NCBI GenBank assembly: GCA_951812505.1
Contig: CATOSI010000001.1
Span: 750,012 to 814,011, forward strand
DNA: 64,000 nucleotides
Direction of reading: 5' to 3'
DNA from: an uncultured Dehalococcoidia bacterium
GTDB lineage: Bacteria > Chloroflexota > Dehalococcoidia > Lucifugimonadales > UBA1123
Part shown: positions 1 through 64,000 of the stretch, piece by piece
Layout of the letters: every line of letters starts with the position of its first letter
How positions within the stretch are numbered: the first letter of the stretch is position 1
Notes under the pieces: model-generated
What the model was told of the DNA's origin: nothing
The model's input: only the letters and a program-made list of their open reading frames with translations
Database searches by the model: none
Translations under genes and position numbers: made by a program

Positions 1-309
1 ATATTCCCAAACGTCAGTGATCTTTAGAGCATACGCCGTTTTCACTCCCTCATAGTAGGCGTCAAAGTCGCCCTTGGTGACTCCGGCCTTGTCCGACACT
101 TTCTCCCATACTGTTTCCGGAGGGCCGCTCCACACCTGTTCGATGCGGAATCCCCCTCTAAGCTGTCTGACTGGGGTAGTGACGTATATCAATACTTCCT
201 GATTCTTCACGTAAATGCTTATACGTCTTCGCAACTCGGCAGTCTTGGTTCCATCGAAAATCTGGTCTGCGAAATATGGCTTCACTGAAAGTAGCAATTT
301 CGAAGTCAT
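1..309 (-). CDS. ASCH-domain protein (N-terminal part only; the gene runs off the window start)
   Basis: Absent from the ORF track because it has no stop in the window. My own minus-strand translation from the ATG at 309 reads MTSKLLLSVKPYFADQIFDGTKTAELRRRISIYVKNQEVLIYVTTPVRQLRGGFRIEQVWSGPPETVWEKV... This is an ASCH/PUA-like pattern (hK-P-x-a-x-x-I-x-x-G-x-K-x-x-E-x-R-R, then h-h-h-Y). It starts 8 nt after the stop of the upstream gene. Confidence 0.6.
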   Translation of the reverse strand, partial: MTSKLLLSVKPYFADQIFDGTKTAELRRRISIYVKNQEVLIYVTTPVRQLRGGFRIEQVWSGPPETVWEKVSDKAGVTKGDFDAYYEGVKTAYALKITDVWEY

Positions 310-317
310 GCCAAGCC

Positions 318-2330
318 TCACCAAGAAAACCCGAATTGAAACAGCCTTTTAAAGGTTGATCGGGGAACCTGGGATGGGGACTGCAACACTAGACTCGCAC
401 CTTCTTCCTCGTAAATCACTCGCAAGTGCTCCAGTGAAATTGGCCGTCTGAATGGAAAGGTGTGGGAAAACTTCAGAGCCATGATGTCAGTATCCGGGTC
501 GCCGTCGCACATGCTGTGGATCTGATTCCAGTCGAGGATGCCCAAACCACTGTATCTTCTGAAGAGATTCCTCGCGGTGCCTGTTTCGATGTCGTCCAGT
601 TGAGAAATAGCCACCACTTGCCTCTGACTTCCGCTCACATACCATAGTAGTCGTGCAGGTGACCTCAACATTCGATGATGTGTTTTTTTGCGATAGTAAA
701 CATTGTCCCATCGTAGCAAGACGTTAGGATTGCCACCGAATAAGTCGTTTGCGGCCTGCCTCTGGTCGACGAGGCTGAGTGCGAATCCTGGACGAATTGG
801 GATCATGAAGCACTCTTCGGACGATGAAAGTGCCAGTGGGGAACAGTGCCGTTGTAAGTCCAGATCTGACATTAAATGAAACTTGGAGCTAACTTCAGGT
901 GCGACTTCAAGAGTACGGGAAAGTGCTTCTTCCCGTCGAAGACTCTCAGAAAAGCAGAGGCGTACGAGTTTGTCTTCCGTAGCAACAAAGCCCATTCTTT
1001 CTAATTCTGGCTTGAGTCTCGGGAAGACGCCGGTGTCGGTGAACTCTACCTTCTCTGCACCAATCGCTACGGCCCTAGTGATGCTGTCGGATACCAAGAA
1101 TTGTTCAATCAGCGAGCGTTGACCGGAATTAGATCCCCTTGCCACGTGAATCGTAGCAACGGAGTCGCCGACGTCGCGCTCAATCACCCTTATTGCAATG
1201 GCCTCATCGCCAAACCAAAGCAACTCACAATCAAAACGAGTCGGGTCTGCCAGATAAAGTTCAAGTCTTCCTTTGAACTCACCTTTACCTTCGCCCTGAA
1301 TTAGGAATATCTCGTAGGGCAGACTGTTGAGATCATCGGAACCAAGACGCCTCCATCTGAAGTCAACCCCTGATACGAGTTCTGGGAGGTAGGCTGCAGC
1401 ATCCAAGAATTCGTGGACTCTTACAATCAGTTCGGATGGCGACAACACAGTCAGTTCAGTGAGGTCTGCTATTTCCTTCGCTTTTCGCAGGAGCCGACCA
1501 TCCCGAGTGACGAAATACCTCACACTAGAAGCAGCAGTCTTTGCCAGTTGCCTTACATCGGAGAGTGCCCTTGGCGTATTGGACGGTAGAATATCCTTAA
1601 GTGTAGACTCGAATGCTAGGGAAGAATCAATGCCATGGATCACGGTGGGAAAGTTCAGGATACTATTCCGCGCCGCCTCTCTTTGAGAGGTATCGTGGTT
1701 TCGGTCAATTTCAACCATCAACTCATCCGTAACCCGTAAGCTGATAGTTTCTGCCAAGAAATCAGAAAGTAATGCTTTCGAGAGTTCCTCATGGTTTCTA
1801 TCCACTGAAATCAGGTCAAAGAATATCTGGGCATCAATTACAACATCAAGGGTATCAACGCCGGAATCGGCTTCGAAAAGGCTGAGTTGATCCTCGTGTT
1901 CCACGGTCAAACACCAATGAGTCAAGAGATGGCCAGCCCTAGAGCGTCCAGCTCTCTCACCCAACGGTATGAAACCTAGTTTCGGCCACAGAGTATTTGC
2001 AGGAAAATCACGTCTGCAGTGAAGCTTAATTGTCTTCTGCGTCGTTGCTTTGCACCGTAATTCCTCAACAAGAGCCTTACCTGTGCCTCGGCCGCGGCTC
2101 ATCTCAGCAATACACAGATGAGCAATGCGAAAGGAATTCCTGTTAGCGCCGTATAGGAGATAACCGAGAAGTTCTCCTCGCTCGTTGTGCGCTCCCAATA
2201 CATTGCCGTTCAAAATGTAATCGCAGAGGGCAGCTTTCGGAAGGAATCCAAGAGTCGCACTGTTCTGCTTCATCAGACGATCAACGGCATCTATGTCGTC
2301 AACCGCCAAAGTTGAAATCACCGTTCCCAA
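318..2330 (-). CDS. Multidomain protein: N-terminal GNAT acetyltransferase, PIN-like domain, degenerate GNAT-like region, C-terminal ASCH/PUA-like domain
   Basis: 670-aa ORF with a TTG/GTG start. GNAT motif A is present (CIAEMSRGRGTGKALVEEL). The PIN-like stretch reads DVVIDAQIFFDL...VTDEL...YFVTRDGRLL. The C-terminus (MIPIRPGFALSLVD...LLWYVSGSQRQVVAISQLDDIE...ALKFSHTFPFRRPISL) parallels the downstream ASCH protein. G+C is visibly lower than in the adjacent fdhA. Confidence 0.7.
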   Translation of the reverse strand: MGTVISTLAVDDIDAVDRLMKQNSATLGFLPKAALCDYILNGNVLGAHNERGELLGYLLYGANRNSFRIAHLCIAEMSRGRGTGKALVEELRCKATTQKTIKLHCRRDFPANTLWPKLGFIPLGERAGRSRAGHLLTHWCLTVEHEDQLSLFEADSGVDTLDVVIDAQIFFDLISVDRNHEELSKALLSDFLAETISLRVTDELMVEIDRNHDTSQREAARNSILNFPTVIHGIDSSLAFESTLKDILPSNTPRALSDVRQLAKTAASSVRYFVTRDGRLLRKAKEIADLTELTVLSPSELIVRVHEFLDAAAYLPELVSGVDFRWRRLGSDDLNSLPYEIFLIQGEGKGEFKGRLELYLADPTRFDCELLWFGDEAIAIRVIERDVGDSVATIHVARGSNSGQRSLIEQFLVSDSITRAVAIGAEKVEFTDTGVFPRLKPELERMGFVATEDKLVRLCFSESLRREEALSRTLEVAPEVSSKFHLMSDLDLQRHCSPLALSSSEECFMIPIRPGFALSLVDQRQAANDLFGGNPNVLLRWDNVYYRKKTHHRMLRSPARLLWYVSGSQRQVVAISQLDDIETGTARNLFRRYSGLGILDWNQIHSMCDGDPDTDIMALKFSHTFPFRRPISLEHLRVIYEEEGASLVLQSPSQVPRSTFKRLFQFGFSW

Positions 2331-2442
2331 GCTTGAGTCCTAGAATATTGTGCTTTGTGTTCGAATCGAATCCATTCTCTTTGCATCAACAGAACTATCG
2401 AATTCGTCTGCCTTGAAAGGTTGCCAGACTTGACGGATCCTC

Positions 2443-5190
2443 CTAGGCTTTCGCAGGTTGGCGAGGTCGGCGGGCCGCGCCTCGGTCTTCGCCCACTATG
2501 TCCATGCGGACGGCGCAGACTTTGTACTCTGGGATTCGGGAGTTGGGGTCCAGGGCGGAGTTTGTGAGGAAGTTGGCGGCGTGTTCCTGAAGCTTGACGA
2601 ACGGGACGAAGAGTTCCCCGGCGCGCTGCTTGTCCGTGTAGTAGGCGCGGCCTTCGAGGTCGCCACGACGGGAGCGGACTCGTATCCACTCACCGTCAGG
2701 TATGCCGAACTTTTCGCCGTCGGCAGGGTGCATGGAGACGGTGAGCTCGGGCGAGCGGGCGAGCAGGTTGTCGGCGCGGCGAGTAATGGTCCCGCCATGC
2801 CAGTGGTATAGGACTCGGCCGGTGTTGAGTATTAGCGGGAATCTCTCGGTGGGCGTCTCGTCGGCGGCAGGACCCTGGTCGAAGGCGACGAACTTGGCGC
2901 GTGGACCGCGAGGGAAGTCGGATTCGTAGAGGTAGCGCGTGCCCGGGTGGTCGGGAGTGGGGCAGGGCCACTGTATTCCGCCCTCGTTTTCGAGGCGGTC
3001 GTATGAAATTCCGGCAATCCCGGGGCTGAGGGACCTCATCTCATCGAAGATCTGAGAGGGGTGGTCGTAGTCGAACTCGTGCTCGAGTTCCAGGCCGAGC
3101 TTCTCGCTGACGCGGCGCGCAACGTTCTGGATAATCTCCCAGTCGGGCTTGCTTTCTCCGACGGGGTCAATTGCCTTCCGGACGCGCTGAACGCGACGTT
3201 CGCTGTTGGTGAAGGTGCCGTCCTTTTCGGCGAACGAGGTGGCTGGCAGGACGACGTCGGCGATCTCAGCGGTTTCGTGCATGAAGATATCCTGCACGAT
3301 GAGGAGTTCGAGCTTCTTGAACGTCTCCTCGGCGTGGTGAAGGTCGGGTTCGCTAAGGAGGGGATTCTCGCCTGTGATGTACATCGCCTTCATGCGGCCC
3401 GCGTCTATAGCCGGCACCATGTCAGTAACGACCAGGCCAGGGTCGGGCGGGAGCGGCTGGCTGCTCCAGGCAGCCTGGAATTTGGCCAGGGACTCTTCTC
3501 CGATGGTCTGGTAGCCGGGGAATGAGTTGGGCAGACATCCCGCGTCGCCGCAGCCCTGCACGTTGTTTTGACCCCTCAGAGGGGAAATTCCGGAGCCGGG
3601 TCGTCCAAGCTGCCCGGCGAGAAGCGCGAGGTTCAGGAGACCGTGGGCGTTAGCGGTGCCCATCGTGTGCTGCGTGATTCCCATACCCCAAATGAGGCAG
3701 GAGCCGCTGAATGGCGGCTGGGCGTAAATTCTTGCGGCGTCGGCTATCTGGTCGGCGGGAACGCCGGTTATCTTCTCGGCATACACGAGGTCGTACTTCT
3801 GGACGGTCTCCCACCACTCGTCGTATTCCTCGGTGCGGTCTCGGACGAAATCGGTGTCGGCAAGTTTCTCGTCCACTATGACCTTGGCCATTGCATTGAG
3901 GAGGGCGACGTCGGTGCCAGGGCGCGGCCTGAGCCAGAGGTCGGCGTAATCGCACATCTCGATACGGCGAGGATTGATGATGATGAGCTTGGCTCCGCGC
4001 TCGACGACGGCCCGGCGCATACGTGAGGCGGCGACAGGGTGGTTCGAGTTGGCATCGGAGCCGATTATCACCAGGCATCCCGCCTCCTCGTAGTCTATGT
4101 AGGAGTTGGATGTCGCGCCGCTTCCAAGCGAGGTCAGCATTGCCTCGACGGACGGGGAGTGGCAGAGGCGAGTGCAGTGGTCTATATGGTTGCTCTGCAT
4201 GATAAGGCGAGCGAATTTCTGCTGGATGTAGCCGTCTTCGTTCGTGGCTTTGGCCGAGGCAAGAGTGCCGAAGGTGTCGCCGCGGTACTCAGCCAGTTGG
4301 GATGAAACGAATTCAATCGCTTCTTCCCATTCTACAGGCGTCAGTTCGCCGTCCTTGCGAATCAGGGGCTTGGTGATCCGGTCGGGGTGGTTGACGAACG
4401 AGAATCCGAAGCGTCCCTTGACGCATAGCATTCCGAGCGAGGACTGATTGTCCGGGTCGTCTAGAATCTCAATGATCTGGTCGTTGGGATCAATGCGAGC
4501 CTTGATACCGCAGCCCACGCCGCAGTATGGGCAGGTAGTGGTGACAGTCCGGACCGGGTTGGATACGTCAGCCTTAGGTGTAATTGCGCCGGTAGGACAG
4601 GATGCCAGACACGAGCCGCAGGTGGTGCAAACGGACTCGACGAGCGGCCTGTCCATGAACGTGCCGATGCGGGCCTCGGTACCGGCGCCGAGCACGTCGA
4701 TTGCGCCTATGAACTGGTGCCCGTCCTGGCACGCCTGGGCGCAGCGACCGCACATTATGCAGGAGTCCATCGCTATCTGGAAGACCGGATTCGAGGCATC
4801 GACGACCTCGCGCTCGCGTCCGGTCCATCGAGGGTTGTCAATGCCGTGATGCCGTGCGGCGATGGACAACTCTCGGTAGTCGTCGCCGGTGTCGCCGTTG
4901 GGAGGGAACATCGCCATTGTGAGTTCGAGGACGCCGCGCCGGGTATCGCGGGCATTTTCGGTCTCGGTCATGACACTCATGCCCTCGGCGGCAGGAACGG
5001 AGCAGGAGGCGGGAAGTCCGCGAACGCCGTCTATCTCGACCAGGCAGGTTCGACAGGCTCCGATGGCCTTCATATCAGGGTCTTTGCAGAGCTGCGATAT
5101 GTAGGCGCCGGACTGGTTTATCGCGTCAAGGACGGTGGCGCCGTCGTTGACTGTAACCTGCTTGCCGTTGATGGCGAGTGTGATGGTCAT
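2443..5190 (-). CDS. fdhA: Formate dehydrogenase catalytic (alpha) subunit, NAD-linked FdsA/FdhF type, Cys variant
   Basis: 915 aa. It has an N-terminal 2Fe-2S ferredoxin module (CRTCLVEIDG), 4Fe-4S Cys clusters (CIMCGRCAQAC, CTTCGSCLASCP) and a molybdopterin oxidoreductase body. The active-site stretch HIDHCTRLCHSPSV has Cys where Sec-type enzymes carry U. Confidence 0.9.
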   Translation of the reverse strand: MTITLAINGKQVTVNDGATVLDAINQSGAYISQLCKDPDMKAIGACRTCLVEIDGVRGLPASCSVPAAEGMSVMTETENARDTRRGVLELTMAMFPPNGDTGDDYRELSIAARHHGIDNPRWTGREREVVDASNPVFQIAMDSCIMCGRCAQACQDGHQFIGAIDVLGAGTEARIGTFMDRPLVESVCTTCGSCLASCPTGAITPKADVSNPVRTVTTTCPYCGVGCGIKARIDPNDQIIEILDDPDNQSSLGMLCVKGRFGFSFVNHPDRITKPLIRKDGELTPVEWEEAIEFVSSQLAEYRGDTFGTLASAKATNEDGYIQQKFARLIMQSNHIDHCTRLCHSPSVEAMLTSLGSGATSNSYIDYEEAGCLVIIGSDANSNHPVAASRMRRAVVERGAKLIIINPRRIEMCDYADLWLRPRPGTDVALLNAMAKVIVDEKLADTDFVRDRTEEYDEWWETVQKYDLVYAEKITGVPADQIADAARIYAQPPFSGSCLIWGMGITQHTMGTANAHGLLNLALLAGQLGRPGSGISPLRGQNNVQGCGDAGCLPNSFPGYQTIGEESLAKFQAAWSSQPLPPDPGLVVTDMVPAIDAGRMKAMYITGENPLLSEPDLHHAEETFKKLELLIVQDIFMHETAEIADVVLPATSFAEKDGTFTNSERRVQRVRKAIDPVGESKPDWEIIQNVARRVSEKLGLELEHEFDYDHPSQIFDEMRSLSPGIAGISYDRLENEGGIQWPCPTPDHPGTRYLYESDFPRGPRAKFVAFDQGPAADETPTERFPLILNTGRVLYHWHGGTITRRADNLLARSPELTVSMHPADGEKFGIPDGEWIRVRSRRGDLEGRAYYTDKQRAGELFVPFVKLQEHAANFLTNSALDPNSRIPEYKVCAVRMDIVGEDRGAARRPRQPAKA

Positions 5191-5202
5191 GGTAGGCCTT
5201 TC

Positions 5203-5558
5203 TTATAGCGAGTCATACAACGGCACGTGAATCAATCTATTCGTCATATCATCTGGATTGTTGCGTTCTGAGATACGCTGCAGATTCTCTACGCAAGTTC
5301 CTATGTATGTTAACATGGGTGCGAAAACAACGCCGTGGAAGACTATACCATCTCTCTGCCGTCTCGCAGCTTCTCTCAGAAATCTTTGTCGTGTGTAAAA
5401 AACACACGGCCTAACTCACCTGACCTGTCCAAGAGCGACGGGTCAGGAGTTCTATCCCGACCCTCCTCGCGCGCCATGATTACGTCTATATGGCGTGAGC
5501 GAAGGCCATCAGTGATTCGGTCGTCCACATTGTGGTCCATGTAGTAGGCGACAGGCAC
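5203..5558 (-). pseudogene. DUF5615-type PIN-like toxin candidate, interrupted by a 1-nt frameshift
   Basis: The track ORF 5376..5558 ends ...FFTHDKDF*. Shifting by one nucleotide at GATTTCTGAGAG gives an open continuation, LREAARRQRDGIVFHGVVFAPMLTYIGTCVENLQRISERNNPDDMTNRLIHVPLYDSL*, ending at TAA 5203-5205. Together the two pieces make about 118 aa, the expected family length. Confidence 0.55.
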
Positions 5559-5559
5559 T

Positions 5560-5952
5560 TCAGGCCGTGACTTTCTCTTCTGCCTTCGCTTTCCTTCGCT
5601 CCGCCGCCCTTGCCTTCATACGACGCTCGAACTCTCTCTGGGCAGGCTCGTTCTGTCGTCTCATTTCCTCGACGATTTCGTCGCCCTCTTTGATTAGCCG
5701 TTCCACCTCTTCCTTGTTGTCGTAGTAGTAGGCGAGGGCAGAGTGGACCTGACCCATGTTTAGGACCGGCCAATATTTACAGATTTCCTCGGGGCTCAGT
5801 TTGTGGTGGTTGGTAGCTATGACGATGAGTTCCACCTTTATGCGGGTTCCGGCTATCATGGCGCGTCCGTCTTTCATCATCAGGATGTGCCGGTATCCGG
5901 TGTCGCTTACTATGGGCTGCATTTTGCTGTCTACCCCGACTGCGTCTCTCAA
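5560..5952 (-). CDS. DUF433-domain protein (antitoxin-like partner of DUF5615)
   Basis: 130 aa. The DUF433-like core reads GRAMIAGTRIKVELIV...LSPEEICKYWPVLNMGQVHSALAYYYDNKEEV. It ends 1 nt before the DUF5615 start. The real start may be the internal Met at 5922. Confidence 0.7.
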   Translation of the reverse strand: MRDAVGVDSKMQPIVSDTGYRHILMMKDGRAMIAGTRIKVELIVIATNHHKLSPEEICKYWPVLNMGQVHSALAYYYDNKEEVERLIKEGDEIVEEMRRQNEPAQREFERRMKARAAERRKAKAEEKVTA

Positions 5953-5998
5953 TCCGTGATCAACTTAGTACGTAGTAGATTAAGTGTACCATTTGGGT

Positions 5999-7603
5999 TC
6001 ACGATTTGGCTTTGGAGATCAGTTCGTCGCGGAAGAAGTGCAGGCCGCTCAGGATGGGATTTCCGGCTGCCTGGCCGAGTCCGCAGAGAGATGCATCGTT
6101 GACAAGGCGTGCGAGGTTTGACAACTCATCAATGTCGTCCTTAGTGGCTGTGCCCCGGGCCATGGAATCTATCATCTCCACCATTCGGGGAGTACCCTCA
6201 CGACAGGGTGTGCATTTTCCGCAGGACTCATTGGCGTTGTACTGGGCGAGGTTGCGGACGACGGACAGCGCGTCCATAGAGTCGTCCATGACTATGATCG
6301 CGCCCGCGCCGAGCATGACGCCGGACTCATGCAGGAATCCAGGCTTGATGGGCGTGTCGAGCATGGAGGCGGGGAATATGCCGCTGGACGGGCCTCCCAC
6401 ACCTATTACATTGATGGAAGATCCGTCGGGAGGGCCGCCGCCGATGTCGTTGATGATTTCGCGGAGAGTCGTTCCCAAAGGGACTTCTATAAGACCGGGA
6501 CGGCGGACGGCTCCGCTGAGGTTGATTATCTTAGTTCCGGTGTCTGTCCCGTCGCCGATTTGGGCGTAGGCTTCCGCACCATTGGAAATGATGAAAGGCA
6601 CGCTGGCCAGGGTTTCTGCGTTGTTGATGACCGTTGGGCGGGACCAGAGGCCAGATTCCACCGGGTAAGGGGGTCTGATGCGTGGCTCGCGGCGAAATCC
6701 CTCGATGGTGTTGATGAGGGTGGTCTCCTCGCCGCACACGTAACCGCCGGCGCCTCTGCGGATTGCGACATTGAAGTCGTGTTCGGCGCCCAGGGCATTT
6801 TCACCTAGAAGCCCGATCTCGCGGGCCTGTCGGATGGCGACTTCCATGCGCCGGGCGGAAAGGTTTGCCTCGGCGTTGATGTAGAAGATGATGTCCGTCG
6901 CGTCGGAGGCGTATGCGGCTATGCAGGCGCCTTCTATCAGTCTGTGGGGCGCTCCTTCCATGAGATGTCGGTCTTTGAACAGGCCGGGCTCGCCTTCCTC
7001 GCAGTTTACTATCATGTATCTCCGGGCGGCGGAGAATCCGCGCGCGGACTCCCATTTGAGGCCGGCCGGGAAGTACGCGCCGCCGCGTCCCCTGATGCGA
7101 GAGTCCTTGACTTCCCGGATGACATCGGCTGGATCGGATTGCAGCGCTTTGACCAAGGCGGAGTAGCCACCATGCGCAATATAGTCGTCAATGGATTCGG
7201 CATCCAGGAATCCGCAGTTTTCGAGCGCGATGCGATGCTGATATCCAATGAAGTCCTCGGCGGCGGTCGGATGGACGATCAACACGTCGTCTTCAAGGGC
7301 GCGCTCAATTCGCCCGATGCCGTCGGGCTCCATGTAGTCCAGACGGTACACGTGTCCTGATTTGGAAGTGACCACTACACTTGGGCCCGCGAAGCAGGCG
7401 CCGTCGCATCCGGCAGTGATGACGCTCGCCGTGTCGCTGAAACGTTCTGCGACAGCATGAGCCACTTCGGACGCGCCAATGGAGGCCCCGCAGTGTCCAA
7501 CTTGGACCGCTATCTTAGGCCTGTCGGAGCGCGCGAGAGACAGCCGGTCGCGCACTGAATTGACGATTTCCTGGAAACGTGTCTGTAAGGGAGCGTCAGT
7601 CAT
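5999..7603 (-). CDS. NADH dehydrogenase subunit F-like protein (formate dehydrogenase beta / FdsB-like, FMN + NAD + 4Fe-4S)
   Basis: NuoF signatures are present: RGRGGAYFPAGLKWE, NCEEGEPGLFKDRHLMEG and ESCGKCTPCREG. I prefer the start ATG at 7603 (MTDAPLQ...), which overlaps the upstream stop as ATGACTGA. The track start at 7666 would overlap the NuoE-like gene by 71 nt. Confidence 0.88.
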   Translation of the reverse strand: MTDAPLQTRFQEIVNSVRDRLSLARSDRPKIAVQVGHCGASIGASEVAHAVAERFSDTASVITAGCDGACFAGPSVVVTSKSGHVYRLDYMEPDGIGRIERALEDDVLIVHPTAAEDFIGYQHRIALENCGFLDAESIDDYIAHGGYSALVKALQSDPADVIREVKDSRIRGRGGAYFPAGLKWESARGFSAARRYMIVNCEEGEPGLFKDRHLMEGAPHRLIEGACIAAYASDATDIIFYINAEANLSARRMEVAIRQAREIGLLGENALGAEHDFNVAIRRGAGGYVCGEETTLINTIEGFRREPRIRPPYPVESGLWSRPTVINNAETLASVPFIISNGAEAYAQIGDGTDTGTKIINLSGAVRRPGLIEVPLGTTLREIINDIGGGPPDGSSINVIGVGGPSSGIFPASMLDTPIKPGFLHESGVMLGAGAIIVMDDSMDALSVVRNLAQYNANESCGKCTPCREGTPRMVEMIDSMARGTATKDDIDELSNLARLVNDASLCGLGQAAGNPILSGLHFFRDELISKAKS

Positions 7604-8060
7604 GAGTGGAGTTCCTGACCAGTTCAACAGCCGACTGAGCGTCCAGGCGTCCATACCAGCGACCATTTATCTCTATCGCCGGGGCTGTGCCGCACAGGAA
7701 GCCGCAGGCGGTCTCCTCGAGCGTGAAGCGGCTGTCGGTAGGGTCTGGAGCGAGTTCTTCTTCCAGCGCCGAGAGAATATCGGCTGAGCCCTGAACGAGA
7801 CATGAGAGGGCGGTGCAGACACGCACTACCGTGTCTCCCGGATCTTCGATGCGCAGTTCGGTGTACGAAGTAGCGGCGCCATACACTTCGGAGGCGGGGA
7901 TGCCCAGGTGCCAGCCGACTACTTCCATCCCCCAGTCGGGGAGGTAGCCGAATTCACGCTGGAGGAAGTGGAGTGCGGGCAGAAGTTGGCCATGATTTCG
8001 GGGGAACTTCGCCCTGAGTTCGCGGCGCAAAGTGTTCTGGTCGGTTATCAAGGACCTCAC
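7596..8060 (-). CDS. NuoE-like 2Fe-2S thioredoxin-fold subunit (FdsG-like)
   Basis: 154 aa. It carries LLPALHFLQREFGYLP and the C-x4-C...C Cys pattern (VCTALSCLVQGS ... ETACGFLC) typical of the NuoE/HoxE family. Confidence 0.85.
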   Translation of the reverse strand: MRSLITDQNTLRRELRAKFPRNHGQLLPALHFLQREFGYLPDWGMEVVGWHLGIPASEVYGAATSYTELRIEDPGDTVVRVCTALSCLVQGSADILSALEEELAPDPTDSRFTLEETACGFLCGTAPAIEINGRWYGRLDAQSAVELVRNSTHD

Positions 8061-8218
8061 CTCTGATTATCCTGATTCAGACGGCGTGATTCTATCAGAA
8101 TTGGCGAGGGCATGATTGTCCGAATTCAAGATTTGCAGGATTATAGGATTGGACGGGATTCTACCCCTCCCTGATGTTTGAACACCTCGAGCGGGATGAT
8201 TGAGAAGGTGGGATTGAA

Positions 8219-10060
8219 TCAGGCAGTTGGGGAATAAGATACCAGCTTGTCCAAACCCAGTTCTCCCAACTTCTCGCCTGGTATCGTGCCATCGGGGTTC
8301 CAGCCGCGGGCCTCGTAATAGGCGGCGACCATCATGTCGAGGTCAGAGGGGGAGAGTCCGACGCCTGCGGCTACGCCGTCTGGGAGTGGCTCGGTCAGCA
8401 GACGTGGGGGCAGGGTGTCGGCGGCGCGGGTCCAGCCTTCGCGTATGTTGAAGAGCTTCTTTAGATTATTGATGCGCTCTCCTGCTTTCTTGAGTTCGTC
8501 GGGGGTAACATCCCAGCCGGTGATCAGGTTGAGAGAAGTTGCGGACTCGGTCCAGAAGTCGTCGAATGCCTTTCGCAGGAACTTGCACCAGATGAGCGAG
8601 TCGAGGACGGCGGAGAAGTCCTCGCCATCGGCGGTGATGCGGCCGCGGAGGGCGTCGGCCTCAAGCCTGTTGACGCGGTTGGAGAAGTCGGCCTCGTAAG
8701 CGGAGGAGCGGTTGTGGCACGCGCCTCTCGTGCTCACGGCTAGAGCGAGGGCCATGGTCTTGAGACTCCTAGGTTCGTAGCCTGGCATCTCCAGACCCTT
8801 GACATGCATTGCCCAATCCTGGGAGTTTTGGCCCAGAGACTCGGACGCGATCCGTGAGCCTTCCGCAAGTAATTTGCCCAATTTATCGCTTTTGTTTGAT
8901 ATAGATTCGAGACAAGTAAGAATGACTGCCGCGTTTCCAAACTGGAGGTCGAGGCCACAAGTATCTTCAAGAGTGAGCAGTCCGCGCTCGAGGCACTCCA
9001 TTGCCCAGGCTATTGTGCCTCCGGCGCTGATGGTGTCCATGCCCATTTCATCGCAGTAGTGCGAGGAGCGGATGACTGTCTCGCGGTCTGACACGCCAAC
9101 CAGCGGACCGAGCGCGAATGCGCTCTCGTATTCCATACGCCCGGTGGACTTTTTCTTGCCGCTTCCGACAGTGAGAATCTTTTCGCAGCCAATGGTGCAA
9201 TTGGCGCAGTGAGCGTTCTTGACGAAATGACCCTCGTAAAGAGCCTCACCGCTTACCTCTTCAGAGAACTCGAACGTGGACTTCTGGAAGTTGCGTGTTG
9301 GCAGCGTTCCGAGCCTATCGAAGACGGCGACATTGGCCATCGTGCCAGTCGTGCGGTACTTTTCAGTCGCGGGGCCCAGGCTCCTGGTGGAGAGGTCTCG
9401 ACCGATTTTGTCGAGGGTGTGCCTGTCGAATACGGGAGCGGGGTTGCGTCCTCGGACTGCTATGGCCTTGAGATTCTTGGACCCCATCACCGCACCTGTT
9501 CCGGTGCGACCCGCCTGACGACCGCCGTCGTTGGCGATGCTGGCGAATCGCACTCCATTTTCACCGGCGGGGCCGATGCAGGCGACCCTGAAACGCCTCC
9601 CAAGCGAATTTCTGACAGCCTGTTCAGTATCGAAAGTGTTGAGTCCCGCGAGATGAGCACCGTCCAGGAACTCCACTTGGTCGTCTTCGATGGATAAGAG
9701 TGTCAGTCGTTCGCTCCGCCCCTTGATGACAAGTGCGTCGCAACCTGCCCGCTTTAGCTCGACGGCCAAGAAGCTGGAGCTGAGCGAGTCGCCTATCATG
9801 CCGGTGAGTGGCGACTTGGCGGCGACGGCGAACTTACTGGAGGTCGTCAGCCTGCTACCAACGAGTGGGCTGCACGCGAAAATGAGCGGGTTTCGGGGGC
9901 CGAGAGGATCGGCTCCCTGGGGGCAGTGCTTGAAGAGCAAGTAAGACGCGAGTCCTGTCCCACCGATGAAATCTCTCAGGACGCTATCGGGCAGGGATTC
10001 GCGGCACACGGTTTGCGTGGAGAGGTCCACTACCAGGGCGACTCCGTGGTAGCCGTACAT
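8219..10060 (-). CDS. aor: Aldehyde:ferredoxin oxidoreductase family (tungstopterin) enzyme
   Basis: 613 aa. The N-terminus MYGYHGVALVVDLSTQTV...IGGTGLASYLLF and the Cys motif CANCTIGCEK are typical of the AOR family. Confidence 0.9.
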   Translation of the reverse strand: MYGYHGVALVVDLSTQTVCRESLPDSVLRDFIGGTGLASYLLFKHCPQGADPLGPRNPLIFACSPLVGSRLTTSSKFAVAAKSPLTGMIGDSLSSSFLAVELKRAGCDALVIKGRSERLTLLSIEDDQVEFLDGAHLAGLNTFDTEQAVRNSLGRRFRVACIGPAGENGVRFASIANDGGRQAGRTGTGAVMGSKNLKAIAVRGRNPAPVFDRHTLDKIGRDLSTRSLGPATEKYRTTGTMANVAVFDRLGTLPTRNFQKSTFEFSEEVSGEALYEGHFVKNAHCANCTIGCEKILTVGSGKKKSTGRMEYESAFALGPLVGVSDRETVIRSSHYCDEMGMDTISAGGTIAWAMECLERGLLTLEDTCGLDLQFGNAAVILTCLESISNKSDKLGKLLAEGSRIASESLGQNSQDWAMHVKGLEMPGYEPRSLKTMALALAVSTRGACHNRSSAYEADFSNRVNRLEADALRGRITADGEDFSAVLDSLIWCKFLRKAFDDFWTESATSLNLITGWDVTPDELKKAGERINNLKKLFNIREGWTRAADTLPPRLLTEPLPDGVAAGVGLSPSDLDMMVAAYYEARGWNPDGTIPGEKLGELGLDKLVSYSPTA

Positions 10061-10096
10061 ATCAATTCTCGATTGTGAATTTTCAGTTTTCAGTTT

Positions 10097-10399
10097 CTAG
10101 CCCCCTGCCTGGCTGGAGAACAGGTATATGGTATCGCCCGGGGAGATGGGGATCGGGTCGTCGCTGATGAAAGTGAGTCCGTTGAGGTTGGCGGTATAGC
10201 TGGGAAGCAGGCGCGAGCCGTCGTCCTCGAGCGCGACGGACAGCAGGGACGGTAGGGCCGCAGCGAGTGCGGCAGCCAAGTCGGACGTGCTGGATTGAGG
10301 TGAAAGGGCGACCCGGACATCGCGGACCCCGGCAACGGTTCGGGCATATCCGAACAGTTCAACCTGAACTATCACTCTACTTTCCGTTTTAGTATTCAT
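10097..10399 (-). CDS. moaD: MoaD/ThiS-family sulfur-carrier protein
   Basis: 100 aa ending in ...SSQAGG (C-terminal Gly-Gly). Its ATGA overlaps the mobA stop, and it sits in a Moco biosynthesis neighbourhood. Confidence 0.7.
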   Translation of the reverse strand: MNTKTESRVIVQVELFGYARTVAGVRDVRVALSPQSSTSDLAAALAAALPSLLSVALEDDGSRLLPSYTANLNGLTFISDDPIPISPGDTIYLFSSQAGG

Positions 10400-11031
10400 T
10401 GTTCAAAATTAGCCAAAGCGATGCGGTTCGCTCTTTCCAAGTCCTGCTGGGTGTTGATGTTGAAGAAGCTGAGGAGGTCTGGGTCTATCTCACGCACTTG
10501 GTCTTCTGCGAAATAGCTGACGGTTACGTCATCGAAGAAGCCGGAAATCTTCAACTCGTTCGCGTTCAGTTTCTCGCGGATTGGACCTAGACATGGTTTT
10601 GAATAAGCGGCGTGAATTGGCTCAGGTCTTCCGTCCACGACGGGAACGACAGCGTTGTTGGAGCCCCGTTCGGCCAACAGGGCCTCGTATAGTTGGGGAC
10701 TGGGGAAGGGCATATCGCAGGCACAAAAGACAGCCCACTCAGTCGGTGCGGCGCACAGGCCGGTATAGATTCCTCCGAGCGAACCTTTGCCGGGATATTC
10801 GTCTATTACCGGAGTTGTGCATTCTGGCAGATCGAGTTCGGCGACGCGCTCGTCGTCGTTGGCGACAACAATGATGTTGGACGTTACAAGACCCATTGTG
10901 CGGATTACACGGCGGATTAAGGGTTCGCCCTGGAATGGCTCCAGCGCTTTGTTCCGACCCAGACGCCGACTCATGCCGCCCGCAAGTATGACAGCAGTGA
11001 CACCGAAAGTCCTGTTCACGCATTCGCTCAT
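10396..11031 (-). CDS. mobA: Molybdenum cofactor guanylyltransferase
   Basis: 211 aa. It carries the N-terminal nucleotide-binding motif AVILAGGMSRRLGRNKAL. Confidence 0.85.
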   Translation of the reverse strand: MSECVNRTFGVTAVILAGGMSRRLGRNKALEPFQGEPLIRRVIRTMGLVTSNIIVVANDDERVAELDLPECTTPVIDEYPGKGSLGGIYTGLCAAPTEWAVFCACDMPFPSPQLYEALLAERGSNNAVVPVVDGRPEPIHAAYSKPCLGPIREKLNANELKISGFFDDVTVSYFAEDQVREIDPDLLSFFNINTQQDLERANRIALANFEQ

Positions 11032-11050
11032 AGGTTCAGATTATCAGAAC

Positions 11051-13108
11051 TCAGTCTGTACCGCTACCCAGAACTGCTTTGAGAGTGCCCATTTCGCTCA
11101 CGTTGTAGCCACCGAGGGATTGCACTTCTGCCTGGAAGTCGGACGAGCGAATCATTTCAAGCATGGGCGCGAGAAGTTCGCTGTCGTAGAACTCGGCAGG
11201 AATCACGAGGTCGTACTGCTCCTCGAAAAGTGGGATGAAGTCGAGTCCCATAGCGCGCGCGGCGGGCAGGATGCCGAGTCCCACATCGGCCCGACCACCC
11301 TGCACTGCCGCCGCGACTGCGAGGTGAGTGTACTCTTCACGGTCGTAGCCGGATATGGATTCAGGCGAAACGCCAAGTTCGCGGAGCTTGAAGTCGAGCA
11401 AGACGCGAGTGCCGGCGCCACGCTGTCGGTTGACGAACCTGACTCCTGACCTTGCCACATCTGACAGGGAGGATATTCGCATGGGATTGCGCGGGGCGGT
11501 CATTAGTCCCTGTGTTCTTCCCGTGAGGTGGACCAAGGCGACCCGACTGCCCGGAATGTAGCGTTCTATGTAGGACACGTTGTACTCGCCGGTGTCTTCG
11601 TCCATGAGATGCGAGCCCGCGATGTGCGTTTCGCCTCTACGGACCGCGAGGAGGCCACCCAGACTGCCGACGTTTGCAGAGGCGAGAGTCGGATTGCCGG
11701 GATGCTCGCTGAGGCGGCTGGCGAGTAGATCGAGGATGAGGTCGTGACTGCCTATTGCGACTATAGTGCGTTGGATGTCCGGCATGGGCCTGAGAAGGCG
11801 TACATCAACTTCGCTGCCAGCCTCTATGCCCTCGGAGTTTCTGGGGACGCGGGCAATACCGTCGGCGCGGACAAGTGAGCTTATGACGCCCGCACCACGC
11901 TGGAGAGGCGTCGCGACAAGCCTTTCGCCGACCTGTCCGAGGCGGACACGCAGGAATTCGTCCTCGCCCATGGGGGAGTGGACGCGGCGGGTTATTGTGG
12001 CCGTAGCAACAGGATCTGGGTCGGCGGAGCGTCCCAGCCTGGATTCGACGATGGGCTGCACAAACAGTTCGCAGGCTATGACCGCCGATACAGGATAGCC
12101 CGGGATCCCAATGACGGGCTTGCTCTCGACAACTCCCAGTACGATTGGATGGCCGGGCCGGATGGCGACGCCGTGAACTACCAGATTACCTAGCTGCTCG
12201 ACGCAACCTGCGGTGTAGTCCTCAGTACCGGCTGAGGATCCTGCATTGACCAGAACGATGTCGTAGCGGCTGACGGCCTGGCTTATCGCATCGCTAAGCA
12301 GGTCGGGGTCGTCGGGGACAGGGGGGAGCCGGGTAGGGTCGGTGCCCCACTCTTCGAGCATGGAGGCGAGGACTATTGAGTTGAATTCCACTATGTCGCC
12401 TGGCTTGGGGTTCTCGGAAATGTCAACGAGCTCGGTTCCGGTGGGGATGATGGCAACAGTGGTCTTGGGTCGGACGGCGATTTCGGTGACTCCGGCGGCG
12501 GCGCAGGCTCCGAGGTCGGCGGGGCGCAGGCGGTGGTTCTGTGGGAGGAGAAGTTCGGATTCTACGATGTCCTCTCCGAGCGGCCTGACGTGGTTGTAGG
12601 GCGGGACTGGGGCCCTTATCTCGATGGCGGAATCGTCGAGACGGTTGACGACTTCTATCATTATTACGGCGTCGAACTCGTCGGGAACCGGATCGCCGGT
12701 GTCCACCCATTCGGCCTGTTCGGGGAGCGTGAGGGTGAGGGGCGAGGTCTCGGACGCGCCAACAGTGTCAGCGGCGCGCACTGCCACGCCGTCCATGGCT
12801 GAGGCGTCGTAGTGGGGGACTGAGCGGGCGGCCCAGACTGGCTCGGCGGTAATTCTGCCGAGGGCATCTTGGATGGAGATGCGCTCGGGTTCGGGTGTGG
12901 TGAGGGCGTCCGCGTGGCTCAGGGCGTCGGTGTAGCGGGCGGTGGCCTCGTGGAGGGGAATGTCCTCGAGGTAATAGCGGCGGGAGTGGGCGTGGGTCAT
13001 GGCGCGGTTTTCAATGCGGCTATCCAGCCTGAGGATTCGGGATTTTCGGGCAAGGGAACTCTCTCCAAGGAGGGTGAGTGCACGAGGTCGTGGCCCACTT
13101 TCGGACAC
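11051..13108 (-). CDS. MoeA-type molybdopterin molybdo/tungsto-transferase fused to a C-terminal periplasmic-binding-protein-like (anion-binding) domain
   Basis: 685 aa. The MoeA body includes PHYDASAMDGVAV, GEDI, and IPGYPVS in place of the usual GLPGNPVS. A PBP-like tail of about 230 aa follows (IGSHDL...GGLLAVRRGETHIAGSHL). An alternative start is the Met at 13000. Confidence 0.8.
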   Translation of the reverse strand: MSESGPRPRALTLLGESSLARKSRILRLDSRIENRAMTHAHSRRYYLEDIPLHEATARYTDALSHADALTTPEPERISIQDALGRITAEPVWAARSVPHYDASAMDGVAVRAADTVGASETSPLTLTLPEQAEWVDTGDPVPDEFDAVIMIEVVNRLDDSAIEIRAPVPPYNHVRPLGEDIVESELLLPQNHRLRPADLGACAAAGVTEIAVRPKTTVAIIPTGTELVDISENPKPGDIVEFNSIVLASMLEEWGTDPTRLPPVPDDPDLLSDAISQAVSRYDIVLVNAGSSAGTEDYTAGCVEQLGNLVVHGVAIRPGHPIVLGVVESKPVIGIPGYPVSAVIACELFVQPIVESRLGRSADPDPVATATITRRVHSPMGEDEFLRVRLGQVGERLVATPLQRGAGVISSLVRADGIARVPRNSEGIEAGSEVDVRLLRPMPDIQRTIVAIGSHDLILDLLASRLSEHPGNPTLASANVGSLGGLLAVRRGETHIAGSHLMDEDTGEYNVSYIERYIPGSRVALVHLTGRTQGLMTAPRNPMRISSLSDVARSGVRFVNRQRGAGTRVLLDFKLRELGVSPESISGYDREEYTHLAVAAAVQGGRADVGLGILPAARAMGLDFIPLFEEQYDLVIPAEFYDSELLAPMLEMIRSSDFQAEVQSLGGYNVSEMGTLKAVLGSGTD

Positions 13109-13124
13109 CGGCCAATCTCAACGT

Positions 13125-14357
13125 TTAGTATAGGTTAACAGACACTCTTTCTCCCGCATATAGCCCCCCGGAGTCTGCCGGCACTTGTATAAGCCCATGG
13201 GAATTGACCAGGGTGTAGATGAGGTTGGATTTGCCGAATACGGGGGTGGCGCGTGCTTGCCCGTCGGACTTGGACAAGGTTACTGGTACGTAGTCCTCTC
13301 TGCCTGATTCGGAGGGAATATCGGCGGTGAGGATGGCTTCAACCGTGTTTGTCGTGGGCGGGCTGCTTGCTCCGGAGAGTAGGCGGATGGTGGGGGCTAC
13401 CAACAGGTCGAAGACTACGAGCGCGGACACCGGATTGCCTGGGAGTCCGAATAGGGGCTTGCCGTCGGCGACCGCGACTATGGTGGGCTTGCCGGGCTTG
13501 ATTGAGATGCCGTGCAGCAGGACGCCGGGGTTGCCGAGTTGGTTGAATACGTCGGCGGTCATGTCGCGCGTACTGAGTGAGCTTCCGGCTGAGAAGACGA
13601 GGGCATCGGCTGACTGAATCCCTCTGCGGGCGGCCTGGAGTTGGGGTTCGTATTCGTCGGGCGCGAGTCCGATGACGACAGGCTCGGCTCCACACTGGGC
13701 AACGCGGGCCGCGACTGTGTAGGTGTTGATGTCGCGTATTTTGCCCGGAGGCGGTGATACGTCGGGCGGAACGAGTTCGTCGCCGGTGGAGACGATGGCG
13801 ACTCTGGGCCTTCTGAGGACCTCAATCTCCGTAATGCCGAGCGCCAACAGGCCGCCGATGTCCTGGGGGCGGATAGCGTGGCTTGGACTGAATAGCAGGT
13901 CTCCGGCTCGGACATCCTCGCCCTCGTTTACAACGTTTTCACCAGGGGCGACGGGACGAAGGATCTCGATGGAGGTATCGTCCGCGGGCTGGGTGCGCTC
14001 GATCATCACAACTGCGTCCGCGTTGCCGGCGAGCATTCCGCCCGTGTAGGCGACAGCGGCTTCCCCGACACTCAGTTCCACATCAGATTCGGCCCCTGTC
14101 GGAATGTCGGCGACTACTTCCATCATAGCGGGGAGGGTCTCGGACGCGCCGAAGGTGTCGCGGGCGCGCACTGAGAAGCCGTCCATGGAGGACTTAGGAA
14201 ACGAGGGCAGGTCTTCGGGGGAGCGTATTTGGTCGGCGATTACGCGGCCCAGCGCGGACGTAGTGGGTATGGTCTCACGCTCGCTTATGGCGAAGATGTG
14301 TGGGCGCAGGTCGTCGAAGGCCTGGGAGGGTGAACGAACGTTGAAAAATTCGGGCAT
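13125..14357 (-). CDS. moeA: Molybdopterin molybdenumtransferase
   Basis: 410 aa with canonical MoeA motifs: PSFPKSSMDGFSV, GEDV, TGDEL and GLPGNPVSA. Confidence 0.88.
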   Translation of the reverse strand: MPEFFNVRSPSQAFDDLRPHIFAISERETIPTTSALGRVIADQIRSPEDLPSFPKSSMDGFSVRARDTFGASETLPAMMEVVADIPTGAESDVELSVGEAAVAYTGGMLAGNADAVVMIERTQPADDTSIEILRPVAPGENVVNEGEDVRAGDLLFSPSHAIRPQDIGGLLALGITEIEVLRRPRVAIVSTGDELVPPDVSPPPGKIRDINTYTVAARVAQCGAEPVVIGLAPDEYEPQLQAARRGIQSADALVFSAGSSLSTRDMTADVFNQLGNPGVLLHGISIKPGKPTIVAVADGKPLFGLPGNPVSALVVFDLLVAPTIRLLSGASSPPTTNTVEAILTADIPSESGREDYVPVTLSKSDGQARATPVFGKSNLIYTLVNSHGLIQVPADSGGLYAGERVSVNLY

Positions 14358-14396
14358 TTTCTCTCCGTCCGTCGGTACAAGTATGGGTTTAACGGA

Positions 14397-14798
14397 TTAT
14401 ATGCTTTGGCGTATCTCAATGCCGTCGCTGGGAAAGCGTCGGTCGAATGTGTAGATGGCACTCGCGCCGTCGGTGCGGGCGGCGGCCCAAATCATGGCGT
14501 CGGCTATGGACACTCTTCCTGACGGGCGGCACATCTCCAAGCCCCGCAGAACGAGACTCTTATCCAGAGCGTAGGTAGATATGTTGTCTCTTTCTACCAA
14601 GTCTATGAGGCTGTCAACCACTTCCGAGCGGGACTTGCCATAGACTGACGTAAGCACAAAAGCGGTTTCCCCCAAGATGCCTTCCGTGATGGCGAGGTCA
14701 TCAACTTCTTCTATGATTTGGGTCGCTTGGTTCGACATTTCGGGCTGGTCGTTTGTTAAATAGCGAACGATCACGCTAGTGTTAAGGAAGACGCCCAT
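14397..14798 (-). CDS. vapC: PIN-domain toxin (VapC-like)
   Basis: The start ATG at 14798 (MGVFLNTSVIVRYL...) overlaps the antitoxin stop as ATGA. The C-terminus reads ...IYTFDRRF. The track ORF extends upstream into the antitoxin gene. Confidence 0.8.
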   Translation of the reverse strand: MGVFLNTSVIVRYLTNDQPEMSNQATQIIEEVDDLAITEGILGETAFVLTSVYGKSRSEVVDSLIDLVERDNISTYALDKSLVLRGLEMCRPSGRVSIADAMIWAAARTDGASAIYTFDRRFPSDGIEIRQSI

Positions 14799-15082
14799 CA
14801 GACCCGTTCCCTGAGCCCCATTTTCTCTTCGGCCCTTACTTTCCAAGCATATTCCCGCGCCTCGTCCCACTCCTTGCCGGAGGCGACTTTTTTCTTGAGG
14901 TTCTTGGAAAGGCGGCCCGCCAAGGGTTTGCCGTCGTCAGGGGGGTGGAAGTAGATTATGAGGTGGTCTTCTTCCAAGTATTGGTAGGCGCGCCAGCCGG
15001 GGCCTATGCCCAGCTTTTCGCGCAACTCTTCGCCTATGACTATCTCGCCCTTCTGTCCGACTTCTTCCACTTTGTAAGTCAT
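14798..15082 (-). CDS. AbrB/MazE(SpoVT)-fold antitoxin
   Basis: 94 aa. The swapped-hairpin style N-terminus reads MTYKVEEVGQKGEIVIGEELREKLGIGPG. It lies immediately upstream of the PIN gene and overlaps it. Confidence 0.72.
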   Translation of the reverse strand: MTYKVEEVGQKGEIVIGEELREKLGIGPGWRAYQYLEEDHLIIYFHPPDDGKPLAGRLSKNLKKKVASGKEWDEAREYAWKVRAEEKMGLRERV

Positions 15083-15109
15083 AGCTGAGCTCCTCGATTC
15101 TTGGAATGG

Positions 15110-16750
15110 TTACAGGCCCAGGATGTTGCCCTCGTCATCAACGTCTAGCTGGCGCGGTGACCCAGGAAGCCCGGGCATGGTGACTATGTTTCCGGCTATC
15201 GGATAGATGAACCCGGCGCCTATGGAGGCGCGAACGTCCGACAGCTGGAAGGTGTAGCCAGAGGGTCGCCCCTTGAGCGCGGGCCGGTGCGAGATGGAGA
15301 GGTGCGTCTTTGCCATGCAGATGGGCAGGTTGCCCCATCCGCGTTCCTGGAACTGCCTGAGCGTCCGACCCGCCGGTAGCGCCCAGCGGACATTCCCTGC
15401 GTTATATACGCGTTTAGAGAGAGCGACTACCTTTTCGCGAAGGGTATCGTCTATGGCGTAGGCGTAGTCTATTTCAGGGTGATCGTCCGCCTCGGTAGCC
15501 GCTATCACGGCTTCGGCGAGGTCCATACCGCCGGCGCCGCCCTCAGCGAATACCTTGCTTTCGACGGCAGCGAACGCCCCTGCTTCTTCCGATCCCTGCT
15601 TGAGGATGGCGGTCTCTTCGGCCGTGTCGGTCGGGAAGTGGTTAAGCGCGACAACGACCGGAAGGTTGAAAGACTTGATCATTCCGATGAGGTGAGTAAG
15701 GTTCTCCATGCCCTTCTGTACGGCCTCGGCGTTGGGCGTTCCGAGGTCGCGCACCCGGACGCCGCCGTGATATTTAACGGCACGCACCGAGGCGACTATG
15801 ACAGCGGCGTGCGGCTCCAGGCCATTGAAGCGCGCCTTGATGTGCATGAACTTCTCGAAGCCCAGATCGGCGCCGAAGCCGGCCTCGGAGAGAACGTAGT
15901 CCGCGTATCCGAGTGCGAGCCTGTCGCCAACGACGGACGAGCAGCCGTGCGCAATGTTCCCGAATGGTCCGGCGTGAACGATAACGGGCTGCCCCTCGGT
16001 GGTCTGGACGATGTTGGGCTGTATCGCGTAGCGGAGCAGCGACATCATCGAGCCCACGGCGCCTACATCTTCGGCGGTGATGGGCGTGCGGTCGGCGGCC
16101 CTTGTCTCGGTGGTGTAGCCGACGACGACGCGGCTCAGCCTGGCGCGGAGATCCTCAAGGTCTCTCGAAAGCGCCAAGATTGCCATGATCTCAGACGCCG
16201 TGACGATGTCGAAGCCGCTCTCGCGCACCGGGGCGTTGTTCGAGCCACCAATACCGGTCATAATCGCGCGCAGGGCACGGTCCTCGACATCGGTGACGCG
16301 CCTCCAGGATATTCCCTCCGGCCTGAAGCCGTCTATTCGGCCGCGCTGGGCTACGTTGTCCGTAAGAGCGGCGAGCAGGTTGTGGGCTGAACCGACGGCG
16401 TGGGCATCGCCCGTGAAGTGGATGTTGACTTCATCCTCCGGCTCAATCAGGCTGAGTCCGCCGCCTGTGCCGCCGCCCTTGATTCCGAAGATAGGACCGA
16501 GCGACGGCTCCCTGAGAGTCGCTACCACGTTCTTGCCGAGTCGTCCCATGGCCTGAGTCAGGCCAACGGTGGTTGTAGTCTTGCCTTCTCCGGCGGGCGT
16601 GGGCGTGATGCCGGTAACGACTACCATCTTGCCGCGCCTCCCGTCGTCACGGATAGCGTCGAGGCTTATCTTGGCCTTGTGGTGACCGTATGGGATGATC
16701 GCGTCGCGGCTAAGTCCCAATTCCTCTGCTACGTCCATGATCGGCCGCAT
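15110..16750 (-). CDS. fhs: Formate--tetrahydrofolate ligase
   Basis: 546 aa. It carries PTPAGEGKTTTTVGL and the C-terminus shows the typical PG(L/M)P motif. Confidence 0.93.
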   Translation of the reverse strand: MRPIMDVAEELGLSRDAIIPYGHHKAKISLDAIRDDGRRGKMVVVTGITPTPAGEGKTTTTVGLTQAMGRLGKNVVATLREPSLGPIFGIKGGGTGGGLSLIEPEDEVNIHFTGDAHAVGSAHNLLAALTDNVAQRGRIDGFRPEGISWRRVTDVEDRALRAIMTGIGGSNNAPVRESGFDIVTASEIMAILALSRDLEDLRARLSRVVVGYTTETRAADRTPITAEDVGAVGSMMSLLRYAIQPNIVQTTEGQPVIVHAGPFGNIAHGCSSVVGDRLALGYADYVLSEAGFGADLGFEKFMHIKARFNGLEPHAAVIVASVRAVKYHGGVRVRDLGTPNAEAVQKGMENLTHLIGMIKSFNLPVVVALNHFPTDTAEETAILKQGSEEAGAFAAVESKVFAEGGAGGMDLAEAVIAATEADDHPEIDYAYAIDDTLREKVVALSKRVYNAGNVRWALPAGRTLRQFQERGWGNLPICMAKTHLSISHRPALKGRPSGYTFQLSDVRASIGAGFIYPIAGNIVTMPGLPGSPRQLDVDDEGNILGL

Positions 16751-16947
16751 ACGAAAACCTCCGACAGGTGTTGCGCGACAGGACGCGCAGGCTTGCTAGT
16801 TGACGGGGCGAATTGTAGCATAAGCGCCTATCGAGGGAAACTTGGAAGGAAGCGCTCCCCGTGTTCCTGACAAGGAAGATTCGCGGGATTTTTCCGGGCC
16901 GGGTAAGCAGAACAGAGTCACATAGAAGTCATACGGGAGGGCGAGAT

Positions 16948-17970
16948 ATGAGAGGGGTCGTGTTCACGGGAGACCGTAATCTGGAAGTAAGAGAACTCGG
17001 GAAACCGGAGCCGGGACCCGGGGATGTCGTACTGAAGATGATGGCGTCCGGCCTCTGTGGAAGCGATCTGACGCGTTATCGGATGTCGTCCGACAGGCTG
17101 GGCCCTACGCTGTTCGTCGCAGGTCATGAGCCCTGCGGCGTGGTCGCCGAGGTCGGAGCGAACGTTGACTCGGTCAGAGTCGGCGACCGCGTGATGATGC
17201 ACCACTACACAGGATGCGACAAGTGCTCGATGTGCCGCATCGGATACACCCAGATGTGCCTGGTCCAAAACACTGTGTATGGCAGCGCCGCGGACGGCGG
17301 TCACCAGGACTATCTGCTCTGCCCGGCTTCGACCTGCGTGCCTATGCCGGACGCCCTTTCCTTCGAGGAAGGCGCGGCGGTGGCGTGCGGCACGGGGACT
17401 GCATTCCACGCCGTGAAACGGCTCGGCATTTCGGGCGTTGATACACTCGCCGTGTTCGGACAGGGGCCGGTGGGCGTGAGCGCGACGATGTTCGGCAAGG
17501 CGATGGGCGCGAGAGTCATAGCGGTGGACGTGATCCCCGAAAGACTCGCGCTGTCCGAGGATCTCGGCGCGGATGTTGTCATTGATGCCTCGAAAGACGA
17601 CGCAGAGACGATCATAAGGGAACTCACAGACGGCGAAGGTGCGGACGCGACGCTTGACGCGACCGGGATTCCGGACGTGCGTATAAACGCGGTTGACTCG
17701 GCACGGTATTGGGGAAGGGTGTGCTTCGTAGGCGAGGGTAACACGACGACTTTCGACGTAAGCGCTCAGATAATTCACAAGCAGCTTACGATTTATGGTT
17801 CGTGGACGTTCAGCCTTTCCGGTCTGGCTGAGGCCGCTAACTTCGTGGTCAACCGAAACGTACCGCTAAAGAATTTGATTACGCATCGCTATGACCTGGA
17901 CCAGGCGGACGCGGCGTACAAGCTGTTCGACACTGGCAGAACTGGCAAGCCGGTGTTCATTTGGGAGTAG
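16948..17970 (+). CDS. Zinc-dependent alcohol dehydrogenase (MDR family)
   Basis: It has GLCGSDL, the structural-Zn Cys cluster CDKCSMCRIGYTQMC, and the GxGxxG-like motif FGQGPVG. I prefer the start at MRGVVFTG (16948), which follows a GGGAGGG RBS. The track start is 16861. Confidence 0.85.
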   Translation: MRGVVFTGDRNLEVRELGKPEPGPGDVVLKMMASGLCGSDLTRYRMSSDRLGPTLFVAGHEPCGVVAEVGANVDSVRVGDRVMMHHYTGCDKCSMCRIGYTQMCLVQNTVYGSAADGGHQDYLLCPASTCVPMPDALSFEEGAAVACGTGTAFHAVKRLGISGVDTLAVFGQGPVGVSATMFGKAMGARVIAVDVIPERLALSEDLGADVVIDASKDDAETIIRELTDGEGADATLDATGIPDVRINAVDSARYWGRVCFVGEGNTTTFDVSAQIIHKQLTIYGSWTFSLSGLAEAANFVVNRNVPLKNLITHRYDLDQADAAYKLFDTGRTGKPVFIWE

Positions 17971-18040
17971 GCGGGCAAATGTCTTGAGTTGCGTATATAA
18001 TGGCGAGGTAGATACATAGGCGAGGTGAGAGGAGACACAG

Positions 18041-18835
18041 ATGAAAGAACGCGGAGATACGATTATCGGCGAGGGAACCATCAAGTTTGGTATCGAGTAC
18101 AGGGACCTGCTTCACGATCAGGGCGTGTGCATCCATGTTCTGGGCGACGTCAGCGAGGACGACGAGCACGAGCTTCTCAGGTTCGACTGCTTCGACCATG
18201 AGCCTCACTACCACTATGGGCCGCAACAGTTGAATGAAAGGCTCATGCTGGACAAGACGACGGCCGGCGACTCGCTGGACTGGACGCTGGGCAATATCCG
18301 AAGTCGGCTGCCCGAAATGATAGATAGGGCGCGGTATCCCGAACTGGCTGAGGCAGCGCGGGATGCTGATCTGTCTGCCGAGATGGATGAGCTTGAGTCG
18401 CAGGCTCGGGCGCTGTCTGTGTCGGGTCGGCGAACGGTCATGCACGACCGCGGCGACGTCATCCTGGAAGCGGGACCTGTACGGTTCGGCGTGGAGTTCA
18501 GGACGCTGGCTAACGACCGGGGCGTGGCAATCCACGTGCTGGGAGACATCGGAGATGAAGAGCAGGAACTGCTAACGTTCGACTGCTTCGAAGTAGCGCC
18601 ACACTATCACTACGGACCGAGGGCGAAGAACCAGCGGCTGTACCTGGACATGACGACCGTCCCGGACCCGCTGGGATGGGCGCTCGACCTGTTCAAGGGT
18701 GGCAAGCTGGGCACCATGCTCGAGAGAGCGGGTTACACCGACCACGCCGCCCGTCTGAACCCGGCGCTAGTCGCAAGCGCGGTTACCGAGCTTGAGAGCG
18801 TGTCCAGGGAGATGGAGACAGCGAACGCTCAGTAG
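18041..18835 (+). CDS. Hypothetical protein built from two tandem homologous domains of about 125 aa (FDCF-x3-PHYHYGP motif)
   Basis: 264 aa. Residues 3-125 and 135-260 align at about 40-45% identity by eye: GD.I...G...FG.E.R.L..D.GV.IHVLGD...E..ELL.FDCF...PHYHYGP. A GAGAGGAG RBS lies upstream. Confidence 0.7.
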   Translation: MKERGDTIIGEGTIKFGIEYRDLLHDQGVCIHVLGDVSEDDEHELLRFDCFDHEPHYHYGPQQLNERLMLDKTTAGDSLDWTLGNIRSRLPEMIDRARYPELAEAARDADLSAEMDELESQARALSVSGRRTVMHDRGDVILEAGPVRFGVEFRTLANDRGVAIHVLGDIGDEEQELLTFDCFEVAPHYHYGPRAKNQRLYLDMTTVPDPLGWALDLFKGGKLGTMLERAGYTDHAARLNPALVASAVTELESVSREMETANAQ

Positions 18836-18861
18836 CTGATAGCAGTCAACTATAGGACATA

Positions 18862-18910
18862 GGCGCGCACGAGCTAACCGATAGAGACGGGAGGTGGACG
18901 CGCGCCTTTT
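18862..18910. terminator. Possible bidirectional terminator hairpin between convergent genes
   Basis: A 7-bp GC stem, GGCGCGC (18862-18868) / GCGCGCC (18900-18906), is followed by TTTT. The loop is long (31 nt), so this is a weak call. Confidence 0.3.
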
Positions 18911-18944
18911 CATTTCAGCGGCAACTTGTCCGAATGGATTCCTA

Positions 18945-20306
18945 CTACTGGAATGAACGAAGTCCCTTTTGGGTAATCAGGACAATTAAGGTCACCAGAA
19001 TGAGCAGCGCGCCAAGTATGGCGATGGCCATCTGACCGCCCAGAGCGTCTGCAATCATCCCGGCTGGCAGAACGCCTAGCGGCATCAGACCGAAATTCAT
19101 CATGAACACGCTCATCACGCGCCCGCGGTACTGGTCTTCCACCACTTCCATAATCAGGCCCATGTTGATCGTGCGCCGTCCAGCGTCGCCGAGTCCCACC
19201 AGGACCATTATCACGGCGGCGGCGTAGTAGAACGGGAACGATGCGATAAGCAGCAGCGCGATCCCGGACACGAACGAGCCTATTATCAGAAGCATCCCCC
19301 TGCGCCAGTCGCCCAACGCGGCTATGGCAAGCGACCCAACCAGCGACCCTCCGCCCATGATGGCGACGAGAAGTCCCATCGAATCAGGTCCCCGGTTGTA
19401 GATGTCCACCACGAACACCGGCAGGAGCATCCTGAACGGTGAGGCGAGCAGGGTTGTGGCCAGTCCCATGACAAGCAGGACGAGCACCATCCTATTACCC
19501 TTTATGTACACGAGCCCGGCGCCAATGTCGGCGAACATATTTCGCCTCTGACTTGGCGCGGCGGCTCTCTCGGGCTTGGGCACCAGCGTGGTGACAATGA
19601 CAGACAGGATACTCAGACCGGAAATTATGAAGTACACGTTCGCGGGCCCGGCGACCGCGTAGAGTCCTCCGGCGACCGCGGGAGCGATCAGAGTCATCGC
19701 GCTCATCCCGGCGGCGTTCAGGGCCATTGCATTGCCGATTCTCTCGGGGCCGACGATCTGCGGGATGATAGCCTGTCTCGCGGGCATCATGAATGTCCAA
19801 ACGGTGCCTTGCAGGATAGAAACGATCAGCAGGTGATACCATTCGACCATGTCGGTGAATATGGCTGTGCCAATGACGAGTGCGAAAATTGCGACAATGA
19901 CCTGGCCGCCCTGAATCAGCCGCTTGCGCTCGACGCGGTCAGCTATCACGCCGCCGAATGGGGCGAGAAAGAGCATGGGAATCGCCATCCCAGCGCTGAC
20001 GAAACCAAGAAGAGCGGCGGAGCCGGTGAGATCGTACACAAGGTAGCCGCGAGCGAGCATCTGCATCTGCATACCGGCCATCATGGCCATCATCCCCAGC
20101 CACAGATACAGGTAGTCTCGGTTATTCAGGGAAGAAAAGGTCTGTCGCCAGCCGCGTGTTTGGGTATTGCTGGGTGGAAGCACGGCCCCGGAAGGGGAGC
20201 TGTTGCGGGAAGCAGTCTGTCTATTGGGAGTCTGCTGTTGTGAATCGCCTGCTGAATCTGGCGAGGGAGAATCCTCAGAAGAGGATGATGCTGAATCTGA
20301 TTTCAT
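18945..20306 (-). CDS. MFS transporter
   Basis: 453 aa with about 12 predicted hydrophobic helices after a Ser/Pro-rich N-terminal tail. Confidence 0.85.
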   Translation of the reverse strand: MKSDSASSSSEDSPSPDSAGDSQQQTPNRQTASRNSSPSGAVLPPSNTQTRGWRQTFSSLNNRDYLYLWLGMMAMMAGMQMQMLARGYLVYDLTGSAALLGFVSAGMAIPMLFLAPFGGVIADRVERKRLIQGGQVIVAIFALVIGTAIFTDMVEWYHLLIVSILQGTVWTFMMPARQAIIPQIVGPERIGNAMALNAAGMSAMTLIAPAVAGGLYAVAGPANVYFIISGLSILSVIVTTLVPKPERAAAPSQRRNMFADIGAGLVYIKGNRMVLVLLVMGLATTLLASPFRMLLPVFVVDIYNRGPDSMGLLVAIMGGGSLVGSLAIAALGDWRRGMLLIIGSFVSGIALLLIASFPFYYAAAVIMVLVGLGDAGRRTINMGLIMEVVEDQYRGRVMSVFMMNFGLMPLGVLPAGMIADALGGQMAIAILGALLILVTLIVLITQKGLRSFQ

Positions 20307-20361
20307 GCGTTGAGTTTACAGGAGTGGGGAAGAGGTAATCAATTTGGGGAGGGCGCGTTCG

Positions 20362-21099
20362 TCATTCGCCGCTCAGCCGTTCCAATTCGGCTTCCAACTC
20401 GGCGACGCGTCGTTCGGCAACTGCGCGCGCTACGCGTTCGGACTCGACGCGTTGTTCGGCGGACTGTCGCGCGTCCTCCGACTCATTGAGCGTCGGAAGG
20501 TACTCCCCGCTTACAGGATCGCGGAAGCGTAGAATGCCGTCGTCCCACCAGAACTCCAGACCCAGCCTCTCGCTGTATCCCCAACGACGACCATCCGGCT
20601 CTACGGCTATCTCGATAGGCATATACCTATCATCCACAAGCATGTCGCCCGCCAGAGGCGCGTCGTGATACTCGCCGCCCGACGGGTCGAATCGCCAGTA
20701 TTCGCGCACGCCATATCCGGCGTAGCGTTCGCGCTTGTCGGTGTAGTCTTGTCTGCCCGTACCCTCGGAACCAACTTCCAGAACCAGATCGGGAGGCTTG
20801 CCCACCTCGCTTATCACGTAGCCGTTGCGGTGGAATATCCTCTCCGCGCCGTCCAACCCCTCGGCGAATACGCCGTCCGGATAGGGGCCGCTCCTGTCAT
20901 CCGCATCGGCCCACAGGTAGCCAAGCGCCCCCACAAAAACGTCGTCCCTGTCCTTGAACCACAAGCAGAGAGCCGAGGTGAAAGCGTTGATGCCTGGATA
21001 CTGCTTCATCATGTCAGGCTGCCTCGGGGGATCCGGCAGAGGCTTGACGTTCGAGTAGTCTGGTACTCGGATTTTTGTGAGTACACTCTGTGTAGCCAT
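20362..21099 (-). CDS. Uma2-family (DUF820) PD-(D/E)xK endonuclease-like protein with coiled-coil tail
   Basis: 245 aa. The core reads PDLVLEVGSEGTGRQDYTDKRERYAGYGVREYWRFDPSG. The C-terminus is Ala/Glu/Arg-rich. Confidence 0.82.
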   Translation of the reverse strand: MATQSVLTKIRVPDYSNVKPLPDPPRQPDMMKQYPGINAFTSALCLWFKDRDDVFVGALGYLWADADDRSGPYPDGVFAEGLDGAERIFHRNGYVISEVGKPPDLVLEVGSEGTGRQDYTDKRERYAGYGVREYWRFDPSGGEYHDAPLAGDMLVDDRYMPIEIAVEPDGRRWGYSERLGLEFWWDDGILRFRDPVSGEYLPTLNESEDARQSAEQRVESERVARAVAERRVAELEAELERLSGE

Positions 21100-21272
21100 G
21101 GTCGTGTTCTCCGCGAGACTCTCTCACCTGGGTCTCCGTTTAGTCAGCGTTGTGCGTGGCAATTATAACACTGGCTCGGCACTGGCAATAGGGCGACACG
21201 CTAGATATGGCGGTGTGGTGTGTTGGCTATTGCTGTCAGAATCAGGATTTTCGGGCCTGTTCAAGGGTCAAT

Positions 21273-21331
21273 GGAATTCCGCTTTCAAGGGAATGATGCT
21301 AGTTGTGCGAAGTCTCCTTCCTCTGGAATAA
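21273..21331. repeat. Degenerate copy of the GGATTCCCGC/GCGGGAAT palindromic repeat plus the GTTGTGCGAAG-TCTCC module
   Basis: ggaattccgctttcaagggaatgatg is followed by ctagttgtgcgaagtctcc. Compare 49786-49848 and 30933-30960. Confidence 0.55.
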
Positions 21332-21340
21332 TAGGTCAAT

Positions 21341-22435
21341 TTACTTGATCACCGTCAGATACGGTGGCCTATCTCGATACCAATGGTAATATTCATCAGG
21401 ACTTATCGCCAAGAGTCGCATTATATTTTCATCCGAATACTCTAATTTTTCTCTATAAAATTGAACTATAGCCTTTACTAGGCGTGGTTCTTCCCAGGGA
21501 GGGTCTAATTCTATGGGCTCACGTGTGCGATACCCGTGAGACGAGAGACGCACAAACCAAGATCTACGCTGTCTGTCCGTCAAGTTTCCTAAACTATGTG
21601 CTCGCATAATGAGTGCCTGCATTGATACTTTCCAATACTGTTTTAGTGAGGCGAGTTTCTCGAATGTAAGATTAGTAAGTTGTCTTTTGATTTCTCGTTC
21701 AGGTGTCAAAAATTCTGCTGCGAATCTGTCTGCCTCTTCTTCACCAGTTGGTTCAGGGGATTTATAGTGCATGACTATATGCCCTATTTCATGGGCAAGG
21801 GTCCAACGAATACGATCTGGAGGCCTATCTGTGTTTAGGAAAAACAACGACGGTAAAGTAGGAACACGTTTACTGAATCCATCAATATGCCGAGTACCAA
21901 ATCTGCAAAGAAAAACTACTCCACCTGATCTCTCTACAATCTGTACTATATTTCTTACAGGTCCAGACGGAAGATGCCAGGCCGCTCTTACTATGGCGGC
22001 AATTCTCTCGACTGATCCGTCAAAATCATCAGGGTCATGAGATGGGAACATTGCATCCCCAATATCAACAGCTCTTAATAATTTTTCCAAATGTATCCGA
22101 CGAATCTCAGATTCAGCATAAGATTTATTAAGAATACTCACCTTAGCCTTACGACGTGCTCTGTGATATATTTCATCACCGCCAGCCCCATAAATCTCTC
22201 CCGTATATTGGAAGAAATTTTCTGGATAGCTAAGAACATCAGAAATTCTAGATATATCTTCACGGGAAGGGATGTTTATGCCAGCTTCTATCCGAGAAAT
22301 TTTCCCCTGCGAAAATCCAAGTGAACGGGCAAGCGAACTTTGCGACAGTCCCCTGGACTGTCGCGCCAGCAATAGCATCTCCGAATTAAATCTATTTAAG
22401 TCTTCTAATGAATCATCCTTCATTGGCAGTCTCAC
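21341..22435 (-). CDS. XRE-type HTH fused to an ImmA/IrrE (COG2856) zinc metallopeptidase
   Basis: 364 aa. The HTH reads LLLARQSRGLSQSSLARSLGFSQGKISRIEAG. The zinc site is the HExxH motif LAHEIGHIVMH plus a downstream EEEADRFAAEFL. The DNA is AT-rich; one hand-counted 100-nt sample gave about 36% G+C. Confidence 0.85.
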   Translation of the reverse strand: MRLPMKDDSLEDLNRFNSEMLLLARQSRGLSQSSLARSLGFSQGKISRIEAGINIPSREDISRISDVLSYPENFFQYTGEIYGAGGDEIYHRARRKAKVSILNKSYAESEIRRIHLEKLLRAVDIGDAMFPSHDPDDFDGSVERIAAIVRAAWHLPSGPVRNIVQIVERSGGVVFLCRFGTRHIDGFSKRVPTLPSLFFLNTDRPPDRIRWTLAHEIGHIVMHYKSPEPTGEEEADRFAAEFLTPEREIKRQLTNLTFEKLASLKQYWKVSMQALIMRAHSLGNLTDRQRRSWFVRLSSHGYRTREPIELDPPWEEPRLVKAIVQFYREKLEYSDENIMRLLAISPDEYYHWYRDRPPYLTVIK

Positions 22436-23060
22436 TCGTGACTCGGGCCCTTATTGTCGGAGTGATGTCATCTTCAGGAGGATGTGTAACTAAATCTGTA
22501 ATTTGTGCAAGTGAATCATCGTAGAGTTGCCATGTCCAGATATTACGATTTCCATCAGGCATCGTCACATATATAGCGGCGGCGGATGTTCGCGTAGGAT
22601 TGAGAAGATAGCCTAATGTAAGACTGGCAACTGGGGGCATATGTGGCAATTCACTCTGATAATCTTGGTGGTTAAACAAAACCGCTTGTTGAGTTGGGAT
22701 ATTACGGGACCTCATGTTCTCATCTAATTTCTTGAACCGCAGTGTTGCCGATAGTGCCCCATCAGACACGTAGTAGTAATACAGCCCTTGACTGTACCTA
22801 GGTATGAACTGATCCAAACAGCTAAGTCTATCACTTGCGAGACCAATCATTATGTCGTGGATTATGCTGGCGTCGGAACGCTTCCCGAGTCGGTAGCGTA
22901 CAGAAGCAAAATCTTGAGTGTACAATCTAACAGAGTCAGTAGGTATTCTAAAGAGGATACTCTCATGTGGAGCAAGAAGTTCCATCGCTTGGTCTTTGCG
23001 CATATGCGTCATGATGACATTCCTCTGAAGAGTGATTCTATGGATTATATATATATCCAT
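22413..23060 (-). CDS. Hypothetical protein (no recognisable domain), translationally coupled upstream partner of the HTH-ImmA/IrrE gene
   Basis: 215-aa ORF; an alternative start is the Met at 23012. It overlaps the downstream gene by 23 nt and has the same AT-rich composition. Confidence 0.55.
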   Translation of the reverse strand: MDIYIIHRITLQRNVIMTHMRKDQAMELLAPHESILFRIPTDSVRLYTQDFASVRYRLGKRSDASIIHDIMIGLASDRLSCLDQFIPRYSQGLYYYYVSDGALSATLRFKKLDENMRSRNIPTQQAVLFNHQDYQSELPHMPPVASLTLGYLLNPTRTSAAAIYVTMPDGNRNIWTWQLYDDSLAQITDLVTHPPEDDITPTIRARVTSETANEG

Positions 23061-23114
23061 TTATGCGACTGTACCAGAGGGGGACGTCAAACATCAAGTA
23101 TTTTATGCACATAT

Positions 23115-23425
23115 TTATGCACAATCTCTGAACCATCTATCAGACGTCACCAGCACGAACCCCGCTATCTGCCGTGCTATGTCTGTGAAGTGCTGGACTT
23201 CCTCCGGCGTGAGTGAGCGGCCCAGGATTTGGCGCTCGCGATAGGAGAGCCACTTTTGAGTACATGGTAGCCACCGAGCTTGTAGTTCCAGACGGCGGCG
23301 GGGGCGTTCTTCCAGTAGGGGCGGTCGTTGAGGTAGATGTCGAAGGTGGTCCGTCCCAGGGTGGGAATGGCGTCGGAAAGCGCGGCGCGTACGGCGGCGT
23401 TAAGGTGTCGGCGAGTCATGGGCAT
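23115..23425 (-). pseudogene. C-terminal remnant of a type IIG / type ISP / BREX-PglX-like DNA methyltransferase-restriction enzyme, frameshifted
   Basis: The track ORF reads ...DIYLNDRPYWKNAPAAVWNYKLGGYHVLK. A shift at the A4 run (plus-strand T4 at 23254-23257) restores KWLSYRERQILGRSLTPEEVQHFTDIARQIAGF...*, with the stop at 23115-23117. The VW-x-Y-x-hGGYxVLxKWLxYR...GRxLT motif is the conserved C-terminal tail of this enzyme class. No methylase or helicase body lies upstream. Confidence 0.6.
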
Positions 23426-23789
23426 TGGGGGATGCGTTCTTGGTTCAGGACGAAATGGCGGTGAGAGTGGCAGTAGATGGGTCTGGGCTGCGAGCCGCGC
23501 TCGCCCGTGCGGACACGGGAGGCACTCGCAGGTGTTCAGCCCAGACCCGTCGTGAATTCGGCACTCGATTCGGGTTCAAGCACTGACCGATGATAACATA
23601 CTCGCGCTTGGCGCTCACTCTTATCCCGCTAGACCGATACAGACCCGCCTTCCCGATTCGGTTATACAACCTCGTCTCCGATACGCTACAATACACCCAT
23701 GAAGAACACAATTTCTAGCGTCGCTGACATAAATGAGAGGTTATATAAATGGAAGAATCGAGGCTCCGAAGAATTTTTATGTAGCTAAA

Positions 23790-23866
23790 CTCAGGCGTTC
23801 TCAGGTCAAACTCAGGTGACGTTTTCACCTGTTGGTCACTAGTTGACCCACCTGTTATCACCTGTG
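23790..23866. promoter_or_regulatory. Array of phased CTCAGG / CACCTGT boxes including a perfect inverted repeat (operator-, iteron- or arm-site-like) upstream of aroC
   Basis: CTCAGG occurs at 23790, 23800 and 23811. The inverted repeat is CAGGTGA-cgttt-TCACCTG (23813-23831). CACCTGT occurs at 23826, 23849 and 23859. CAGGTG is the reverse complement of CACCTG. Confidence 0.4.
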
Positions 23867-23952
23867 GCTTTATAAATTGGCATATATAGACATCGGACGC
23901 GGGAAGCGGTTGTCAAGTTGATGCGGTGTCATTGTCGGCATGGGAGTGAGAG

Positions 23953-25041
23953 ATGAGCAATTCATTTGGGAAGATGTTCAAGATTACGACCTGGGGAGAG
24001 TCGCACGGCCAGGCGGTGGGGGTGACGGTTGACGGGTGTCCACCGCAGTTTCCTCTTGAGGAATCTGACATCCAGCGGGAACTGGATAGAAGGCGACCTG
24101 GGCAGAGCGTAATCTCGACGCAGCGGCGTGAGGGCGACCAGGCGGAAATCGTATCGGGCGTATTCGAGGGCCTGTCACTTGGCACTCCAATCCAGATCAT
24201 CGTCTGGAACCGGGACGCCAGAAGCCGAGACTACGAGGAAATGCGGCTGAAGTACAGGCCGTCCCACGCGGACTACTCCTACCAGGCGAAGTACGGCATA
24301 CGGAACTGGATGGGCGGTGGACGCGCAAGCGCAAGGGAAACTATCGGCAGGGTGGCGGGTGGAGCAATCGCCAAGAAGTATCTTGCCGCCGAGTTCGGAG
24401 TTGAGATCGTAGCGTATGTGAAGAGGGTGCACGACCTCGAGGCTGATGTTGACTCGGACCACGTCACGACGGCGGATGTGGAGGAGAACATCGCAAGGTG
24501 CCCCGACCAGGATATGGCGGCGCGGATGATAGAGAGGATCCAGCAGGCGCGGAAGGATGGTGACTCGTTGGGAGGTGTCGTGGAGTGCGTTGCTCGGAAC
24601 GTTCCCGTGGGACTGGGCGAGCCGGTCTTCGACAAGCTTGAAGCCGATCTTGCGCGCTCAGTCCTGTCACTTCCGGCGTGCAAGGGGTTCGAGGTCGGGT
24701 CCGGGTTCGCGGGGACCTATATGACCGGCTCACAGCATAACGACCCGTTCTACAACGAGTCGGGACGGATACGGACGCGGACTAACAATTCCGGCGGTAT
24801 CCAGGGCGGTATATCGAACGGTGAGAACATCGTAATACGTGCGGGTTTCAAGCCCACGGCCACCATCATGCGAGAGCAGGACACAGTTGACGTTGACGGA
24901 AACGAGACGACGCTGATGGGCAGGGGGAGACATGATCCGTGCGTTTTGCCCAGAGCCGTCCCGATTGTGGAATCCATGATGGCGCTGGTGCTTGCGGATC
25001 ATGCGCTGCGCCAGAGGGGGCAGACTGGAAACGTAGGGTAG
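23953..25041 (+). CDS. aroC: Chorismate synthase
   Basis: 362 aa. Motifs: [31 protein letters not shown] and RHDPC. Confidence 0.93.
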
Positions 25042-25141
25042 AGTGACAGCCCACCCTCGGCACTGTGTGGAGATGTGTGTGGGCACCTGCACTACCGGCG
25101 ATTTACGCGAGAGGCTCCAGCTTATCGCTTCGGTCTCTGCT

Positions 25142-25389
25142 GACCCTGTGGGCGTCTGAAGCGAGTCCATTGGCGAGTTGCTGTAAGTGCTGGTGTCCAT
25201 CAGGAATTAGAAGGACCCTGTGGGCGTCTGAAGCGAGTCCATTGGCGAGAGTGGCGGTCGGTGTGTTTCGATGGAACGCCAGCCTGTTGATGCTCAGGGC
25301 GTTCTAAGTTCCTCCACCATAATAGCATTGGTAAGCTCTTCCGATTCTCGTTCGCCTGTTGATGCTCAGGGCGTTCTAAGTTCCTCCAC
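25142..25389. repeat. Two adjacent pairs of exact 36-bp direct repeats, each pair separated by a 36-bp spacer (period 72)
   Basis: Repeat A (gaccctgtgggcgtctgaagcgagtccattggcgag) lies at 25142-25177 and 25214-25249. Repeat B (gcctgttgatgctcagggcgttctaagttcctccac) lies at 25282-25317 and 25354-25389. A and B are unrelated to each other. Confidence 0.9.
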
Positions 25390-25622
25390 TCTCTCGCTTC
25401 GCGTATATCCAGCCACAGTCCGACTGAGCCAAATGCTATGGGCACTAGGATGATGGCCCAAAAAGCGGCATCCACGATCCTAAAATGGTCATCTATGGTC
25501 AAAAAATCGGGATCCGAGGTTCGATACCCGTTCATTGACCCGCCCAGCAACCCCAGAAACAAATAGATAATCCCGACGGTGAACATCAGTCCGAGGATCA
25601 CTCCGGTTAGTGTCCTACGCAT
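25200..25622 (-). CDS. Small membrane protein (2 TM helices) whose C-terminal tail runs into the 36-bp repeat region
   Basis: The start MRRTLTGVILGLMFTVGIIYLF lies at 25622, 8 nt after a GGGAGG RBS. A second helix reads AAFWAIILVPIAFGSVGLW. The tail contains a duplicated WRNLERPEHQQA encoded by repeat B. Confidence 0.5.
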   Translation of the reverse strand: MRRTLTGVILGLMFTVGIIYLFLGLLGGSMNGYRTSDPDFLTIDDHFRIVDAAFWAIILVPIAFGSVGLWLDIREAREWRNLERPEHQQANENRKSLPMLLWWRNLERPEHQQAGVPSKHTDRHSRQWTRFRRPQGPSNS

Positions 25623-25824
25623 TAAGGAAGCCTCCCATGGCTCTGGAGTAATTGGCTTCCAACATTCTACTACATGATGACGCTCTACGCGCATTCAACA
25701 ACGCAACGCCCAAGGCTTTTGCTGTGAAGAATGGATCGGAAGCGGGTGGGTGGAGTGCCGGAGACGGTCGGGTGGGACAGAGCACCGCCCCCGGAGCCTT
25801 GAGTAGCCTATAACATGTGAGCGG

Positions 25825-26616
25825 CTACACCACGGGCGAAGTTCCGCCGTCTATGTTTATGGCTATGCCGGTGAGGTAGCTGGCTCGCTCAGATGCGAGG
25901 AACGCTATGACGTCTGCGGCCTCCTCGGACTCGCCGACGCGACCTATTGGCACACGGTCGCCCATGTCGCCGTAGAACTGGTCTAGCGTGAGGTTAGGAT
26001 CGCTCGCCTGCATTGCCTTGAAGCGCGTCTCGTGCTGGCCGCTCTTTATGAGGCCGATGCATACTGTGGTCACCAGGATGTTGTCGGCGGCGAACTCCTT
26101 GGACATGGCCTTGGTGAGCGCTACGCCTGCGGCCCTGCTAACTGAGGTCGGCACCGAAGCCGCTCCCGGCGCCTTTGCGCCGAGGTTGGTGACGTTGATG
26201 ATTCGTCCGCCGCCCTGTTCTCGCATTAGCGGCACGGCCAGGCGGGAAGTCCTGATAGAGCCGTAGAGCTTGAGGTCGAGATCGTGCTGCCACGCCTCGT
26301 CCGTCACGCCCAGGAACGCGCCGCCAGCGGAGGTTCCAGCATTGTTGACGAGAATGTCGAGCCTGCCGTGATCATCAGTCGCGCGCTGAATGAGGGCCTC
26401 CACCTGTTCGGGAACCATGACGTCGGTCTGGACTGCGGTCACACTGCCCCCGGTCTGCTCACGTATTTCTGAAGCGGCCGACTCGAGAACGTCCGCACGG
26501 CGCGCGGCTATGAGAACGCTGGCTCCCTCGGCGGCCATGCTCGCGGCGGCGGCTTTACCTATTCCTTCACTTCCTCCGGTTACTATCGCTACTTTGCCCT
26601 GCAAACCAAGATCCAT
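25825..26616 (-). CDS. SDR-family oxidoreductase
   Basis: 263 aa with TGGSEGIGKA (TGxxxGIG), NNAG and the classical SDR layout. Confidence 0.88.
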   Translation of the reverse strand: MDLGLQGKVAIVTGGSEGIGKAAAASMAAEGASVLIAARRADVLESAASEIREQTGGSVTAVQTDVMVPEQVEALIQRATDDHGRLDILVNNAGTSAGGAFLGVTDEAWQHDLDLKLYGSIRTSRLAVPLMREQGGGRIINVTNLGAKAPGAASVPTSVSRAAGVALTKAMSKEFAADNILVTTVCIGLIKSGQHETRFKAMQASDPNLTLDQFYGDMGDRVPIGRVGESEEAADVIAFLASERASYLTGIAINIDGGTSPVV

Positions 26617-26636
26617 TTTGTTCCTCCAGTGGTTGG

Positions 26637-27977
26637 TTATAGGTTTTCGGAATTGAGTTCTTCCAATCGGTAAGCCTCATCAAGGAGGTCGGTTACATAT
26701 TTTACCTTAGCATCAAGTTTGCGATCCTGGACTCCGAACTGGAGCTGCATCAGGCAGCCGGGATTGGCGGTGGCGAGCACGTCTGCTTCGGTTGTCTCGA
26801 AGGCGTCCATCTTGGAGTTCAGGACGCGCAGCGAGAAGTCGCGCTCGGTTATCGTGTAGGTGCCGCCCGCTCCGCAACACTGGCCGGCGTTGGGCAACTC
26901 GACGAACTCCACGCCCTGAATGGAGCGCAGGATCTGCCGGGGAGCGGCGGTAATGCGCTGGGCGTTTCCGAGGTGGCAGGAGTCCTGGTAGGTAACGCGG
27001 TAGTCCAGAGCCGCCGTTGGGGGATCAAAGGGAAGCTCTACCAGGAATTCATTGATGTCCTTGACGGTGTAGCTGAAAATGTGCGACCGTTCCGCATACT
27101 CGGAATCGTCCTTCAGCAAGTGGCCGTACTCTTTCATGCGGGACCCGCATCCGGCGGACGCGATGACGACATATTCGACTCCCGCGTCGGTGAAGACATC
27201 AATGTTGCGCCGGGCGAGCTTTCTGGCCGTGTCGAGATCGCCTACGTGAGAGTTAATCGCGCCACAGCAGACCTGACCCTTTGGTACGACAATCTCGCAG
27301 CCGTTGCGAGCGAGCACGCGCACTGCGGCGTCCATTTCGGGGCCGTTAATCAGGGGCATTATACAGCCGGACAGGACGGCGACACGGGCGCGTTTCTCAC
27401 CAACAGCCGCGACAGTCTGACCCTTCGCCTTGAAATAGGTAGAGGAGACTTCGGGCATCGAGGACTCGAGAGCGGCCATCGAGGGCATTAGCTTATCGAG
27501 TAAGCCGGAGTTTCGTAGTAAGGCTTGGACGCCCGACCTCTGGTACAGCTTTGTAAGAGACATCAGCGCTTGCAAACGCCTCTGATGCGGGACTATCCGC
27601 TTGAGCGAAAGGTCAGCCGCACCCTTCTGAACGATGTTCTGCTTTCTGTGATCGGCTACCTGGGCCATCGTCGCCTCAATCAGGTTCCCGTACGGTACAC
27701 CCGAGGGACACGCGACTTCACAAGCCCTGCATTGGATGCAAAGATCCCAGTGACGGATCACGGTGTCGGTAATACCGATTCTGCCTTCGTTCACAGCCTT
27801 CATGAGGGCGATGCGCCCACGGGGAGATTCTGTCTCCAATCCGGTCTCGATGTATGTGGGGCAAGCCTGCAGGCAGAATCCACAGTGTACACACTTGTAC
27901 AGATCCGACTCTTCGGGGGCGTTGGGGCCCGAGAATAGTAGGGAAGGATCAACTCCTGGCTGAGTACTCACAGTCAA
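26637..27977 (-). CDS. glcF: Glycolate oxidase iron-sulfur subunit ((Fe-S)-binding, CCG-domain protein)
   Basis: 446 aa with two 4Fe-4S motifs (CVHCGFCLQACP, CIQCRACEVACP) and C-terminal CCG motifs. Confidence 0.85.
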   Translation of the reverse strand: MTVSTQPGVDPSLLFSGPNAPEESDLYKCVHCGFCLQACPTYIETGLETESPRGRIALMKAVNEGRIGITDTVIRHWDLCIQCRACEVACPSGVPYGNLIEATMAQVADHRKQNIVQKGAADLSLKRIVPHQRRLQALMSLTKLYQRSGVQALLRNSGLLDKLMPSMAALESSMPEVSSTYFKAKGQTVAAVGEKRARVAVLSGCIMPLINGPEMDAAVRVLARNGCEIVVPKGQVCCGAINSHVGDLDTARKLARRNIDVFTDAGVEYVVIASAGCGSRMKEYGHLLKDDSEYAERSHIFSYTVKDINEFLVELPFDPPTAALDYRVTYQDSCHLGNAQRITAAPRQILRSIQGVEFVELPNAGQCCGAGGTYTITERDFSLRVLNSKMDAFETTEADVLATANPGCLMQLQFGVQDRKLDAKVKYVTDLLDEAYRLEELNSENL

Positions 27978-29260
27978 ATCCTCCCTATGAACCTTCCAGG
28001 ATTCATGATGCCATTGGGGTCGTACTGCCGCTTCATTCGCCGCATCACATCAATGCCCGGATGGTCTTCCCCCCATATGTCCAGTGCTGCCTTAACGCTC
28101 GGAGGGCACTGCTGTACTACGGCGGTCCCACCTAGACGGGCAACATGCTTGCGGACTTTGGAGACTATGGCGATCAGAGAGCCGTCGGATACATCGCCTG
28201 GTGCGTACCAACAGGCTTCCACGGAGCCGAAGCCGGGCTCAGCGACGACGGCGGGTTCGAGGTCTGAATCGCACAGACTTTCAATAAGCTTCATAATCGC
28301 GCGAGTGTGCGAGGGAAGAGCCGTTGTCTTGATGTTCAGCGCCGGCACTGTTTCAGATGTCCATCCGAAGTCGGAAAGGGAACGCCACAGGGACGAAGCC
28401 GAGCCTTCAATGTCCTGCTGTGTGGATGCACTGACATCACTGAAAATGGAATTGATCTCATCCGCCTGGCGCGCAAGAGTGCGGGATCGGCCGCCCAGTC
28501 GAATTGCGAGATGATGACGGTTACTGTCTTCGTCCGAGTTTACTCGGGATGCGACGGCCGGGCCGAATGCGGTCATGGCCAGCGGCATGACGTAGGAGTT
28601 GAAGACTTGCATCGAGGCGTCCATTGCATCATCTATGTTGCTAAATGCGGCCAGTATAGTTCTCTCGTACATCGGGATGGGGGTAAGTTTGAAACTTGCC
28701 TCAAGTATTATGCCGAGGCTGCCGAGTCCTCCGATATGAAGGCGGGACATGTCGTACCCACTGACGTTTTTGACGACCAGCCCGCCGCTCTTGGTTACGC
28801 TGCCGTCGGGTTGGACGACCTTCATACCGATGACCGTATCGCGCGGGTGTCCAAAGTGCCACTTCAGCGGCCCGCTAACCGCGGCGGCGAGTGTGCCTCC
28901 CATGGTGGCGCGTTCCGGCAGCGGGGGGTCAATCGGGAGCAGCTGGCCCTGCTGAGCGAGGATCTCAGAAACGAATCCGAAGGTCGCTCCAGCCTGAAAA
29001 GATGCGGTGAGGTCGGCGAAATTGTGAGATACGACGCGGTTAAGATTGGTCGTGTCCACGACCAGACAAGGACGGGAAGGCAGATTGCCGAGACCGATAC
29101 GAGTTCCTCCGCCGTACGGAGTGATTCCGAGGCCGTCCTTATTGGCGTCGGCAACGACTTCACAGAGTTCCTCTTCGGAGGAAGGGGCGACAACGTCAAC
29201 AGGGGCGACTCCGTCAACACGATATTCCTTGGAATCGGCCTTGTTCATGCTTGGGGACAC
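27974..29260 (-). CDS. glcE: Glycolate oxidase FAD-binding subunit
   Basis: 428 aa with an FAD-binding PCMH-type domain (PYGGGTRIGLGN). It lies between glcD and glcF and overlaps the glcF start. Confidence 0.8.
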   Translation of the reverse strand: MSPSMNKADSKEYRVDGVAPVDVVAPSSEEELCEVVADANKDGLGITPYGGGTRIGLGNLPSRPCLVVDTTNLNRVVSHNFADLTASFQAGATFGFVSEILAQQGQLLPIDPPLPERATMGGTLAAAVSGPLKWHFGHPRDTVIGMKVVQPDGSVTKSGGLVVKNVSGYDMSRLHIGGLGSLGIILEASFKLTPIPMYERTILAAFSNIDDAMDASMQVFNSYVMPLAMTAFGPAVASRVNSDEDSNRHHLAIRLGGRSRTLARQADEINSIFSDVSASTQQDIEGSASSLWRSLSDFGWTSETVPALNIKTTALPSHTRAIMKLIESLCDSDLEPAVVAEPGFGSVEACWYAPGDVSDGSLIAIVSKVRKHVARLGGTAVVQQCPPSVKAALDIWGEDHPGIDVMRRMKRQYDPNGIMNPGRFIGRI

Positions 29261-29263
29261 GGC

Positions 29264-30739
29264 CTAGATGTAGGCGCCGGGGCCCGCGCGCTGGATTGCG
29301 GCTGCCTGGGACACGTCGGAGCAGGATGCGCCGGTCGGGAATATCTTGCCCGGGTTGAACATGTTATTCGTTGCGAAAGACGGTCTGAGCTCTGCCATTG
29401 CCTGCATGTCGGCATCGGTAAACATCAGAGGCATGTGCTCCTGCTTCTCGAGACCTATTCCGTGCTCCCCGGACAGGACTCCGCCAACCTCCACGCACAT
29501 CTCAAGTATCTCGCCGGCTATGTCGAGAGCGTTTTCGGTGTCGCCCGGCTTTCTCTCGTCGAAAAGTATCGAGGGATGGAGATTACCGTCTCCGGCGTGA
29601 AGCAGGTTGGCAATGGGGTATCCGGTTCGATCAGATATGTCGCTTATGCGGGAGAGAACTTCGACCAGCCGGGTTCTGGGGACTGTGCCATCCACAAGGA
29701 TGTAGTTGGGGGCAAGTCGGCCCAAAGCTCCAAGAACGCCCTTCCTGCCGGACCAGAGTCTTTCGCGCGCGACCGGATCGGTTGCGGTCCTGATTTCTAG
29801 CGGGTTATAGGAACTGCACACTTCCTCGATGGCAGCGACCTCCTCCTCGACAGATTCCGCGAGGCCGTCAACTTCGACGAGAAGCACCGCGCCAGCGCCC
29901 GCAGGATAGCCCGCGTTGACGGCGGGCTCGACGGCGCGGATGCAAGTGTCGTCCATCATCTCAATGGCAGCGGGCACTATGCCTGCGCCGATTATGCCGG
30001 ACACGGCCGCGCTCGCGTCGTCGAGTTCCTGGAAGATGGCGAGCAGGGTCTTCACGGATTCCGGCTGCCTGAGAAGTCGGACGGCAATCTTGGTGACCAT
30101 CGCAAGTGTGCCCTCGGAGCCGATAAGGATCCCCCGAAGATCGAAGCCTGGGTAGTTCCTTCCTAGTCCGCCGACCCATTCGATGCTTCCGTCGGCGTAA
30201 ACGACCTCGAGGCCAAGGACGTGATTCGTGGTAACTCCGTAGGCGAGGCAGTGAGGTCCGCCGGAGTTCTCTGCCACGTTACCTCCAATCGTGCAGGCAC
30301 GCTGGCTGGAAGGGTCGGGCGCGTAGTAGAGGCCATACTGGGAAACGTGCTCGGTGAGGTGTAGGTTTATCACACCGGGTTCGATTATGGCGACTCGATT
30401 CTCGACATCCACTTCGAGTATGCGAGTCATCCGGGTCAGGGCGAGGACTAAGCCGCCGTGTTCGGCGACGGCGCCTCCGCTGAGTCCGGTGCCTGCTCCG
30501 CGCGCGACCACAGGAATCTCGTGTCCGGCAGCGACTTTGACGCAGCGCGAGACTTCTTCTGCGCTGTCGGGCAATGCAACCACTGTGGGGAGAGCGCGGT
30601 CAACTGAGCCATCGTATTCGAAGACGATCAGGTCTTCGGGCTTGTGGAGGACATAGTCCGATCCGACGATGGCCTGAAGTTCTTCGATTATGGCTCGGAA
30701 GTCCACCATCCAGCCTCCCTCTTGCATGGAGGCAATCAT
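29264..30739 (-). CDS. glcD: Glycolate oxidase / FAD-linked oxidase large subunit
   Basis: 491 aa. Motifs: VVARGAGTGLSGGAV and the C-terminal GEHGIGLEK. Confidence 0.88.
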   Translation of the reverse strand: MIASMQEGGWMVDFRAIIEELQAIVGSDYVLHKPEDLIVFEYDGSVDRALPTVVALPDSAEEVSRCVKVAAGHEIPVVARGAGTGLSGGAVAEHGGLVLALTRMTRILEVDVENRVAIIEPGVINLHLTEHVSQYGLYYAPDPSSQRACTIGGNVAENSGGPHCLAYGVTTNHVLGLEVVYADGSIEWVGGLGRNYPGFDLRGILIGSEGTLAMVTKIAVRLLRQPESVKTLLAIFQELDDASAAVSGIIGAGIVPAAIEMMDDTCIRAVEPAVNAGYPAGAGAVLLVEVDGLAESVEEEVAAIEEVCSSYNPLEIRTATDPVARERLWSGRKGVLGALGRLAPNYILVDGTVPRTRLVEVLSRISDISDRTGYPIANLLHAGDGNLHPSILFDERKPGDTENALDIAGEILEMCVEVGGVLSGEHGIGLEKQEHMPLMFTDADMQAMAELRPSFATNNMFNPGKIFPTGASCSDVSQAAAIQRAGPGAYI

Positions 30740-30833
30740 AGTTGATTGGGGCGGGGATAGGCAATAAGCCTATCAACCAGGGCAGGGCCTTTTCAAAGTC
30801 GACCATGTCGAGCATTGACCGCCCCTCCCCCCT

Positions 30834-31034
30834 GGATTCCCGCTCCCCGTCTCCACGAGGACAGGCTTCGCGGGAATCACCCATGCAGGTTACGCTCAGC
30901 ACAACGAGCAATGAAAATATCCATCTTCATACCAATGACGGTAGTTGTGCAAAGGTCTCCGTTAAGGGGAAGGGACTTTTGCCCGCCCTTGTCAGCCCAT
31001 CAAGGGAGAGGGGACATTCAACATACAGGCGACG
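30834..31034. repeat. Composite intergenic repeat cluster (family-1 palindrome with a 26-nt loop insertion, the GTTGTGCAAAGGTCTCC module, and a family-2 GGGAGAGGGGA element)
   Basis: ggattcccgc...26 nt...gcgggaatc spans 30834-30878. caatgacggtagttgtgcaaaggtctcc starts at 30933. catcaagggagaggggacattcaacatacaggcgacg lies at about 30998-31034. Confidence 0.75.
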
Positions 31035-31043
31035 CGACCCAGT

Positions 31044-33089
31044 CTAGCTCAGGACCTGGGACATCATGGCGTCGGGGTTGGTTGTGGGGAGCTGGCAGGC
31101 GTAGTTGCGGCAGACGTAGGCGGTCGGCTTGCCTTCAATGACCGTTCTGTCCTGGAATACAGGCCAGTGGCTTACATCTTCGGCATTCTCGGGGGCGGAC
31201 ACAACGACTGTGCTTGTCTGGTAGGCGGAGGCGAGGCGACGGAGCAATTCGTCCGGTCCGGGACCGCCTGCGCCGGTTACTATGACCGCTTCTTTGTGGT
31301 CGGACAGATAGAAGTCGAGGACGGACAGCCAGTGTCCGGCGCCAGTGGGGAACTGGATCATGATGTCGCGGACGGAGCGGAGTGAATCGGAGGCCATGGT
31401 CCTGAGATCGCCGTCACCTGTGATAATGGAGAGTCGGGCCAGTACACCTGTCATCATGGAGTGACCGGAGGGGAGTGCGTTGTCGGTGACGTCGCGGGGT
31501 CGGATTATGAGGCTTTCCTGGTCGCTGCCTGTATCGTAGAAGCGACTCTGAAGGGGGTCCCAGAAAAGCGCGACGGCCTGCCGCGTCAGTTTCTCGGCCT
31601 GGACGAGCCAGCGTAGGTCGCCGTCCGCGGAGTGCAGCGCGAGCAGGCCGTCTATGAGGTGGGAGTAGTCGCCGAGGAAGCCCTGCGCGCCGTTGTCGGA
31701 ATCTCCGTCGGTCCGTCTCAGACGATCTTCCCGCACCATGTTTGTCAGAATGAAATCGGCGTTGTCGTGGGCGGATTTCAGATAGTCGTCCCTGCCGAAC
31801 ACGGCGGCGGCCTCGGCCATGGCAGCCATCATTAGTCCATTCCAGGATGTGATTACCTTTGTATCGGTGAGTGGGGCTATCCTGCCTGAACGTTCCTCCA
31901 GCAGCCTGGCGCTGGCGGACTCTACTAGGGATTCCAGACCTGCTACGGACATGGAATGTCTAGCCGCAACTTCGGAGGCGTCGTTGGGCACATTGAGGAT
32001 AGACATGCCCTCGAAGTTGCCCTCGGTGGTGACTCCGAAATAGTCGGCGACGACATTGGCATCCGCATTGCCGAGCACGCGGGCTAGCTGTTCGGGTCGC
32101 CAGACGAAGAACTTGCCTTCCACGCCCTCGCTGTCGGCGTCCTGGGCAGCGTAGAAGCCGCCATCGGAGTGGCGCATTTCTCGCAGGACGTAGTCGAGTA
32201 TTCCCTGCGCGACTCTCGCATAGGACGGGTTCCGGGTGGCCTGGAATGCGTGCGTGTAGAGCCGCGCAAGCAGAGCGTTGTCGTATAGCATCTTCTCAAA
32301 GTGCGGGACAAGCCAGAAGGCGTCGGTGGAGTACCTGTGGAACCCACCGCCAATCTGGTCGTACATGCCTCCTGCAGCCATTTTGTCGAGGGTCAGTTCC
32401 AGCATCTCGAGCGCGAGCGGCACACCGGTCCTGTGGTAGAAGCGGAGCAGGAATTCGAGGGTCTGCGGCTGGGGGAACTTAGGCTGAAGGCCGAAGCCGC
32501 CGGACCTGTCGTCGAACTGGTTAGTCAACTGGTCGAACGCGGCCCGCAGTATCGCATCGGTGAGAGGTTCCACACTTCTGCCCGCTGCGAAAGACTGGTT
32601 AATCCTGTCGACAAGCTGCCTGCCGCTGGTTATCACATCGGAGCGGCGCGTACTGAATACCTCGGCCATCGTGGAGAGAACTCGGGGGAAAGAGGGCAGG
32701 CCACCCCTGTCTTCGGGCGGGAAGTATGTGCCGCCGTAGAAGGGAGAACCGTCCGCCGTGAGGAAGACGGTCATGGGCCAACCGCCATGTCCGGTCATTG
32801 CCTGGATAGCAGTCATGTAAACGGAATCTACGTCTGGGCGCTCCTCGCGGTCCACCTTGATACTGATGAACGATTCATTCATCATGGCGGCGATTTCGGG
32901 ATTCTCGAAGGACTCGCGCTCCATGACGTGGCACCAGTGGCAGGAGGAGTAGCCGACGCTGAGCAGGACAGGCAGGTCGCGCTCGCGGGCGGCCTCGAAC
33001 GCCTCCTCGCCCCAGGGATACCAGTCAACCGGGTTGTCTTTGTGCTGGAGCAGATAGAGGCTAGTTTCGTTGGACAGGCGGTTAGGCAT
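31044..33089 (-). CDS. Thioredoxin-domain (DUF255) protein with (alpha/alpha)6 barrel, YyaL/SSP411 family
   Basis: 681 aa. It begins [29 protein letters not shown] and contains [10 protein letters not shown]. Confidence 0.88.
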
Positions 33090-33098
33090 AGTTGGGTC

Positions 33099-34580
33099 TC
33101 AGTCTCCGCGGACCTGTAGGGTCGTTACTTCTTTGGACTCGAGGTCGGTAACCCGGATGGCATGGTTGTTGGTGTCCGCAATGTAGAGCTTGCCGTCGTG
33201 GGCACTAACTCCGCCGGGTTCGTAGAACTGGGCCTGGGAGCCGTCGCCGTCCGCGTCGCCGACTTCGCCCGAACCGAATACGGACCTGCACAGTCGCGAA
33301 CCGGGGTCGAGGGACTTGATCTTGTTGTTGTACGAGTCGGTAATCCAGAGCAAGCCTTCGTGGAGCTCGAGTCCGATGGGGTGCTGCAGTCTCACATCGT
33401 CTCCGATGCCGTCAACGTCTCCGAAGGTAAACAGTCCCTCGCCGACGAGGGTGTTCACCGCGCCCATCGGAGAGACGGAGGCGGACCTGATCGAACTCGT
33501 TTCGCTGTCGGCGAAGTAGATGGTCTCGCCGTCCGACACAATGCCGCTGGGCTGGGCGAGTTCGGCTTGCTGGAGGGGGCCGTCGATGATTCTCTCGCGA
33601 CCGTTGCCAGCGTGCGGACGCAGGTCCCTGCTGTCGAGGTCCAGCTTCCATAGCTGGTGGAAACCAGCCATCGCTATGTACAGAGCGCTTTCGACTTTGA
33701 CCACGTCCCAGGGGGAGGCCAGGGATACGAAGCGTCCATTGCCACCAGCGTGCCGTCCCACAGACTGCTCGCCGGTGCCGGCGATAGTCCTGACCTGGAG
33801 ACTTTCGAGGTCTATCATCCTGATGGCGTGATTCTTGGTGTCGGCCACGTAGAGACGGGGCCAGTCGAGGGCGGCGCCCTGTGGATCGTGGAAAGCGGCC
33901 TCAGTTGCGTGGCCGTCCTTCAGACCGCGCTCGCCACTTCCAATTACGGCTTTGACCTCGCCGTCCAAGTCGGTCCAGACTATCCTGTTGTGACTGGAGT
34001 CGGAGATGAACAGTCCATGTTCGGAAGCGACCACCTTGCCGGGGAAGGAGAGGGGACGCTCCCACTCCAATTCGCTCTCGAGTCTGAAGGCGAGGGGCTT
34101 GCGGTCCATTTCGCCGATCTCGTCGAATTCGCCGATCATAGTAGCGAGGACGTTGTCCAGCGCCTCAATCGGGAACTCACCTTCGTGCTTGCCAATGACC
34201 TTGCCCGACGGACTTATGAACATCAGGGTGGGCCAGGCCCGGCAGGCGTACTGCTGCCAGACCATGAAATCGGCGTCGTTGATGACGGGGTGTTCTATTT
34301 CGTATCGAAGAATGGCGCGCCGAACACTATCCGTAGCTTTCTCCGCGTTGAACTTAGCCGAGTGAACTCCAACCACCGCGAGTTCGCCAGCGTACTTCTC
34401 CTCCAATTTCCGCAACTGCGGAAACACATGCATACAGTTAATTCAACAGTACGTCCAGAAGTCCAAGACCAGAACCTTGCCACTGAAATCGGCAAGCGTT
34501 AGTGGGCGTTCGGTGTTCAGCCAATCCAGGCCCGTCGGAAAATCGGGGGCATTGACGGTCCCAGTGAATCTGCGCGCCAT
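33099..34580 (-). CDS. Thioredoxin-like (AhpC/TSA fold) + NHL-repeat beta-propeller protein (NHLRC2-like). Candidate selenoprotein with in-frame UGA at 34443-34445.
   Basis: Track ORFs 34443..34700 and 33099..34433 are in the same frame, separated only by TGA. The joined sequence reads ...[12 protein letters not shown]-[TGA][17 protein letters not shown]..., so the TGA occupies the first Cys of the CxxC redox motif. The start ATG at 34580 lies 7 nt after a GAGGAG RBS. NHL-type repeats follow. Confidence 0.62.
34407..34424 (-). promoter_or_regulatory. Candidate bacterial SECIS hairpin
   Basis: The RNA UUUCCGC-AGUU-GCGGAAA has a 7-bp perfect stem and a 4-nt loop containing GU. It starts 18 nt downstream of the in-frame UGA. 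Confidence 0.45.
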
Positions 34581-34647
34581 AGCATTACTCCTCGCATCAT
34601 TTCCATCGTCAGCGACAGAATCGCTGGGAAATCGGTTATGCCCGAAC

Positions 34648-35307
34648 TCAGGCGGGCCAGTCTTCGAGATTATACGCCATTGTCCAGAACATGTGCTCAT
34701 AGCGTGAGCTGGTTAGATAAGCCTGCTCCATCATATCTCGCGTATCGGGGCCAGCTTCATCGGCGAGTTCGTCCACGAATTCCGACCAAGCGGCTACGCT
34801 TACTTCAAGCAGCCCCTCCGCGTAGCTTGACTGCCAGATCTTGTAAGTGGGATGTTCGGGCTCTTTCAGTATCTTGCCGACCTCATGGTATATGCGAGGG
34901 CAGGGGAGAAGAGCCGCGACGCCGCAGGCAAGACCGCCCATGTCCATCGAGACTTCGATGTGGTTCATATACGCAAGATTCGTCGGTGAGGGTGTCGAGG
35001 CTTCTGCCTCCTCCTCCGTGACGCCAAGCGCGTCAAAGAGCGCGCCGTGTAGCGGCCTTTCCACCGGGGTCGTCACCCGCTTGAGCAGCCTGACGGCGGA
35101 ATCTGTGTCGGGGGCCTGAGCGAGCGCTGCGGCGGCCGCACGTCCGAATGCGCCAAGGTACAGATAGTCCTGCAGAATGTAAAAGCGAAACTTCTCTATT
35201 GGGAGGGTCCCGTCCTGCAATTCAGCGAGGAAGGGATGGACAGACACCGATTCCCATATTGGGGAAGCTTGGCTCCAAAGGAAAGAGCTGAACGAGCTGT
35301 TTTCCAT
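34648..35307 (-). CDS. tenA: TenA-family aminopyrimidine aminohydrolase (thiaminase II)
   Basis: 219 aa with [28 protein letters not shown]. Confidence 0.85.
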
Positions 35308-35526
35308 CTATTATAATATCTCCATTATAAGCTACGAGAATCCAGTAGAAGGCATTGATGCATATATGTGAATATTTTTATACAGAATGGCGATTCATGT
35401 AGTTGCGATTTCGATCTGGCGTATCAGTCGACGGCATACATATCTAACAATTGCAATATTCATTAAGATTATTCAGACAGGTCGGTGGGGTAGTATGGCG
35501 GACAATGCCGGTCGGAGCGAGGGGAG

Positions 35527-35600
35527 CGTCCCTGGCAGGATTCGAACCCGCGACCCGCTGCTTAGAAGGCAGCCGCTCTATCCAGCTGAGCTACAGGGAC
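35527..35600 (-). tRNA. tRNA-Arg (anticodon UCU)
   Basis: Folded by hand as a cloverleaf. The acceptor stem is GTCCCTG/CAGGGAC and the D stem GCTC/GAGC. The anticodon stem is GCTGC/GCAGC with loop CTTCTAA. The T arm is GCGGG-TTCGAAT-CCTGC, and the discriminator is G. CCA is not encoded. Confidence 0.88.
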
Positions 35601-35949
35601 ACAGTCTGACTACGAATTCAGTTTAGCAACGGCCCATATTCGGGTCAAGGAAGTCGAGAATCAATTCGTCTGCCTTCAGACTCTTGTCTGCAGTACCGGC
35701 GGTCAATCTCTTCAGGAAACTTTCACGATTCGCGACGTCGGAAAAGATGACCTCATCAGAGATGCTAAATTCGATTATCTTCGGAAGGACCAAACGGATT
35801 GTTCATCTGCGTCATTTCCTGGAAGCAGCCTACCAGCTATCGAACTTCTAGAACTCACAGCCATCGCGAAAATGCGACGACGTCAAACCCCGTCACACTG
35901 AACACGGTCATCACATTGCGGCAAGCGCGGGAAGAGAATTGATCTGACT

Positions 35950-36444
35950 TCAACGGGCGCTTGAGTCTGTCCTGATCCAGACTATAGACACCGGTTTTTG
36001 GGAAAGTTCTCGAATTTCGACCAATTTGACCGCTTCGACATACGGTAGGGTAGTGCAGTGGCGCTGCAAAAGTCTTCCCAGCGGCCTTCCAAGCAGCATC
36101 GCAGCTATGACCGCGGCGACCGAACCTCGGACGGTGGACCAGAAAGTCCTCTTCCGACCTGAGAATATCCTGGCCGCCAAGGCTCCCACGAGCGCGAAAG
36201 TCACGATGTTTGTTCCACAATACGGGGAGATCGCGAGCTCGGAATTGCCGGCTTTCAGAAGGTCCAAGGCATCCCGGGCGGCGAGCGCAACATCATCTAT
36301 GGAACCACGCGACCAGATAACGAATCCGGGGCCAATCGAGTAGCCTCCCATCGGCGCGGGCACGCCACGTTCCAGCATGAGGGTCACCGTCGCGTGTTCG
36401 ATTGCGTGGTTCCTGCGAACACTTTCCATAAGGGCTATTCTCAA
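35950..36444 (-). CDS. Conserved-looking hypothetical protein (NHAIEHAT and SPYCGTN motifs, one or two hydrophobic segments)
   Basis: 164-aa ORF with coding-like composition. Its start overlaps the stop of the upstream ORF as ATGA. Confidence 0.55.
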   Translation of the reverse strand: MRIALMESVRRNHAIEHATVTLMLERGVPAPMGGYSIGPGFVIWSRGSIDDVALAARDALDLLKAGNSELAISPYCGTNIVTFALVGALAARIFSGRKRTFWSTVRGSVAAVIAAMLLGRPLGRLLQRHCTTLPYVEAVKLVEIRELSQKPVSIVWIRTDSSAR

Positions 36445-36782
36445 GTCAGGCCTCCTCGCACGCCGGAATCATGAAGCGACTGGCGTACAAGAATAACACA
36501 TGTCAGTAGTTCGGAGATTCCTGTGTATTTGCACCAAGCACCTTGGACCTGTGATACCCGGGGCAATAACGTCTCAGGTGCTACGCGCCACCAAAATGCA
36601 ATGAGGGTCTCATGGTAGAGGAGGATCAAGCACGTAACTGCCAGTCCGACGCTGCCTAAGACAAGCCAGATGGCGCTCGCAGTAGGGCAGACTATATAAA
36701 CTGGGCAATCATTATTAAACACAAAACAACAGTGTAAAATATATGACACTCGCCTGCTTATCTTATTCAGAATGATTTCCAA
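36441..36782 (-). CDS. Hypothetical small membrane protein (uncertain start)
   Basis: 113-aa ORF with a hydrophobic helix (AIWLVLGSVGLAVTCLILLY). It has a 4-nt overlap with the downstream gene. The 5' part is AT-rich. Confidence 0.35.
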   Translation of the reverse strand: MEIILNKISRRVSYILHCCFVFNNDCPVYIVCPTASAIWLVLGSVGLAVTCLILLYHETLIAFWWRVAPETLLPRVSQVQGAWCKYTGISELLTCVILVRQSLHDSGVRGGLT

Positions 36783-36890
36783 CTATTTCAAGATCATGGC
36801 AAATGCTGGAAAAAGTATTGAAAAGTACATTGACACTTTGCCTCTGCAATATTAGAATGCCTACAACATCAATAAACGGAGGCAGGGGAA

Positions 36891-37115
36891 ATGACCCGCA
36901 AGACCAAGAAGATGATCGCCGTCGAAGAGAAGTTCCACCAGCCACTCGAGAAGATTCTGCCTGAGATGGTAACCGCCGAAGGGCTGTCCTCCACCGCAGA
37001 CAGGCTCGGCGTGAGCAAGGCGACGTTGGGCTACTGGCTGCTCAAGCTGGGCATCAACGTCAGGAGAGTCGCGCTCGCGCCGGGCGAAACCATCGAGATC
37101 AAGCGAGTAAGCTAA
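36891..37115 (+). CDS. Small helix-turn-helix DNA-binding protein
   Basis: 74 aa. The HTH-like stretch reads TADRLGVSKATLGYWLLKLG. A GGAGGCAGGGG RBS region lies upstream. Confidence 0.5.
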   Translation: MTRKTKKMIAVEEKFHQPLEKILPEMVTAEGLSSTADRLGVSKATLGYWLLKLGINVRRVALAPGETIEIKRVS

Positions 37116-37246
37116 GATGGTCCATTCTCCCGGGCAGCGGGAATGGCCCAATACTGAGTCAGACAAAATGACCGTCGGGTGCGAACCCGGCGGTCATCTG
37201 CGTTTCACAGGAGCGCTTCTTCTAATGCACAGGAGAAGACCAGGAG

Positions 37247-37738
37247 CTACTGAGTAGCTCCTGGTACCATCGCAGCGCGAGGAAGCAAGGCCGGTTTGAG
37301 TTTCGCCCCCAGTGGAACCGCGTAGAGCAATAAGAAGATGACCAGCGGATCAAGAGATGAGACTTGGCGGAAGAGGAAAGCCTTATCAGGGATTCGGTCA
37401 AAGGCGCCGGCGGCAAGCGCTACGTGAGGTTCGTCCCATAGGATGGGCCCTTGCGTGCTGTTGGGGTGACCGGACAGAGGAACTTGCATAGCCTTTATGA
37501 AGGCGGGAGTCTGCACCCCGGCAGGGGAGCAGGACAGGACAATACATGACACTCGCTCGGGGTTCGCCAAGGCGAATCGCATTCCAGTCCAGCCGCCCAT
37601 AGGCTGGCAAACTATAGCCGCGCGTTCAACCCCGGTCTCGTCCATAACGGCGAGTATATCTTCAGCGAAATGGGACGCCTTCCTGTAACGGGGTTCGCAA
37701 TGAGACCTTCCCCAGCCACGCCAGTCACGAATGGGCAT
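37247..37738 (-). pseudogene. Truncated, probably inactive alpha/beta-hydrolase remnant
   Basis: It starts inside the fold (..DWRGWGRS, which corresponds to the D-x-RG-x-G-x-S region). The nucleophile elbow reads QPMGG instead of G/Q-S-M-G-G, so Ser is replaced by Pro. The N-terminal HG/oxyanion part is missing because smpB ends 4 nt upstream. Confidence 0.5.
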
Positions 37739-37741
37739 ACA

Positions 37742-38209
37742 TCAGTAGCGCCTGGCTCCTATCGCTGCTCGAGCCTCGCGCTCGCGTTCACGCTCGATCA
37801 GCGCGCGTCGCTTGTCGAAGCGTTTCTTGCCGCGCGCGACAGCCAACTCCAGCTTGGCCTTATGGTTCCTGATGTACAACCTTAGCGGCACGAGCGTAAG
37901 GCCGCGCTGGTCAACCTGCTTGGAGAGCTGAAGAATCTCGTCGCTGTGCAGAAGCAACTTCCTGGGCCTCTTTGGTTCGTGGTTGTTCCGGTGGGCAGGG
38001 GCGTACTCGTCAATGTGGAGATTATGCAGCCACATTTCGCCATCCACGGGACGGGCATAGGAGTCGCTGAGGCTCACCTTGCGGTCGCGGACGGACTTAA
38101 TCTCAGTCCCGGTGAGAACCAAGCCGGCCTCGACGGTGTCCACGATTTCGTAGTCGTAGCGCGCCCTTCTATTCGTGGTAATTGTAGAATTGCCCTTACT
38201 GCTCAACAC
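37742..38209 (-). CDS. smpB: SsrA-binding protein
   Basis: 155 aa. Motifs: NRRARYDYEI, GTEIKS and LLLH. Confidence 0.93.
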   Translation of the reverse strand: MLSSKGNSTITTNRRARYDYEIVDTVEAGLVLTGTEIKSVRDRKVSLSDSYARPVDGEMWLHNLHIDEYAPAHRNNHEPKRPRKLLLHSDEILQLSKQVDQRGLTLVPLRLYIRNHKAKLELAVARGKKRFDKRRALIEREREREARAAIGARRY

Positions 38210-38217
38210 TTCACCCT

Positions 38218-39603
38218 CTAAGCTCCACCTGCGGCGCTTCCGCCCACAAGTTCTTCCATCACCTCGATCGCCTTTTCTAGTTGGGACGTATCCGCCTTCT
38301 GCTTGTCTCTGGATGTGACCTCGTGGTCTGGTTCAACACCATTGCCCTCGATGAGTCGTCCGTCAGGCGTGTACCACTTGGCAATTGTCAGGTAGAGTCC
38401 GCCACCATTCGTGAGGCGGCGCAGGATATTGACGCTGCCTTTTCCGAAGGTTGTCGAACCGACCACCGGAGCGCGATCATGATCCTGGATCGCACCCACG
38501 ACGATCTCGGAGGCGCTGGCACTGAATCCGTTAGCAAGAACCACAAGAGGAATGTCGGCGAATTCTCCTCCGTTCCTGGACGTGTGGTTGTCCCGGTCGC
38601 CTTCGCCGTCGAGTTCGTACAGGATGAGGCTGCCGTCCTCAAGGAACATACTGGTTACATCAATGACGCTGCTGAGCAGCCCGCCCGGGTTGTCACGAAC
38701 ATCCAGAATGAGCCCCTCGGCGCCGTTCTTCTGCGCCTCTCTGATGGCCTCGGCCAACTCTTCGGCGGTATTGGCGTAGAAAGTGCTGAGCCTGATATGC
38801 GCGAACCTATCTTCGGGCCGGCTGCGCACGAGAACGCTTTCGAGGGGGATCGTATCGCGCACGACTACGATCTCCACTTCGTCAGCTTGCGTAAGATGCT
38901 TGATGAGAAGACGGACCTCGGAACCCTTCGGGCCCCGGATCTTGTTCACGGCTTCGAGCAGACTCAGGCCGACGATGCTTTCGCCGTCTACTTCCATAAC
39001 CAAGTCTCCGGGCTTCAAGCCGGCCGCCTCGGCAGGGCCCCCCTCGATAGGCGAGACAATCTGGAGTTTGCCGTCGGGCCTCATATCCACCCTGGCACCT
39101 ATACCCTCAAAGGAGCCGTAGAGGTCCTCGTTCTCGACCTCGAACGCTTCGGGCGGCACATATCCCGAATGCGGATCGCCGGTGCCCTGAATCAGGCCCC
39201 TTATCGCAGCTTCATTGAAAGTGTCGGTCTCAAATTCGTTCCGGTCCACGTGCTGCTCGGTGAGAAGGGACCATGCCTCCCAGACAGTGGCAAGCTCCTC
39301 GGGCACGCCCTGCGGAATCTTCAGATCATCCGGGGCCGGTATGGCAGTAGGGAGAACCATCGGATCCTGCGGCTTTGCGGCGGGCAGGGCAGTGGGTTCC
39401 TGCTGCGCCGTCGATGCACCGGCCTGTTCAGCCGGCGCAGGTTGGGAGGCATCCGCAGCGGGAGGCGACGGTTCACCATCATCCTGGCAGGAGCCGAGCG
39501 CAAGAACAGCAATCAGAGAAATGATCGCAATCCAAACGATCGGGCGAGACCTCCACGGAAAACTATGCGTCTTTTCGGGGTAGAGATATGTATTTGAAGG
39601 CAT
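38218..39603 (-). CDS. ctpA: S41-family C-terminal processing peptidase (lipoprotein signal, PDZ domain)
   Basis: 461 aa. The lipobox-like sequence is VLALGSC, the PDZ region contains GLKPGD, and the catalytic region reads LANGFSASASEIVVGA...GSTTFGKG. Confidence 0.9.
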   Translation of the reverse strand: MPSNTYLYPEKTHSFPWRSRPIVWIAIISLIAVLALGSCQDDGEPSPPAADASQPAPAEQAGASTAQQEPTALPAAKPQDPMVLPTAIPAPDDLKIPQGVPEELATVWEAWSLLTEQHVDRNEFETDTFNEAAIRGLIQGTGDPHSGYVPPEAFEVENEDLYGSFEGIGARVDMRPDGKLQIVSPIEGGPAEAAGLKPGDLVMEVDGESIVGLSLLEAVNKIRGPKGSEVRLLIKHLTQADEVEIVVVRDTIPLESVLVRSRPEDRFAHIRLSTFYANTAEELAEAIREAQKNGAEGLILDVRDNPGGLLSSVIDVTSMFLEDGSLILYELDGEGDRDNHTSRNGGEFADIPLVVLANGFSASASEIVVGAIQDHDRAPVVGSTTFGKGSVNILRRLTNGGGLYLTIAKWYTPDGRLIEGNGVEPDHEVTSRDKQKADTSQLEKAIEVMEELVGGSAAGGA

Positions 39604-39894
39604 AAACCTATTTTAGCACCTGGCGTACGTCTAGCATATTCCAGTAAAGAACGTCTGTCGTGAGGCAACTACTCTTAATCGTGGAGAGGGGCGCGTCGTC
39701 GTACCAATAACTACGTCGAAGTTACGAGACGCGGATTGTAACGCCACAACATCAGCACGACATAAGAAAACCGCGGTCCCCGTCCAGGAATTCGATGTCT
39801 TTGCAGAAGACCAAGTTATTCTTTGAAATAGGAACTGAACGGGTGCGGAATATCGCGATTCTTAGGTACTCGCACTTCAAATATCCTCACCCCC

Positions 39895-39920
39895 GGATTG
39901 CCGCCTTCGCGGAACTGACG
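39895..39920. repeat. Degenerate family-1 palindromic repeat
   Basis: ggattgccgccttcgcggaactgacg. Confidence 0.55.
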
Positions 39921-40091
39921 GCAGCGTGATCGGAATTGAGGGTGGCAATACACAAGACTCTCTTTTCAGAAATACATGAAATATGGTAGCATTTTTGTCC
40001 AACAACTTGAAATACAAGCTTGGATCAGTAGCGTAACTTAAATAATGCCGGAAAATATTTTCTGAAATATGCAGTCTGCGGAGGGAAAACC

Positions 40092-41126
40092 ATGGCCAAA
40101 AGGACGAGAATTACCAGGCCATATCCGACCCACTCGTTTCAGGAAACGGTCCCAATTGCCGAGACGATACAGCGAGTGAACGGCGGACTTCCGGTGGAGA
40201 CTGAACTCCTGGCAGAAGCGCTTGGGACATCTGCAAGAAGCAGTTCGTTCATACAGAAACTGAACGCATCCTCTAAATACGGGCTGACCGTCGGATCGTA
40301 CTCGGACGACTTCATCCAGCTTACGGAACTCGGAGAGTCGGTTACGGCCCCGGGCAGCGCAGAGGAGCGAGAGAACTCGATCCTAGAAGCAGTGACCAGG
40401 CCTGAGGTCTTCTGCGAATTCTACCGGATATATGCCGGCAAGAGGATGCCAGAGGACATCTACGCATCAAACACGCTCGTGCGCGAACTGGGAGTACCGA
40501 GAGAGCTGACCGAGGAGTGCCTGGGCATCATCAGGCGCAATGGGCTGGTCGCCGGGATTGTTTCGGACCAGGCGGGAGTCCTAGTCGTGGGAGCAGTCGC
40601 TGATAGCGAAGAAGCCGGATACTACGCGGGAGCGGAAACTAGCCGGGACGTTCGGGACCAGGGCTCGCCTGAGGACAATGAAGGACGCTCAGCGGGCATC
40701 GGTGAGATACTTGTGGTCGGGACAGCGGAAGACTCGATTCGCGTTGAGGTCGTCGGGCTGCTGGGGGGGCTATCGGTTGCGTGCAGGACGGTGAACCTGG
40801 ACGGAACCGAGGGGCGGATTATCTCGCAGGAACTCTCCGAGGCGTTGGGATCGGCGCGCGGGTGCGTACTCGTGTGGCCGCGCGATCCTGGGCCTGACTC
40901 AGAGCGGACGCAGGACCCCTCAATATGGGCAGCGCTTGGGGCGATGTCGTACAGGGTTGGGCAAAGGCTGGTTGTCGTGCTGCGGGACGGAGGCGACACA
41001 TCCACCAATCCGGCGGAAAGCGATCCGGTCACGACGGTGATCCGAGCTGAGCCGGGCGAGAGCGTCTATCCAAAGCTGATGGGCGCGCTGGTGCAGTCCG
41101 GGATCGTCAGGATTTCAGTGGGTTGA
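40092..41126 (+). CDS. Hypothetical protein: N-terminal winged-helix-like repeats and a C-terminal domain with a TIR-like/CAP12-like flavodoxin-fold pattern (tentative)
   Basis: 344-aa ORF with a GGAGGGAAAACC RBS. It is flanked by 488 nt and 262 nt of AT-rich non-coding DNA. The C-terminal pattern is ILVVGTAED..VEVVGLLGGL...GCVLVWPRD...LGAMSYRVGQRLVVVL. Confidence 0.55.
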   Translation: MAKRTRITRPYPTHSFQETVPIAETIQRVNGGLPVETELLAEALGTSARSSSFIQKLNASSKYGLTVGSYSDDFIQLTELGESVTAPGSAEERENSILEAVTRPEVFCEFYRIYAGKRMPEDIYASNTLVRELGVPRELTEECLGIIRRNGLVAGIVSDQAGVLVVGAVADSEEAGYYAGAETSRDVRDQGSPEDNEGRSAGIGEILVVGTAEDSIRVEVVGLLGGLSVACRTVNLDGTEGRIISQELSEALGSARGCVLVWPRDPGPDSERTQDPSIWAALGAMSYRVGQRLVVVLRDGGDTSTNPAESDPVTTVIRAEPGESVYPKLMGALVQSGIVRISVG

Positions 41127-41388
41127 TATATACCAAGGTCGGCGCGGTCCGGGATCAGATAAACGTGGCGCATAATTAGTTATGTCGAGTAGAAGCGACA
41201 TAGCCTTTGAATCCAACTATACTACTTTACATAACATTTATAGTGCGAACCAACGATTGAGGACATTGGCACTACCCTTTCATCTGGTTGGCCGGTCTTC
41301 AACACATCTCATCGGTACCTTTTCGGTTCCGATATTATGTCTCGAACTCCTAATGGCCACCGTGGACCATCCATACTGTAACAGGCTC

Positions 41389-42606
41389 TCATGCTCTGGA
41401 CGGCGCAAGGAAGGCGTCGGAGTGGACGGCACCATCGAGGGCGAGCCGGGACTCGATCTTCTTAAGCAGGTCGTCTATTCCCTCTCCCTTTAGCGCTGAG
41501 ATCAGAACAGCATCCGCCGGGCCGGATGCGATGTCCGGGAGATTGTCCATGTGCCCGTTGGCGGACTGCGTCAGCAGATCAGCCTTGTTGAGGGCCATAA
41601 CGGTCGGAACGCCGTTCATGCCCATATCGTCCAGGATGGACTCGACCACGGTGACCTGCTCGGGGGCGTTGCGGTGCGTAACGTCAACGACGTGAAGCAC
41701 GAGCGTGGACTCGGATATTTCTTCCAGCGTCGCGCGGAATGCGGCAATCAGCGACGTAGGCAGCTTGTGGATGAACCCGACCGTATCGGTGAGCAGTACC
41801 GGGTTTCCCGAAGGAAGTTGAATTCTGCGAGTAACAGGGTCGAGAGTCGAAAACATCAGGTTTTCCGCTCGGACGCCCGCCCTAGTCATGCGGTTCAGCA
41901 GCGTGCTCTTGCCCGCGTTGGTGTATCCGACCAGTGAGACGACAGGAATTCCGTTGCTTGTTCTCTTAGAGCGATGCAGCCGCCGGTGGCGGCGCACATT
42001 CTCCAGATCTTTCTTGAGTTTCTGGATGCCGCCGCGCACGAGTCGCCTGTCTGTCTCTATCTGAGTTTCGCCGGGGCCCCTGGTGCCGATTCCGCCGCCG
42101 GCACCACCACCAGCGCCACCTCGGAGCCTGTCCAGGTGGGACCACTGTCCTGCGAGGCGCGGGAGAAGGTACTCCTGCTGGGCGAGTTCGACCTGAAGCC
42201 GACCCTCGCGCGTTCGAGCCCTGGAAGCGAATACATCCAGGATTAGCGCGGTGCGGTCTATCACCTTGCGTTCGGCATGGCCGCCGCTGTAGGCGAGCGC
42301 GTTTTCGAGATTGCGCTGCTGGGTGGGCGTGAGCTCGTCGTCGCATATTACGGTGTCAACGTCCAACTCTTCGCAGAGGCGCTTAATCTCCTCGAGCTTT
42401 CCCTTGCCGACATACTCCTGGGTGGGCTTGGGAACACGCTGTGAGACACGGTCGAGCACCTTCGCGCCAGCGGTCCGGGCAAGCTCCGCGAGTTCGTCGA
42501 GCGAGTCCTGGGGATTCCAGAGCAAGCGCCCACGCTTGGGAGTCGAGCTCACCAGTATGGCGCGCTCCTGCTTGGGCCTGGTAGTCTTCATTTTCCTTCT
42601 TGCCAT
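41389..42606 (-). CDS. hflX: GTPase HflX
   Basis: It has the HflX N-domain, G1 (GYTNAGKST), G3 (DTVG) and G4 (NKAD). I prefer the start MARRKMK at 42606. The 27 extra N-terminal residues of the track ORF (..[11 protein letters not shown]..) are a translation of the repeat element at 42634-42659. Confidence 0.9.
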
Positions 42607-42633
42607 GTAATCTCCTACCCTCCACACCCCGCT

Positions 42634-42659
42634 GGATTCCCGCTTTCGCGGGAATGATG
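42634..42659. repeat. Family-1 palindromic repeat
   Basis: ggattcccgctttcgcgggaatgatg. Confidence 0.8.
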
Positions 42660-42699
42660 AATGGCGGTTGGAGTGTGTCATCTTCATATGGATATGGTA

Positions 42700-43866
42700 C
42701 TAGCGGGAGCCCGTATAGGTGGCGAGCCTCCTCAGTCCCTCTTCAAGAAGATCATCCTGTATGGTGAGCGAGAAGCGAATATAGCCCTCGCCGTAATCTC
42801 CGTAGCTCGCGCCGGGTGTAACAACTATATCGCAATTTTCGAGCAACTGCTCGGCGAACTCGCCGCTGGTGAATCCTTCCGGCACTCTTGCCCAAACGTA
42901 CAGGCTCGCCTTTGGCGGATCAACCTCAAGGCCGATTTCGTCAAGAACCGCGAGAACCTTATCGCGGCGTCGCTGGTAAACGGCGTTTCGCTCGTCAATC
43001 CAGTCGTCGGTGGTGTTCAGGGCCTCGATGCCCATGTGCTGTATCGCCTGGGGGACGCCGGAGTCCAGATTCGACTTCACAATGAGCAGAGCGTTAATCA
43101 TATCGGCATTTCCGACGGCCATTCCCAGACGCCAGCCGGTCATATTGTAGGTCTTGGACAGAGAATGGAACTCCATTCCAACGTCCATGGCGCCCGGAGT
43201 CTCAAGGAATGACGGGTGCCGATAGCCGTCGAACGTGACGTCGGTATAGCAGGCGTCGTGCATAACGGCCAAGTCGTAGGACCTTGCGAATTCGACCACC
43301 TTCTCGAAGTAGTCGGGGCTGGCTATCGCGCCAGTAGGATTATTGGGATAGTTGAGCCACATGACTTTCGCCGCTCGCGCCACGTCTTCAGGAATATCCT
43401 CAAGTACGGGAAGCCAGCCGTTCTCTTCCTTGAGCGGCATCCAGTGGCACTCGCCACCAGCGAACCAGGTTCCCACCGAGTACACGGGGTAGCCGGGGTC
43501 AGGCACGAGGGCGATGTCGCCGGGCTCGATGACGCAGAGCGCGGCGTGTCCGATACCCTCCTTCGCTCCAATCAGCGAAATAACCTCAGTTTCAGGGTCG
43601 AGTGAAATGCCGAATCTTCGCTGATACCAGTCGGCAGTCGCCTTTCGGAACTCAGGCAGGCCCTCCGATTCGGGGTAGCGGTGGTTTGGCAGGTCGCCGG
43701 CGGTGTCGCGCAGGACGTCAACCACCGGCGCGGGCGTTTCGAGGTCAGGGTCTCCTATGCCGAAGGAGATTACCTCGATGCCCTCGGCGCGCTTTCGGGC
43801 GATCTTGCGGCTGATTTCGACGAACAGGTACGGTGGTATCTTCTCGACTCGGCTGGCGAAATTCAT
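42700..43866 (-). CDS. dapL: LL-diaminopimelate aminotransferase (DapL-type class I aminotransferase)
   Basis: 388 aa. Motifs: KIPPYLFVEISRKI, GIGDPDLETP, NYPNNPTG and SLSKTYNMTGWR (the PLP Lys). It lies close to dapF. Confidence 0.8.
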   Translation of the reverse strand: MNFASRVEKIPPYLFVEISRKIARKRAEGIEVISFGIGDPDLETPAPVVDVLRDTAGDLPNHRYPESEGLPEFRKATADWYQRRFGISLDPETEVISLIGAKEGIGHAALCVIEPGDIALVPDPGYPVYSVGTWFAGGECHWMPLKEENGWLPVLEDIPEDVARAAKVMWLNYPNNPTGAIASPDYFEKVVEFARSYDLAVMHDACYTDVTFDGYRHPSFLETPGAMDVGMEFHSLSKTYNMTGWRLGMAVGNADMINALLIVKSNLDSGVPQAIQHMGIEALNTTDDWIDERNAVYQRRRDKVLAVLDEIGLEVDPPKASLYVWARVPEGFTSGEFAEQLLENCDIVVTPGASYGDYGEGYIRFSLTIQDDLLEEGLRRLATYTGSR

Positions 43867-44014
43867 GTGAATCTCCGATTCAGTTTTTAGTTCTTAGTTT
43901 TCAGTGGTTGGGTAGGTATCTTAGCATGGCGCGGTGCGGTGTGAAACTTGCCACATGGACTGCGTAGGAGGATTGTAAAGTCGACACTATCCAGGATTCG
44001 ATCGCACCTCCCCC

Positions 44015-44041
44015 TGAATTCCCGCCTTCGCGGGAATGACG
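44015..44041. repeat. Family-1 palindromic repeat
   Basis: tgaattcccgccttcgcgggaatgacg. Confidence 0.8.
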
Positions 44042-44347
44042 AAAGCGTGTCTATAAGCGAAGAACTGCAACTTTGCAATCGTCCTGTGGATTGGGCGCGT
44101 TCATATATCCCGACTTATGTCGCACTGGCGCAGCGCAGATGGACGCAACAGGTGGCGACAGGGTTTGCGCTGGTGAGTTTTCCGACCTGCGTTCGCCCAG
44201 AGTTCACCTGCGTTTAGCTTTGCGACAGGCGCTCTTGCCATCGGGTTGATCACCATTATAAATTTTCCTTTATGGAGTTGAGTCATCAGTATCCAGTTGT
44301 CAAGGGACAGCGCCGCATCTCGCCCTCTGGATTGCCGAGCGGCGAGC

Positions 44348-44372
44348 GATTCCCTCGAAGGAGGGAACGACG
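44348..44372. repeat. Variant palindromic repeat (TCCCTC-GAAG-GAGGGA stem)
   Basis: gattccctcgaaggagggaacgacg, preceded by a CTCGCC...GGCGAG hairpin. Confidence 0.5.
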
Positions 44373-44407
44373 ATAGCTATGCAAATATCTCCTCGGGTGA
44401 GTTTCTG

Positions 44408-44437
44408 TTGACGCAACCTATTGATATTCTCTATGAT
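44408..44437 (+). promoter_or_regulatory. Sigma70-like promoter candidate for the 134-aa ORF
   Basis: TTGACG (44408-44413), an 18-nt spacer, then TATGAT (44432-44437). This lies 60 nt upstream of the ATG at 44497. A GGGAGGAA RBS lies just upstream of the ATG at 44497. Confidence 0.4.
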
Positions 44438-44496
44438 AGCAAAGAGAACTTACATTCGCAAAGATGAATTCAGAATAGGAAGGGAGGAACGGCTAA

Positions 44497-44901
44497 ATGG
44501 TAGAGCAAAAACATCTGTCGGAGGGACTCGTAGAGAAAGTTCCGTGTCCGGCGACGAAGCGGAATGGAGAGGTGTGCGGGTCAAGACGGATTACGGCTTC
44601 GGGACACTGCTTCGCTCACCACCCTGAGGCGGCTAAGTGGCGGGCGATGGGAGGGAGCGCGACATCCAGCAGAAGACGCATGGCGAAGCGGATGGAAGAC
44701 GCAGGGGTGGCCCACCTGTTCAATATGCTGGAGGAGGATTTCTACAAGCTCAGCGAGAATATAACCCCCGCCAACGTCCGGACGATGGCGAAGCTGTCGG
44801 AGGTCATGCTGAAGATAGTCAAGTTCACGGAGAAATACGGGAATGACTCGGATTTCATGGATGTGGGGTGGGAAGATCCCGAAGAGTGGACACCGAACTA
44901 G
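44497..44901 (+). CDS. Hypothetical protein with an N-terminal Cys/His zinc-ribbon-like motif
   Basis: 134 aa. The metal-binding-like stretch is CPATKRNGEVCGSRRITASGHCFAHH. It has a strong RBS and lies on the opposite strand to the flanking dapL and dapF. Confidence 0.6.
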   Translation: MVEQKHLSEGLVEKVPCPATKRNGEVCGSRRITASGHCFAHHPEAAKWRAMGGSATSSRRRMAKRMEDAGVAHLFNMLEEDFYKLSENITPANVRTMAKLSEVMLKIVKFTEKYGNDSDFMDVGWEDPEEWTPN

Positions 44902-44907
44902 TGTGGG

Positions 44908-45750
44908 TCAGTAGGGCCAGTCGCCCTCAAAGACGCGGGCGACCGGGCCCTCCATGACGACCTCTCCCCGACCCGGCCATGAAACGCGCAACTCCCCGCC
45001 CGGAAGCTCCACCGTAACGTCGTCGTCAACCAGGTCGTGCAGCTTCGCGGCTACGACGGCGGCGCAGGCACCGGTCCCACAGGCGAGCGTGATGCCGGAA
45101 CCTCTCTCCCATACGCGCACCTTGATGCGGTCGCGGTCCAACACGTTCACTATCTCGTAGTTGACGCGCTCGGGGAAGAAGGGGTGATGCTCGACCATGG
45201 GGCCGATACGGGTCAGCTCGTAGTCGTCAACCGGATCGTTCATGAAGACGACGGCATGGGGATTGCCCATCGAGACGCAGTTGACCAGAATCTCGGACCC
45301 GTTGACGTTCAGCGGGTAGTCGAGCGCGAGATCCATTTCGTCGGGGGCGGCCACGGGGACCAGGGAGGGCTTCAGTATGGGTTCTCCCATGCTGACGGAC
45401 GCGCCGGTCATCACGCCGGCGTCCCAGCTGGGCCTCACAGCCAGTACACCGGCGCCCGTCTCGATTTCAAACGAGTCCGATCTGATATTCAGCGCAGAAC
45501 TATCTATACCAAAACGCACAAAGCACCGGATTCCGTTGCCGCACATCTGGCCCTCTGAGCCGTCGGCGTTGAACATTTGCATCCTGGCGTCGGCTATATC
45601 GGATTCGCGCAGGAGAATGAGGCCGTCCGAGCCAATGCCGAAGTGCCTGTCGCTGACCTGTCTGGCCACTTCGGGCCAGTCCCTACTCTGGTCGCGGGCG
45701 TCAACATATATGTAGTCGTTACCCGCACCGTGCAACTTTACGAATCTCAT
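44908..45750 (-). CDS. dapF: Diaminopimelate epimerase
   Basis: 280 aa. It begins MRFVKLHGAGNDYIYVD and carries the catalytic Cys motifs QMCGNGIRC and LACGTGACA. Confidence 0.92.
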   Translation of the reverse strand: MRFVKLHGAGNDYIYVDARDQSRDWPEVARQVSDRHFGIGSDGLILLRESDIADARMQMFNADGSEGQMCGNGIRCFVRFGIDSSALNIRSDSFEIETGAGVLAVRPSWDAGVMTGASVSMGEPILKPSLVPVAAPDEMDLALDYPLNVNGSEILVNCVSMGNPHAVVFMNDPVDDYELTRIGPMVEHHPFFPERVNYEIVNVLDRDRIKVRVWERGSGITLACGTGACAAVVAAKLHDLVDDDVTVELPGGELRVSWPGRGEVVMEGPVARVFEGDWPY

Positions 45751-45778
45751 GGGAATCTCCCGATTCAGTTATCAGTCG

Positions 45779-46708
45779 TTAGTTTTCAGTTATCAGTTTG
45801 ACGGCGTATTCTATGGCTGAGTCCAGCTGGGTTGGCTTGAACCAGTGGATACGCGGATCGTCGCTCCGAAACCAGTTTAGCTGCTGCCTGATGTAACGGT
45901 GTGTCCTGTACTTCGTCCTCTGTATCGCATCGGACAGATCTGCGCCGTCGAGCAGATGCTCTGCGAGTTCATGATAGCCGATTCCAGACATCGAAGACAG
46001 GTCCGGGTGGTAGCCCATAGCGATCAGACGCTCGACCTCATCAAGGAAACCCGCGTCCATCATTCTGTCCACACGGTCATCCGCGCGGTCGTAGAGCGCG
46101 GCTCTCTCCATCCCCAAGCCGATTGCGGCAAACTCGAACCAAGGCTCCAACCTCCTGGGAATATCCTGCGTTGAACCGCTGGCGGCGGCGACCTCAATAG
46201 CGCGGATAACGCGGCGCGGATTGGCTACGTCAACACGTTCAAGGGAGTCGGGATCGAGACTTCGCAGGCGGGACAGCAGGCCGTCAATCCCCTGCGATTC
46301 GAGCAAATCGTCCAGTTCGCAGCGCAGGACAGGATCGGGCGGAACGAGGGGGACGTTCCAGTTTTCGATAAGAGCCGTCACGTACTGGCCGGTTCCTCCA
46401 ACCAAGAGAGGACACTTCGCAGCAATGTTTGTGTTTAGGATTACCTTTTTTGACAAGTCTAAGAACATTCCAAGGCTGAAATCGTCGTCGGGGTCAATTA
46501 TGTTGACCAGGTGATGGGGAACGGTGGCGAGCTGGGCCTGGGTTGGCTTGGCGGTACCGATGTCCATGTGGCGGTACACCTGCCTGCTGTCCGCGCCCAC
46601 TATCTCGACATCAACATGGGCCGCGATTTTCATGGCCAACTCGGTCTTGCCGACGGCAGTCGGGCCGACGATGGCGAGAAGACGGGGGCAGACACGGTTT
46701 TCAGTCAT
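45779..46708 (-). CDS. miaA: tRNA dimethylallyltransferase
   Basis: 309 aa with the P-loop GPTAVGKT and the motifs VGADSRQVYRHMDIGTAKP and HHL. Confidence 0.92.
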   Translation of the reverse strand: MTENRVCPRLLAIVGPTAVGKTELAMKIAAHVDVEIVGADSRQVYRHMDIGTAKPTQAQLATVPHHLVNIIDPDDDFSLGMFLDLSKKVILNTNIAAKCPLLVGGTGQYVTALIENWNVPLVPPDPVLRCELDDLLESQGIDGLLSRLRSLDPDSLERVDVANPRRVIRAIEVAAASGSTQDIPRRLEPWFEFAAIGLGMERAALYDRADDRVDRMMDAGFLDEVERLIAMGYHPDLSSMSGIGYHELAEHLLDGADLSDAIQRTKYRTHRYIRQQLNWFRSDDPRIHWFKPTQLDSAIEYAVKLITEN

Positions 46709-46768
46709 CGGATTTCAGTAGTCAGAATCGTGGGCGGGACTTTGGGTAACTCCTGCGGGTTGTCTTCC

Positions 46769-47566
46769 CTACACTACCAGATCGAAATGCGCGCTCCAGG
46801 AGCTGGCGAGCAGGTCGGAGACCCTGGTTTCGAGGGCTGCGCGGTGTCGTTCCTGGGGCGCTATGAAGTATGCCCTAGAACTTCCGCGGCGATAAAGCAG
46901 CGACCGGGGCAGGTTGGGCAGATCCAGGCTTGCCTTCAGGCTCTCGGCGACTTTCATCGTCTGCTCGACAGCCGTGCCTCGGCGTCCCAGGTGGTGATAG
47001 ACAATCAAGCTCTGGCCACGCTCGAAGAACGCGCGCAGGTCGTCAATGAACACGTACTTGGGGCCGGTCTTGCGCAGCGGGTCAATCGAGGCGGAGATGC
47101 CGTTGTCGGGATCGGACAGGCTGTTGTCGGGGTCAACGAACACCACATCGGCGCCGGCGGTCGCTTCAAGGGCGGCTTGGAACCAGTCGTCTCGAGCAAT
47201 CCGCCTGTCGGGCCGCGACATTCCCGCCGGAAACAACAGGCTCGGTTCATAGTAGGCCGTTTCGTCTGGAAGGATCCGGCTTCTCTGGACCGCGGCGATA
47301 TTGCGGCGGCCGGTTTCCACGAGGTGGCGCATCGTGTCGTAGAGATGGGGGTCACAAGCGCGATACCTGGCACGATTGGCGGGGATGTCGGTTAGGTAGC
47401 CGGTGTATTTGCCGTCCGCGTTGTGGGACTCGTCGGGGTAGAGATACCAGACGACGCCGAGGCGCGTCGTTTTGGCGGATGGCGGCGCTTCCTTCTGCCC
47501 CACCAGGTGGCGCAGGAGGCCATACTTTCCAAAGTCGCCTACGTCTCCAACGTATCTGTCCTGCAT
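46769..47566 (-). CDS. Conserved-looking hypothetical protein (N-terminal GDVGDFGKYGLLRHL motif, FVDPDN motif)
   Basis: 265-aa ORF with coding composition like its neighbours. It lies between miaA and tpiA. I cannot assign a family with confidence. Confidence 0.65.
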   Translation of the reverse strand: MQDRYVGDVGDFGKYGLLRHLVGQKEAPPSAKTTRLGVVWYLYPDESHNADGKYTGYLTDIPANRARYRACDPHLYDTMRHLVETGRRNIAAVQRSRILPDETAYYEPSLLFPAGMSRPDRRIARDDWFQAALEATAGADVVFVDPDNSLSDPDNGISASIDPLRKTGPKYVFIDDLRAFFERGQSLIVYHHLGRRGTAVEQTMKVAESLKASLDLPNLPRSLLYRRGSSRAYFIAPQERHRAALETRVSDLLASSWSAHFDLVV

Positions 47567-47580
47567 ACGGTCCGCTCCAG

Positions 47581-48336
47581 TTATCCAGCGACTTCGGCGG
47601 CGCGGGCGACTATGGCGGCGAAAGACTGAGCGTCGAGACTCGCACCGCCAACGAGGGCACCGTCAATGTCCGGTTCGCGGACGAAGTCCTGGACATTGTC
47701 GGCGTTTACACTGCCACCATAGAGGCAGGGAACCGAGTCGGCTATTGCTCCGAAATTGGACTTCAAGGCAAATCGGATCGTTCCCAGCATGTACTGAGCG
47801 ATCTGCGGGTTGGCGGCTTCACCTGTTCCTATCGCCCAGACAGGTTCGTAGGCGACCAGAATTCCGTCGACATCCTCAATCCCTGCGAGGGAATTGAGCA
47901 ATTGCGATCTTACGACCTCTTCCGCCCTACCCGCTCGACGATCTTCCAAGGACTCGCCAACGCAAAGAATCGGCTTCAGACCGGCGTTAAGAGACGCTAC
48001 TACCTTCCTTCCAATGAATTCGTCGGACTCACTGAACAATTGACGGCGTTCCGAGTGTCCCACGATGACGAAGTCGGCGACCTCGGCGATCATATCTGGC
48101 GACACCTCGCCAGTGAATGCACCGGAACTTTCGGGGTGAACGTCCTGAGCGCCAACCCGAATATGGGATCCAGACACTATCCGAGATACTCGATCCAGTG
48201 AGACATATGGGGGACATATAATTATATCTACTGAACCATCCACGACACGCATGTCCCTAATGCCATATGCCAATATCTCAGCAGAGGCGAGGGTCGTGTT
48301 CATCTTCCAGTTGCCAACTATTGTAGATGTTGTCAT
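47581..48336 (-). CDS. tpiA: Triosephosphate isomerase
   Basis: 251 aa. Motifs: GNWKMN, VGHSERR and AYEPVWAIGTG. Confidence 0.92.
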   Translation of the reverse strand: MTTSTIVGNWKMNTTLASAEILAYGIRDMRVVDGSVDIIICPPYVSLDRVSRIVSGSHIRVGAQDVHPESSGAFTGEVSPDMIAEVADFVIVGHSERRQLFSESDEFIGRKVVASLNAGLKPILCVGESLEDRRAGRAEEVVRSQLLNSLAGIEDVDGILVAYEPVWAIGTGEAANPQIAQYMLGTIRFALKSNFGAIADSVPCLYGGSVNADNVQDFVREPDIDGALVGGASLDAQSFAAIVARAAEVAG

Positions 48337-48376
48337 GTGGTTATATCTCTATATGTCTTTCCTTATAGTAGCGTGT

Positions 48377-49585
48377 TTATGCTCCGAATTTGTCTAGTTT
48401 GCCGGCGTGTGCCAGGAGAAGCAGGGGCAGTGACGTGGCGGGAAGGCTTCCCAGGTATCCGGTTCGACATTCGCGCTCATTGAATCCGGCGGTACCCAGT
48501 CCTTCATTTGTGTGCTGAGAATTTATCAGTAGTGGAACCGGGTGCCAACTATGCGCCGCCATGCTAGATGGTGTCGAATGATCACCGGCAATCGCAACGA
48601 CGTCGGCTCCGAGATCGAGCAGGCGCGGGACGCGCTTGTCCAGTTCTTCAAGTGTACTCACTTTTGCGTCGAAGTCTCCATCCTCCCCTGCCGCGTCCGC
48701 GGGCTTATAGTGGATGAAAAAAAAGTCGCGCTCATCAAAATGTTTGGACAGCGTGTCCAGTTCAGCGTCGAAATCGCCTCCGGTGGGGATGACATTCATC
48801 CCGAGCAGACTCGCTATGCCCCGATACATGGGGTAGGCGGCAATCGCGCCCGGGGAGAGGCTGTACCTTTCGCCGAATACGGGCCATTCGGGACGCTTGG
48901 AAAATCCGCGCATCAGTATCATATTGGCGGTATCGCGGCCTCCGAGGATATCGCGGGCTGCTTCGATGAACCGGGCTGCTTTCTTCGCTGTGCGAACAGC
49001 CGCGTCAGATTTGCCGACTGGTTCCAGAGGTTCAAAGCCGGTCCGCTGCGGATCGGTGTCTGCGACTTCCCCACTCAACCCTTCACCGCGTATTACCACG
49101 ACGAAGCGGTAGTCCTGCACCGGCTTTACGATAATCTCCACGCCCGGCACTGTGATTCTGGCCAGCTGCTCTACTAGCGGAGCGGACTCGGCAGTGGGTA
49201 TCCTCCCTGCCCTGCGGTCGGTGATGACTCCGTTCGCGTCGAGCGTGCAGAAGTTGCAGCGAACGGCGATGTCGTCGGGGCCGAGATCAACTCCGATTCC
49301 CAGTGCCTCGAGTACACCACGTCCTATAACGTACTTAAGCGGGTCGTATCCAAACAGAGCCAGGTGTCCGGGTCCGCTGCCGGGAGTTACTCCGGGGGCG
49401 ACCGGCGTGGTGACGCCACAGGCACTGCGCGAGGCAAGCGCGTCCAGATTCGGAGTGCGCGCTGTCTCTAGTTCGCTCTTGCCCGTATCCGGGTGAGGGA
49501 GTCCGCCGAGGCCGTCAACGACGAGGAGAACTATCCGCGAGTCGGTCTTGCGGCAGATTTCGCTCAAGAATGGAAAATCTATCAT
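48377..49585 (-). CDS. apgM: 2,3-bisphosphoglycerate-independent phosphoglycerate mutase, archaeal (ApgM) type
   Basis: 402 aa. Motifs: LLVVDGLGG, TPNLD and GDHSTP. Confidence 0.85.
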   Translation of the reverse strand: MIDFPFLSEICRKTDSRIVLLVVDGLGGLPHPDTGKSELETARTPNLDALASRSACGVTTPVAPGVTPGSGPGHLALFGYDPLKYVIGRGVLEALGIGVDLGPDDIAVRCNFCTLDANGVITDRRAGRIPTAESAPLVEQLARITVPGVEIIVKPVQDYRFVVVIRGEGLSGEVADTDPQRTGFEPLEPVGKSDAAVRTAKKAARFIEAARDILGGRDTANMILMRGFSKRPEWPVFGERYSLSPGAIAAYPMYRGIASLLGMNVIPTGGDFDAELDTLSKHFDERDFFFIHYKPADAAGEDGDFDAKVSTLEELDKRVPRLLDLGADVVAIAGDHSTPSSMAAHSWHPVPLLINSQHTNEGLGTAGFNERECRTGYLGSLPATSLPLLLLAHAGKLDKFGA

Positions 49586-49754
49586 TGCGGAGTTATCAGC
49601 CTTTGATTGTAAGTTATCAGTTCTCGCGAGAGCTCAGTACACGCTACTATATGGCAGGAAGTCGCTGACTTACGTAATCCCGCCTTCGGAGACTTTTGCG
49701 ATACCGTGTTCCTCTTCATCTTGGAGGTCTGGGTAGATGAGTAGATGGGCAAAT

Positions 49755-51110
49755 TCACAGCCGGGTGGACCGCCCATCCACCCCTGGATTCCCGCCTTCG
49801 CGGGAATGACGGTGGTTGTGCGAAGGTCTCCCTTCACGGGAATGACGGTAGTTATACAAAGTTCTCCTTTCGCGAGGATGGCGCGAAACTTCAACATCGG
49901 TGATTTTGGGGGAGCACGAATCGTCGAGAGCCGCTATGCCGGGCAGTTCCCTACCTTCCAGATATTCGAGGGCGGCGCCGCCGCCGGTTGAAACGTGTGA
50001 GAACGCGTTTTTCAATCCCAGTGACTGAACAACATCTGCTGTGGAGCCACCGCCGGTTACGGTAAAGGCATCATCAAGTGATGCGATTGTCCGGGCGACC
50101 CCGCGTGTACCGTAGGAGAACTGCTGCCACTCGAACACACCCATGGGCCCATTCCAGACCACAGTGCGGGCGTTTTCAAGTCTTTTCTGATACAAGCGCA
50201 CCGTACGTGGGCCTATATCCATGACAATGCGACCGCGTGGAATCGAGTCCACACAGATCGTGTCAGGCGCGGCAGACTCATCGAAGCTATCGCAGACAAC
50301 GATGTCACGCGGCAGCACGATTTCTACGCCATCGGCGCGGGTGCGGTCCAGCACTCGGAGAGCCAGTTCCACGTCGTCCAAATCTACGCCTGAATCGTAG
50401 CTGAGCTTGCCCTGAGCGCAGAGGAACGAAGCAGCCATTCCGCCGCCGATCAGGAAGACATCAGCAATATCGGCCAGGCGATCAATTACAGGAACCTTGT
50501 CTGAAACCTTCGCGCCCCCCATTACAATTACATACGGATGCTCCGGTGTGTGAATGACGCCGTCCAGCGCGCGTACCTCCGATTCGATGAGGAATCCGGC
50601 CGCCGAGGGCAGAAATTCCGTAACTCCGGCGGTTGAGGCATGACTCCTGTGCGCGACGCCGAAGCCGTCGTTGACGTAGAAGTCGGCTAGGCTAGCCAGC
50701 CTTAGGGCGAAGTCCCTGTCGTTACTCTCCTCGCCGATGTGAAATCGCAGGTTTTCCAGCATGACGATACGCCCGGGGCTCATGTCGGAGATGGCGGCCT
50801 CGGCTTCTACTCCAACGCAGTCAGACGCCAGCGCAATCGGACGCTGCATGATCTCCGAAAGGCGGAGAGCCACGGGGGTCAGGCTGTACCTGTCGTCCCG
50901 GCGACCGTGCGGCCTTCCGATGTGGGAGCACAGAATTACCCGACAGCCACGTTCGAGGAGATACTCTATGGTGGGAATTGATTCGACGATTCTGGAGTCA
51001 TCGGATATCTGCCCAGTGTCGCCAACGAACGTCACATTGTAGTCCACTCTGACGAGCGCCCTGTCACCGGGCGCTATGTCAAGGTCGCGGACGCTCCTCT
51101 TACGAAACAC
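49755..51110 (-). CDS. pgk: Phosphoglycerate kinase with a repeat-derived C-terminal extension of about 50 aa
   Basis: GTG start. The canonical Pgk sequence runs through ...STGGGAALEYLEGRELPGIAAL. It then continues ...RHSREGRPSHNHRHSREGGNPGVDG..., which is a translation of the tandem repeat modules at 49786-49883. Confidence 0.88.
   Translation of the reverse strand: MFRKRSVRDLDIAPGDRALVRVDYNVTFVGDTGQISDDSRIVESIPTIEYLLERGCRVILCSHIGRPHGRRDDRYSLTPVALRLSEIMQRPIALASDCVGVEAEAAISDMSPGRIVMLENLRFHIGEESNDRDFALRLASLADFYVNDGFGVAHRSHASTAGVTEFLPSAAGFLIESEVRALDGVIHTPEHPYVIVMGGAKVSDKVPVIDRLADIADVFLIGGGMAASFLCAQGKLSYDSGVDLDDVELALRVLDRTRADGVEIVLPRDIVVCDSFDESAAPDTICVDSIPRGRIVMDIGPRTVRLYQKRLENARTVVWNGPMGVFEWQQFSYGTRGVARTIASLDDAFTVTGGGSTADVVQSLGLKNAFSHVSTGGGAALEYLEGRELPGIAALDDSCSPKITDVEVSRHPRERRTLYNYRHSREGRPSHNHRHSREGGNPGVDGRSTRL
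49786..49883. repeat. Three tandem modules of about 37 nt from the family-1 repeat
   Basis: The modules are ggattcccgccttcgcgggaatgacgg, then tggttgtgcgaaggtctcccttcacgggaatgacgg, then tagttatacaaagttctcctttcgcgaggatggcg. Confidence 0.85.
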
Positions 51111-52114
51111 TATGCCTCTCCAGCCATGTATCGCAGAAGTTCGCAGAGATCGTCGGCACCCTGACCAGTGGGCAGAACGGACCGTACCAGATCCGTCGCT
51201 CGCGCGACGTGGGAATCAATCTCCCGTGCGGCATCGTTAGCCACACCCAGGCCCGAGATGATCTCCGACAGGTTCCTGGCGTCGGAGGGCTCCAGCACGC
51301 GCTTGAAGTAGTAGTCGCCCAGTCTCCTGCGCTCTGTGGGTGAAGCGACCTCGAACGCTCTAACCACAGGATAGAGCTTCTTCTTGTTCATGAAGTCTTC
51401 GGAGGGAGCAGCGTCGGCGCTGGTTGCGGAGGCAAGCTGCGCCATGTCCTCGGCGATCTGAACGGCGATCCCCACTTCGCGGCCGGCGTCGGCGAACGAC
51501 TCGCGTATCTCCGTACTGCCGCCCGCGACCAGAGCGCCGAATTCCATAGCACACGAATATACTGACCCCTCCTTCGCTCCCGCCATATCGAGGTATGCGT
51601 CGGAGGACATGTCGAGCCGCTCCTGCGCCTCCAGGTCCATAAAGCGGCCCTCGCAGGTTGCGAGGCTTGCCTTGTCGAGCAGCTTTACCGCTTCAAATAC
51701 CCTATCGGGACCGACACCTCGCTCACCCAGTCCGAGCAGAGCCAAACGCGCGAGGGCATGCATTCCATCGCCTGCATTGATAGCCTGCGCGGGACCCCAC
51801 TTCCACCAGACTGAATCCCGGTCATTCCGGGCAATCTTGCCCGCCTGAATATCGTCGTGTATCTCACAGAAGTTGTGCACGAGTTCGATGGCCGCCGCGG
51901 TCGGGAGGGCGGCTTCGAGGTCGTCGCCGAGCGCATCACAGGAAGCCAGGCACAGAGAGCCGAGCGGTCTCAATATCTGTGAAGATGTGGAGCCTGTCTC
52001 AGAATCCCAACCCAGGTGGTGTTCCATCATCGAATACAACGGAAGTCCACGATCTGAAACTATGCGCCTCAGCTCCGTCTCAACCAGCGAGCTGTAGCCG
52101 ACTATGCTTTCCAA
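51110..52114 (-). CDS. Polyprenyl synthetase-family protein with non-canonical Asp-rich motifs
   Basis: 334 aa. It shows the trans-IPPS fold pattern AAAIELVHNFCEIHDDIQAG...WG...INAGD. The second motif reads GIAVQIAEDMAQL instead of the usual xQxxDDxxD. Confidence 0.68.
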   Translation of the reverse strand: MESIVGYSSLVETELRRIVSDRGLPLYSMMEHHLGWDSETGSTSSQILRPLGSLCLASCDALGDDLEAALPTAAAIELVHNFCEIHDDIQAGKIARNDRDSVWWKWGPAQAINAGDGMHALARLALLGLGERGVGPDRVFEAVKLLDKASLATCEGRFMDLEAQERLDMSSDAYLDMAGAKEGSVYSCAMEFGALVAGGSTEIRESFADAGREVGIAVQIAEDMAQLASATSADAAPSEDFMNKKKLYPVVRAFEVASPTERRRLGDYYFKRVLEPSDARNLSEIISGLGVANDAAREIDSHVARATDLVRSVLPTGQGADDLCELLRYMAGEA

Positions 52115-52233
52115 TCCGCGACTCCTTCCGCAAGGAAGTCTGAGCCTTCACTCTCAGCTATTTGAGTGGCTGCTTAGTTGAGCCTGCGGCTCAGTTCCGC
52201 CCATCCTAGCTTGTATCCTACCTATAGTGGATT

Positions 52234-52869
52234 TTACACTTCCAGCGGTATGCCTGCCAATTTCTGAATGTGTGACGGGGATACAGCGCCCTCGCGCAGA
52301 ATACGGGGCGGGTTGGCAGTGACGTCAATTACGGTGGATGGCAAGGAGGGAGAAAGCACACCGCCGTCGAAGACGAGTTCGAGCCGTCCGCCGAGTTCCG
52401 CGACGACATCGGAGGCGGCAGTGAGCGGCGGTCTGCCACTCACGTTGGCGCTGGTAGCCGTGATCGGAGCGCCTAGCTCACGGACAATCTCCCTGGGGAT
52501 GGGATGGTCGGGGATACGAAGGCCGACGGTATCGAATCCACCGGATACCACAGAGGGTATCCGCTCGGACTTGCCAACGACGATTGTCAGCTTGCCGGGC
52601 CAGAACAGTTCAGCGAGCCGGACGGCGACGTCAGGCACATCGCGTCCGTAGCGGAAAATGTCGCTAGCCTCGCAGAGGAATATAGGCAGCGGACTAAACT
52701 CTTCGCGTCCCTTGACGGTAAACACTTTCGAGGCGGCGTCCGCATCCAGCGCATTGGCGGAGATTCCGTAGAGGGTGTCCGTCGGGAGGGCTATCACGCC
52801 CCCGCTTCGGAGAATCTCAACCGCCCGGATTGTGGATGTGGATAGAATATCGGGTACCTGCAATTGCAC
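52234..52869 (-). CDS. tsaC: L-threonylcarbamoyladenylate synthase (Sua5/YrdC/YwlC family)
   Basis: 211 aa. Motifs: GGVIALPTDTLYGISANA and TSANVSG. Confidence 0.88.
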   Translation of the reverse strand: MQLQVPDILSTSTIRAVEILRSGGVIALPTDTLYGISANALDADAASKVFTVKGREEFSPLPIFLCEASDIFRYGRDVPDVAVRLAELFWPGKLTIVVGKSERIPSVVSGGFDTVGLRIPDHPIPREIVRELGAPITATSANVSGRPPLTAASDVVAELGGRLELVFDGGVLSPSLPSTVIDVTANPPRILREGAVSPSHIQKLAGIPLEV

Positions 52870-53042
52870 GACTCGTAAATGCGACTAAAACCACGTTCAT
52901 CGGATGTAAATTGCTTGACCCAAATATAGCACATACGCTAGCCTGAGATCAGAGACTGCCCATGTCTTCAAGCCATTTTCGAGACTCAAATCAGCCTGCA
53001 TCCGCCGGTCGAAATCCGGTCGGATCGGCATACTCCAGAGGT

Positions 53043-54626
53043 ATGCAGTCGGAGGGCGTCACGACTCCTAAATCTGCAGATTCAGGACATCAAGAGACTA
53101 TCGTAGTCATTGATTTTGGATCTCAGTATTCAAGGCTGATCGCGAGACGGATCAGGGAATCCAGCGTGTACTGTGAGCTGATTCCCCACTCCGCACCGTG
53201 GGAGATGGTAGAGTCGCTCAATCCCAAGGGAGTCGTACTGTCGGGCGGCCCGGCGAGCGTGTATGAAAACGGCGCACCACTCGCGCCGGACTGGGTGTAT
53301 GAATCCGGTCTGCCGATTCTTGGCATCTGCTACGGAATGCAGGCGATGGTGCACCAGCTTGGCGGCAAGGTCGCGCCGGCCTCTCGGCGAGAGTATGGGT
53401 ATGCGGAACTGCTGCAAGACGAGCCCTCGGACGCGATCTTCGATGGCACGCCAGAATCCATGCAGGTTTGGATGAGCCATGGCGATCACATATCCGAACT
53501 CCCTCCAGGTTTCAGCACCCTGGCCCACACCGACAACTCTCCTATCGCGGCGCTGGGCGACGGCAACGGGAGACTTGGGATACAGTTCCACCCAGAAGTC
53601 GTGCATACGCCCAAGGGCAGGCAGTTAATCGAGAACTTCCTGTATAAGATTTGCGGATGTTCAGGGGCATGGACGCCGGGCAATTTCGTTGCCGAGACGG
53701 TCGAATCCATTCGGCGCCAAGTTGGGGATGGAAAAGTCATCTGCGCGCTTTCGGGCGGCGTTGACTCGGCGGTGGCAGCGACGCTGGTGCATCGAGCAAT
53801 CGGCGACCGGCTCACATGTATTTTCGTCAACAACGGCCTGATGCGTCACCAGGAACCTGAGCGAGTCCAGGAGACTTTCGAGAAGCACATGGCTATGAAT
53901 CTGAGCTATGTGGACGCCTCGGAACACTTCCTAGGGGCCCTGAGAGCCGTCACCGACCCGGAGAAGAAGAGGAGGATCATTGGGGAAGAGTTCATCAACG
54001 TGTTCGAGGGCGAGGCTTCGAGACTGGGGCGTGTTGACTTCCTAGCTCAAGGGACTCTGTATCCCGATGTGATCGAGAGCCAGGTCCCCGGCGACGACGT
54101 CTCGGCGAAGATCAAGACGCACCACAACGTGGGTGGACTCCCCGACCACATGAGGATGGAACTGGTCGAGCCACTGCGTTACCTCTTCAAGGACGAAGTC
54201 AGAGAAGTCGGCATGGAACTCGGACTGCCGCGCGAGATGATCTTCAGGCAGCCATTCCCAGGTCCGGGACTGGCAATCAGGATTATCGGCGAGATCACGC
54301 ACGAAAGCCTTGAAACGCTCCGGGAAGCCGACCGTATCCTCATGGAGGAGATCGAAGCGAACGGTCTATATGACGATCTGTGGCAGAGTTTCGCTGTGCT
54401 GACCAACTCGCGTTCGGTCGGAGTAACGGGGGACTTCAGAACGTATGGCAATGTGATTGCGATAAGGGCAGTTACCAGCGACGACGCGATGACCGCAGAC
54501 TGGGCACGCATTCCCTATGATGTTCTGGCGCGAGTCTCGAACCGTATCTGCAACGAAGCTCCGAACGTGAACCGCGTCGTGTATGACATCACCAGCAAGC
54601 CTCCCGGCACCATCGAGTGGGAGTAG
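53043..54626 (+). CDS. guaA: GMP synthase (glutamine-hydrolysing)
   Basis: It has a GATase domain ([16 protein letters not shown]), an ATP-PPase motif (SGGVDSAV) and the C-terminus PPGTIEWE. The start is uncertain: the track start is 52962 and the internal Met is at 53043. Confidence 0.92.
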
Positions 54627-54628
54627 GT

Positions 54629-55918
54629 ATGGGTCTTGCCAAGAACGTTCTGATCGTCGGCAACGGCGCGCGCGAGCACGCGATTGCGTGGAAGATAGCC
54701 TCCAGCCCGCACAAACCGCGAGTTCTGACTGCTCCGGGCAACGCGGGAACCGCACAACTGGGCACCAATTTCGACGTTTCCGCCGAGGATATAGAGGGGC
54801 TGGTGAAACTGGCCTGCGACGAATCAGTGGACCTGACGATCATCGGGCCCGAAGTTCCTCTCGCCACCGGGGTTGTGGACAGGTTCCGCGAAGGAGGTCT
54901 GCGCGTATTCGGACCGACGAAGTCGGCTGCGCGTATCGAGGCCAGCAAGTCTTTCGCCAAGGACGTGATGGCGGCGGCTAACGTGCCTACTGCCGAGGCA
55001 GAGGTATTCCAGAATGCCGCCGCCGCCATCGAATACATCGAGTCGGCGACACCGCCATTCGTCGTGAAGGCGGACGGCCTTGCGGCGGGCAAGGGCGTGA
55101 TAATGTCGGCGACGGCGGAGGAAGCGGTTGACGCGATAAACTCCATGTTTGTCAGCCAAGAGTTCGGCAGCGCAGGGGACACGGTACTGATAGAGGAGTG
55201 GCTGCAGGGTCAAGAGGTCAGTGTGTTCGCGTTCGTGGACGGCCCCTATGTATCGGAGATGACCGCGGCCTGCGATTACAAGCGTGCAAAGGACGGTGAT
55301 CTTGGTCTGAACACAGGAGGCATGGGCAGTTACAGTCCTCCTCGCTTCTGGGACGAGGAGCTCGACAAGAGAGTGCGCTCGGAGATCATGGAGCCAGTCG
55401 CAACCCACATGGCACAGCTTGGGTGCCCTTTCCAGGGTATCCTGTACGCGGGGCTTATGATAACCGAGGACGGACCCAAGGTGATCGAGTTCAATTGCCG
55501 CATGGGAGACCCGGAGGCGCAGGTTGTCATACCGCGTCTAAAGTCGGACCTGCTGGAGTTGGCCTGGCGCTCATCAGAGGGCAGCCTTGCGGGACTAGAA
55601 GTCGAGTGGTCGAGTGATTCATGGGTTGGCGTCGTGCTGGCGTCGGACGGTTATCCTGGGAAGTACGAGACTGGATTTGAAATTGACGGGCTACCCGACC
55701 AATCTGAAGAGTGTATTGTATTCCACGCCGGAACTGGATTAGTCGAAGTATTAGAATTAGACCAAAACGCTAAAATCTCGACTTCTGGCGGAAGAGTGAT
55801 GACGGTCTCTAGCCGTGGCGACTCAATAGCCGAGGCGAGACGTTCGGCATATGAAGTTGTGGATGGTGTGCAGTTCGGCAATGTATATTTCAGACGCGAC
55901 ATTGCGGCGGGTGTGTGA
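54629..55918 (+). CDS. purD: Phosphoribosylamine--glycine ligase
   Basis: The N-terminus reads NVLIVGNGAREHAIAWK, followed by an ATP-grasp body. The ATG at 54629 follows a GGAG RBS and lies just after the guaA stop. Confidence 0.92.
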   Translation: MGLAKNVLIVGNGAREHAIAWKIASSPHKPRVLTAPGNAGTAQLGTNFDVSAEDIEGLVKLACDESVDLTIIGPEVPLATGVVDRFREGGLRVFGPTKSAARIEASKSFAKDVMAAANVPTAEAEVFQNAAAAIEYIESATPPFVVKADGLAAGKGVIMSATAEEAVDAINSMFVSQEFGSAGDTVLIEEWLQGQEVSVFAFVDGPYVSEMTAACDYKRAKDGDLGLNTGGMGSYSPPRFWDEELDKRVRSEIMEPVATHMAQLGCPFQGILYAGLMITEDGPKVIEFNCRMGDPEAQVVIPRLKSDLLELAWRSSEGSLAGLEVEWSSDSWVGVVLASDGYPGKYETGFEIDGLPDQSEECIVFHAGTGLVEVLELDQNAKISTSGGRVMTVSSRGDSIAEARRSAYEVVDGVQFGNVYFRRDIAAGV

Positions 55919-55948
55919 AAAAGTGTCGGTTTCCGAGATGAGATGAAT

Positions 55949-55974
55949 GGATTCCCGCCTTCGCGGGAATGACG
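55949..55974. repeat. Family-1 palindromic repeat
   Basis: ggattcccgccttcgcgggaatgacg. Confidence 0.85.
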
Positions 55975-55993
55975 CGACAATAGAGGTTAAGAG

Positions 55994-56452
55994 ATGCCAC
56001 TTGTAGGTGTACTGATGGGCAGCAGTTCGGACCGCGGAGCAATGGAGCCAACGTCGGAAGTGCTGGAACAGCTTGGAATCAGCCATGAAGTCGAGGTGAT
56101 GTCGGCGCACCGCACACCTGACAGGGTACGAGAATACGGAATGTCCGCGAGAGACAGGGGCGTTGAAGTAATCATCGCGGGGGCAGGCGGTTCCGCGGGG
56201 CTTCCCGGCGTGCTGGCGTCTTGGACAACATTGCCTATTATTGGCGTGCCGATACCGTCCAGCGACCTCGAAGGTATTGACGCGCTCTACGCAATCGCGC
56301 AGATGCCGCCAGGAATTCCGGTGGCATGTGTCGCGGTGGGATCGTGGGGGGCGAGGAACGCGGCGTTCCTAGCGGCGCAGATACTTGGGGGGAAGCACGA
56401 AGAGGTGCGGAAGGCATACGACAACTATCGGGAAGGGCTGAGAAATCGGTAA
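55994..56452 (+). CDS. purE: N5-carboxyaminoimidazole ribonucleotide mutase / AIR carboxylase catalytic subunit
   Basis: 152 aa. Motifs: GVLMGSSSD, SAHRTP and IIAGAGGSAGLPG. Confidence 0.9.
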   Translation: MPLVGVLMGSSSDRGAMEPTSEVLEQLGISHEVEVMSAHRTPDRVREYGMSARDRGVEVIIAGAGGSAGLPGVLASWTTLPIIGVPIPSSDLEGIDALYAIAQMPPGIPVACVAVGSWGARNAAFLAAQILGGKHEEVRKAYDNYREGLRNR

Positions 56453-56557
56453 TTCGGCGCAGTGGGTGGAATGCCGATTTCCCAGGGCTTATCGAGCACC
56501 CTTACCTTAGTACCGGGTCCAGATGATTATGATGCAAAGCAACCAGCCCCCACCCCT

Positions 56558-56729
56558 GGATTCCCGCCTTCGCGGGAATGACGAATCGCAGTTCACCCTC
56601 ACCCTAGCTCTCTCCCGTCGAGGGGGAGGGGATTTCAACATACAAATGACGAATGGGACTTGAAAGTACGCTGAATACAACAAAACTAAGTGGACATGGT
56701 ACTAGCCCTCCCCATCAAGGGAGAGGGGG
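56558..56729. repeat. Composite repeat cluster: a family-1 palindrome followed by two family-2 (CTCTCCC...GGGAGAGGG) elements
   Basis: ggattcccgccttcgcgggaatgacg lies at 56558-56583. caccctcaccctagctctctcccgtcgagggggaggggatttcaacatacaaatgacg lies at 56594-56651. ccctccccatcaagggagaggggg lies at 56706-56729. Confidence 0.8.
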
Positions 56730-56770
56730 CTTATCCGAGCAGGACCGGGCATGGATGGAGATATGAGTAG

Positions 56771-58063
56771 ATGATCGAGCGATACGCCCGACCACGCATG
56801 AAACAGGTGTGGTCGGACGAGAACAAGTACGACAAGTGGCTTCTGATAGAGCTTGCAGTGTGCGAAGCATGGATGCAGGCGGGGGTGATTCCCCAAGAGG
56901 ACATGGAAAAGCTGCGCGTCGCCACATACGACATAGAGCGTCTGAACGAGATACTCAGAGTCACCAGACATGATATGACGGCGTTTCTGGGATCCATGAC
57001 GGAGCAGCTTGGGCCGGAAGGCAGGTGGCTTCACCTGGGACTGACGACAAGCGACGTTTGGGACACCGCCACCAGCCTTCAGATGGTGGACGCGGCAGAC
57101 GCGCTCAACGACGAGATTGAAAGCTGCATCGCAACGCTCGCCGATCGGGCGCGCGAACATAAGGACACCCTGATGATGGGACGCACGCACGGCGTACACG
57201 CGGAACCCATCACGCTCGGGCTAAAGCTGGCGCTGTGGTGGGACGAGATGCGCCGGAACAAGGCTCGGCTGGCGCAGGCAAGAGCGGAAATCGCCGTCGG
57301 CAAGATCTCGGGGCCGGTCGGTACGCACGCTACAGTATCGCCGGAGATCGAAGAGATGGTCTGCGAACATCTTGGGCTCGCAGTAGCACCCGTATCGAAC
57401 CAGGTAATCCAGCGGGACCGCCACGCCAATTTCGTGACGACGCTCGCCGTAATAGCTGCGTCTTTAGAAAAGTTCGCTACCGAGATTCGAGGGCTGCAAC
57501 GCACCGAGATACGTGAACTCGAAGAGCCGTTTTCAGAGGGTCAGACGGGGTCCTCTTCAATGCCGCACAAACGCAACCCAGAGCTTACAGAGAGAGTCTG
57601 CGGGCTTGCGCGGCTGATTCGAGGGCATTCGGTTACTTCGCTGGAGAATGTCGCGCTGTGGGGCGAGAGGGACATCAGCCATTCGTCAGCCGAAAGGCTG
57701 ATACTTCCCGACTCCTGCATGGCTCTGGACTACATTCTCAACCTGTTCACGGGTGTCGTAGAGGGTATGAGTGTGTATCCGAAGCGCATGAAGGAGAACA
57801 TGGAACTCACACGAGGGCTGCTGTTCTCCCAGAGGCTCATGCTCACTCTCATAGAGAAGGGAATGAGCCGCGAGGACGCTTATAAGACAATGCAGAAGAA
57901 CGCAGCCCTGACGTGGGACGAGGACGACGACTTCCGTGAGCTGGTCCGAAAGGACACGGCAGTCTGCGAGAGGCTGGAAACTGGGGAACTGGACGATATA
58001 TTCGACTATGGATACTACGTCAGGTTTGTTGACGACGTGTTCGAGCGCGTGGGACTGAACTGA
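56771..58063 (+). CDS. purB: Adenylosuccinate lyase
   Basis: 430 aa. It begins MIERYARPRM and carries the signature SSSMPHKRNP. Confidence 0.92.
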   Translation: MIERYARPRMKQVWSDENKYDKWLLIELAVCEAWMQAGVIPQEDMEKLRVATYDIERLNEILRVTRHDMTAFLGSMTEQLGPEGRWLHLGLTTSDVWDTATSLQMVDAADALNDEIESCIATLADRAREHKDTLMMGRTHGVHAEPITLGLKLALWWDEMRRNKARLAQARAEIAVGKISGPVGTHATVSPEIEEMVCEHLGLAVAPVSNQVIQRDRHANFVTTLAVIAASLEKFATEIRGLQRTEIRELEEPFSEGQTGSSSMPHKRNPELTERVCGLARLIRGHSVTSLENVALWGERDISHSSAERLILPDSCMALDYILNLFTGVVEGMSVYPKRMKENMELTRGLLFSQRLMLTLIEKGMSREDAYKTMQKNAALTWDEDDDFRELVRKDTAVCERLETGELDDIFDYGYYVRFVDDVFERVGLN

Positions 58064-58090
58064 CGAATCACGAAACATTGGGAAAGAGCG

Positions 58091-58972
58091 ATGACACTAA
58101 CGACTGTACACGAAACCAACCTTCCGAACCTGCTGTACCGCGGCAAGGTCAGGGACACCTACCCAATTGACGATGAGAAGCTGTTGATGGTCGCTACGGA
58201 CCGAATCTCGGCATTCGACGTGGTGCTGCCCACGGGGATACCGGACAAGGGCGCGGTTCTGAACGGAATATCCGCGTTCTGGTTCGATAAGACGGCGCAC
58301 CTGGTCCCGAATCACCTGATCGAGATGGCCGTTGATCGTCCAGACCTGGACATTCCAGAGGAGATAGCCCGACGGGCCATGGTGGTCAAGAAGGCCGACC
58401 GCATAGACGTGGAGTGCGTCGTGCGCGGATTCATCACGGGGTCGGCGTGGTCGGAATACCGGCGTTCAGGTACCGTTCAGGACAAGCCTATGCCGGAGGG
58501 ACTGAGAGACGGAGACCCGTTCCCTGAAGTCCTTTTTACGCCGACGACGAAGGCGGAGGTAGGGCACGACGAGAACATGAGCTTCGAGGAAGTAGTGGAC
58601 ATGGTCGGCCAGGAGATGGCCGAACGCCTACGGGACACTACGATAGAAGTTTATGAGTACGCAAGGGACTATGCCCAGGAACGCGGGATCATCATAGCGG
58701 ACACCAAGATGGAGTTCGGGACGATTGACGGCGAACTGATTCTGATTGACGAACTGCTGACGCCCGATTCGAGCCGGTTCTGGGACGCTGAGGGATACGA
58801 GCCCGGGAAGTCTCAGCCGAGTTACGACAAGCAGTTCGTGCGGGACTGGCTGGACGACTTCGGTTGGGACCATGAGCCGCCCGCGCCCGAATTGCCTGAG
58901 GATGTCGTATCCCGGACGACCGAACTCTACGCAGAAGCGTATCTGAAATTGACCGGACTCGACCTGAAATAG
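58091..58972 (+). CDS. purC: Phosphoribosylaminoimidazole-succinocarboxamide (SAICAR) synthase
   Basis: 293 aa. Motifs: LYRGKVRD, ATDRISAFD, DTKMEFG and DKQFVRDW. Confidence 0.92.
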   Translation: MTLTTVHETNLPNLLYRGKVRDTYPIDDEKLLMVATDRISAFDVVLPTGIPDKGAVLNGISAFWFDKTAHLVPNHLIEMAVDRPDLDIPEEIARRAMVVKKADRIDVECVVRGFITGSAWSEYRRSGTVQDKPMPEGLRDGDPFPEVLFTPTTKAEVGHDENMSFEEVVDMVGQEMAERLRDTTIEVYEYARDYAQERGIIIADTKMEFGTIDGELILIDELLTPDSSRFWDAEGYEPGKSQPSYDKQFVRDWLDDFGWDHEPPAPELPEDVVSRTTELYAEAYLKLTGLDLK

Positions 58973-59011
58973 CATAATTGACTGTCAGCGTGAGTTGCGC
59001 ATGAAGGAAGT

Positions 59012-59057
59012 GGATTACCGCTTCCAATTTCCACGGTGACAGGCTTCGAGGGAATGA
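59012..59057. repeat. Family-1 repeat variant with the same 26-nt loop insertion as at 30834-30878
   Basis: ggattaccgc-ttccaatttccacggtgacaggcttc-gagggaatgac. Compare ggattcccgc-tccccgtctccacgaggacaggcttc-gcgggaatcac. Confidence 0.65.
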
Positions 59058-59122
59058 CAAGTGGCAGGGGGAAGATAACGTGCGACTTCCTGTTGAATAA
59101 GGGACTCTCGGTCAAGGCAGAT

Positions 59123-59767
59123 ATGTCAACTACATCCAATCGTTCAAGTGGAAGAATGACGCCGACGCAGGCGCGAGCCGCGCGACGACAGCGACGGCAG
59201 CGACGCAGGCGTGTTTACAGGTACGCTGGCGGAGTAGCGATAGGCTGCGTGGCCGGCGCCCTGATACTGTCGCTCTTCCTTCCGGGATTGCCGCTAGACA
59301 GTCTATTCCGGGGCGGCACACCTGAAGGGCCAGGAATTCGCATCGAGGACCAGGGTCGCGAACACGTCGCGCCCGGCGAGGAACATCCGGCATACAGTAC
59401 CCTGCCTCCCACATCAGGGTGGCACTACAATGTTCCTCTCGCCCCGGCCAGATGGGGAATATACGACGAGGAACTGGAAAACGAAATCCTTCTGCACAAT
59501 CTTGAACACGGCTATGTGAACGTCCACTATAACTGCCCCGACGGATGCGACGAACTTGTGGCACAGCTGACCGAGCTGGTGCAGGAAGGCGTCGACCGAG
59601 GGGGCAAGCTGCTGATGAGTCCGTATTCGGACATGGACAGCCGGGTCGCTCTGACGGCGTGGAACTTCATTGACCAGTTCGATGAGTTCGACGAAGACAG
59701 GGTAAGGGCATTCGTCAACGCACATGAGAGTTCCCCTAACGCTCCGGAGTGGAACGTATCAAGGTAG
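59123..59767 (+). CDS. DUF3105-domain membrane-anchored protein
   Basis: It has an Arg-rich N-terminus, a TM helix (GVAIGCVAGALILSLFL), then GWHY...LHNLEHGYVNVHY. I prefer the start at 59123. The track start at 59036 lies inside a repeat element. Confidence 0.72.
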   Translation: MSTTSNRSSGRMTPTQARAARRQRRQRRRRVYRYAGGVAIGCVAGALILSLFLPGLPLDSLFRGGTPEGPGIRIEDQGREHVAPGEEHPAYSTLPPTSGWHYNVPLAPARWGIYDEELENEILLHNLEHGYVNVHYNCPDGCDELVAQLTELVQEGVDRGGKLLMSPYSDMDSRVALTAWNFIDQFDEFDEDRVRAFVNAHESSPNAPEWNVSR

Positions 59768-59811
59768 GTGACCATGGTATCTCGGCACAGTCCAGCGATT
59801 TCGGCAGGCAT

Positions 59812-59859
59812 AGATTCCCGCCTACGCGGGAATGACGGAGAAGAATGCGGGAATGACGG
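59812..59859. repeat. Family-1 palindromic repeat plus an extra right-arm half copy
   Basis: agattcccgcctacgcgggaatgacgg, then gcgggaatgacgg. Confidence 0.8.
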
Positions 59860-59872
59860 AATTGGGTAGGCA

Positions 59873-60121
59873 ATGTTTATAGCAAAGGTCTATATCAGCC
59901 TGAAGCCGAGCGTGAACGATCCGCAGGGGCTGACCATACGGAGCGGTCTTCACCAGTTGGGCTTCGACTCGGTCCTGGATGTAAGGGCCGGCAAATATAT
60001 GGAGATCCGGGTAGATGAGGGGGAGGAGTCGGCGGCGCGAGATCGCGTATCTCAAATGTGCCGTCAACTGCTGGCGAACCCGATCATAGAGGACTTCAGG
60101 TTCGACTTAGAGACCATCTAG
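59873..60121 (+). CDS. purS: Phosphoribosylformylglycinamidine synthase subunit PurS
   Basis: 82 aa. It begins MFIAKVYISLKPSVNDPQG and ends ...LANPIIEDFRFDLE. Confidence 0.88.
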   Translation: MFIAKVYISLKPSVNDPQGLTIRSGLHQLGFDSVLDVRAGKYMEIRVDEGEESAARDRVSQMCRQLLANPIIEDFRFDLETI

Positions 60122-60165
60122 CGGATAATCTCGCGCCACTTCCCGACCACGCGAAACTTTCTTCT

Positions 60166-60191
60166 GGATTCCCGTTTTCACGGTAATGACG
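60166..60191. repeat. Degenerate family-1 palindromic repeat
   Basis: ggattcccgttttcacggtaatgacg. Confidence 0.65.
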
Positions 60192-60199
60192 ATACCTGA

Positions 60200-60817
60200 T
60201 TACTCGCTAATCGTCCCCTTGGTGCTGGGCACCTGCCCTGCCCTGCGCGGATCGGCCTCCAGCGCTGTCCTGAGCGACCTCGCCAAGCTCTTGAAGACTG
60301 CCTCCGCCTTGTGATGATTGTTTACGCCGGACAGCAAGCGGACGTGCAGGTTGAATCGACCCTCGCGGGCGAACGACTCCAGAAAGTGGCGCACAAGGTC
60401 CCCCGGCAGCCCGCCCATGTCACTGTCGCCGATCTCGGCTTCTATCACGGCATAGCCGCGGCCGCCGAAGTCCACGACAGTGAGAGCGAGTGTCTCGTCC
60501 AGCGGCATGTAGGTGTGAGCGGCGCGTCGGATACCGGCGCCGTTGCCGACAGCCTCGGACAACGCCCTACCGAGCACTATACCGAGATCTTCTACGAGGT
60601 GGTGCAGTCCGACATCAGTGTCTCCGCGCGCGGAAACCCTGAGATCAATGAGGCCATGCCTGGACAACTGCGCCAGCAGGTGCGTGAACATCCCGTTCAC
60701 GACATCCAGCTCGTATTCGCCGGATCCGTCAATATTGAGTTCGACGGAGATCTGGGTTTCGGCGGTGTTGCGCTCGATTCTGGCTGTCCTGGGGGCACGT
60801 TCGGTCATTTCTTCCAT
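60200..60817 (-). CDS. hisB: Imidazoleglycerol-phosphate dehydratase
   Basis: 205 aa. Motifs: RNTAETQISVELN, HHLVEDLGI and GVNNHHKAEA. Confidence 0.92.
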   Translation of the reverse strand: MEEMTERAPRTARIERNTAETQISVELNIDGSGEYELDVVNGMFTHLLAQLSRHGLIDLRVSARGDTDVGLHHLVEDLGIVLGRALSEAVGNGAGIRRAAHTYMPLDETLALTVVDFGGRGYAVIEAEIGDSDMGGLPGDLVRHFLESFAREGRFNLHVRLLSGVNNHHKAEAVFKSLARSLRTALEADPRRAGQVPSTKGTISE

Positions 60818-60833
60818 GTGTCAGTCTGTCCTA

Positions 60834-60860
60834 TGAATTCCCGCTTTCGCGGGAATGACG
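60834..60860. repeat. Family-1 palindromic repeat
   Basis: tgaattcccgctttcgcgggaatgacg. Confidence 0.8.
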
Positions 60861-60883
60861 GTAAACGTTGCCGGCCGCGTCGG

Positions 60884-62002
60884 TCATTGGGAAATCTCTC
60901 TCACGGCGTTGAGGAAAGCAGCATTCTCGTCCGGGGTCCCAATCGCCACTCTGAAGCAGTCGCGCAACCTGTCGGAACTGAAATTCCTGACGAATATACC
61001 GCGAGCGGCGAGTTGGTCGAACATCTGCTGGGCGTCTTCGGGACGGTCCATCTGGCAGAGTATGTAGTTGCCCTGGGACGGCCAGGGCTTGATGCCGTTA
61101 ATCTCAGACAGGCTCCCAAAGAGCGCCTCGCGGTCATCAACAATGCTCTGGACATTGCCGAGCAGATATTCGCTGTCTTCGAGCGAGGCTATCGCGGCAG
61201 CCTCGGCGGCGACATTGACGTTGTACGGGGACTTGATATCTATGATGTGATCCACTATGCCACTGCCCATTATGCCGTAGCCGACTCGAAGTCCGGCAAG
61301 TCCGGCCCACTTGCTCATGGTGCGGAGAATCACCAGGTTTTCATACTGCCCAATGAGATTTCCGACAGTCTCCTTGCTGAACTCGTAGTATGCCTCGTCA
61401 ATGACGACGATAAGGCCTGTGTCCAGCAGAGCGCGAACCTGTTCCTCTGACACCATGTTGCCAGTAGGGTTGTTGGGGGAGCTCAAGAAGATAATCTTGG
61501 TCTTGTCGTCTATGGCTTCACGTACGGCCTGAAGGTCAATTTCAAATAGCTCGTCGCGTTGGACGAGACGAAGTTCCCCGCCATTTATTCTGGCGCAGAA
61601 CGCGTACATGGCAAATGTTGGTTCGCAGTCGAGAATAACATCGCCAGGCTCGATAAAGAGCCTGAAAAGCAGGTCAATTAGTTCGTCGCTTCCGGCGCCC
61701 GCGATGATGTTTTCGGTCGGAAATCCGGTGTAATCGGAGAGCGAGGCGCGGAGATTGCGCTGGAACGGGTCAGGGTATATGTGCATGGGAGTCCTCGCCA
61801 TTGCCTCAGCAGCTTTGGGTGACGGCCCGTAGGGGTTCTCGTTGCCGTTCAGCTTGACTATGGACTTGGCGGGAATACCAGCCCTCTCGGCCAGCACTTC
61901 GGGAGGATCCACGGGCTGGTAGGTCTGTATAGAGGCCAAGTGGGGCCTGATTAGCTGTTCGATTCGGTTTTCAGGCATATCGGACTCCTGAGATGCTGTC
62001 AT
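60884..62002 (-). CDS. hisC: Histidinol-phosphate aminotransferase
   Basis: 372 aa. Motifs: KLNGNENPYGPSP, SPNNPTG and TMSKWAGLAGLRVGY. Confidence 0.9.
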   Translation of the reverse strand: MTASQESDMPENRIEQLIRPHLASIQTYQPVDPPEVLAERAGIPAKSIVKLNGNENPYGPSPKAAEAMARTPMHIYPDPFQRNLRASLSDYTGFPTENIIAGAGSDELIDLLFRLFIEPGDVILDCEPTFAMYAFCARINGGELRLVQRDELFEIDLQAVREAIDDKTKIIFLSSPNNPTGNMVSEEQVRALLDTGLIVVIDEAYYEFSKETVGNLIGQYENLVILRTMSKWAGLAGLRVGYGIMGSGIVDHIIDIKSPYNVNVAAEAAAIASLEDSEYLLGNVQSIVDDREALFGSLSEINGIKPWPSQGNYILCQMDRPEDAQQMFDQLAARGIFVRNFSSDRLRDCFRVAIGTPDENAAFLNAVREISQ

Positions 62003-62020
62003 TAAGTTGCGGAACGACGC

Positions 62021-63343
62021 TCAGGACAGTTCCTGGCGAATCTCGGCGGCCTCCGCATGTGCCGTCAAGCCCTCCGCGCGAGCAATTATTGCGGCTGTCC
62101 GCGACAGCGCAACCGACTCGGCATCTTCGAGGGCAATCACGGGAATAGTCTTCAGAAACTTGTGCACGCCCACACCGGAGTTGAACCTTGCGGTGCCGGA
62201 AGTAGGCATTACGTGGCTCGGGCCGGCGACATAATCTCCGAGAACCTCGTGGGAGAACTCTCCCACGAATACCGCACCGGCATTCCTTATCTTCCCTATC
62301 CAGGACCATGGATCGGCAACAGCAAGACACATATGCTCTGGCGCGAAGGCGTTAGCAAGTTCAATTGCCTGCTCAACATCTTCTACAACGGCGATAGTTC
62401 CCTGTCCCTCGACCGAAGCCCTTGCGACCGATTCTCGACTGAGTCTTCTGAGTCGGGTCTCGACTTCTCGGGCAACTTGCGCAGCGAGCTGTTCGGACGT
62501 GCAGACGAGTACAGGTCGAGCCATCGCATCATGTTCGGCTTGGGCGAGCATGTCAGCGGCGCAAAGAGTCGGGTTCGCTGAGGCATCGGCGACAATCAAT
62601 GTTTCGGTGGGACCGTAGAGGCCGTCTATACCTACATCGCCGTAAACCAACTTCTTAGCGAGGGTGACAAACAGGTTTCCGGGACCGCAGACCACATCCG
62701 CGGCGGGAACAGTCTCAGTTCCGTAAGCCATTGCCGCTATAGCCTGCGCGCCGCCAACGGCAAACACACGGTCAACACCGGCAATCTGAGAGGCGGCAAG
62801 TACGACAGGATCGGGCAGGCCGCCCTCCCTGGCCGGTGAGCAGAGCGTTATCTCGTCAACTCCAGCCACGCGCGCGGGAATCGCGGTCATAATCGCAGTC
62901 GAGGGAAGCGGAGCGCTGCCTCCGGGTATATACACCCCTACCCGCTCGCAAGGCCGGACAACAGCGCCATAACCGGCGGAGAAGTCCATCCAGTCGTTTG
63001 ACATGGAGGCTTCGTGGTAGCGGCGAACTCTGTCCGCGGAGAGTGACAGCGCCTCAAGGACAAGCGGATCGACAGAGTCGGCCGCTGACTTGACTACGTC
63101 CGGGTCAACTTCGATTCGTTCCTGTTCCGAGCCTTCAATAAGAAGCGAGAGGCGCCTAATCGCATCGTCTCCATTAGCCTTCACATCTTCTATAATGCGG
63201 GACACGACTTCCAGCGGAGTCAGTCGTTCTCCAAAAATCTGCTCGGAACTATCCAGAAATGCCTGCGGTACGCTTGATAAGTCAAGACGCCTGCCCTCTG
63301 ACAGAGCGGAGCGGGACTTCTCGTATCCCTTCACGACTTTCAT
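62021..63343 (-). CDS. hisD: Histidinol dehydrogenase
   Basis: 440 aa. Motifs: GVYIPGGSAPLPST, AQAEHD and EFSHEVLGDYVAGPSHVMPT. Confidence 0.92.
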   Translation of the reverse strand: MKVVKGYEKSRSALSEGRRLDLSSVPQAFLDSSEQIFGERLTPLEVVSRIIEDVKANGDDAIRRLSLLIEGSEQERIEVDPDVVKSAADSVDPLVLEALSLSADRVRRYHEASMSNDWMDFSAGYGAVVRPCERVGVYIPGGSAPLPSTAIMTAIPARVAGVDEITLCSPAREGGLPDPVVLAASQIAGVDRVFAVGGAQAIAAMAYGTETVPAADVVCGPGNLFVTLAKKLVYGDVGIDGLYGPTETLIVADASANPTLCAADMLAQAEHDAMARPVLVCTSEQLAAQVAREVETRLRRLSRESVARASVEGQGTIAVVEDVEQAIELANAFAPEHMCLAVADPWSWIGKIRNAGAVFVGEFSHEVLGDYVAGPSHVMPTSGTARFNSGVGVHKFLKTIPVIALEDAESVALSRTAAIIARAEGLTAHAEAAEIRQELS

Positions 63344-64000
63344 GACAGGTAGTCCCTAAGTGAGTCAACTATCGTCTCGACGGCCTCAGCTCTGAATTCC
63401 TCGACGCACGAGCGAGGAACATGTTCGTACAGGGTATCAAGCGAGTCGTCCACCGACACAAGGAAACGTTCAGTGTATGAATATGCCGGGTGGCTCTCAT
63501 CGCCCGCGGAGATGCGCCTGGCCATGAACCTTAGTCTCTCCCATGAAAAGCCGCCCGACATGACTCGTGCGACCCACTCCTTCCACTGTAGCAAGTCTTC
63601 CTGGGGAAGAAACTGTATATTCACATTTCTGGTGTCGGGGTCCATGCCGGCAACAGACCTCTGGACATCGTTCCAGACAGTCCTGTCGAAATCCAGTTGT
63701 AGGGCACGATCCCAGACCTTGGCCATCGCGTCGGTCTCGAACGCATTGGGCTGCCCGAAGTACGGCCTGAACATCCTCACGATGTACGATTCGTCCGCTA
63801 TAAGGTGCGTCATGTAACCGGCTATGAAGGCACGCATCGGGCCGTCGTGTTCCGCGGCCTCCATGAGCTCAGGATGGGCGACAAACATCGCGTCCACGCC
63901 GGTTCCAATCGTCTCGAAGTCCAGTTCGACGAAGTGGTACTCGGATCGGGCACGCTTCGTGAGCGCTCGTATGTCGGGAGAGGTCGAGCCCAGATAGAAG
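63340..64000 (-). CDS. Zinc-dependent phospholipase C-like (HxxxD) family protein; the N-terminus lies beyond the window end
   Basis: The frame stays open from 63897 to 64000: ...FYLGSTSPDIRALTKRARSEYHFVELDFETIGTGVDAMFVAHPEL... It contains GYMTHLIADESY. The stop overlaps the hisD start as ATGA. Confidence 0.5.
   Translation of the reverse strand, partial: FYLGSTSPDIRALTKRARSEYHFVELDFETIGTGVDAMFVAHPELMEAAEHDGPMRAFIAGYMTHLIADESYIVRMFRPYFGQPNAFETDAMAKVWDRALQLDFDRTVWNDVQRSVAGMDPDTRNVNIQFLPQEDLLQWKEWVARVMSGGFSWERLRFMARRISAGDESHPAYSYTERFLVSVDDSLDTLYEHVPRSCVEEFRAEAVETIVDSLRDYLS

Follow-up and report, generated by a model that had tools for sequence, protein, structure and literature searches.

Operons of the '(PIN)-GNAT-EVE' type almost always encode an ASCH protein as well. 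Bell et al. (2020, PMC7641849), who cite Iyer et al. (2013) for the operons, report that these systems associate with restriction-modification (R-M) genes and defence genes, and a toxin-antitoxin-like nature was predicted for them. PDC-M11 of PADLOC is a computational candidate, and the one paper found to mention it does no more than list it with other systems predicted in an E. coli strain. In GenBank entry PV340567.1, phage homologues that occupy the rexAB slot in a lambdoid phage are named GevT toxin and GevA antitoxin. Our literature search found no paper behind these GenBank labels and no biochemistry for any member of the family. The ASCH protein of Zymomonas mobilis (ZmASCH) is a Mg-dependent RNase specific for ssRNA which binds ssDNA without degrading it (PMC5615036). 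It strips N4-acetylcytidine (ac4C) from tRNA in vitro, and no activity of it towards ac4C was seen in vivo or with the free nucleoside (preprint 10.64898/2026.02.27.708502). The same preprint describes the Lys-Glu dyad as catalytic in GKER-type ASCH proteins and the Lys-Glu-Arg octapeptide as catalytic for tRNA ac4C deacetylation.

We analysed a gene pair at the edge of a 64,000-nt stretch of DNA (the window) from an uncultured Dehalococcoidia bacterium. An earlier note on this DNA had not recognised the architecture as a described system. Judged by sequence profiles, the locus is in fact a divergent member of a family already recorded as PDC-M11, as '(PIN)-GNAT-EVE' plus ASCH and as GevT/GevA.

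The gene pair and its domains

The features of the locus are the following:

318..2330, minus strand: large gene, 670 aa, TTG start, stop codon TGA at 320-318
1881..2330, minus strand: N-terminal GNAT acetyltransferase domain, aa 1-150 (Pfam; canonical acetyl-CoA motif A)
1416..1859, minus strand: PIN nuclease domain, aa 158-305 (Pfam PIN_3; residue conservation)
891..1403, minus strand: internal GNAT-fold domain, aa 310-480, with degenerate acetyl-CoA loop (AlphaFold and Foldseek)
321..848, minus strand: C-terminal ASCH-like (PUA-superfamily) domain, aa 495-670 (AlphaFold and Foldseek)
310..317, minus strand: spacer of 8 nt between the large and the small gene; a GAGG overlaps the large-gene stop, 6 nt before the small-gene ATG
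1..309, minus strand: small ASCH gene, the first 103 of its 141 codons within the window, ATG at 309-307

The open reading frame of 670 aa and the GNAT and PIN motifs quoted in the earlier note were all located (RGRGTGKALVEEL at aa 79-91, VVIDAQIFFDL at 163-173, VTDEL at 200-204 and FVTRDGRLL at 273-281). Its four domain calls were upheld by profiles or by AlphaFold and Foldseek, in the order GNAT, PIN, degenerate GNAT fold and ASCH-like domain. The TTG start is supported by the N-termini of homologues, which align there, and by an AGGA 7 nt upstream. The identical 670-aa protein (P0001) is present in a public collection and is encoded on contig L001, on which the small gene is complete (12022-12447, 141 aa). 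The small, window-cut ASCH gene described as lying 8 nt downstream was thus recovered in full and the spacer length was confirmed. At this junction, related loci mostly have overlaps of 4 nt (22 loci) or 10 nt (7) or a gap of 2 nt (6). The large-protein family carries no annotation beyond "GNAT family N-acetyltransferase".

The N-terminal domain matches two Pfam families with scores that exceed the curated cut-off, Acetyltransf_10 (E 6.8e-7) and Acetyltransf_7 (E 4.8e-6). Its motif A is well conserved among 127 diverse family members: position 79 is Arg in 113 and Gln in 8, G82 is found in 115 and position 84 is Ala or Gly in 116. W115, at the position usually taken by the general-acid Tyr of motif B, is invariant. 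An N-terminal extension of ~160 aa is present in most of the best 150 of 1,398 clusters of the family. In L085/L086 the module is a separate gene of 154 aa (41% identical, E 6e-28). Because the gene is split there, this extra GNAT is a separate module which has been fused in the present locus.

The Pfam match of the PIN region is weak in the 670-aa protein itself (PIN_3, E 0.011), and the family members P0180 and P0260 score 34.2 and 29.5 bits, above the 27-bit Pfam cut-off. The four conserved acids that mark a VapBC-type PIN are present, D166, E203 and D258 without exception (127/127 members) and D277 with a single exception (126/127). E207 is found in 122/127 (Asp in the remaining 5) and T275 in 125/127. 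Such an acidic quartet of a PIN_3-type domain is typical of VapC-like RNases.

The internal GNAT fold was without any match in the Pfam search. Its AlphaFold model (pLDDT 87.8) gave 286 PDB matches in Foldseek at E<=1e-3, and the best 50 of these 286 are all GNAT-fold acetyltransferases; the closest structure among the matches listed is PaiA (1TIQ, E 4e-6). Alignment of the internal with the N-terminal GNAT by hhalign gave E 1e-4. R398 is conserved, and the +3 and +5 positions vary and lack Gly or Ala. As judged from these residues, the acetyl-CoA motif is lost and the domain is decayed.

The C-terminal domain (AlphaFold pLDDT 78.9) resembles ZmASCH most closely (5GUS/5GUQ, Foldseek E 2e-9, TM-score 0.80), followed by EVE and YTH domains. 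The EVE matches (E about 1e-4) are weaker than that to ZmASCH, THYN1 readers of 5mC DNA are also among the matches, and YqfB structures match weakly (E about 0.05). W563, S576 and F621 are present in 127/127 members and Y564, which corresponds to ZmASCH Y47, in 126/127; the Q650-S651-P652 motif and the residues of the nucleic-acid cleft of ZmASCH are retained. The Lys and the Glu of the GxKxxExR octapeptide are absent from the fused domain under either alignment: the Lys position is occupied by Pro, Glu or Thr or falls inside a low-confidence insertion, and the Glu position is hydrophobic or Tyr. This loss of the catalytic dyad points to a predicted non-catalytic reader of nucleic acid rather than an enzyme.

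The small protein aligns with PDB ZmASCH along its full length (E 6e-16), and the Pfam ASCH match is marginal (21.0-21.1 bits against a 21.2-bit cut-off). Y47, Q127 and S128 of ZmASCH and the GxKxxExR octapeptide are all conserved in it. K22, E25 and R27 do not vary over 78 loci, nor does Y42 over 79, and Q123 and S124 are likewise invariant. From these residues, the small protein is assigned as a ZmASCH-type ASCH protein with an intact Lys-Glu dyad, paralogous to the fused domain. The likeness between the two ASCH-like segments, described in the earlier note, was borne out by BLASTP (E 1e-4) and by hhalign (E 2e-5 over 123 columns), with the PIN domain as a control giving E 0.6. The assignment of the small protein as a YqfB-type ac4C amidohydrolase was rejected, since it has 141 aa instead of ~103 and Glu in the octapeptide in place of the Thr/Ser of GK[T/S]R.

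Distribution, base composition and gene neighbourhood

A scan of 185,579 species genomes with two peptide patterns, which covers close relatives only, led to 91 confirmed stretches, and the pair is distributed patchily across about ten phyla. The large-protein family comprises 1,398 clusters at 50% identity (E<=1e-3) and is spread over many uncultured phyla. No close relatives of the present clade were found in phage and viral collections. Co-occurrence of the two genes, proposed as a check in the earlier note, was complete: in 78/78 related genome loci, from about ten phyla, the small gene lies directly downstream of the large gene on the same strand.

The two genes have 48-51% G+C and the neighbouring genes 58-65%, so that the earlier estimate of about 51% for the module stands, whereas the 68% of its core-gene comparison does not hold for the neighbours. 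The low-GC island spans exactly both genes, and in 59/61 loci the G+C content of the pair is over 3 points lower than that of the flanks. In agreement with its earlier description as an acquired add-on, the pair looks horizontally acquired.

The large gene is interrupted by Pfam-confirmed insertions of the IS256, ISL3 and IS630 types in three loci, by unidentified insertions in two and by an internal deletion in one. Since insertion sequences and a deletion interrupt the large gene, the pair is dispensable. Altogether 14 disruptions fall in the large gene and 1 in the small gene, an excess which is not significant given the 4.7-fold length ratio. Errors of long-read assembly may account for the eight frameshifts in the large gene.

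In the window, the pair is neighboured by genes for formate dehydrogenase and an MFS transporter, and no defence island is present. Other toxin-antitoxin pairs, DUF433/DUF5615 and BrnT/CopG, occur near the locus. Among the immediate-neighbour ORFs of related loci, 9/93 match a type IIG R-M enzyme; no R-M gene adjoins the pair in the window or in the majority of loci. In some loci (L092, L083, L090 and L091) the pair sits within a defence island. In L092, the pair is flanked by genes for an Eco57I-like methylase, an SNF2/PLD protein and a helicase. The homologue on a Calothrix plasmid is flanked by Eco29kI R-M and McrBC-like genes, and Rhizobium relatives are flanked by SIR2 or NACHT genes. Neighbourhoods vary, and no conserved operon for translation or RNA processing was found among the loci examined.

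Possible functions

The conflict role (toxin-antitoxin-like or defence) suggested in the earlier note is the best reading, given the obligate pairing, the foreign G+C content and the R-M neighbours in a subset of loci. We give a somewhat better than even chance to the proposal that the two genes form a conflict module gained by horizontal transfer, toxin-antitoxin-like and probably anti-phage, of the PDC-M11 family with an extra N-terminal GNAT. The large protein would be the toxic effector. Its ASCH-like and dead GNAT domains may bind RNA, with tRNA or another RNA of translation as the likeliest substrate, possibly recognised by a modified base. The N-terminal GNAT would acylate the bound RNA or an aminoacyl group on it, the PIN domain would cleave the RNA, and translation would be arrested in a cell that is infected or free of the plasmid.

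The antidote may be the small ASCH protein, which would either bind the large protein via the paralogous domain or remove by hydrolysis the acyl mark that the GNAT has set. An antidote role is suggested because its 41%-identical phage homologue is named 'GevA antitoxin', and an enzymatic role is favoured because the catalytic dyad is invariant. The division into reader and eraser drawn in the earlier note agrees with the residues: the stand-alone ASCH protein keeps Lys-Glu-Arg in 78/78 loci and the fused domain has lost Lys-Glu. An acetylation-based writer/eraser mechanism acting on RNA, as put forward in the earlier note, is plausible as a hypothesis.

DarT/DarG consists of a DNA ADP-ribosylation toxin and a macrodomain antitoxin which erases the mark. 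A reversible RNA-acylation immunity of comparable logic would require that the GNAT writes a mark such as N4-acetylcytidine on tRNA or rRNA, that the dead ASCH domain reads it and licenses cleavage by PIN, and that the GevA-like ASCH protein erases it; we regard this specific scheme as doubtful. If it were true, nucleobase acetylation would for the first time underlie a toxin-antitoxin or defence system, and prokaryotic ASCH 'erasers' would gain a physiological role. With GNAT, PIN and partner ASCH intact and the reader ASCH dead, the residue pattern offers a concrete, testable hypothesis. If the logic of writer, reader, nuclease and eraser holds, it would be a new chemistry of bacterial immunity; otherwise, a candidate family of toxin-antitoxin-like defence systems has a further divergent member in this locus.

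Of the competing explanations, restriction of modified DNA survives best, and we consider it possible but rather unlikely. The ASCH-like domains would read hypermodified phage bases, the GNAT would acetylate a DNA base, PIN or a neighbouring restriction enzyme would attack the DNA, and the small ASCH protein would be a second reader or a regulator. Acetylation of DNA bases by GNAT-EVE proteins was proposed by Iyer et al. (2013), and ASCH-HsdS and HTH-ASCH fusions have been reported and argued to bind modified DNA by Bell et al. (2020, PMC7641849). The partner of the Rhizobium etli protein is such an HTH-ASCH fusion, BapA, an ASCH-like 5hmC DNA glycosylase, defends against T-even phages (preprint 10.64898/2026.02.25.707755), EVE domains and THYN1 readers are among our structural matches, and R-M and McrBC-like genes often adjoin the pair. 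However, ZmASCH, the nearest solved relative of both ASCH modules, degraded ssRNA and spared the ssDNA that it bound (PMC5615036), and the small partner retains the dyad known to deacetylate tRNA. The acidic quartet of the PIN domain likewise argues for an RNase, and an R-M gene is not adjacent to the pair in the window and in most loci.

Less probable still is a selfish addiction (toxin-antitoxin) cassette devoid of anti-phage function and kept by post-segregational killing and horizontal transfer. The toxin and antitoxin labels of the homologues, the compact two-gene low-GC island amid metabolic genes with other toxin-antitoxin pairs close by, and the frequent inactivation of the large gene with the small gene intact are all in line with it, although the excess of large-gene disruptions vanishes as a significant signal once gene length is considered. 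In several phyla the pair lies beside R-M or other defence genes, and this, the occupation of the prophage exclusion slot in lambdoid phages and the choice of the family by PADLOC as a defence candidate argue for defence instead. Housekeeping RNA modification or turnover, e.g. a writer and an eraser of tRNA/rRNA acetylation with a quality-control nuclease and no conflict role, would fit ASCH proteins as tRNA ac4C erasers (preprint 10.64898/2026.02.27.708502), the common occurrence of GNAT and PUA-like domains in RNA-modification enzymes (Bell et al. 2020, PMC7641849) and a weak NCBIfam similarity to RimI, but is highly improbable in view of the patchy distribution in the two-pattern scan of close relatives, the systematically foreign G+C content, the variable neighbourhoods, the dispensability of the pair and the lack of TmcA-type helicase or tRNA-binding domains in the Pfam search.

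Comparison with known systems

Both proteins match profiles of PDC-M11, which shares with the locus a layout in which a small ASCH protein comes after a large protein with a PUA domain. PDC-M11A matches the large protein in two parts, aa 163-322 (E 1.7e-16) and aa 483-637 (3.7e-7), and PDC-M11B matches the small protein (E 6.9e-28). The reference proteins match the same profiles: GevT and the R. etli protein PDC-M11A (2e-133 and 4e-120, respectively), and GevA PDC-M11B (7e-52). The PDC-M11A profiles have 357-501 positions and contain no N-terminal GNAT; they align here to the PIN and C-terminal parts and not to the internal GNAT.

The small-ASCH HMM matches GevA (2e-33), and by tblastn the small protein is 41% identical to the product of the GevA gene in phage PhiR47_2 (E 5e-24). 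Lys-Glu-Arg, Tyr and PPQS motifs are common to GevA and the small protein. GevT gave no significant match to the large protein by BLASTP (E 1.3) or with the family HMMs; the link between them runs via the PADLOC profiles and the R. etli intermediate. Both pairs belong to PDC-M11 and share the large-then-small gene order with overlap. In contrast to the large protein, GevT has 357 aa and consists of a GNAT and a PUA-like domain only, without PIN or an extra GNAT, and GevT/GevA are carried by a lambdoid Escherichia phage (PhiR47_2), whereas the clade of the window was not found in phage collections.

The type II GNAT toxins TacT, AtaT, KacT and ItaT, which acetylate aminoacyl-tRNA (cited in Bell et al. 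2020), share with the locus an acetyl-CoA-type GNAT domain within a two-gene conflict module. A PDB sequence search at E<=1 gave seven generic acetyltransferase entries, none of them named TacT, AtaT, KacT or ItaT. A type II GNAT system (TacAT, AtaRT, KacAT) was rejected: the partner is a downstream ASCH protein instead of an upstream RHH/DUF1778 protein, and the GNAT is one of four domains. A VapBC system was rejected as well, the PIN domain being internal to a 670-aa protein instead of stand-alone (~130 aa) and a VapB-like gene being absent, and so was an RNA cytidine acetyltransferase of the TmcA/NAT10 type, since Pfam gives only generic GNAT families and PIN_3, with no helicase or tRNA-binding domain. 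The likeness to DarT/DarG is one of analogy only (a modifying toxin and an enzyme removing the mark), as the folds and the chemistry are unrelated.

ZmASCH (PDB 5GUQ/5GUS) has the same fold as the fused domain and is a full-length homologue of the small protein. It was studied as a stand-alone protein, with no partner described in the available text of that study (PMC5615036), whereas here ASCH is the obligate partner of a multidomain enzyme.

The '(PIN)-GNAT-EVE' systems share the domain order PIN, GNAT and PUA-like as well as an ASCH protein in the same operon. HMMs of the large-protein family match the 512-aa protein of R. etli collinearly (PIN 5e-8, internal GNAT 1e-5, ASCH-like domain 3e-7). 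This PIN-GNAT-PUA homologue has an HTH-ASCH fusion as its partner, and an AAA ATPase gene comes after it; no AAA_17 ATPase gene adjoins the pair in the window. The present protein differs further by an extra canonical GNAT before PIN, by an internal GNAT lacking the acetyl-CoA loop and by a C-terminal domain structurally nearer to ZmASCH than to EVE. PDC-M11, the PIN-GNAT-EVE + ASCH operons, the GevT/GevA labels and the recently found tRNA deacetylation by ASCH proteins, formerly listed apart, are linked here, and what is new in this locus relative to all of them is the fusion of the extra GNAT, split elsewhere, and the decay of the internal one.

The gene pair at the locus

The large protein is encoded by a single ORF whose start position is common to its homologues, and an identical 670-aa protein (P0001) was found in public metagenome assemblies.

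Window 318-2330, minus strand: ORF of the large gene, 670 aa, TTG start

An 8-nt spacer separates its stop codon (320-318) from the next ATG (309-307), which opens the small gene; 103 codons of the latter lie inside the window before its edge. The small ASCH gene, which the earlier note had seen only in part, is complete (141 aa) on L001, a public contig that shares both the identical large protein and the flanking genes. The G+C content of the two genes is 0.48-0.51, in line with the short sample of the note, and the low-GC island comprises exactly these two genes; the note's 68%, taken from a core-gene sample, was too high, since the flanking genes measure about 0.58-0.65. Within the module, neither promoters nor terminators scored above shuffled expectation, and no flanking direct or inverted repeats pointing to an att site or transposon ends were found around it.

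Several other features of the window and of L001 were recorded.

Window 5376-5952, minus strand: DUF5615 (PIN-like) and DUF433 pair, putative toxin-antitoxin, wedged between formate dehydrogenase subunit genes
Window 20362-21099, minus strand: ORF neighbouring the second low-GC island
Window 21341-23060, minus strand: second low-GC island
Window 35526-35600, minus strand: tRNA-Arg(TCT), the sole RNA gene detected in the window
L001 16723-17342: BrnT-toxin/CopG-antitoxin pair, outside the window, some 4 kb past its left end

G+C drops to about 0.53 at the DUF5615/DUF433 pair. The second island and its neighbouring ORF have a G+C content of 0.44-0.46 against about 0.59; the island contains a 364-aa ORF that has an HTH-like segment at its N-terminus as well as a 'HEIGH' zinc-peptidase motif. 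This ORF looks ImmA/IrrE-like by eye and overlaps a 215-aa ORF with no function assigned. In the stretch around the tRNA-Arg(TCT) gene (35-37 kb) G+C falls to about 0.52, so this gene may be an integration site. The BrnT/CopG pair lies just past the module, after MFS and ilvD-like genes.

Domains and conserved residues

Pfam searches, AlphaFold models and Foldseek comparisons together proved all four domain calls of the earlier note (GNAT, PIN, GNAT-like and ASCH-like) to be correct.

aa 1-150: N-terminal GNAT, Pfam match at aa 38-126 above curated cut-offs
aa 158-305: PIN, weak PIN_3 match (E 0.011)
about aa 305-487: internal GNAT fold, AlphaFold model from 35 homologues, pLDDT 87.8
about aa 486-670: C-terminal ASCH-like domain, AlphaFold model, pLDDT 78.9

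The PIN_3 profile was covered in full in the distant full-length relatives P0180 and P0260 (34.2 and 29.5 bits, cut-off 27). A profile of the PIN region found no match among PDB sequences at E ≤ 10, and the PIN call therefore rests on the Pfam matches in relatives, PADLOC and the invariant acidic residues. The internal GNAT was undetected by Pfam in the window protein and in both of these relatives; its model gave 286 PDB matches at E ≤ 1e-3 in Foldseek, and the 50 listed were all GNAT-fold acetyltransferases. The best Foldseek match of the C-terminal domain was the Zymomonas mobilis ASCH protein ZmASCH (PDB 5GUQ/5GUS; E 2e-9, TM 0.80), followed by EVE, THYN1 and YTH readers. The isoelectric points of the domains were uninformative.

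An alignment of 127 diverse relatives of full length, the most distant about 29% identical, was used to assess residue conservation. The PIN acids D166, E203 and D258 are present in all 127, D277 in 126 and E207 in 122, and this domain very likely has nuclease activity. The N-terminal GNAT, whose acetyl-CoA motif R-x-x-G-x-[A/G] is kept in 113-116 relatives, is very likely an active acyltransferase. The internal GNAT has kept R398 and not the Gly/Ala positions of the cofactor loop. The C-terminal domain retains the equivalents of ZmASCH Tyr47 and Gln127-Ser128, and under either possible alignment the GxKxxExR octapeptide is without its Lys and Glu. Substrate-holding or reader modules are the best reading of the decayed GNAT fold and of the ASCH-like domain that has lost the dyad.

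The small protein aligned with ZmASCH over its full length (E 6e-16), and its residues K22, E25, R27, Y42, Q123 and S124 are invariant in 78 related loci. ZmASCH is reported to be an Mg-dependent RNase specific for single-stranded RNA, with Tyr47, Lys53 and Ser128 important for binding and cleavage (PMC5615036). According to a 2026 preprint, deacetylation of tRNA N4-acetylcytidine by GKER-type ASCH proteins needs the Lys-Glu pair; ZmASCH removed ac4C34 from tRNA in vitro and was inactive on ac4C as free nucleoside and in vivo (10.64898/2026.02.27.708502). By BLASTP (E 1e-4) and hhalign (E 2e-5 over 123 columns; PIN control E 0.6), the small protein is a paralogue of the large protein's C-terminal domain, and partner ASCH proteins were also matched by the PDC-M11A profiles, those of the large component of a PADLOC candidate system. 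At each of the loci examined, that of GevA in a coliphage among them, the partner has kept a catalytic ASCH site, which argues that it would need chemistry and not merely binding.

Pairing, spread and possible function

With one genome scanned per species, 78 loci were found, distributed among Latescibacterota, Poribacteria, Dehalococcoidia and other Chloroflexota, Nitrospirales, Binatia, Verrucomicrobiales, Alpha- and Gammaproteobacteria, Vicinamibacterales and Spirochaetia. In all 78 the small gene lies directly downstream of the large gene on the same strand, most commonly with a 4-nt overlap. The pairing is obligate; co-occurrence across genomes had been a question of the earlier note. To judge from their names only, the hosts (Poribacteria, Latescibacterota, Dehalococcoidia, Nitrospirales, Caldilineaceae, Binatia) resemble a marine sponge-symbiont community. 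Searches of INPHARED phages and IMG/VR contigs found nothing related to the large protein. A query with aa 155-670 matched 1,398 representative clusters at E ≤ 1e-3, and an N-terminal extension of roughly 160 aa is present in most of the best 150 of them. One relative (L085/L086) has a split form.

L085 7540-9563: separate GNAT gene and PIN-GNAT-ASCH gene
L086 4752-6775: separate GNAT gene and PIN-GNAT-ASCH gene

There, the GNAT is encoded by its own 154-aa gene, which shares an ATGA overlap with the PIN-GNAT-ASCH gene and whose product is 41% identical to the N-terminal domain of the window protein. The extra GNAT is thus an independent functional module, whether fused or separate.

In 59 of 61 loci the G+C content of the pair is lower than that of its flanks by more than 3 points (mean 0.485 vs 0.577), and the deficit amounts to 3-19 points in nearly all host genomes of L005-L082. 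The large gene is interrupted in 14 of the 78 loci by five insertions, one internal deletion and eight frameshifts, the last of which may be long-read assembly errors.

L057 11486-12813: insertion in the large gene
L064 8713-10000: insertion in the large gene
L068 8837-10000: insertion in the large gene
L062 and L074: further insertions in the large gene

Three of the five insertions are IS256/Mutator-, ISL3- and IS630-type transposases by Pfam, acquired independently in different species; the other two (1.7-2.1 kb) contain ORFs without a Pfam match. The small gene is intact in 77 loci. We rejected this bias (14 loci against one) as a sign of toxicity; it is not significant because of the 4.7-fold difference in gene length and the possible long-read frameshift errors.

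Defence genes, for which the earlier note had proposed an enrichment test, lie beside the pair in a subset of loci. Type IIG restriction-modification enzymes account for nine of 93 immediate neighbours, and FRG-domain proteins, helicases and type I specificity subunits also occur among them; at locus L092 an Eco57I-like methylase and an SNF2/PLD protein lie on one side of the pair and a large helicase on the other, and Calothrix relatives are flanked by an Eco29kI R-M system and an McrC-like gene. In the window, by contrast, the pair is flanked by formate dehydrogenase and an MFS transporter, with two small toxin-antitoxin pairs nearby.

The pair probably has a toxin-antitoxin or defence role. 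The most economical model, which beyond the anatomy is inference throughout, is a toxin-antitoxin-like module in which the large protein would be the effector, arresting translation by acylating and/or cleaving RNA, and the ASCH protein would be its antidote. RNA acylation plus cleavage as the specific mechanism is proposed only tentatively. It is unlikely that the pair is instead a reader of modified DNA working with restriction systems, a reading supported by the R-M genes adjoining it at some loci, the HTH-ASCH and HsdS-ASCH fusions and BapA, an ASCH-like 5hmC glycosylase (preprint 10.64898/2026.02.25.707755). We consider a purely selfish addiction cassette quite unlikely. A housekeeping role in RNA modification is highly improbable: the pair is patchily distributed and foreign in composition, its neighbours vary, and IS elements have inserted into it.

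Relation to named systems

PADLOC assigned the pair to the candidate system PDC-M11 (A 1.7e-16 and 3.7e-7, B 6.9e-28). Building on Iyer et al. (2013), Bell et al. (2020, PMC7641849) described "(PIN)-GNAT-EVE" proteins as a major class. An ASCH protein is almost always encoded in their operons and an AAA ATPase often; association with type I R-M and further defence systems was noted, a toxin-antitoxin function was predicted, and none of the modules had been experimentally characterised as of that study. Annotated relatives were found by tblastn. On a Rhizobium etli plasmid, a NACHT gene adjoins genes for an HTH-ASCH protein, a 512-aa "GNAT" protein and an AAA ATPase; in Rhizobium sp. NXC24, a SIR2 gene is next to those for an ASCH protein and a 351-aa "EVE domain" protein; and the relatives on Calothrix and Nostoc plasmids are full-length (710 aa) and accompanied by both an ASCH partner and an AAA ATPase. 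Lambdoid coliphages carry the pair between cI and kil, and in Escherichia phage PhiR47_2 (PV340567.1; L088 2947-4375) it is annotated as "GevT toxin" and "GevA antitoxin". In phage lambda this position is taken by rexAB. Among the matches listed, seven other E. coli phage records had ASCH genes near-identical to that of PhiR47_2.

The R. etli 512-aa protein is PDC-M11A at 4e-120 in PADLOC, and the family HMMs matched it collinearly (PIN 5e-8, GNAT 1e-5, PUA-like 3e-7). GevT and GevA were assigned to PDC-M11A (2e-133) and PDC-M11B (7e-52), respectively. GevT had no significant BLASTP match to the large protein, and the family HMMs did not detect GevT-type 350-aa proteins; GevT is too distant for direct detection, and the link to it runs through the PADLOC profiles and the partner protein (small-ASCH HMM vs GevA, 2e-33). 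No relevant paper on GevT, GevA, GevAT or an ASCH antitoxin was found in the literature.

We assign the locus with high confidence to the PDC-M11/PIN-GNAT-EVE + ASCH/GevAT family. The earlier note had not recognised the architecture as a described system; since all three are already on record, its claim of novelty fails. The PDC-M11-type family is known and biochemically uncharacterised, and the reading as writer, reader, nuclease and eraser would matter highly if true. Compared with these systems, the GNAT-PIN-GNAT*-ASCH* variant and the size of its clade, the occurrence of the extra GNAT both fused and split, the decayed state of the internal GNAT fold, the residue-level contrast between the dead reader ASCH and the intact partner ASCH, and the explicit equation of PDC-M11 with PIN-GNAT-EVE + ASCH and GevAT appear to be new.

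Follow-up and report, generated by a model that had tools for sequence, protein, structure and literature searches.

The window analysed here, a stretch of 64,000 nucleotides, contains two overlapping minus-strand genes of low G+C content within a Dehalococcoidia chromosome, and the question raised by this locus is what the upstream gene does beside a gene for an HTH protein with a zinc-peptidase domain. A first-pass annotation had proposed that the upstream gene is a candidate effector or toxin under the control of the ImmA/IrrE-HTH protein, and had left the system unnamed. The analysis described below supports this proposal and suggests a name: with a probability of roughly 0.75, the cassette is a two-gene, toxin-first type II TA module of the Rosmer type (RmrT/RmrA-like).

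Results

An AT-rich cassette in a variable chromosomal island

The two 100-nt samples by which the drop in G+C had first been noticed are exact (0.36 at 21361-21460 and 0.68 at 20401-20500), though both are extremes. Mean G+C is 0.43 for the cassette (0.45 for the toxin gene, 0.42 for rmrA), 0.575 for the window and approximately 0.58-0.63 for the immediate flanks. The low-G+C block extends from about 21150 to about 23130 and comprises both genes together with their promoter region; the Dehalococcoidia chromosome around this 43% G+C block has about 58-60% G+C. An abrupt fall by 15 points in a MAG-type genome, together with a 199- or 215-aa ORF that carries no database annotation, might betray an assembly chimera or a contaminant, or else a spurious reading frame. 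This explanation is already refuted and its probability is negligible: the same junctions and the same gene order (aroC, island, cassette, Uma2, MFS) recur in independent assemblies of other samples (L008 and L009), dN/dS of the toxin gene is 0.19-0.24, and the encoded protein has a confident AlphaFold (AF2) model and more than 1,000 homologous clusters. For rmrA, dN/dS is 0.10-0.11, and purifying selection acts on both genes. In comparison with L008 and L009, synonymous divergence (dS) of the cassette is about equal to that of the flanking genes, and a very recent transfer was therefore rejected as the cause of the low G+C content. The horizontal acquisition proposed earlier is supported, but it did not take place recently.

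The cassette is part of a variable island of about 3.1 kb (20349-23470), which is otherwise made up of a Uma2 gene and a Type ISP remnant and is inserted at a hotspot flanked by aroC and an MFS gene. Backbone homology ends at about 23471 and resumes at about 20348, an empty site in L021 joins both island ends within about 16 nt, and in approximately 20 related species the gap between aroC and the MFS gene measures only 320-650 bp. Both neighbours named in the first-pass annotation were found again. The Uma2-family (PD-(D/E)XK-like) gene (20362-21099, minus strand; Pfam Uma2, 2.4e-15; PADLOC candidate PDC-S03, 3e-10) is a separate component of the island, accompanied by the cassette in some sister genomes and not in others. 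The C-terminal remnant of a Type ISP/IIG restriction-modification gene (23145-23425, minus strand; Type_ISP_C, 4e-4) has 87% DNA identity to the 3' end of the gene for an intact 1,124-aa enzyme in L013. The hotspot-like context suspected earlier is borne out by sister genomes, in which the same site holds restriction-modification systems and other genes (Type ISP; MamI plus methylase; methylase plus MTaX1-HNH; HicB). Neither a tRNA nor an Rfam family was detected at the island border. The cassette is located in a small chromosomal defence islet, and it is an independent unit, since in L006 and L011 the approximately 2-kb cassette stands alone at the same insertion point.

Gene starts, overlap and upstream region

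The two overlapping minus-strand ORFs are both present where the first-pass annotation had placed them, and only the length of 215 aa given for the upstream product gives way to a shorter one. The toxin gene (proposed RmrT-like; 22413-23012, 199 aa plus stop) most likely starts at ATG 23012 and not at ATG 23060, because the equivalent Met (M17 of the 215-aa reading) is the called start in 8/8 close homologues, as judged by gene calls and alignment, and because a GAGGA ribosome binding site (RBS) lies 8 nt upstream of ATG 23012. ATG 23060 is part of a palindrome that closely follows a promoter-like element. The downstream gene, rmrA (21341-22423, 360 aa), most likely starts at ATG 22423 rather than at GTG 22435. 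As read from the sequence, the two genes share 11 nt (ATGAAGGATGA, 22413-22423, minus strand), which include the toxin stop codon (22413-22415). An 11-nt overlap is likewise called in L001-L007, and overlap or near-abutment of the two genes is found in nearly all loci of the family. The overlap indicates an operon, in which translation of the toxin and of rmrA is likely to be coupled. Generic traits of type II TA modules are found as well: a small bicistronic overlapping operon, an HTH antitoxin, mobility, and a patchy distribution among close relatives.

Upstream of the toxin gene, a direct repeat of the form GTGCATAAA-TAT-GTGCATAAA (23102-23122, minus strand; listed as D19) occurs only once in the window, where 0 matches are expected by chance, and its core is invariant in 7/7 Dehalococcoidia-type copies of the cassette, including copies in unrelated genomic contexts (alignment A3). 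These repeats are probably the operator of the RmrA HTH and are put forward as a candidate. HTH dimers less commonly bind operators built of direct repeats. The repeats abut a promoter-like element (23068-23097, minus strand), read from the sequence as TTGATG (23092-23097), an 18-nt spacer and TACAGT (23068-23073), of which the TAnnnT and CTTGA positions are kept in A3. A strict sigma-70 consensus scan did not call a cassette promoter, so that the assignment is tentative. Between the promoter and the RBS lies the palindrome ATGGAT-ATATATATA-ATCCAT (23040-23060, minus strand), which contains ATG 23060; its function is uncertain because it is not kept in the more distant copies. The candidate promoter/operator block is conserved and moves along with the cassette.

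The downstream gene encodes a predicted RmrA antitoxin

The rmrA product combines an XRE-type HTH (residues ~19-73), an M78/ImmA-IrrE zinc peptidase (~168-279) with the HEIGH motif, and a C-terminal extension. Pfam matches to HTH_3 (2.5e-10) and Peptidase_M78 (2.6e-16) agree with the XRE HTH and COG2856 Zn-peptidase recognised at first sight. The protein matches 14/14 RmrA models of PADLOC, with a full-length match to PDLC03949 (3.4e-63, residues 16-348 of 364), and phrog_2439 of PHROGs at 2e-83. The category assigned to phrog_2439 is transcription regulation. Partial PADLOC matches link the peptidase region to capP (2.2e-16) and the HTH to capH, and the RmrA models outscore capP by about 45 orders of magnitude. 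NCBIfam NF052239, 'spr1629 family repressor/antitoxin', matches at 2.9e-32 and 112.2 bits, which does not reach its equivalog cut-off of 335 bits. By its PADLOC matches, the downstream protein is an RmrA, the kind of protein that serves as antitoxin in the published RosmerTA family of defence/TA systems.

The upstream gene belongs to a large family outside the catalogues

No match for the 199-aa protein was obtained in Pfam, NCBIfam or PADLOC, RmrT models included; the window protein itself has no match in PHROGs either, and sequence and profile searches of the PDB returned only noise. The earlier expectation that homologues exist was nevertheless correct. Eight close homologues were found, and an exhaustive profile search yielded 1,157 cluster representatives of ~200 aa, the count being of clusters at 50% identity and amounting to at least 1,150. 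The protein is thereby a member of a large uncharacterised family of ~200-aa soluble alpha/beta proteins that spans Chloroflexota, Bacillota, Actinomycetota and Alpha-, Beta- and Gammaproteobacteria and occurs on plasmids, phages and chromosomes. None of 70 family members matches any PADLOC model at E<=0.01 or any NCBIfam toxin model, while the positive controls do match RmrT models (Tritos gp40, 7.5e-10; upstream gene of phiCD418, 1e-78). Aligned by hhalign with these two catalogued RmrT proteins of phage Tritos and phiCD418, the window toxin gave probabilities of 0.07% and 0.8%. A toxin of the Spr1630/RipA type was rejected, NCBIfam giving no match.

Patterns of the close family found no relative among 185,579 GTDB species representatives; the cassette is found in sister MAGs though absent from these representatives. 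A tblastn search with P0011 gave no phage or plasmid match, and the phage and plasmid members were found by searching with RmrA and inspecting the gene upstream. Further loci were retrieved with a subfamily alignment and a hand-made degenerate pattern (FKK-8aa-NIPTQQ). Culturable members include gp30/31 of Acinetobacter phage ABMM1 (vB_AbaM_ABMM1), gp34/33 of a Gordonia Howe-cluster phage, and pairs borne by plasmids of Rhizobium, Rhodococcus and Polaromonas. Orthologous pairs include gp34/33 of Gordonia phage Howe and WP_012559799/WP_012559800 of R. leguminosarum pRLG203. No RefSeq accession of a family member was found in the examined part of the NetFlax supplement or in the full texts searched; the family may already be catalogued as an anonymous NetFlax node.

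Based on an alignment of 70 sequences, AlphaFold (AF2) modelled the toxin at a pLDDT of 89.8. A model built from the 8-sequence close-family alignment was unusable (pLDDT 48). The conserved polar residues are R45, H52, D53, R92, K94, K95, D97, N104, T107, Q116 and Y135, and the C-terminal tail of about 35 residues is disordered and often basic. No hydrophobic segment is present, and a membrane toxin was rejected. Foldseek searches of PDB and BFVD returned nothing significant (best E > 0.01, TM < 0.3). The non-significant matches include EcoRV, HincII, UL24, a splicing endonuclease, McrC and CinB (E 0.03-0.6, TM<0.3), and the order of secondary-structure elements (H-E-E-E-H-E) is compatible with the restriction-endonuclease-like core of the PD-(D/E)XK nuclease superfamily (alpha-beta-beta-beta-alpha-beta), whose catalytic motif is D...(D/E)xK. 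Strands 2 and 3 carry no conserved acidic residue, and the conserved motif on them is R-F-K-K.

The two genes consistently occur as a pair

The first-pass annotation had also asked whether homologues are paired with the HTH-ImmA/IrrE gene and whether their neighbourhoods are defence islands. The adjacency holds in every informative context examined, and the neighbourhoods comprise defence islets, plasmids and phages. In 46/46 DNA loci in which the toxin was detected, across plasmids, phages and six phyla, the next gene on that strand is of the RmrA type and overlaps or abuts the toxin gene on its downstream side. One survey confirmed 45 of these pairs, the 46th being L106, a 1-kb contig with a partial RmrA; redundancy reduces the 46 loci to roughly 40 independent pairs. 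At one further locus, a short pattern-match contig (L119), neither toxin nor RmrA was detected, and two gene-call tables without DNA also show the pairing. The HExxH motif of the peptidase is conserved in 40/40 partners that cover the site.

Decay of the pair is one-sided. A disrupted toxin gene beside an intact RmrA gene was observed at three loci (frameshift in L103, nonsense mutation in L112, frameshift in L125 from Devosia), two of which are metagenomic contigs in which sequencing error is possible; an intact toxin beside a broken RmrA was not seen among the loci examined. In phages the pair adjoins the integrase or repressor region. Curators label some family members 'cI-like repressor' or 'transcriptional regulator'.

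These observations bear on whether the cassette might instead serve as a switch that regulates a mobile element, comparable to ImmR/ImmA of ICEBs1 or IrrE/DdrO. The downstream protein would then act as a repressor that is cleaved or cleaves itself, and the 199-aa protein would not be a toxin but regulated cargo or a co-regulator (anti-repressor or sensor). M78 peptidases are established as anti-repressors in ICEBs1 and Deinococcus, several members lie in phage immunity regions beside an integrase or repressor under the curated names just mentioned, and the category of phrog_2439 points in the same direction. However, the solitary chromosomal cassettes of L006 and L011 have no mobile-element genes to control, both genes stay together whatever their neighbours, HTH and peptidase are fused here and separate in ImmR/ImmA and DdrO/IrrE, and the asymmetric loss of the upstream gene suits a toxin better than a co-regulator. 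We consider such a switch unlikely.

The invariant peptidase site also shows that catalysis matters, as would be expected if the polarity were reversed or three functions were involved, with the peptidase moiety as effector or toxin and the 199-aa protein as inhibitor, adaptor or phage sensor. COG2856 proteins were indeed named toxins in the earlier literature: Makarova 2009 predicted Xre-COG2856 modules with the peptidase as the toxin, and the same was proposed for ZnMP/HTH-Xre of Brucella (PMC2701414, PMC10538038). Against this, the peptidase protein is the antitoxin in tested Rosmer systems, and in the loci examined here the breaks lie in the upstream gene while rmrA is intact, with no case of the converse. 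Reversed polarity appears more improbable still than a regulatory switch.

Discussion

The preferred reading remains a toxin-first module of the Rosmer type. A single promoter would drive the toxin gene and rmrA, with the 11-nt overlap coupling their translation. The 199-aa product would be a toxin that is soluble in the cytoplasm and probably acts as an enzyme, and its predicted toxicity would be neutralised by the 360-aa RmrA, the HTH of which would also repress the operon, probably at the GTGCATAAA direct repeats abutting the -35 element. Given the strict conservation of the peptidase site, proteolysis is presumed to be part of the switch, and it may act on the toxin, on RmrA itself or on a trigger that comes from the phage. 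Once RmrA is inactivated or titrated, for instance by phage infection or upon loss of the element, the toxin would be freed and arrest or kill the cell, resulting in abortive infection or addiction. An anti-phage role of the cassette is probable.

A more far-reaching version of this proposal is possible, though we hold it to be doubtful: the ~200-aa protein might represent a major unrecognised family of toxins or effectors (at least 1,150 clusters, six phyla) with a new fold and activity, obligately wired to RmrA, so that a sizeable share of Rosmer-like systems would go unseen by annotation tools, and the peptidase site and the C-terminal tail might reflect a step of proteolytic activation or inactivation undescribed in any TA class.

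Rosmer is among the least understood defence/TA families, in which one HTH-protease antitoxin is combined with many toxins that are unrelated to each other. The present work defines a large and coherent family of putative toxins that has a confident model, few invariant residues and a conserved candidate operator, and that is absent from Pfam, NCBIfam and PADLOC. Its inclusion in catalogues would improve the annotation of defence systems, and the family offers a tractable, soluble putative toxin for dissecting the mechanism of RmrA. In addition, the aroC-MFS defence hotspot is documented for a lineage of Dehalococcoidia that is uncultured and probably host-associated, and for which few descriptions of immunity exist.

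Among known systems, CapH/CapP of CBASS shares the logic of an HTH repressor and an M78 protease, but there the two are separate proteins and control the CBASS operon next to them; neither the ORF list nor Pfam revealed CBASS genes in the window. ImmR/ImmA of ICEBs1 and DdrO/IrrE of Deinococcus likewise link an M78 (COG2856) fold with HExxH to an XRE-type HTH, but do so as a separate repressor and protease that control an element or a regulon. In the window cassette, HTH and protease are fused and strictly coupled to one upstream gene in a standalone 2-kb unit, and the island holds no separate XRE gene, so the two-protein arrangement of the ImmR/ImmA type does not apply.

RipAB (Spr1630/Spr1629) of Streptococcus pneumoniae comes closer. 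It is toxin-first, RipA targets DnaN and depends on ClpX, RipB neutralises RipA, and its authors class it as Rosmer. The window cassette resembles it in operon order, in an antitoxin that joins an N-terminal XRE part to an ImmA-like C-terminal part, and in the match to NF052239; it differs in that the window RmrA scores far under the equivalog cut-off of that model and that the window toxin gives no sign of a DnaN target or ClpX dependence.

The closest likeness is to RosmerTA, in which a Zn-peptidase antitoxin is combined with diverse unrelated toxins, RmrA neutralises RmrT, the system acts against phages, and a delta-rmrA mutant was not obtainable (Millman et al. 2022; Ernits et al. 2023). 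Rosmer corresponds to NetFlax hub D25, and the toxin-first order is the commoner one (58%; Ernits et al. 2023). Shared with RosmerTA are the antitoxin of ~360 aa with its fused XRE-HTH and M78/ImmA Zn-peptidase, the compact two-gene operon with an adjacent toxin in first position, and the occurrence on phages, plasmids and defence islands. Unlike the RmrTs of Tritos and phiCD418, the window toxin matches no catalogued RmrT model, and it lacks the membrane segment present in the RmrT of Gordonia phage Kita. Because the toxin fails both the RmrT models and hhalign, the suggested membership in Rosmer is drawn from RmrA and the gene architecture only and not from the toxin. A PADLOC rule that depends on RmrT would probably miss the locus, since no RmrT model matches its toxin. 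Rosmer is toxin-diverse by its published definition, so the missing match weighs more on automatic calling than on membership as a concept. The cassette introduces no new principle, its architecture and logic being known already; what is new is a putative toxin family that the catalogues of defence systems have missed.

Two overlapping genes of low GC content

The two overlapping AT-rich minus-strand ORFs described by the first-pass annotation are present at 22413-23060 and 21341-22435, and its two 100-nt GC samples were reproduced exactly on recomputation (0.36 at 21361-21460; 0.68 at 20401-20500), both lying at the extremes of the distribution. Mean GC is 0.43 for the cassette, 0.575 for the window and 0.58-0.63 for adjacent genes, and the low-GC block (~21150-23130) comprises both cassette genes together with the upstream control region. 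The starts first assigned to the ORFs probably need correction. For the upstream gene, the proposed toxin gene, ATG 23012 (199 aa) is most likely the start in place of ATG 23060. Gene calls of 8/8 close homologues begin at the Met that corresponds to it, and GAGGA lies 8 nt upstream; ATG 23060 falls within a palindrome directly after a promoter-like element. The downstream gene, rmrA, most likely starts at ATG 22423 and thus overlaps the proposed toxin stop by 11 nt (ATGAAGGATGA), an overlap called identically in relatives.

A non-coding block upstream of the proposed toxin gene is kept in 7/7 cassette copies, even where the genomic context is unrelated. It was in this region that we found a direct repeat, GTGCATAAA-N3-GTGCATAAA (23102-23122), which occurs nowhere else in the window (0 chance matches expected) and abuts a TTGATG-N18-TACAGT element. 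We infer that repeat and element are a candidate RmrA operator and promoter; a strict promoter scan did not call the element.

The downstream protein is an RmrA-type antitoxin

The downstream protein combines HTH_3 (2.5e-10) and Peptidase_M78 (2.6e-16) Pfam domains, with HEIGH, and is matched over its full length by 14/14 PADLOC RmrA models (best 3.4e-63) and by phrog_2439 (2e-83). RmrA serves as antitoxin in RosmerTA, whose published description pairs a Zn-peptidase antitoxin with a functionally uncharacterised toxin; attempts at a delta-rmrA mutant failed to yield one. Later work identified RmrA as a hub antitoxin (NetFlax D25) whose partners are many unrelated toxins, the toxin coming first in 58% of pairs. 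A recently deposited structure, PDB 9vzy (393-aa 'HTH cro/C1-type domain-containing protein', HTH + M78-like), aligns weakly (E 4e-4) to the RmrA of the window, in a match that runs through the HExxH region, and may be the first RmrA-like structure.

The upstream protein belongs to a large uncatalogued family

The window's upstream protein has no match in Pfam, NCBIfam, PADLOC or PHROGs. A word-indexed search of 5.8 billion proteins returned 8 close relatives at 59-100% identity, none annotated, and no close relative is encoded among the GTDB species representatives scanned. At E<=1e-3 an exhaustive profile search recovered 1,157 cluster representatives of the family, of which 291 pass E<=1e-10; almost all are ~200 aa and align over most of their length. 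Among 70 sampled members none belongs to a credible Pfam, NCBIfam or PADLOC family, and 39 match phrog_15813, a group without an assigned function. In E. coli phage Tritos (7.5e-10) and C. difficile phage phiCD418 (1e-78) the upstream gene is detected by PADLOC RmrT models, which detect 0 members of the present family, whose partners all score as RmrA; the hhalign probabilities of the family profile with these two RmrTs were 0.07% and 0.8%. Within the reach of these tools, the upstream protein is not a catalogued RmrT.

An AlphaFold2 model built from the 70-sequence alignment was confident (pLDDT 89.8, pTM 0.80). The predicted order is two long helices at the N-terminus, a beta meander of three strands, a short helix and three more strands, with a ~35-residue C-terminal tail at low confidence. 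Foldseek searches of PDB and BFVD with this model gave nothing significant (all hits E>0.01, TM<0.3); the hits tilt non-significantly to PD-(D/E)XK nucleases, whose canonical D...(D/E)xK pattern is absent from the protein. It has no hydrophobic segment, and its near-invariant polar residues form an enzyme-like set (R45, H52, D53, R92, K94, K95, D97, N104, T107, Q116, Y135, W159). The low-confidence tail of many members (e.g. loci L121-L123 and L125) carries a basic motif like (K/R)-x-K-(V/L)-K-G with charged residues after it, and the window's protein ends in ...TIRARVTSETANEG; this tail might be a degron or protease site. In two metagenomic loci (L101, 1650-3125; L115, 10838-11815) the toxin domain is C-terminal in longer stop-to-stop ORFs of 491 and 325 aa, which could be real N-terminal fusions or an ORF-extension artefact in high-GC DNA.

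Pairing with RmrA is conserved

The gene contexts surveyed comprised close-family gene calls, four distant members (two as gene-call tables without DNA), annotated plasmids and phages, and 25 further loci from viral and metagenomic collections, recovered by means of a subfamily alignment and of an FKK-8aa-NIPTQQ pattern written by hand. In this survey, the key test of the first-pass annotation's proposal, 46/46 DNA loci with the proposed toxin detected have an RmrA-type gene as the next gene downstream, in the same orientation and either overlapping or abutting it; one check confirmed 45 of them, the 46th being a 1-kb contig (L106) that shows the start of RmrA. Some loci are redundant, leaving ~40 independent pairs. 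The two gene tables show the same pairing, and in one short pattern-match contig (L119) neither gene was detected. HExxH is intact in 40/40 RmrA partners covering the site. Members annotated 'hypothetical protein' are carried by the plasmids Polaromonas pH1NP1 (WP_181375209), Roseicitreum pRA04 (WP_092891858), R. leguminosarum pRLG203 (WP_012559799) and Rhodococcus pLP156 (WP_021334722), by Acinetobacter phage vB_AbaM_ABMM1 (gp30) and by Gordonia Howe-cluster phages (gp34, beside a tyrosine integrase). RmrA homologues below ~31% identity have different upstream genes, at least two of them catalogued RmrTs, and the association is therefore specific to this RmrA clade.

A disrupted proposed toxin gene accompanies an intact rmrA in two metagenomic contigs (L103, frameshift; L112, in-frame stop) and a Devosia plasmid (frameshift), and the reverse case was not found among the loci examined. 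Such asymmetric decay is what a toxin/antitoxin pair would predict, although the sample is small (n=3) and two of the three cases come from metagenomic contigs.

The cassette occupies a defence hotspot

Chorismate synthase (97% identity) placed the host among Dehalococcoidia MAGs. Backbone homology stops at ~23471 and resumes at ~20348; in an empty site (L021) both points are joined within ~16 nt, and in ~20 related species the gap is 320-650 bp only. The window's island (~3.1 kb) consists of a Uma2-family gene, the cassette and a 3' remnant (~80 codons) of a gene for a Type ISP restriction-modification (R-M) enzyme. The cassette stands alone at the same insertion point in L006 and L011, and together with R-M genes in two independent assemblies (L008, L009). 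Sister genomes carry here an intact Type ISP enzyme (1,105-1,124 aa), MamI with a methylase, a methylase with MTaX1-HNH, HicB, or an FRG-pentapeptide protein. These contents make the site a genuine defence hotspot. Neither a tRNA nor an Rfam element was found at it. The Uma2-family gene (20362-21099, minus strand; PADLOC candidate PDC-S03, 3e-10) occurs at the hotspot with or without a Rosmer-like cassette (window, L008, L009, L015-L017) and is therefore an independent island module.

The boundary segment 23471-23611, backbone kept in all relatives including empty sites and without tRNA/Rfam match, is predicted to fold into a long GC-rich hairpin (arms 23476-23490/23537-23551; MFE -62.8 kcal/mol, z = -2.6) that could be a recombination target of the hotspot, a terminator or a small RNA. 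In a sister genome hotspot (L013, 2394-3776) a 460-aa pentapeptide-repeat + FRG protein, which may be defence-associated, adjoins the intact Type ISP enzyme.

Against L008 and L009, dN/dS is 0.19-0.24 for the proposed toxin gene, 0.10-0.11 for rmrA and 0.02 for aroC; by this measure both are real genes evolving faster than housekeeping genes. The cassette genes (dS 0.56-0.78) have diverged at synonymous sites about as far as the flanks (0.6-1.2), so the cassette predates the split of these lineages, and its low GC does not point to very recent transfer. Cassette GC is 0.43-0.49 in every Dehalococcoidia copy versus 0.57-0.61 in flanks, and equals the surroundings in one Bacillota contig and another high-GC contig, a distribution consistent with a lower-GC donor.

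Several neighbouring features were also recorded. Upstream of aroC, an AT-rich region (23700-23950, GC ~0.44), conserved at DNA level in L016 and L008, contains direct repeats with CAGGTG cores (GTTTTCACCTGT, 23821-23832; GTTATCACCTGT, 23854-23865) and may be an aroC regulatory site. A 164-aa predicted membrane protein (25200-25694, minus strand) has the peptide WRNLERPEHQQA in in-frame tandem duplication; its gene has a weak match in one relative only (L023) and is therefore variable. At 18041-18835 (plus strand) lies the gene for a two-domain DUF7700 protein (E 6e-76); throughout the Dehalococcoidia clade it is conserved beside those for an MFS_3 transporter and a Zn-dependent alcohol dehydrogenase. 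A cassette allele of 59% identity (P0007; L001-L005, ~13711-14555; L012, 5258-5995) lies in an IS-rich region (IS110, IS21, IS256-like), near a DUF6932 + HTH_3 pair resembling a further TA module; in L012 a PIN-domain pair is found close to the cassette copy.

Relation to known Rosmer systems

Judged from these comparisons, the most fitting description of the locus is a Rosmer-type TA module with a probable abortive-infection role, and the first-pass proposal of a candidate effector or toxin controlled by an ImmA/IrrE-HTH protein is supported. The architecture and logic of the module are already known; new are the proposed toxin family, its probably unusual predicted fold and its putative activity. 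On present profile evidence this family is large and unnamed, and current defence catalogues hold no model for it. Among known systems, RipAB (Spr1629/Spr1630), also of Rosmer type, has its toxin gene first, and this toxin acts on the DnaN clamp; the window's RmrA scores 112 bits with the NCBIfam 'spr1629 family antitoxin' model, far under its cut-off of 335.

Follow-up and report, generated by a model that had tools for sequence, protein, structure and literature searches.

A thioredoxin-like/NHL gene of an uncultured Dehalococcoidia bacterium with a probable selenocysteine codon at its CxxC motif

On the minus strand of the DNA analysed here, a stretch of 64,000 nucleotides from an uncultured Dehalococcoidia bacterium (the window), two open reading frames lie in the same frame on either side of a TGA codon. 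The locus raises the question of whether this TGA ends a short peptide, reflects an error or a decayed gene, or is read through and, if so, as which amino acid. We consider it very probable that there is one gene here, encoding a cytoplasmic redox protein of the NHLRC2/SOQ1 family with thioredoxin-like (Trx-like) and NHL domains, and that UGA codon 46 is recoded as selenocysteine (Sec). The features of the locus are the following.

33099..34580, minus strand: complete predicted selenoprotein gene of 493 codons, including the probable UGA-Sec as codon 46; stop TGA at 33099-33101
34578..34580, minus strand: probable start ATG (MARRFTG...), with AGGAG about 9 nt upstream; full-length Cys homologues start equivalently
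34443..34445, minus strand: in-frame UGA, probably read as Sec, as the N-terminal, attacking residue of CxxC (C-U-I-N-C)
34425..34442, minus strand: spacer of 18 nt between UGA and hairpin (AUU AAC UGU AUG CAU GUG), constant in length in all Sec forms examined
34407..34424, minus strand: SECIS-type hairpin, with 5' arm UUUCCGC at 34424-34418, loop AGUU at 34417-34414 and 3' arm GCGGAAA at 34413-34407
31044..33089, minus strand: DUF255/YyaL-type thioredoxin-domain protein of 681 aa with a CHWCH motif (Pfam Thioredox_DsbH, 9.5e-75)

Translated through the TGA (34445..34443), the minus-strand frame reads DFWTYC-U-INC, so that, as an earlier note on this DNA had proposed, the codon sits at the first Cys of a thioredoxin-fold CxxC motif. 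The same note had the two reading frames separated only by the TGA, which is not the case: three further codons, ATT AAC TGT (I N C, 34442-34434), precede the listed start ATG of the 444-aa downstream ORF, and the frame is open throughout. It had also extended the region to 34700. The same-frame gene holds up, but the ATG at 34700 is an unlikely start since it lies inside the upstream TenA gene, and translation likely begins at ATG 34580, the place equivalent to the beginning of full-length Cys homologues that have no signal peptide (e.g., P0039). A tblastn search with the joined protein matched residues 1-493 in three loci (L001-L003). The source genome has not reassigned TGA, which in the window serves as an ordinary stop more often than any other codon and ends 26 of 56 gene-like ORFs.

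The joined protein matches Thioredoxin_8, AhpC-TSA, Redoxin and NHL in Pfam. Cut-offs are passed by PF00578 (35.8 against 26), PF08534 (34.4 against 26.6) and PF13905, and PF13905 with PF01436 makes up the Trx-like and NHL architecture. Within 493 aa, the protein carries a fused six-bladed propeller and the C-U-I-N-C site, and has neither a signal peptide nor a C-terminal domain. All NCBIfam models scored below cut-off, the best being ResA with 53 bits against 170. Residues 10-492 align with the lumenal region of Arabidopsis SOQ1 (7djj, E 5.9e-126) and residues 9-489 with human NHLRC2 (6gc1, E 3.1e-110), the latter in agreement with the relationship to NHLRC2-like proteins named in the earlier note. 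In both alignments U falls opposite the second Cys of CCINC, and the CC(I/V)NC motif thus appears as C-U-I-N-C. Judged by these alignments, the window protein is a member of the NHLRC2/SOQ1 family and a close homologue of both proteins.

Like SOQ1 (PDB 7djj/7djk), the window protein combines Trx-like and NHL domains and has the same DFWTYCCINCMHV active-site block, but SOQ1 has Cys where the window protein has Sec, and possesses a HAD domain, a transmembrane helix and a C-terminal DsbD-N-like domain, all three of which the window protein lacks. A second Cys pair lies in the C-terminal domain of SOQ1, for which methionine-sulfoxide-reductase activity has been reported (10.1101/2024.11.01.621559). 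The window protein stops short of this domain, its last residue (493) aligning with position 513 in a SOQ1 chain of 667 residues. Given that this domain is not conserved throughout the family (PMC6107167), membership in the wider family is still open to a protein that is missing it. The Sec column corresponds to Cys431 of SOQ1, which together with C434 is essential for function (10.1101/2021.03.16.435614), and thus the Sec position is predicted to be functionally critical. NHLRC2, which is mutated in human FINCA disease, likewise combines Trx-like and NHL domains, carries CCINC in the cleft between them, and showed no oxidoreductase activity in an insulin assay (PMC6107167).

Comparison across genomes is decisive for the TGA. 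A further 36 species-level genomes, from Dehalococcoidia/Chloroflexota and one Rokubacteria, share it at this column, and many of these are complete chromosomes from long-read data. At the same column 43 other genomes have TGC or TGT, all without the hairpin. Among the best 120 homologue clusters, whose identities range from 91% down to about 62%, all 20 full-length clusters read CC[IV]NC, and a Cys is therefore present in homologues where the UxxC reading calls for one; 94 begin at the Met four codons past the TGA and 6 begin later. The residue preceding U in other Sec forms, as seen in metagenome contigs, is C, G or A. Across the 37 Sec forms, amino acids at residues -15 to -1 are kept while synonymous sites vary (Thr-3, for instance, is encoded by ACC in 14, ACA in 9, ACG in 9 and ACT in 5), and downstream of the TGA amino acids are likewise conserved and synonymous sites variable. 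Purifying selection on the coding sequence acts on both flanks. After U, Sec forms continue for 446-457 residues, except L073 with 773, and most Cys forms of other phyla for about 580-615.

A pseudogene, or a sequencing or assembly error, would need one base change to turn TGC or TGT into TGA, and the window was examined in one assembly, at consensus level. However, a mutated or miscalled codon is effectively refuted by the recurrence of the same TGA, which 120 independent metagenome contigs and 36 further species-level genomes also carry. The 444-aa ORF recurs in identical form on a second, independent ENA scaffold, and selection acts on both flanks, which likewise speaks against this explanation; we regard its probability as negligible.

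Two separate genes would be the conventional annotation. The UGA would then be the true stop of a 45-residue peptide, and a second protein would start from the ATG four codons on, or from a nearby TTG, and would be without the first half of the thioredoxin active site. The ENA assembly does call a 45-aa ORF and a 444-aa ORF, 94 of the best 120 database clusters start at the Met after the TGA, and TGA is a normal stop in the source genome. Nevertheless, such a boundary would cut the thioredoxin fold inside the CxxC motif, where full-length homologues are contiguous, and the ATG itself is not conserved, being ATA in L025, GTG in L073 and CTG, ATC or ATT in many metagenome forms. Two genes would also give no reason for the four codons frozen in TGA forms only, the 18-nt spacing or the covariation of the outer stem pair described below. 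We see a very slim chance that this annotation is correct, and return to a single gene with a recoded UGA.

The hairpin that had been pointed out downstream, UUUCCGC-AGUU-GCGGAAA, begins exactly 18 nt past the UGA, and RNAfold recovers its 7-bp stem (-8.8 kcal/mol with 7 bp, or -10.6 with the extra G.U pair 34425/34406 that is possible in the source genome). Taken alone it is weak evidence, given that a single-sequence fold of 71 nt has z = 0.08 and that perfect 7-bp hairpins occur in the window at 0.875 per kb per strand. With permissive E-values, Rfam matched only tRNA-Arg in 33000-35700 and nothing at the hairpin.

The comparative evidence that links hairpin and TGA is, in contrast, far beyond chance. 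All TGA orthologues keep the hairpin at the 18-nt spacing, as shown by an ungapped alignment of 37 sequences and a fixed-spacing regular expression that matched 156 sequences, and no Cys form has it. When metagenomes were scanned for the hairpin pattern with the codon left open, TGA was found in 120 of 120 contigs. The 7-bp stem is exactly the RNAalifold consensus; an extension of the lower stem was unsupported, columns 21/40, 20/41 and 19/42 being unpaired. Codons +8 to +11, CCG CAG TTG CGG, are invariant in 37/37 Sec forms, in which adjacent invariant residues use 3-4 codons each, and they vary in Cys forms, which use four different codons for Pro and six for Leu at the hairpin positions. 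The hairpin encodes F-P-Q-L-R-K, the start of the helix after CxxC, and the corresponding peptide of Cys forms is (I/L)P(D/E)LK(K/R). The encoded peptide could explain part of the conservation of the hairpin, but does not explain the frozen synonymous sites.

Most stem pairs yield no covariation evidence because the hairpin core never varies, and the five inner pairs show zero variation in the unbiased set of 37 sequences. The outermost pair (22-39), left unconstrained by the search pattern, is U-A in 54, C-G in 46, U.G in 31 and mismatched in 6 of 137 unique sequences. Linked to the TGA, missing from Cys forms and covarying in this pair, the hairpin is selected as RNA. This is a clear instance in which an RNA element determines the protein sequence, with FPQLRK where Sec is used versus (I/L)PDLKK in Cys forms, and for SECIS biology it provides a single SECIS sequence found in more than one phylum.

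The SECIS of Escherichia coli fdhF is a coding-region stem-loop past the UGA with GU in the apical loop. Compared with it, the loop GU in the window lies, by our count, about 7 nt farther from the UGA. The window hairpin also differs in being a plain, perfect 7-bp stem that lacks a bulged U and is capped by the 4-nt loop AGUU. Both are stem-loops in the coding region soon after UGA with a small apical loop in which G is followed by U, and a small apical loop containing G is common in bacterial SECIS elements (PMC1088965).

Recoding could also insert something other than Sec, either through near-cognate read-through (Trp or Cys) or by delivery of Cys through the Sec pathway under Se scarcity, in which case the hairpin would act as a general stimulator. 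Bacterial SelB systems can indeed use Cys-tRNA(Sec) to insert Cys when Se is limiting, and no Sec machinery was directly observed in the window or the fetched loci. On the other hand, the codon stands at the redox Cys of CxxC, where Sec and Cys classically replace each other and where a Trp would abolish the active site. In form and placement the hairpin matches bacterial SECIS elements, with a small G-containing loop soon after the UGA (PMC1088965), and Dehalococcoidia metagenome-assembled genomes (MAGs) are documented as rich in selenoproteins (PMC13326102). We consider that an amino acid other than Sec has a slim chance here, and favor Sec.

As the earlier note had remarked, the window itself holds no selA, selB, selD or tRNA-Sec gene, and none was found in the approximately 2.2 Mb of fetched loci either. 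Pfam annotation of about 50 window ORFs gave no sel genes, and ARAGORN gave no tRNA-Sec in the window and 36 Sec-form loci. The two matches of E. coli SelA, SelB and SelD in tblastn searches of the window and the ~2.2 Mb of loci were EF-Tu (L147) and ThiL (L013). Window and loci cover only a small fraction of each genome, and their lack of sel genes is thus uninformative rather than negative. The formate dehydrogenase of the window (2443-5190, minus strand) is of the Cys type (CTRLCHSPSV), again as had been noted. We scanned for other selenoprotein genes by tblastn of read-through frames for conserved TGA codons and by searching for a redox motif with an open frame and a hairpin. Both scans gave mostly off-frame noise and gene junctions; the target alone stood out, and neither the window nor its syntenic flanks yielded another selenoprotein gene. 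In BSepDB, whose entries are taken only from species having the Sec biosynthetic pathway, two Dehalococcoidia MAGs are among the ten bacteria richest in selenoproteins, with 49 and 46 selenoprotein genes (PMC13326102). This listing establishes Sec decoding in the class.

By analogy with the known bacterial system, SelB-GTP-Sec-tRNA(Sec) would bind the 7-bp AGUU hairpin, 18 nt downstream, while the ribosome is on the UGA, and would deliver Sec in competition with release factor 2. Homology suggests that in the C-U-I-N-C site Sec would attack and form a selenenylsulfide with the resolving Cys, which follows at the third residue after it, and that the active site would be placed in the interdomain cleft, the predicted binding site of a protein substrate.

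The gene 10 nt past the selenoprotein stop, of the DUF255/YyaL type, is probably co-transcribed with it. Of 36 Sec-form genome loci, 27 have the two genes linked, among them the distant L074 and L075, against none of 43 Cys-form loci, and the genes adjoin in 12 of 65 evaluable metagenome contigs. The DUF255/YyaL protein is a candidate functional partner, and the pairing of its thioredoxin-domain gene with the selenoprotein gene in marine Dehalococcoidia may reflect such a partnership.

Three listed families of the UxxC redoxin type (Prx-like, thiol-disulfide isomerase-like and Redoxin family; representatives include WP_010940744.1, MGB1650493.1 and HEU0032618.1) resemble the window protein in having Sec at the N-terminal UxxC position of a TlpA/redoxin-type thioredoxin fold, a coding-region hairpin after the UGA, widespread Cys homologues and matching Pfam domains. 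The gene may sit within this broad category among the 119 listed prokaryotic selenoprotein families. None of the 119 is described as carrying an NHL beta-propeller or as NHLRC2/SOQ1-like. The term NHL is missing from the review of these families and from the BSepDB, Sargasso, GOS and ISME papers, and a literature search linking NHL or NHLRC2 to selenocysteine or selenoproteins found nothing relevant.

The gene is almost certainly a real selenoprotein gene. We give about even chances to the broader proposal that the Trx-NHL protein forms a distinct and as yet unnamed bacterial selenoprotein family, widespread in marine and soil Chloroflexota and reaching Rokubacteria, with one homologous SECIS and, in marine Dehalococcoidia, an operon with the DUF255/YyaL gene. 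If so, selection of Sec at the position equivalent to Cys431/Cys90 would argue for a catalytic redox nucleophile there, and would do so in a protein without the C-terminal domain that bears the proposed methionine-sulfoxide-reductase site of SOQ1, a natural key experiment on a family with disputed biochemistry. Kept across many lineages, Sec at the first CxxC cysteine would constitute independent evolutionary evidence for redox catalysis by this residue. The family is of medical and agricultural relevance through NHLRC2 in FINCA disease and SOQ1, only recently proposed to be redox-active, and the Sec form could serve enzymology as a naturally hyper-reactive orthologue.

For annotation, gene callers routinely split the Sec-form gene in two, with no NCBIfam model to rescue it, and no fewer than 100 protein clusters, defined at 90% identity, are end-clipped at the UGA, with half of the active site lost. 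One clipped NCBI entry is named 'alkyl hydroperoxide reductase'.

Apart from a TGA at 34445..34443, a single uninterrupted frame runs across 33099-34700 on the minus strand. The earlier note listed two ORFs here as separated only by the TGA; they do lie in the same open frame, but the ATG of the 444-aa ORF comes three codons (I-N-C) after the TGA, and the ATG at 34700 lies inside the upstream TenA gene. Given the AGGAG upstream and the fit to full-length homologues such as protein cluster P0039, the ATG at 34580 is the likely start of the selenoprotein gene. On ENA scaffold L201 (9854-11335), public gene calls give two ORFs in place of the gene, of 45 and 444 aa. In the 90%-identity protein set, the clusters cut short at the UGA number at least 100, among them one NCBI entry, P0069, annotated as 'alkyl hydroperoxide reductase'.

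The 493-residue product was searched with Cys in place of the stop. Its Pfam domains are Thioredoxin_8, AhpC-TSA, Redoxin and NHL, and two solved structures align with it along its whole length: Arabidopsis SOQ1, in its lumenal Trx-like/NHL region (7djj; E 5.9e-126, residues 10-492), and human NHLRC2 (6gc1; E 3.1e-110), as the NHLRC2-like kinship proposed earlier predicts. Both SOQ1 and NHLRC2 have active sites of the DFWTYCCINCMHV type. In both proteins the TGA column falls on the second Cys of CCINC, where the CxxC begins, so translation and alignment place the in-frame TGA at the thioredoxin-fold CxxC of a Trx-like/NHL protein, where the earlier note had put it. The aligned SOQ1 residue is C431, and SOQ1 function requires C431 and C434 (10.1101/2021.03.16.435614). 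Unlike SOQ1, the window protein ends at the point where the SOQ1 C-terminal domain would start and, since a hydrophobic N-terminus is absent, it is a cytoplasmic two-domain version of the NHLRC2/SOQ1 type. No NCBIfam model claims it (best ResA, 53 bits versus a cut-off of 170).

The protein search covered 5.8 billion clusters, from which the best 120 matches were taken. Among these, all 20 full-length clusters carry CC[IV]NC, 94 clusters begin at a Met four codons past the TGA and 6 slightly later, and the break at TGA recurs from 91% to about 62% identity. The DNA comparison took in 80 species-representative genomes, in one of which the end of a contig breaks off the locus. The codon-46 column is TGA in 36 (Sec forms, from Dehalococcoidia, other Chloroflexota and one Rokubacteria MAG) and TGC or TGT in 43 (Cys forms, including Blastocatellia, Armatimonadota, Latescibacterota and Brocadia), and the Cys sought at this column is thus found in homologues at both levels. 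In the 37 Sec forms compared, the 15 codons upstream of the TGA keep their amino acids but change freely at synonymous sites, which shows that the N-terminal piece is translated in the same frame as the rest. TGA terminates 26 of the 56 gene-like ORFs of the window and is not reassigned in the source genome. Some Sec forms (L085, L088, L092, L093, L099 and other metagenome contigs) have Gly or Ala in place of Cys directly before U, as in DFWTYG-U-INC and HFWTYA-U-INC, so the first Cys of CCINC is dispensable where Sec is present.

In the comparison of loci L030-L080 with L001-L029, Sec forms in genomes were mostly of the short cytoplasmic type, with neither signal peptide nor C-terminal domain; most have 446-457 residues after U, the exception being the Rokubacteria locus L073 with 773. 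In Acidobacteriota, Armatimonadota and other phyla, most Cys forms begin with a signal peptide and end in an additional domain of ~130 residues.

RNAfold bears out the 7-bp hairpin reported 18 nt downstream of the UGA. UUUCCGC-AGUU-GCGGAAA lies at 34424..34407 (-), its first base exactly 18 nt past the UGA, with an energy of -8.8 kcal/mol by itself or -10.6 with one flanking G.U pair. The 71-nt fold around it has z = 0.08, perfect 7-bp hairpins occur in the window at 0.875 per kb per strand, and taken singly the hairpin is unremarkable. Its conservation in TGA-containing orthologues does hold: the core TTCCGCAGTTGCGGAA is present in every TGA form at a constant spacing of 18 nt and absent from all Cys forms (43 genomes compared). 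Only one TGA form, L023, has a stem mismatch (C.A), outside the core.

The P-Q-L-R codons are solely CCG CAG TTG CGG in 37/37 Sec forms, and invariant neighbours vary in codon, with three or four used (Val+23: GTG 17, GTC 11, GTA 5, GTT 4; Thr-3: ACC 14, ACA 9, ACG 9, ACT 5). Among Cys forms, Pro has four codons and Leu six at the same positions, and the peptide is (I/L)P(D/E)LK(K/R). The RNAalifold consensus is exactly the 7-bp stem. Public metagenomes were scanned with the hairpin core kept constant and the Sec codon and outer stem pair left free; of the contigs returned, 120/120 have TGA at the position, including one ending too near for context translation in which the TGA is still visible. 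Among 137 unique Sec-form sequences the outer pair is U-A in 54, C-G in 46, U.G in 31 and mismatched in 6, the third stem pair is U-A in 134, and a lower-stem extension is unsupported. The hairpin dictates protein sequence too, namely FPQLRK, with which the helix after the active site opens.

With the same TGA in 36 genomes and 120 metagenome contigs, and purifying selection on both its flanks, a sequencing error or pseudogene is excluded. Were the UGA a true stop between two separate genes, the thioredoxin fold would be cut inside the CxxC and the frozen synonymous sites would be left without explanation; moreover, the second start ATG is not conserved (it is ATA in L025 and GTG in L073, and many of the metagenome forms have CTG or ATC). 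That the UGA is recoded to something other than Sec is unlikely, given that the UGA position and hairpin form point away from it. The Sec/Cys pair at the redox cysteine, the conserved in-frame TGA and the coding-region stem-loop just downstream together fit the pattern of a bacterial selenoprotein gene. Bacterial SECIS elements commonly have a small apical loop containing G (PMC1088965), and the window hairpin likewise lies in the coding region just past the UGA with a small G-containing apical loop. For this selenoprotein, SelB-GTP-Sec-tRNA(Sec) would bind the hairpin and put in Sec at codon 46. C-U-I-N-C could then act as a selenolate nucleophile, with the resolving Cys three residues on, in an active site that may sit in the Trx/NHL cleft, described as a likely ligand-binding site (PMC6107167).

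As the earlier note cautioned for the window, selA, selB, selD and tRNA-Sec are absent from its 64 kb; nor do they occur in the fetched loci of relatives, where two sel-gene matches proved to be EF-Tu and ThiL and were rejected. No second selenoprotein gene was found in the window or nearby. BSepDB backs Sec decoding indirectly: drawing only on species with a Sec pathway, it counts 49 and 46 selenoprotein genes in two Dehalococcoidia MAGs, of which one bears a UUID-style isolate name like those of the fetched genomes (PMC13326102).

Bacterial selenoproteins are most often of the kind in which a thioredoxin fold carries Sec as the first residue of UxxC. The current inventory lists 119 families, several of them broad UxxC groups of redoxin type (PMC13188914). 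Not one of the 119 is described as NHL-containing or NHLRC2/SOQ1-like, and full-text searches turned up nothing relevant joining NHL or NHLRC2 to selenocysteine or selenoprotein. Given that BSepDB uses tblastn with family representatives and requires a Sec/TGA pair (PMC13326102, Methods), the database may already include the gene under a broad name. The finding puts right a systematic mis-annotation at UGA, offers evolutionary evidence that in the NHLRC2/SOQ1 family the first cysteine of the CxxC is a catalytic redox residue, and provides a tidy case of a SECIS shaping protein sequence.

In an NJ tree, Sec forms comprise a large Dehalococcoidia clade and a few deeper branches (L054/55, L074/75, L073), with Cys forms of other phyla nested among them. 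The SECIS sequence in common favours one origin for all Sec forms, beyond which the tree is too shallow to go. The features of the neighbourhood and of the wider window are as follows.

34648-35307, TenA-family gene, upstream neighbour of the selenoprotein gene
31044-33089 (-), DUF255/YyaL thioredoxin-domain gene with a CHWCH motif, starting 10 nt past the selenoprotein stop
35526-35600 (-), tRNA-Arg(TCT), ~1 kb upstream of the selenoprotein gene
37247-37738 (-), alpha/beta-hydrolase ORF of 163 aa, directly after smpB
2443-16750 (-), cluster of one-carbon and molybdenum/tungsten cofactor genes: NAD-type formate dehydrogenase alpha subunit (Cys type, CTRLCHSPSV); NuoF-like and NuoE-like subunits; tungsten-type aldehyde:ferredoxin oxidoreductase; MobA; two MoeA genes, one fused to a PBP-like domain; formate-tetrahydrofolate ligase
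20362-23060 (-), 14397-14870 and 5560-5952, small accessory genes: Uma2-family endonuclease, HTH/Peptidase_M78 (ImmA/IrrE-like), PIN-domain protein, DUF433

Of the Sec-form genome loci, 27/36 have the DUF255/YyaL gene downstream, the distant L074 and L075 among them; it lies there in 0/43 Cys-form genome loci and is adjacent in 12/65 evaluable metagenome Sec contigs (any match, 13/65). The pairing, noted at L001-L029, L062, L074 and L075 (about 11.5 kb), is therefore lineage-restricted rather than universal, and in marine Dehalococcoidia the two proteins may be functional partners. The block of aminotransferase, HflX-like GTPase, S41 peptidase, SmpB, DUF6391, tRNA-Arg, TenA and selenoprotein genes is stably syntenic, given that the tRNA-Arg(TCT) is held at the same place in 22 related genomes (L001-L022).

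The formate dehydrogenase is indeed the Cys form, as its motif confirms. The alpha/beta-hydrolase ORF covers only positions 34-137 of a 245-position Pfam profile, has 0 tblastn matches in the syntenic loci and is probably a gene fragment. The accessory genes of 20362-23060, the only ones searched, had no tblastn match in related loci; the small accessory genes look like toxin-antitoxin or mobile-element remnants.
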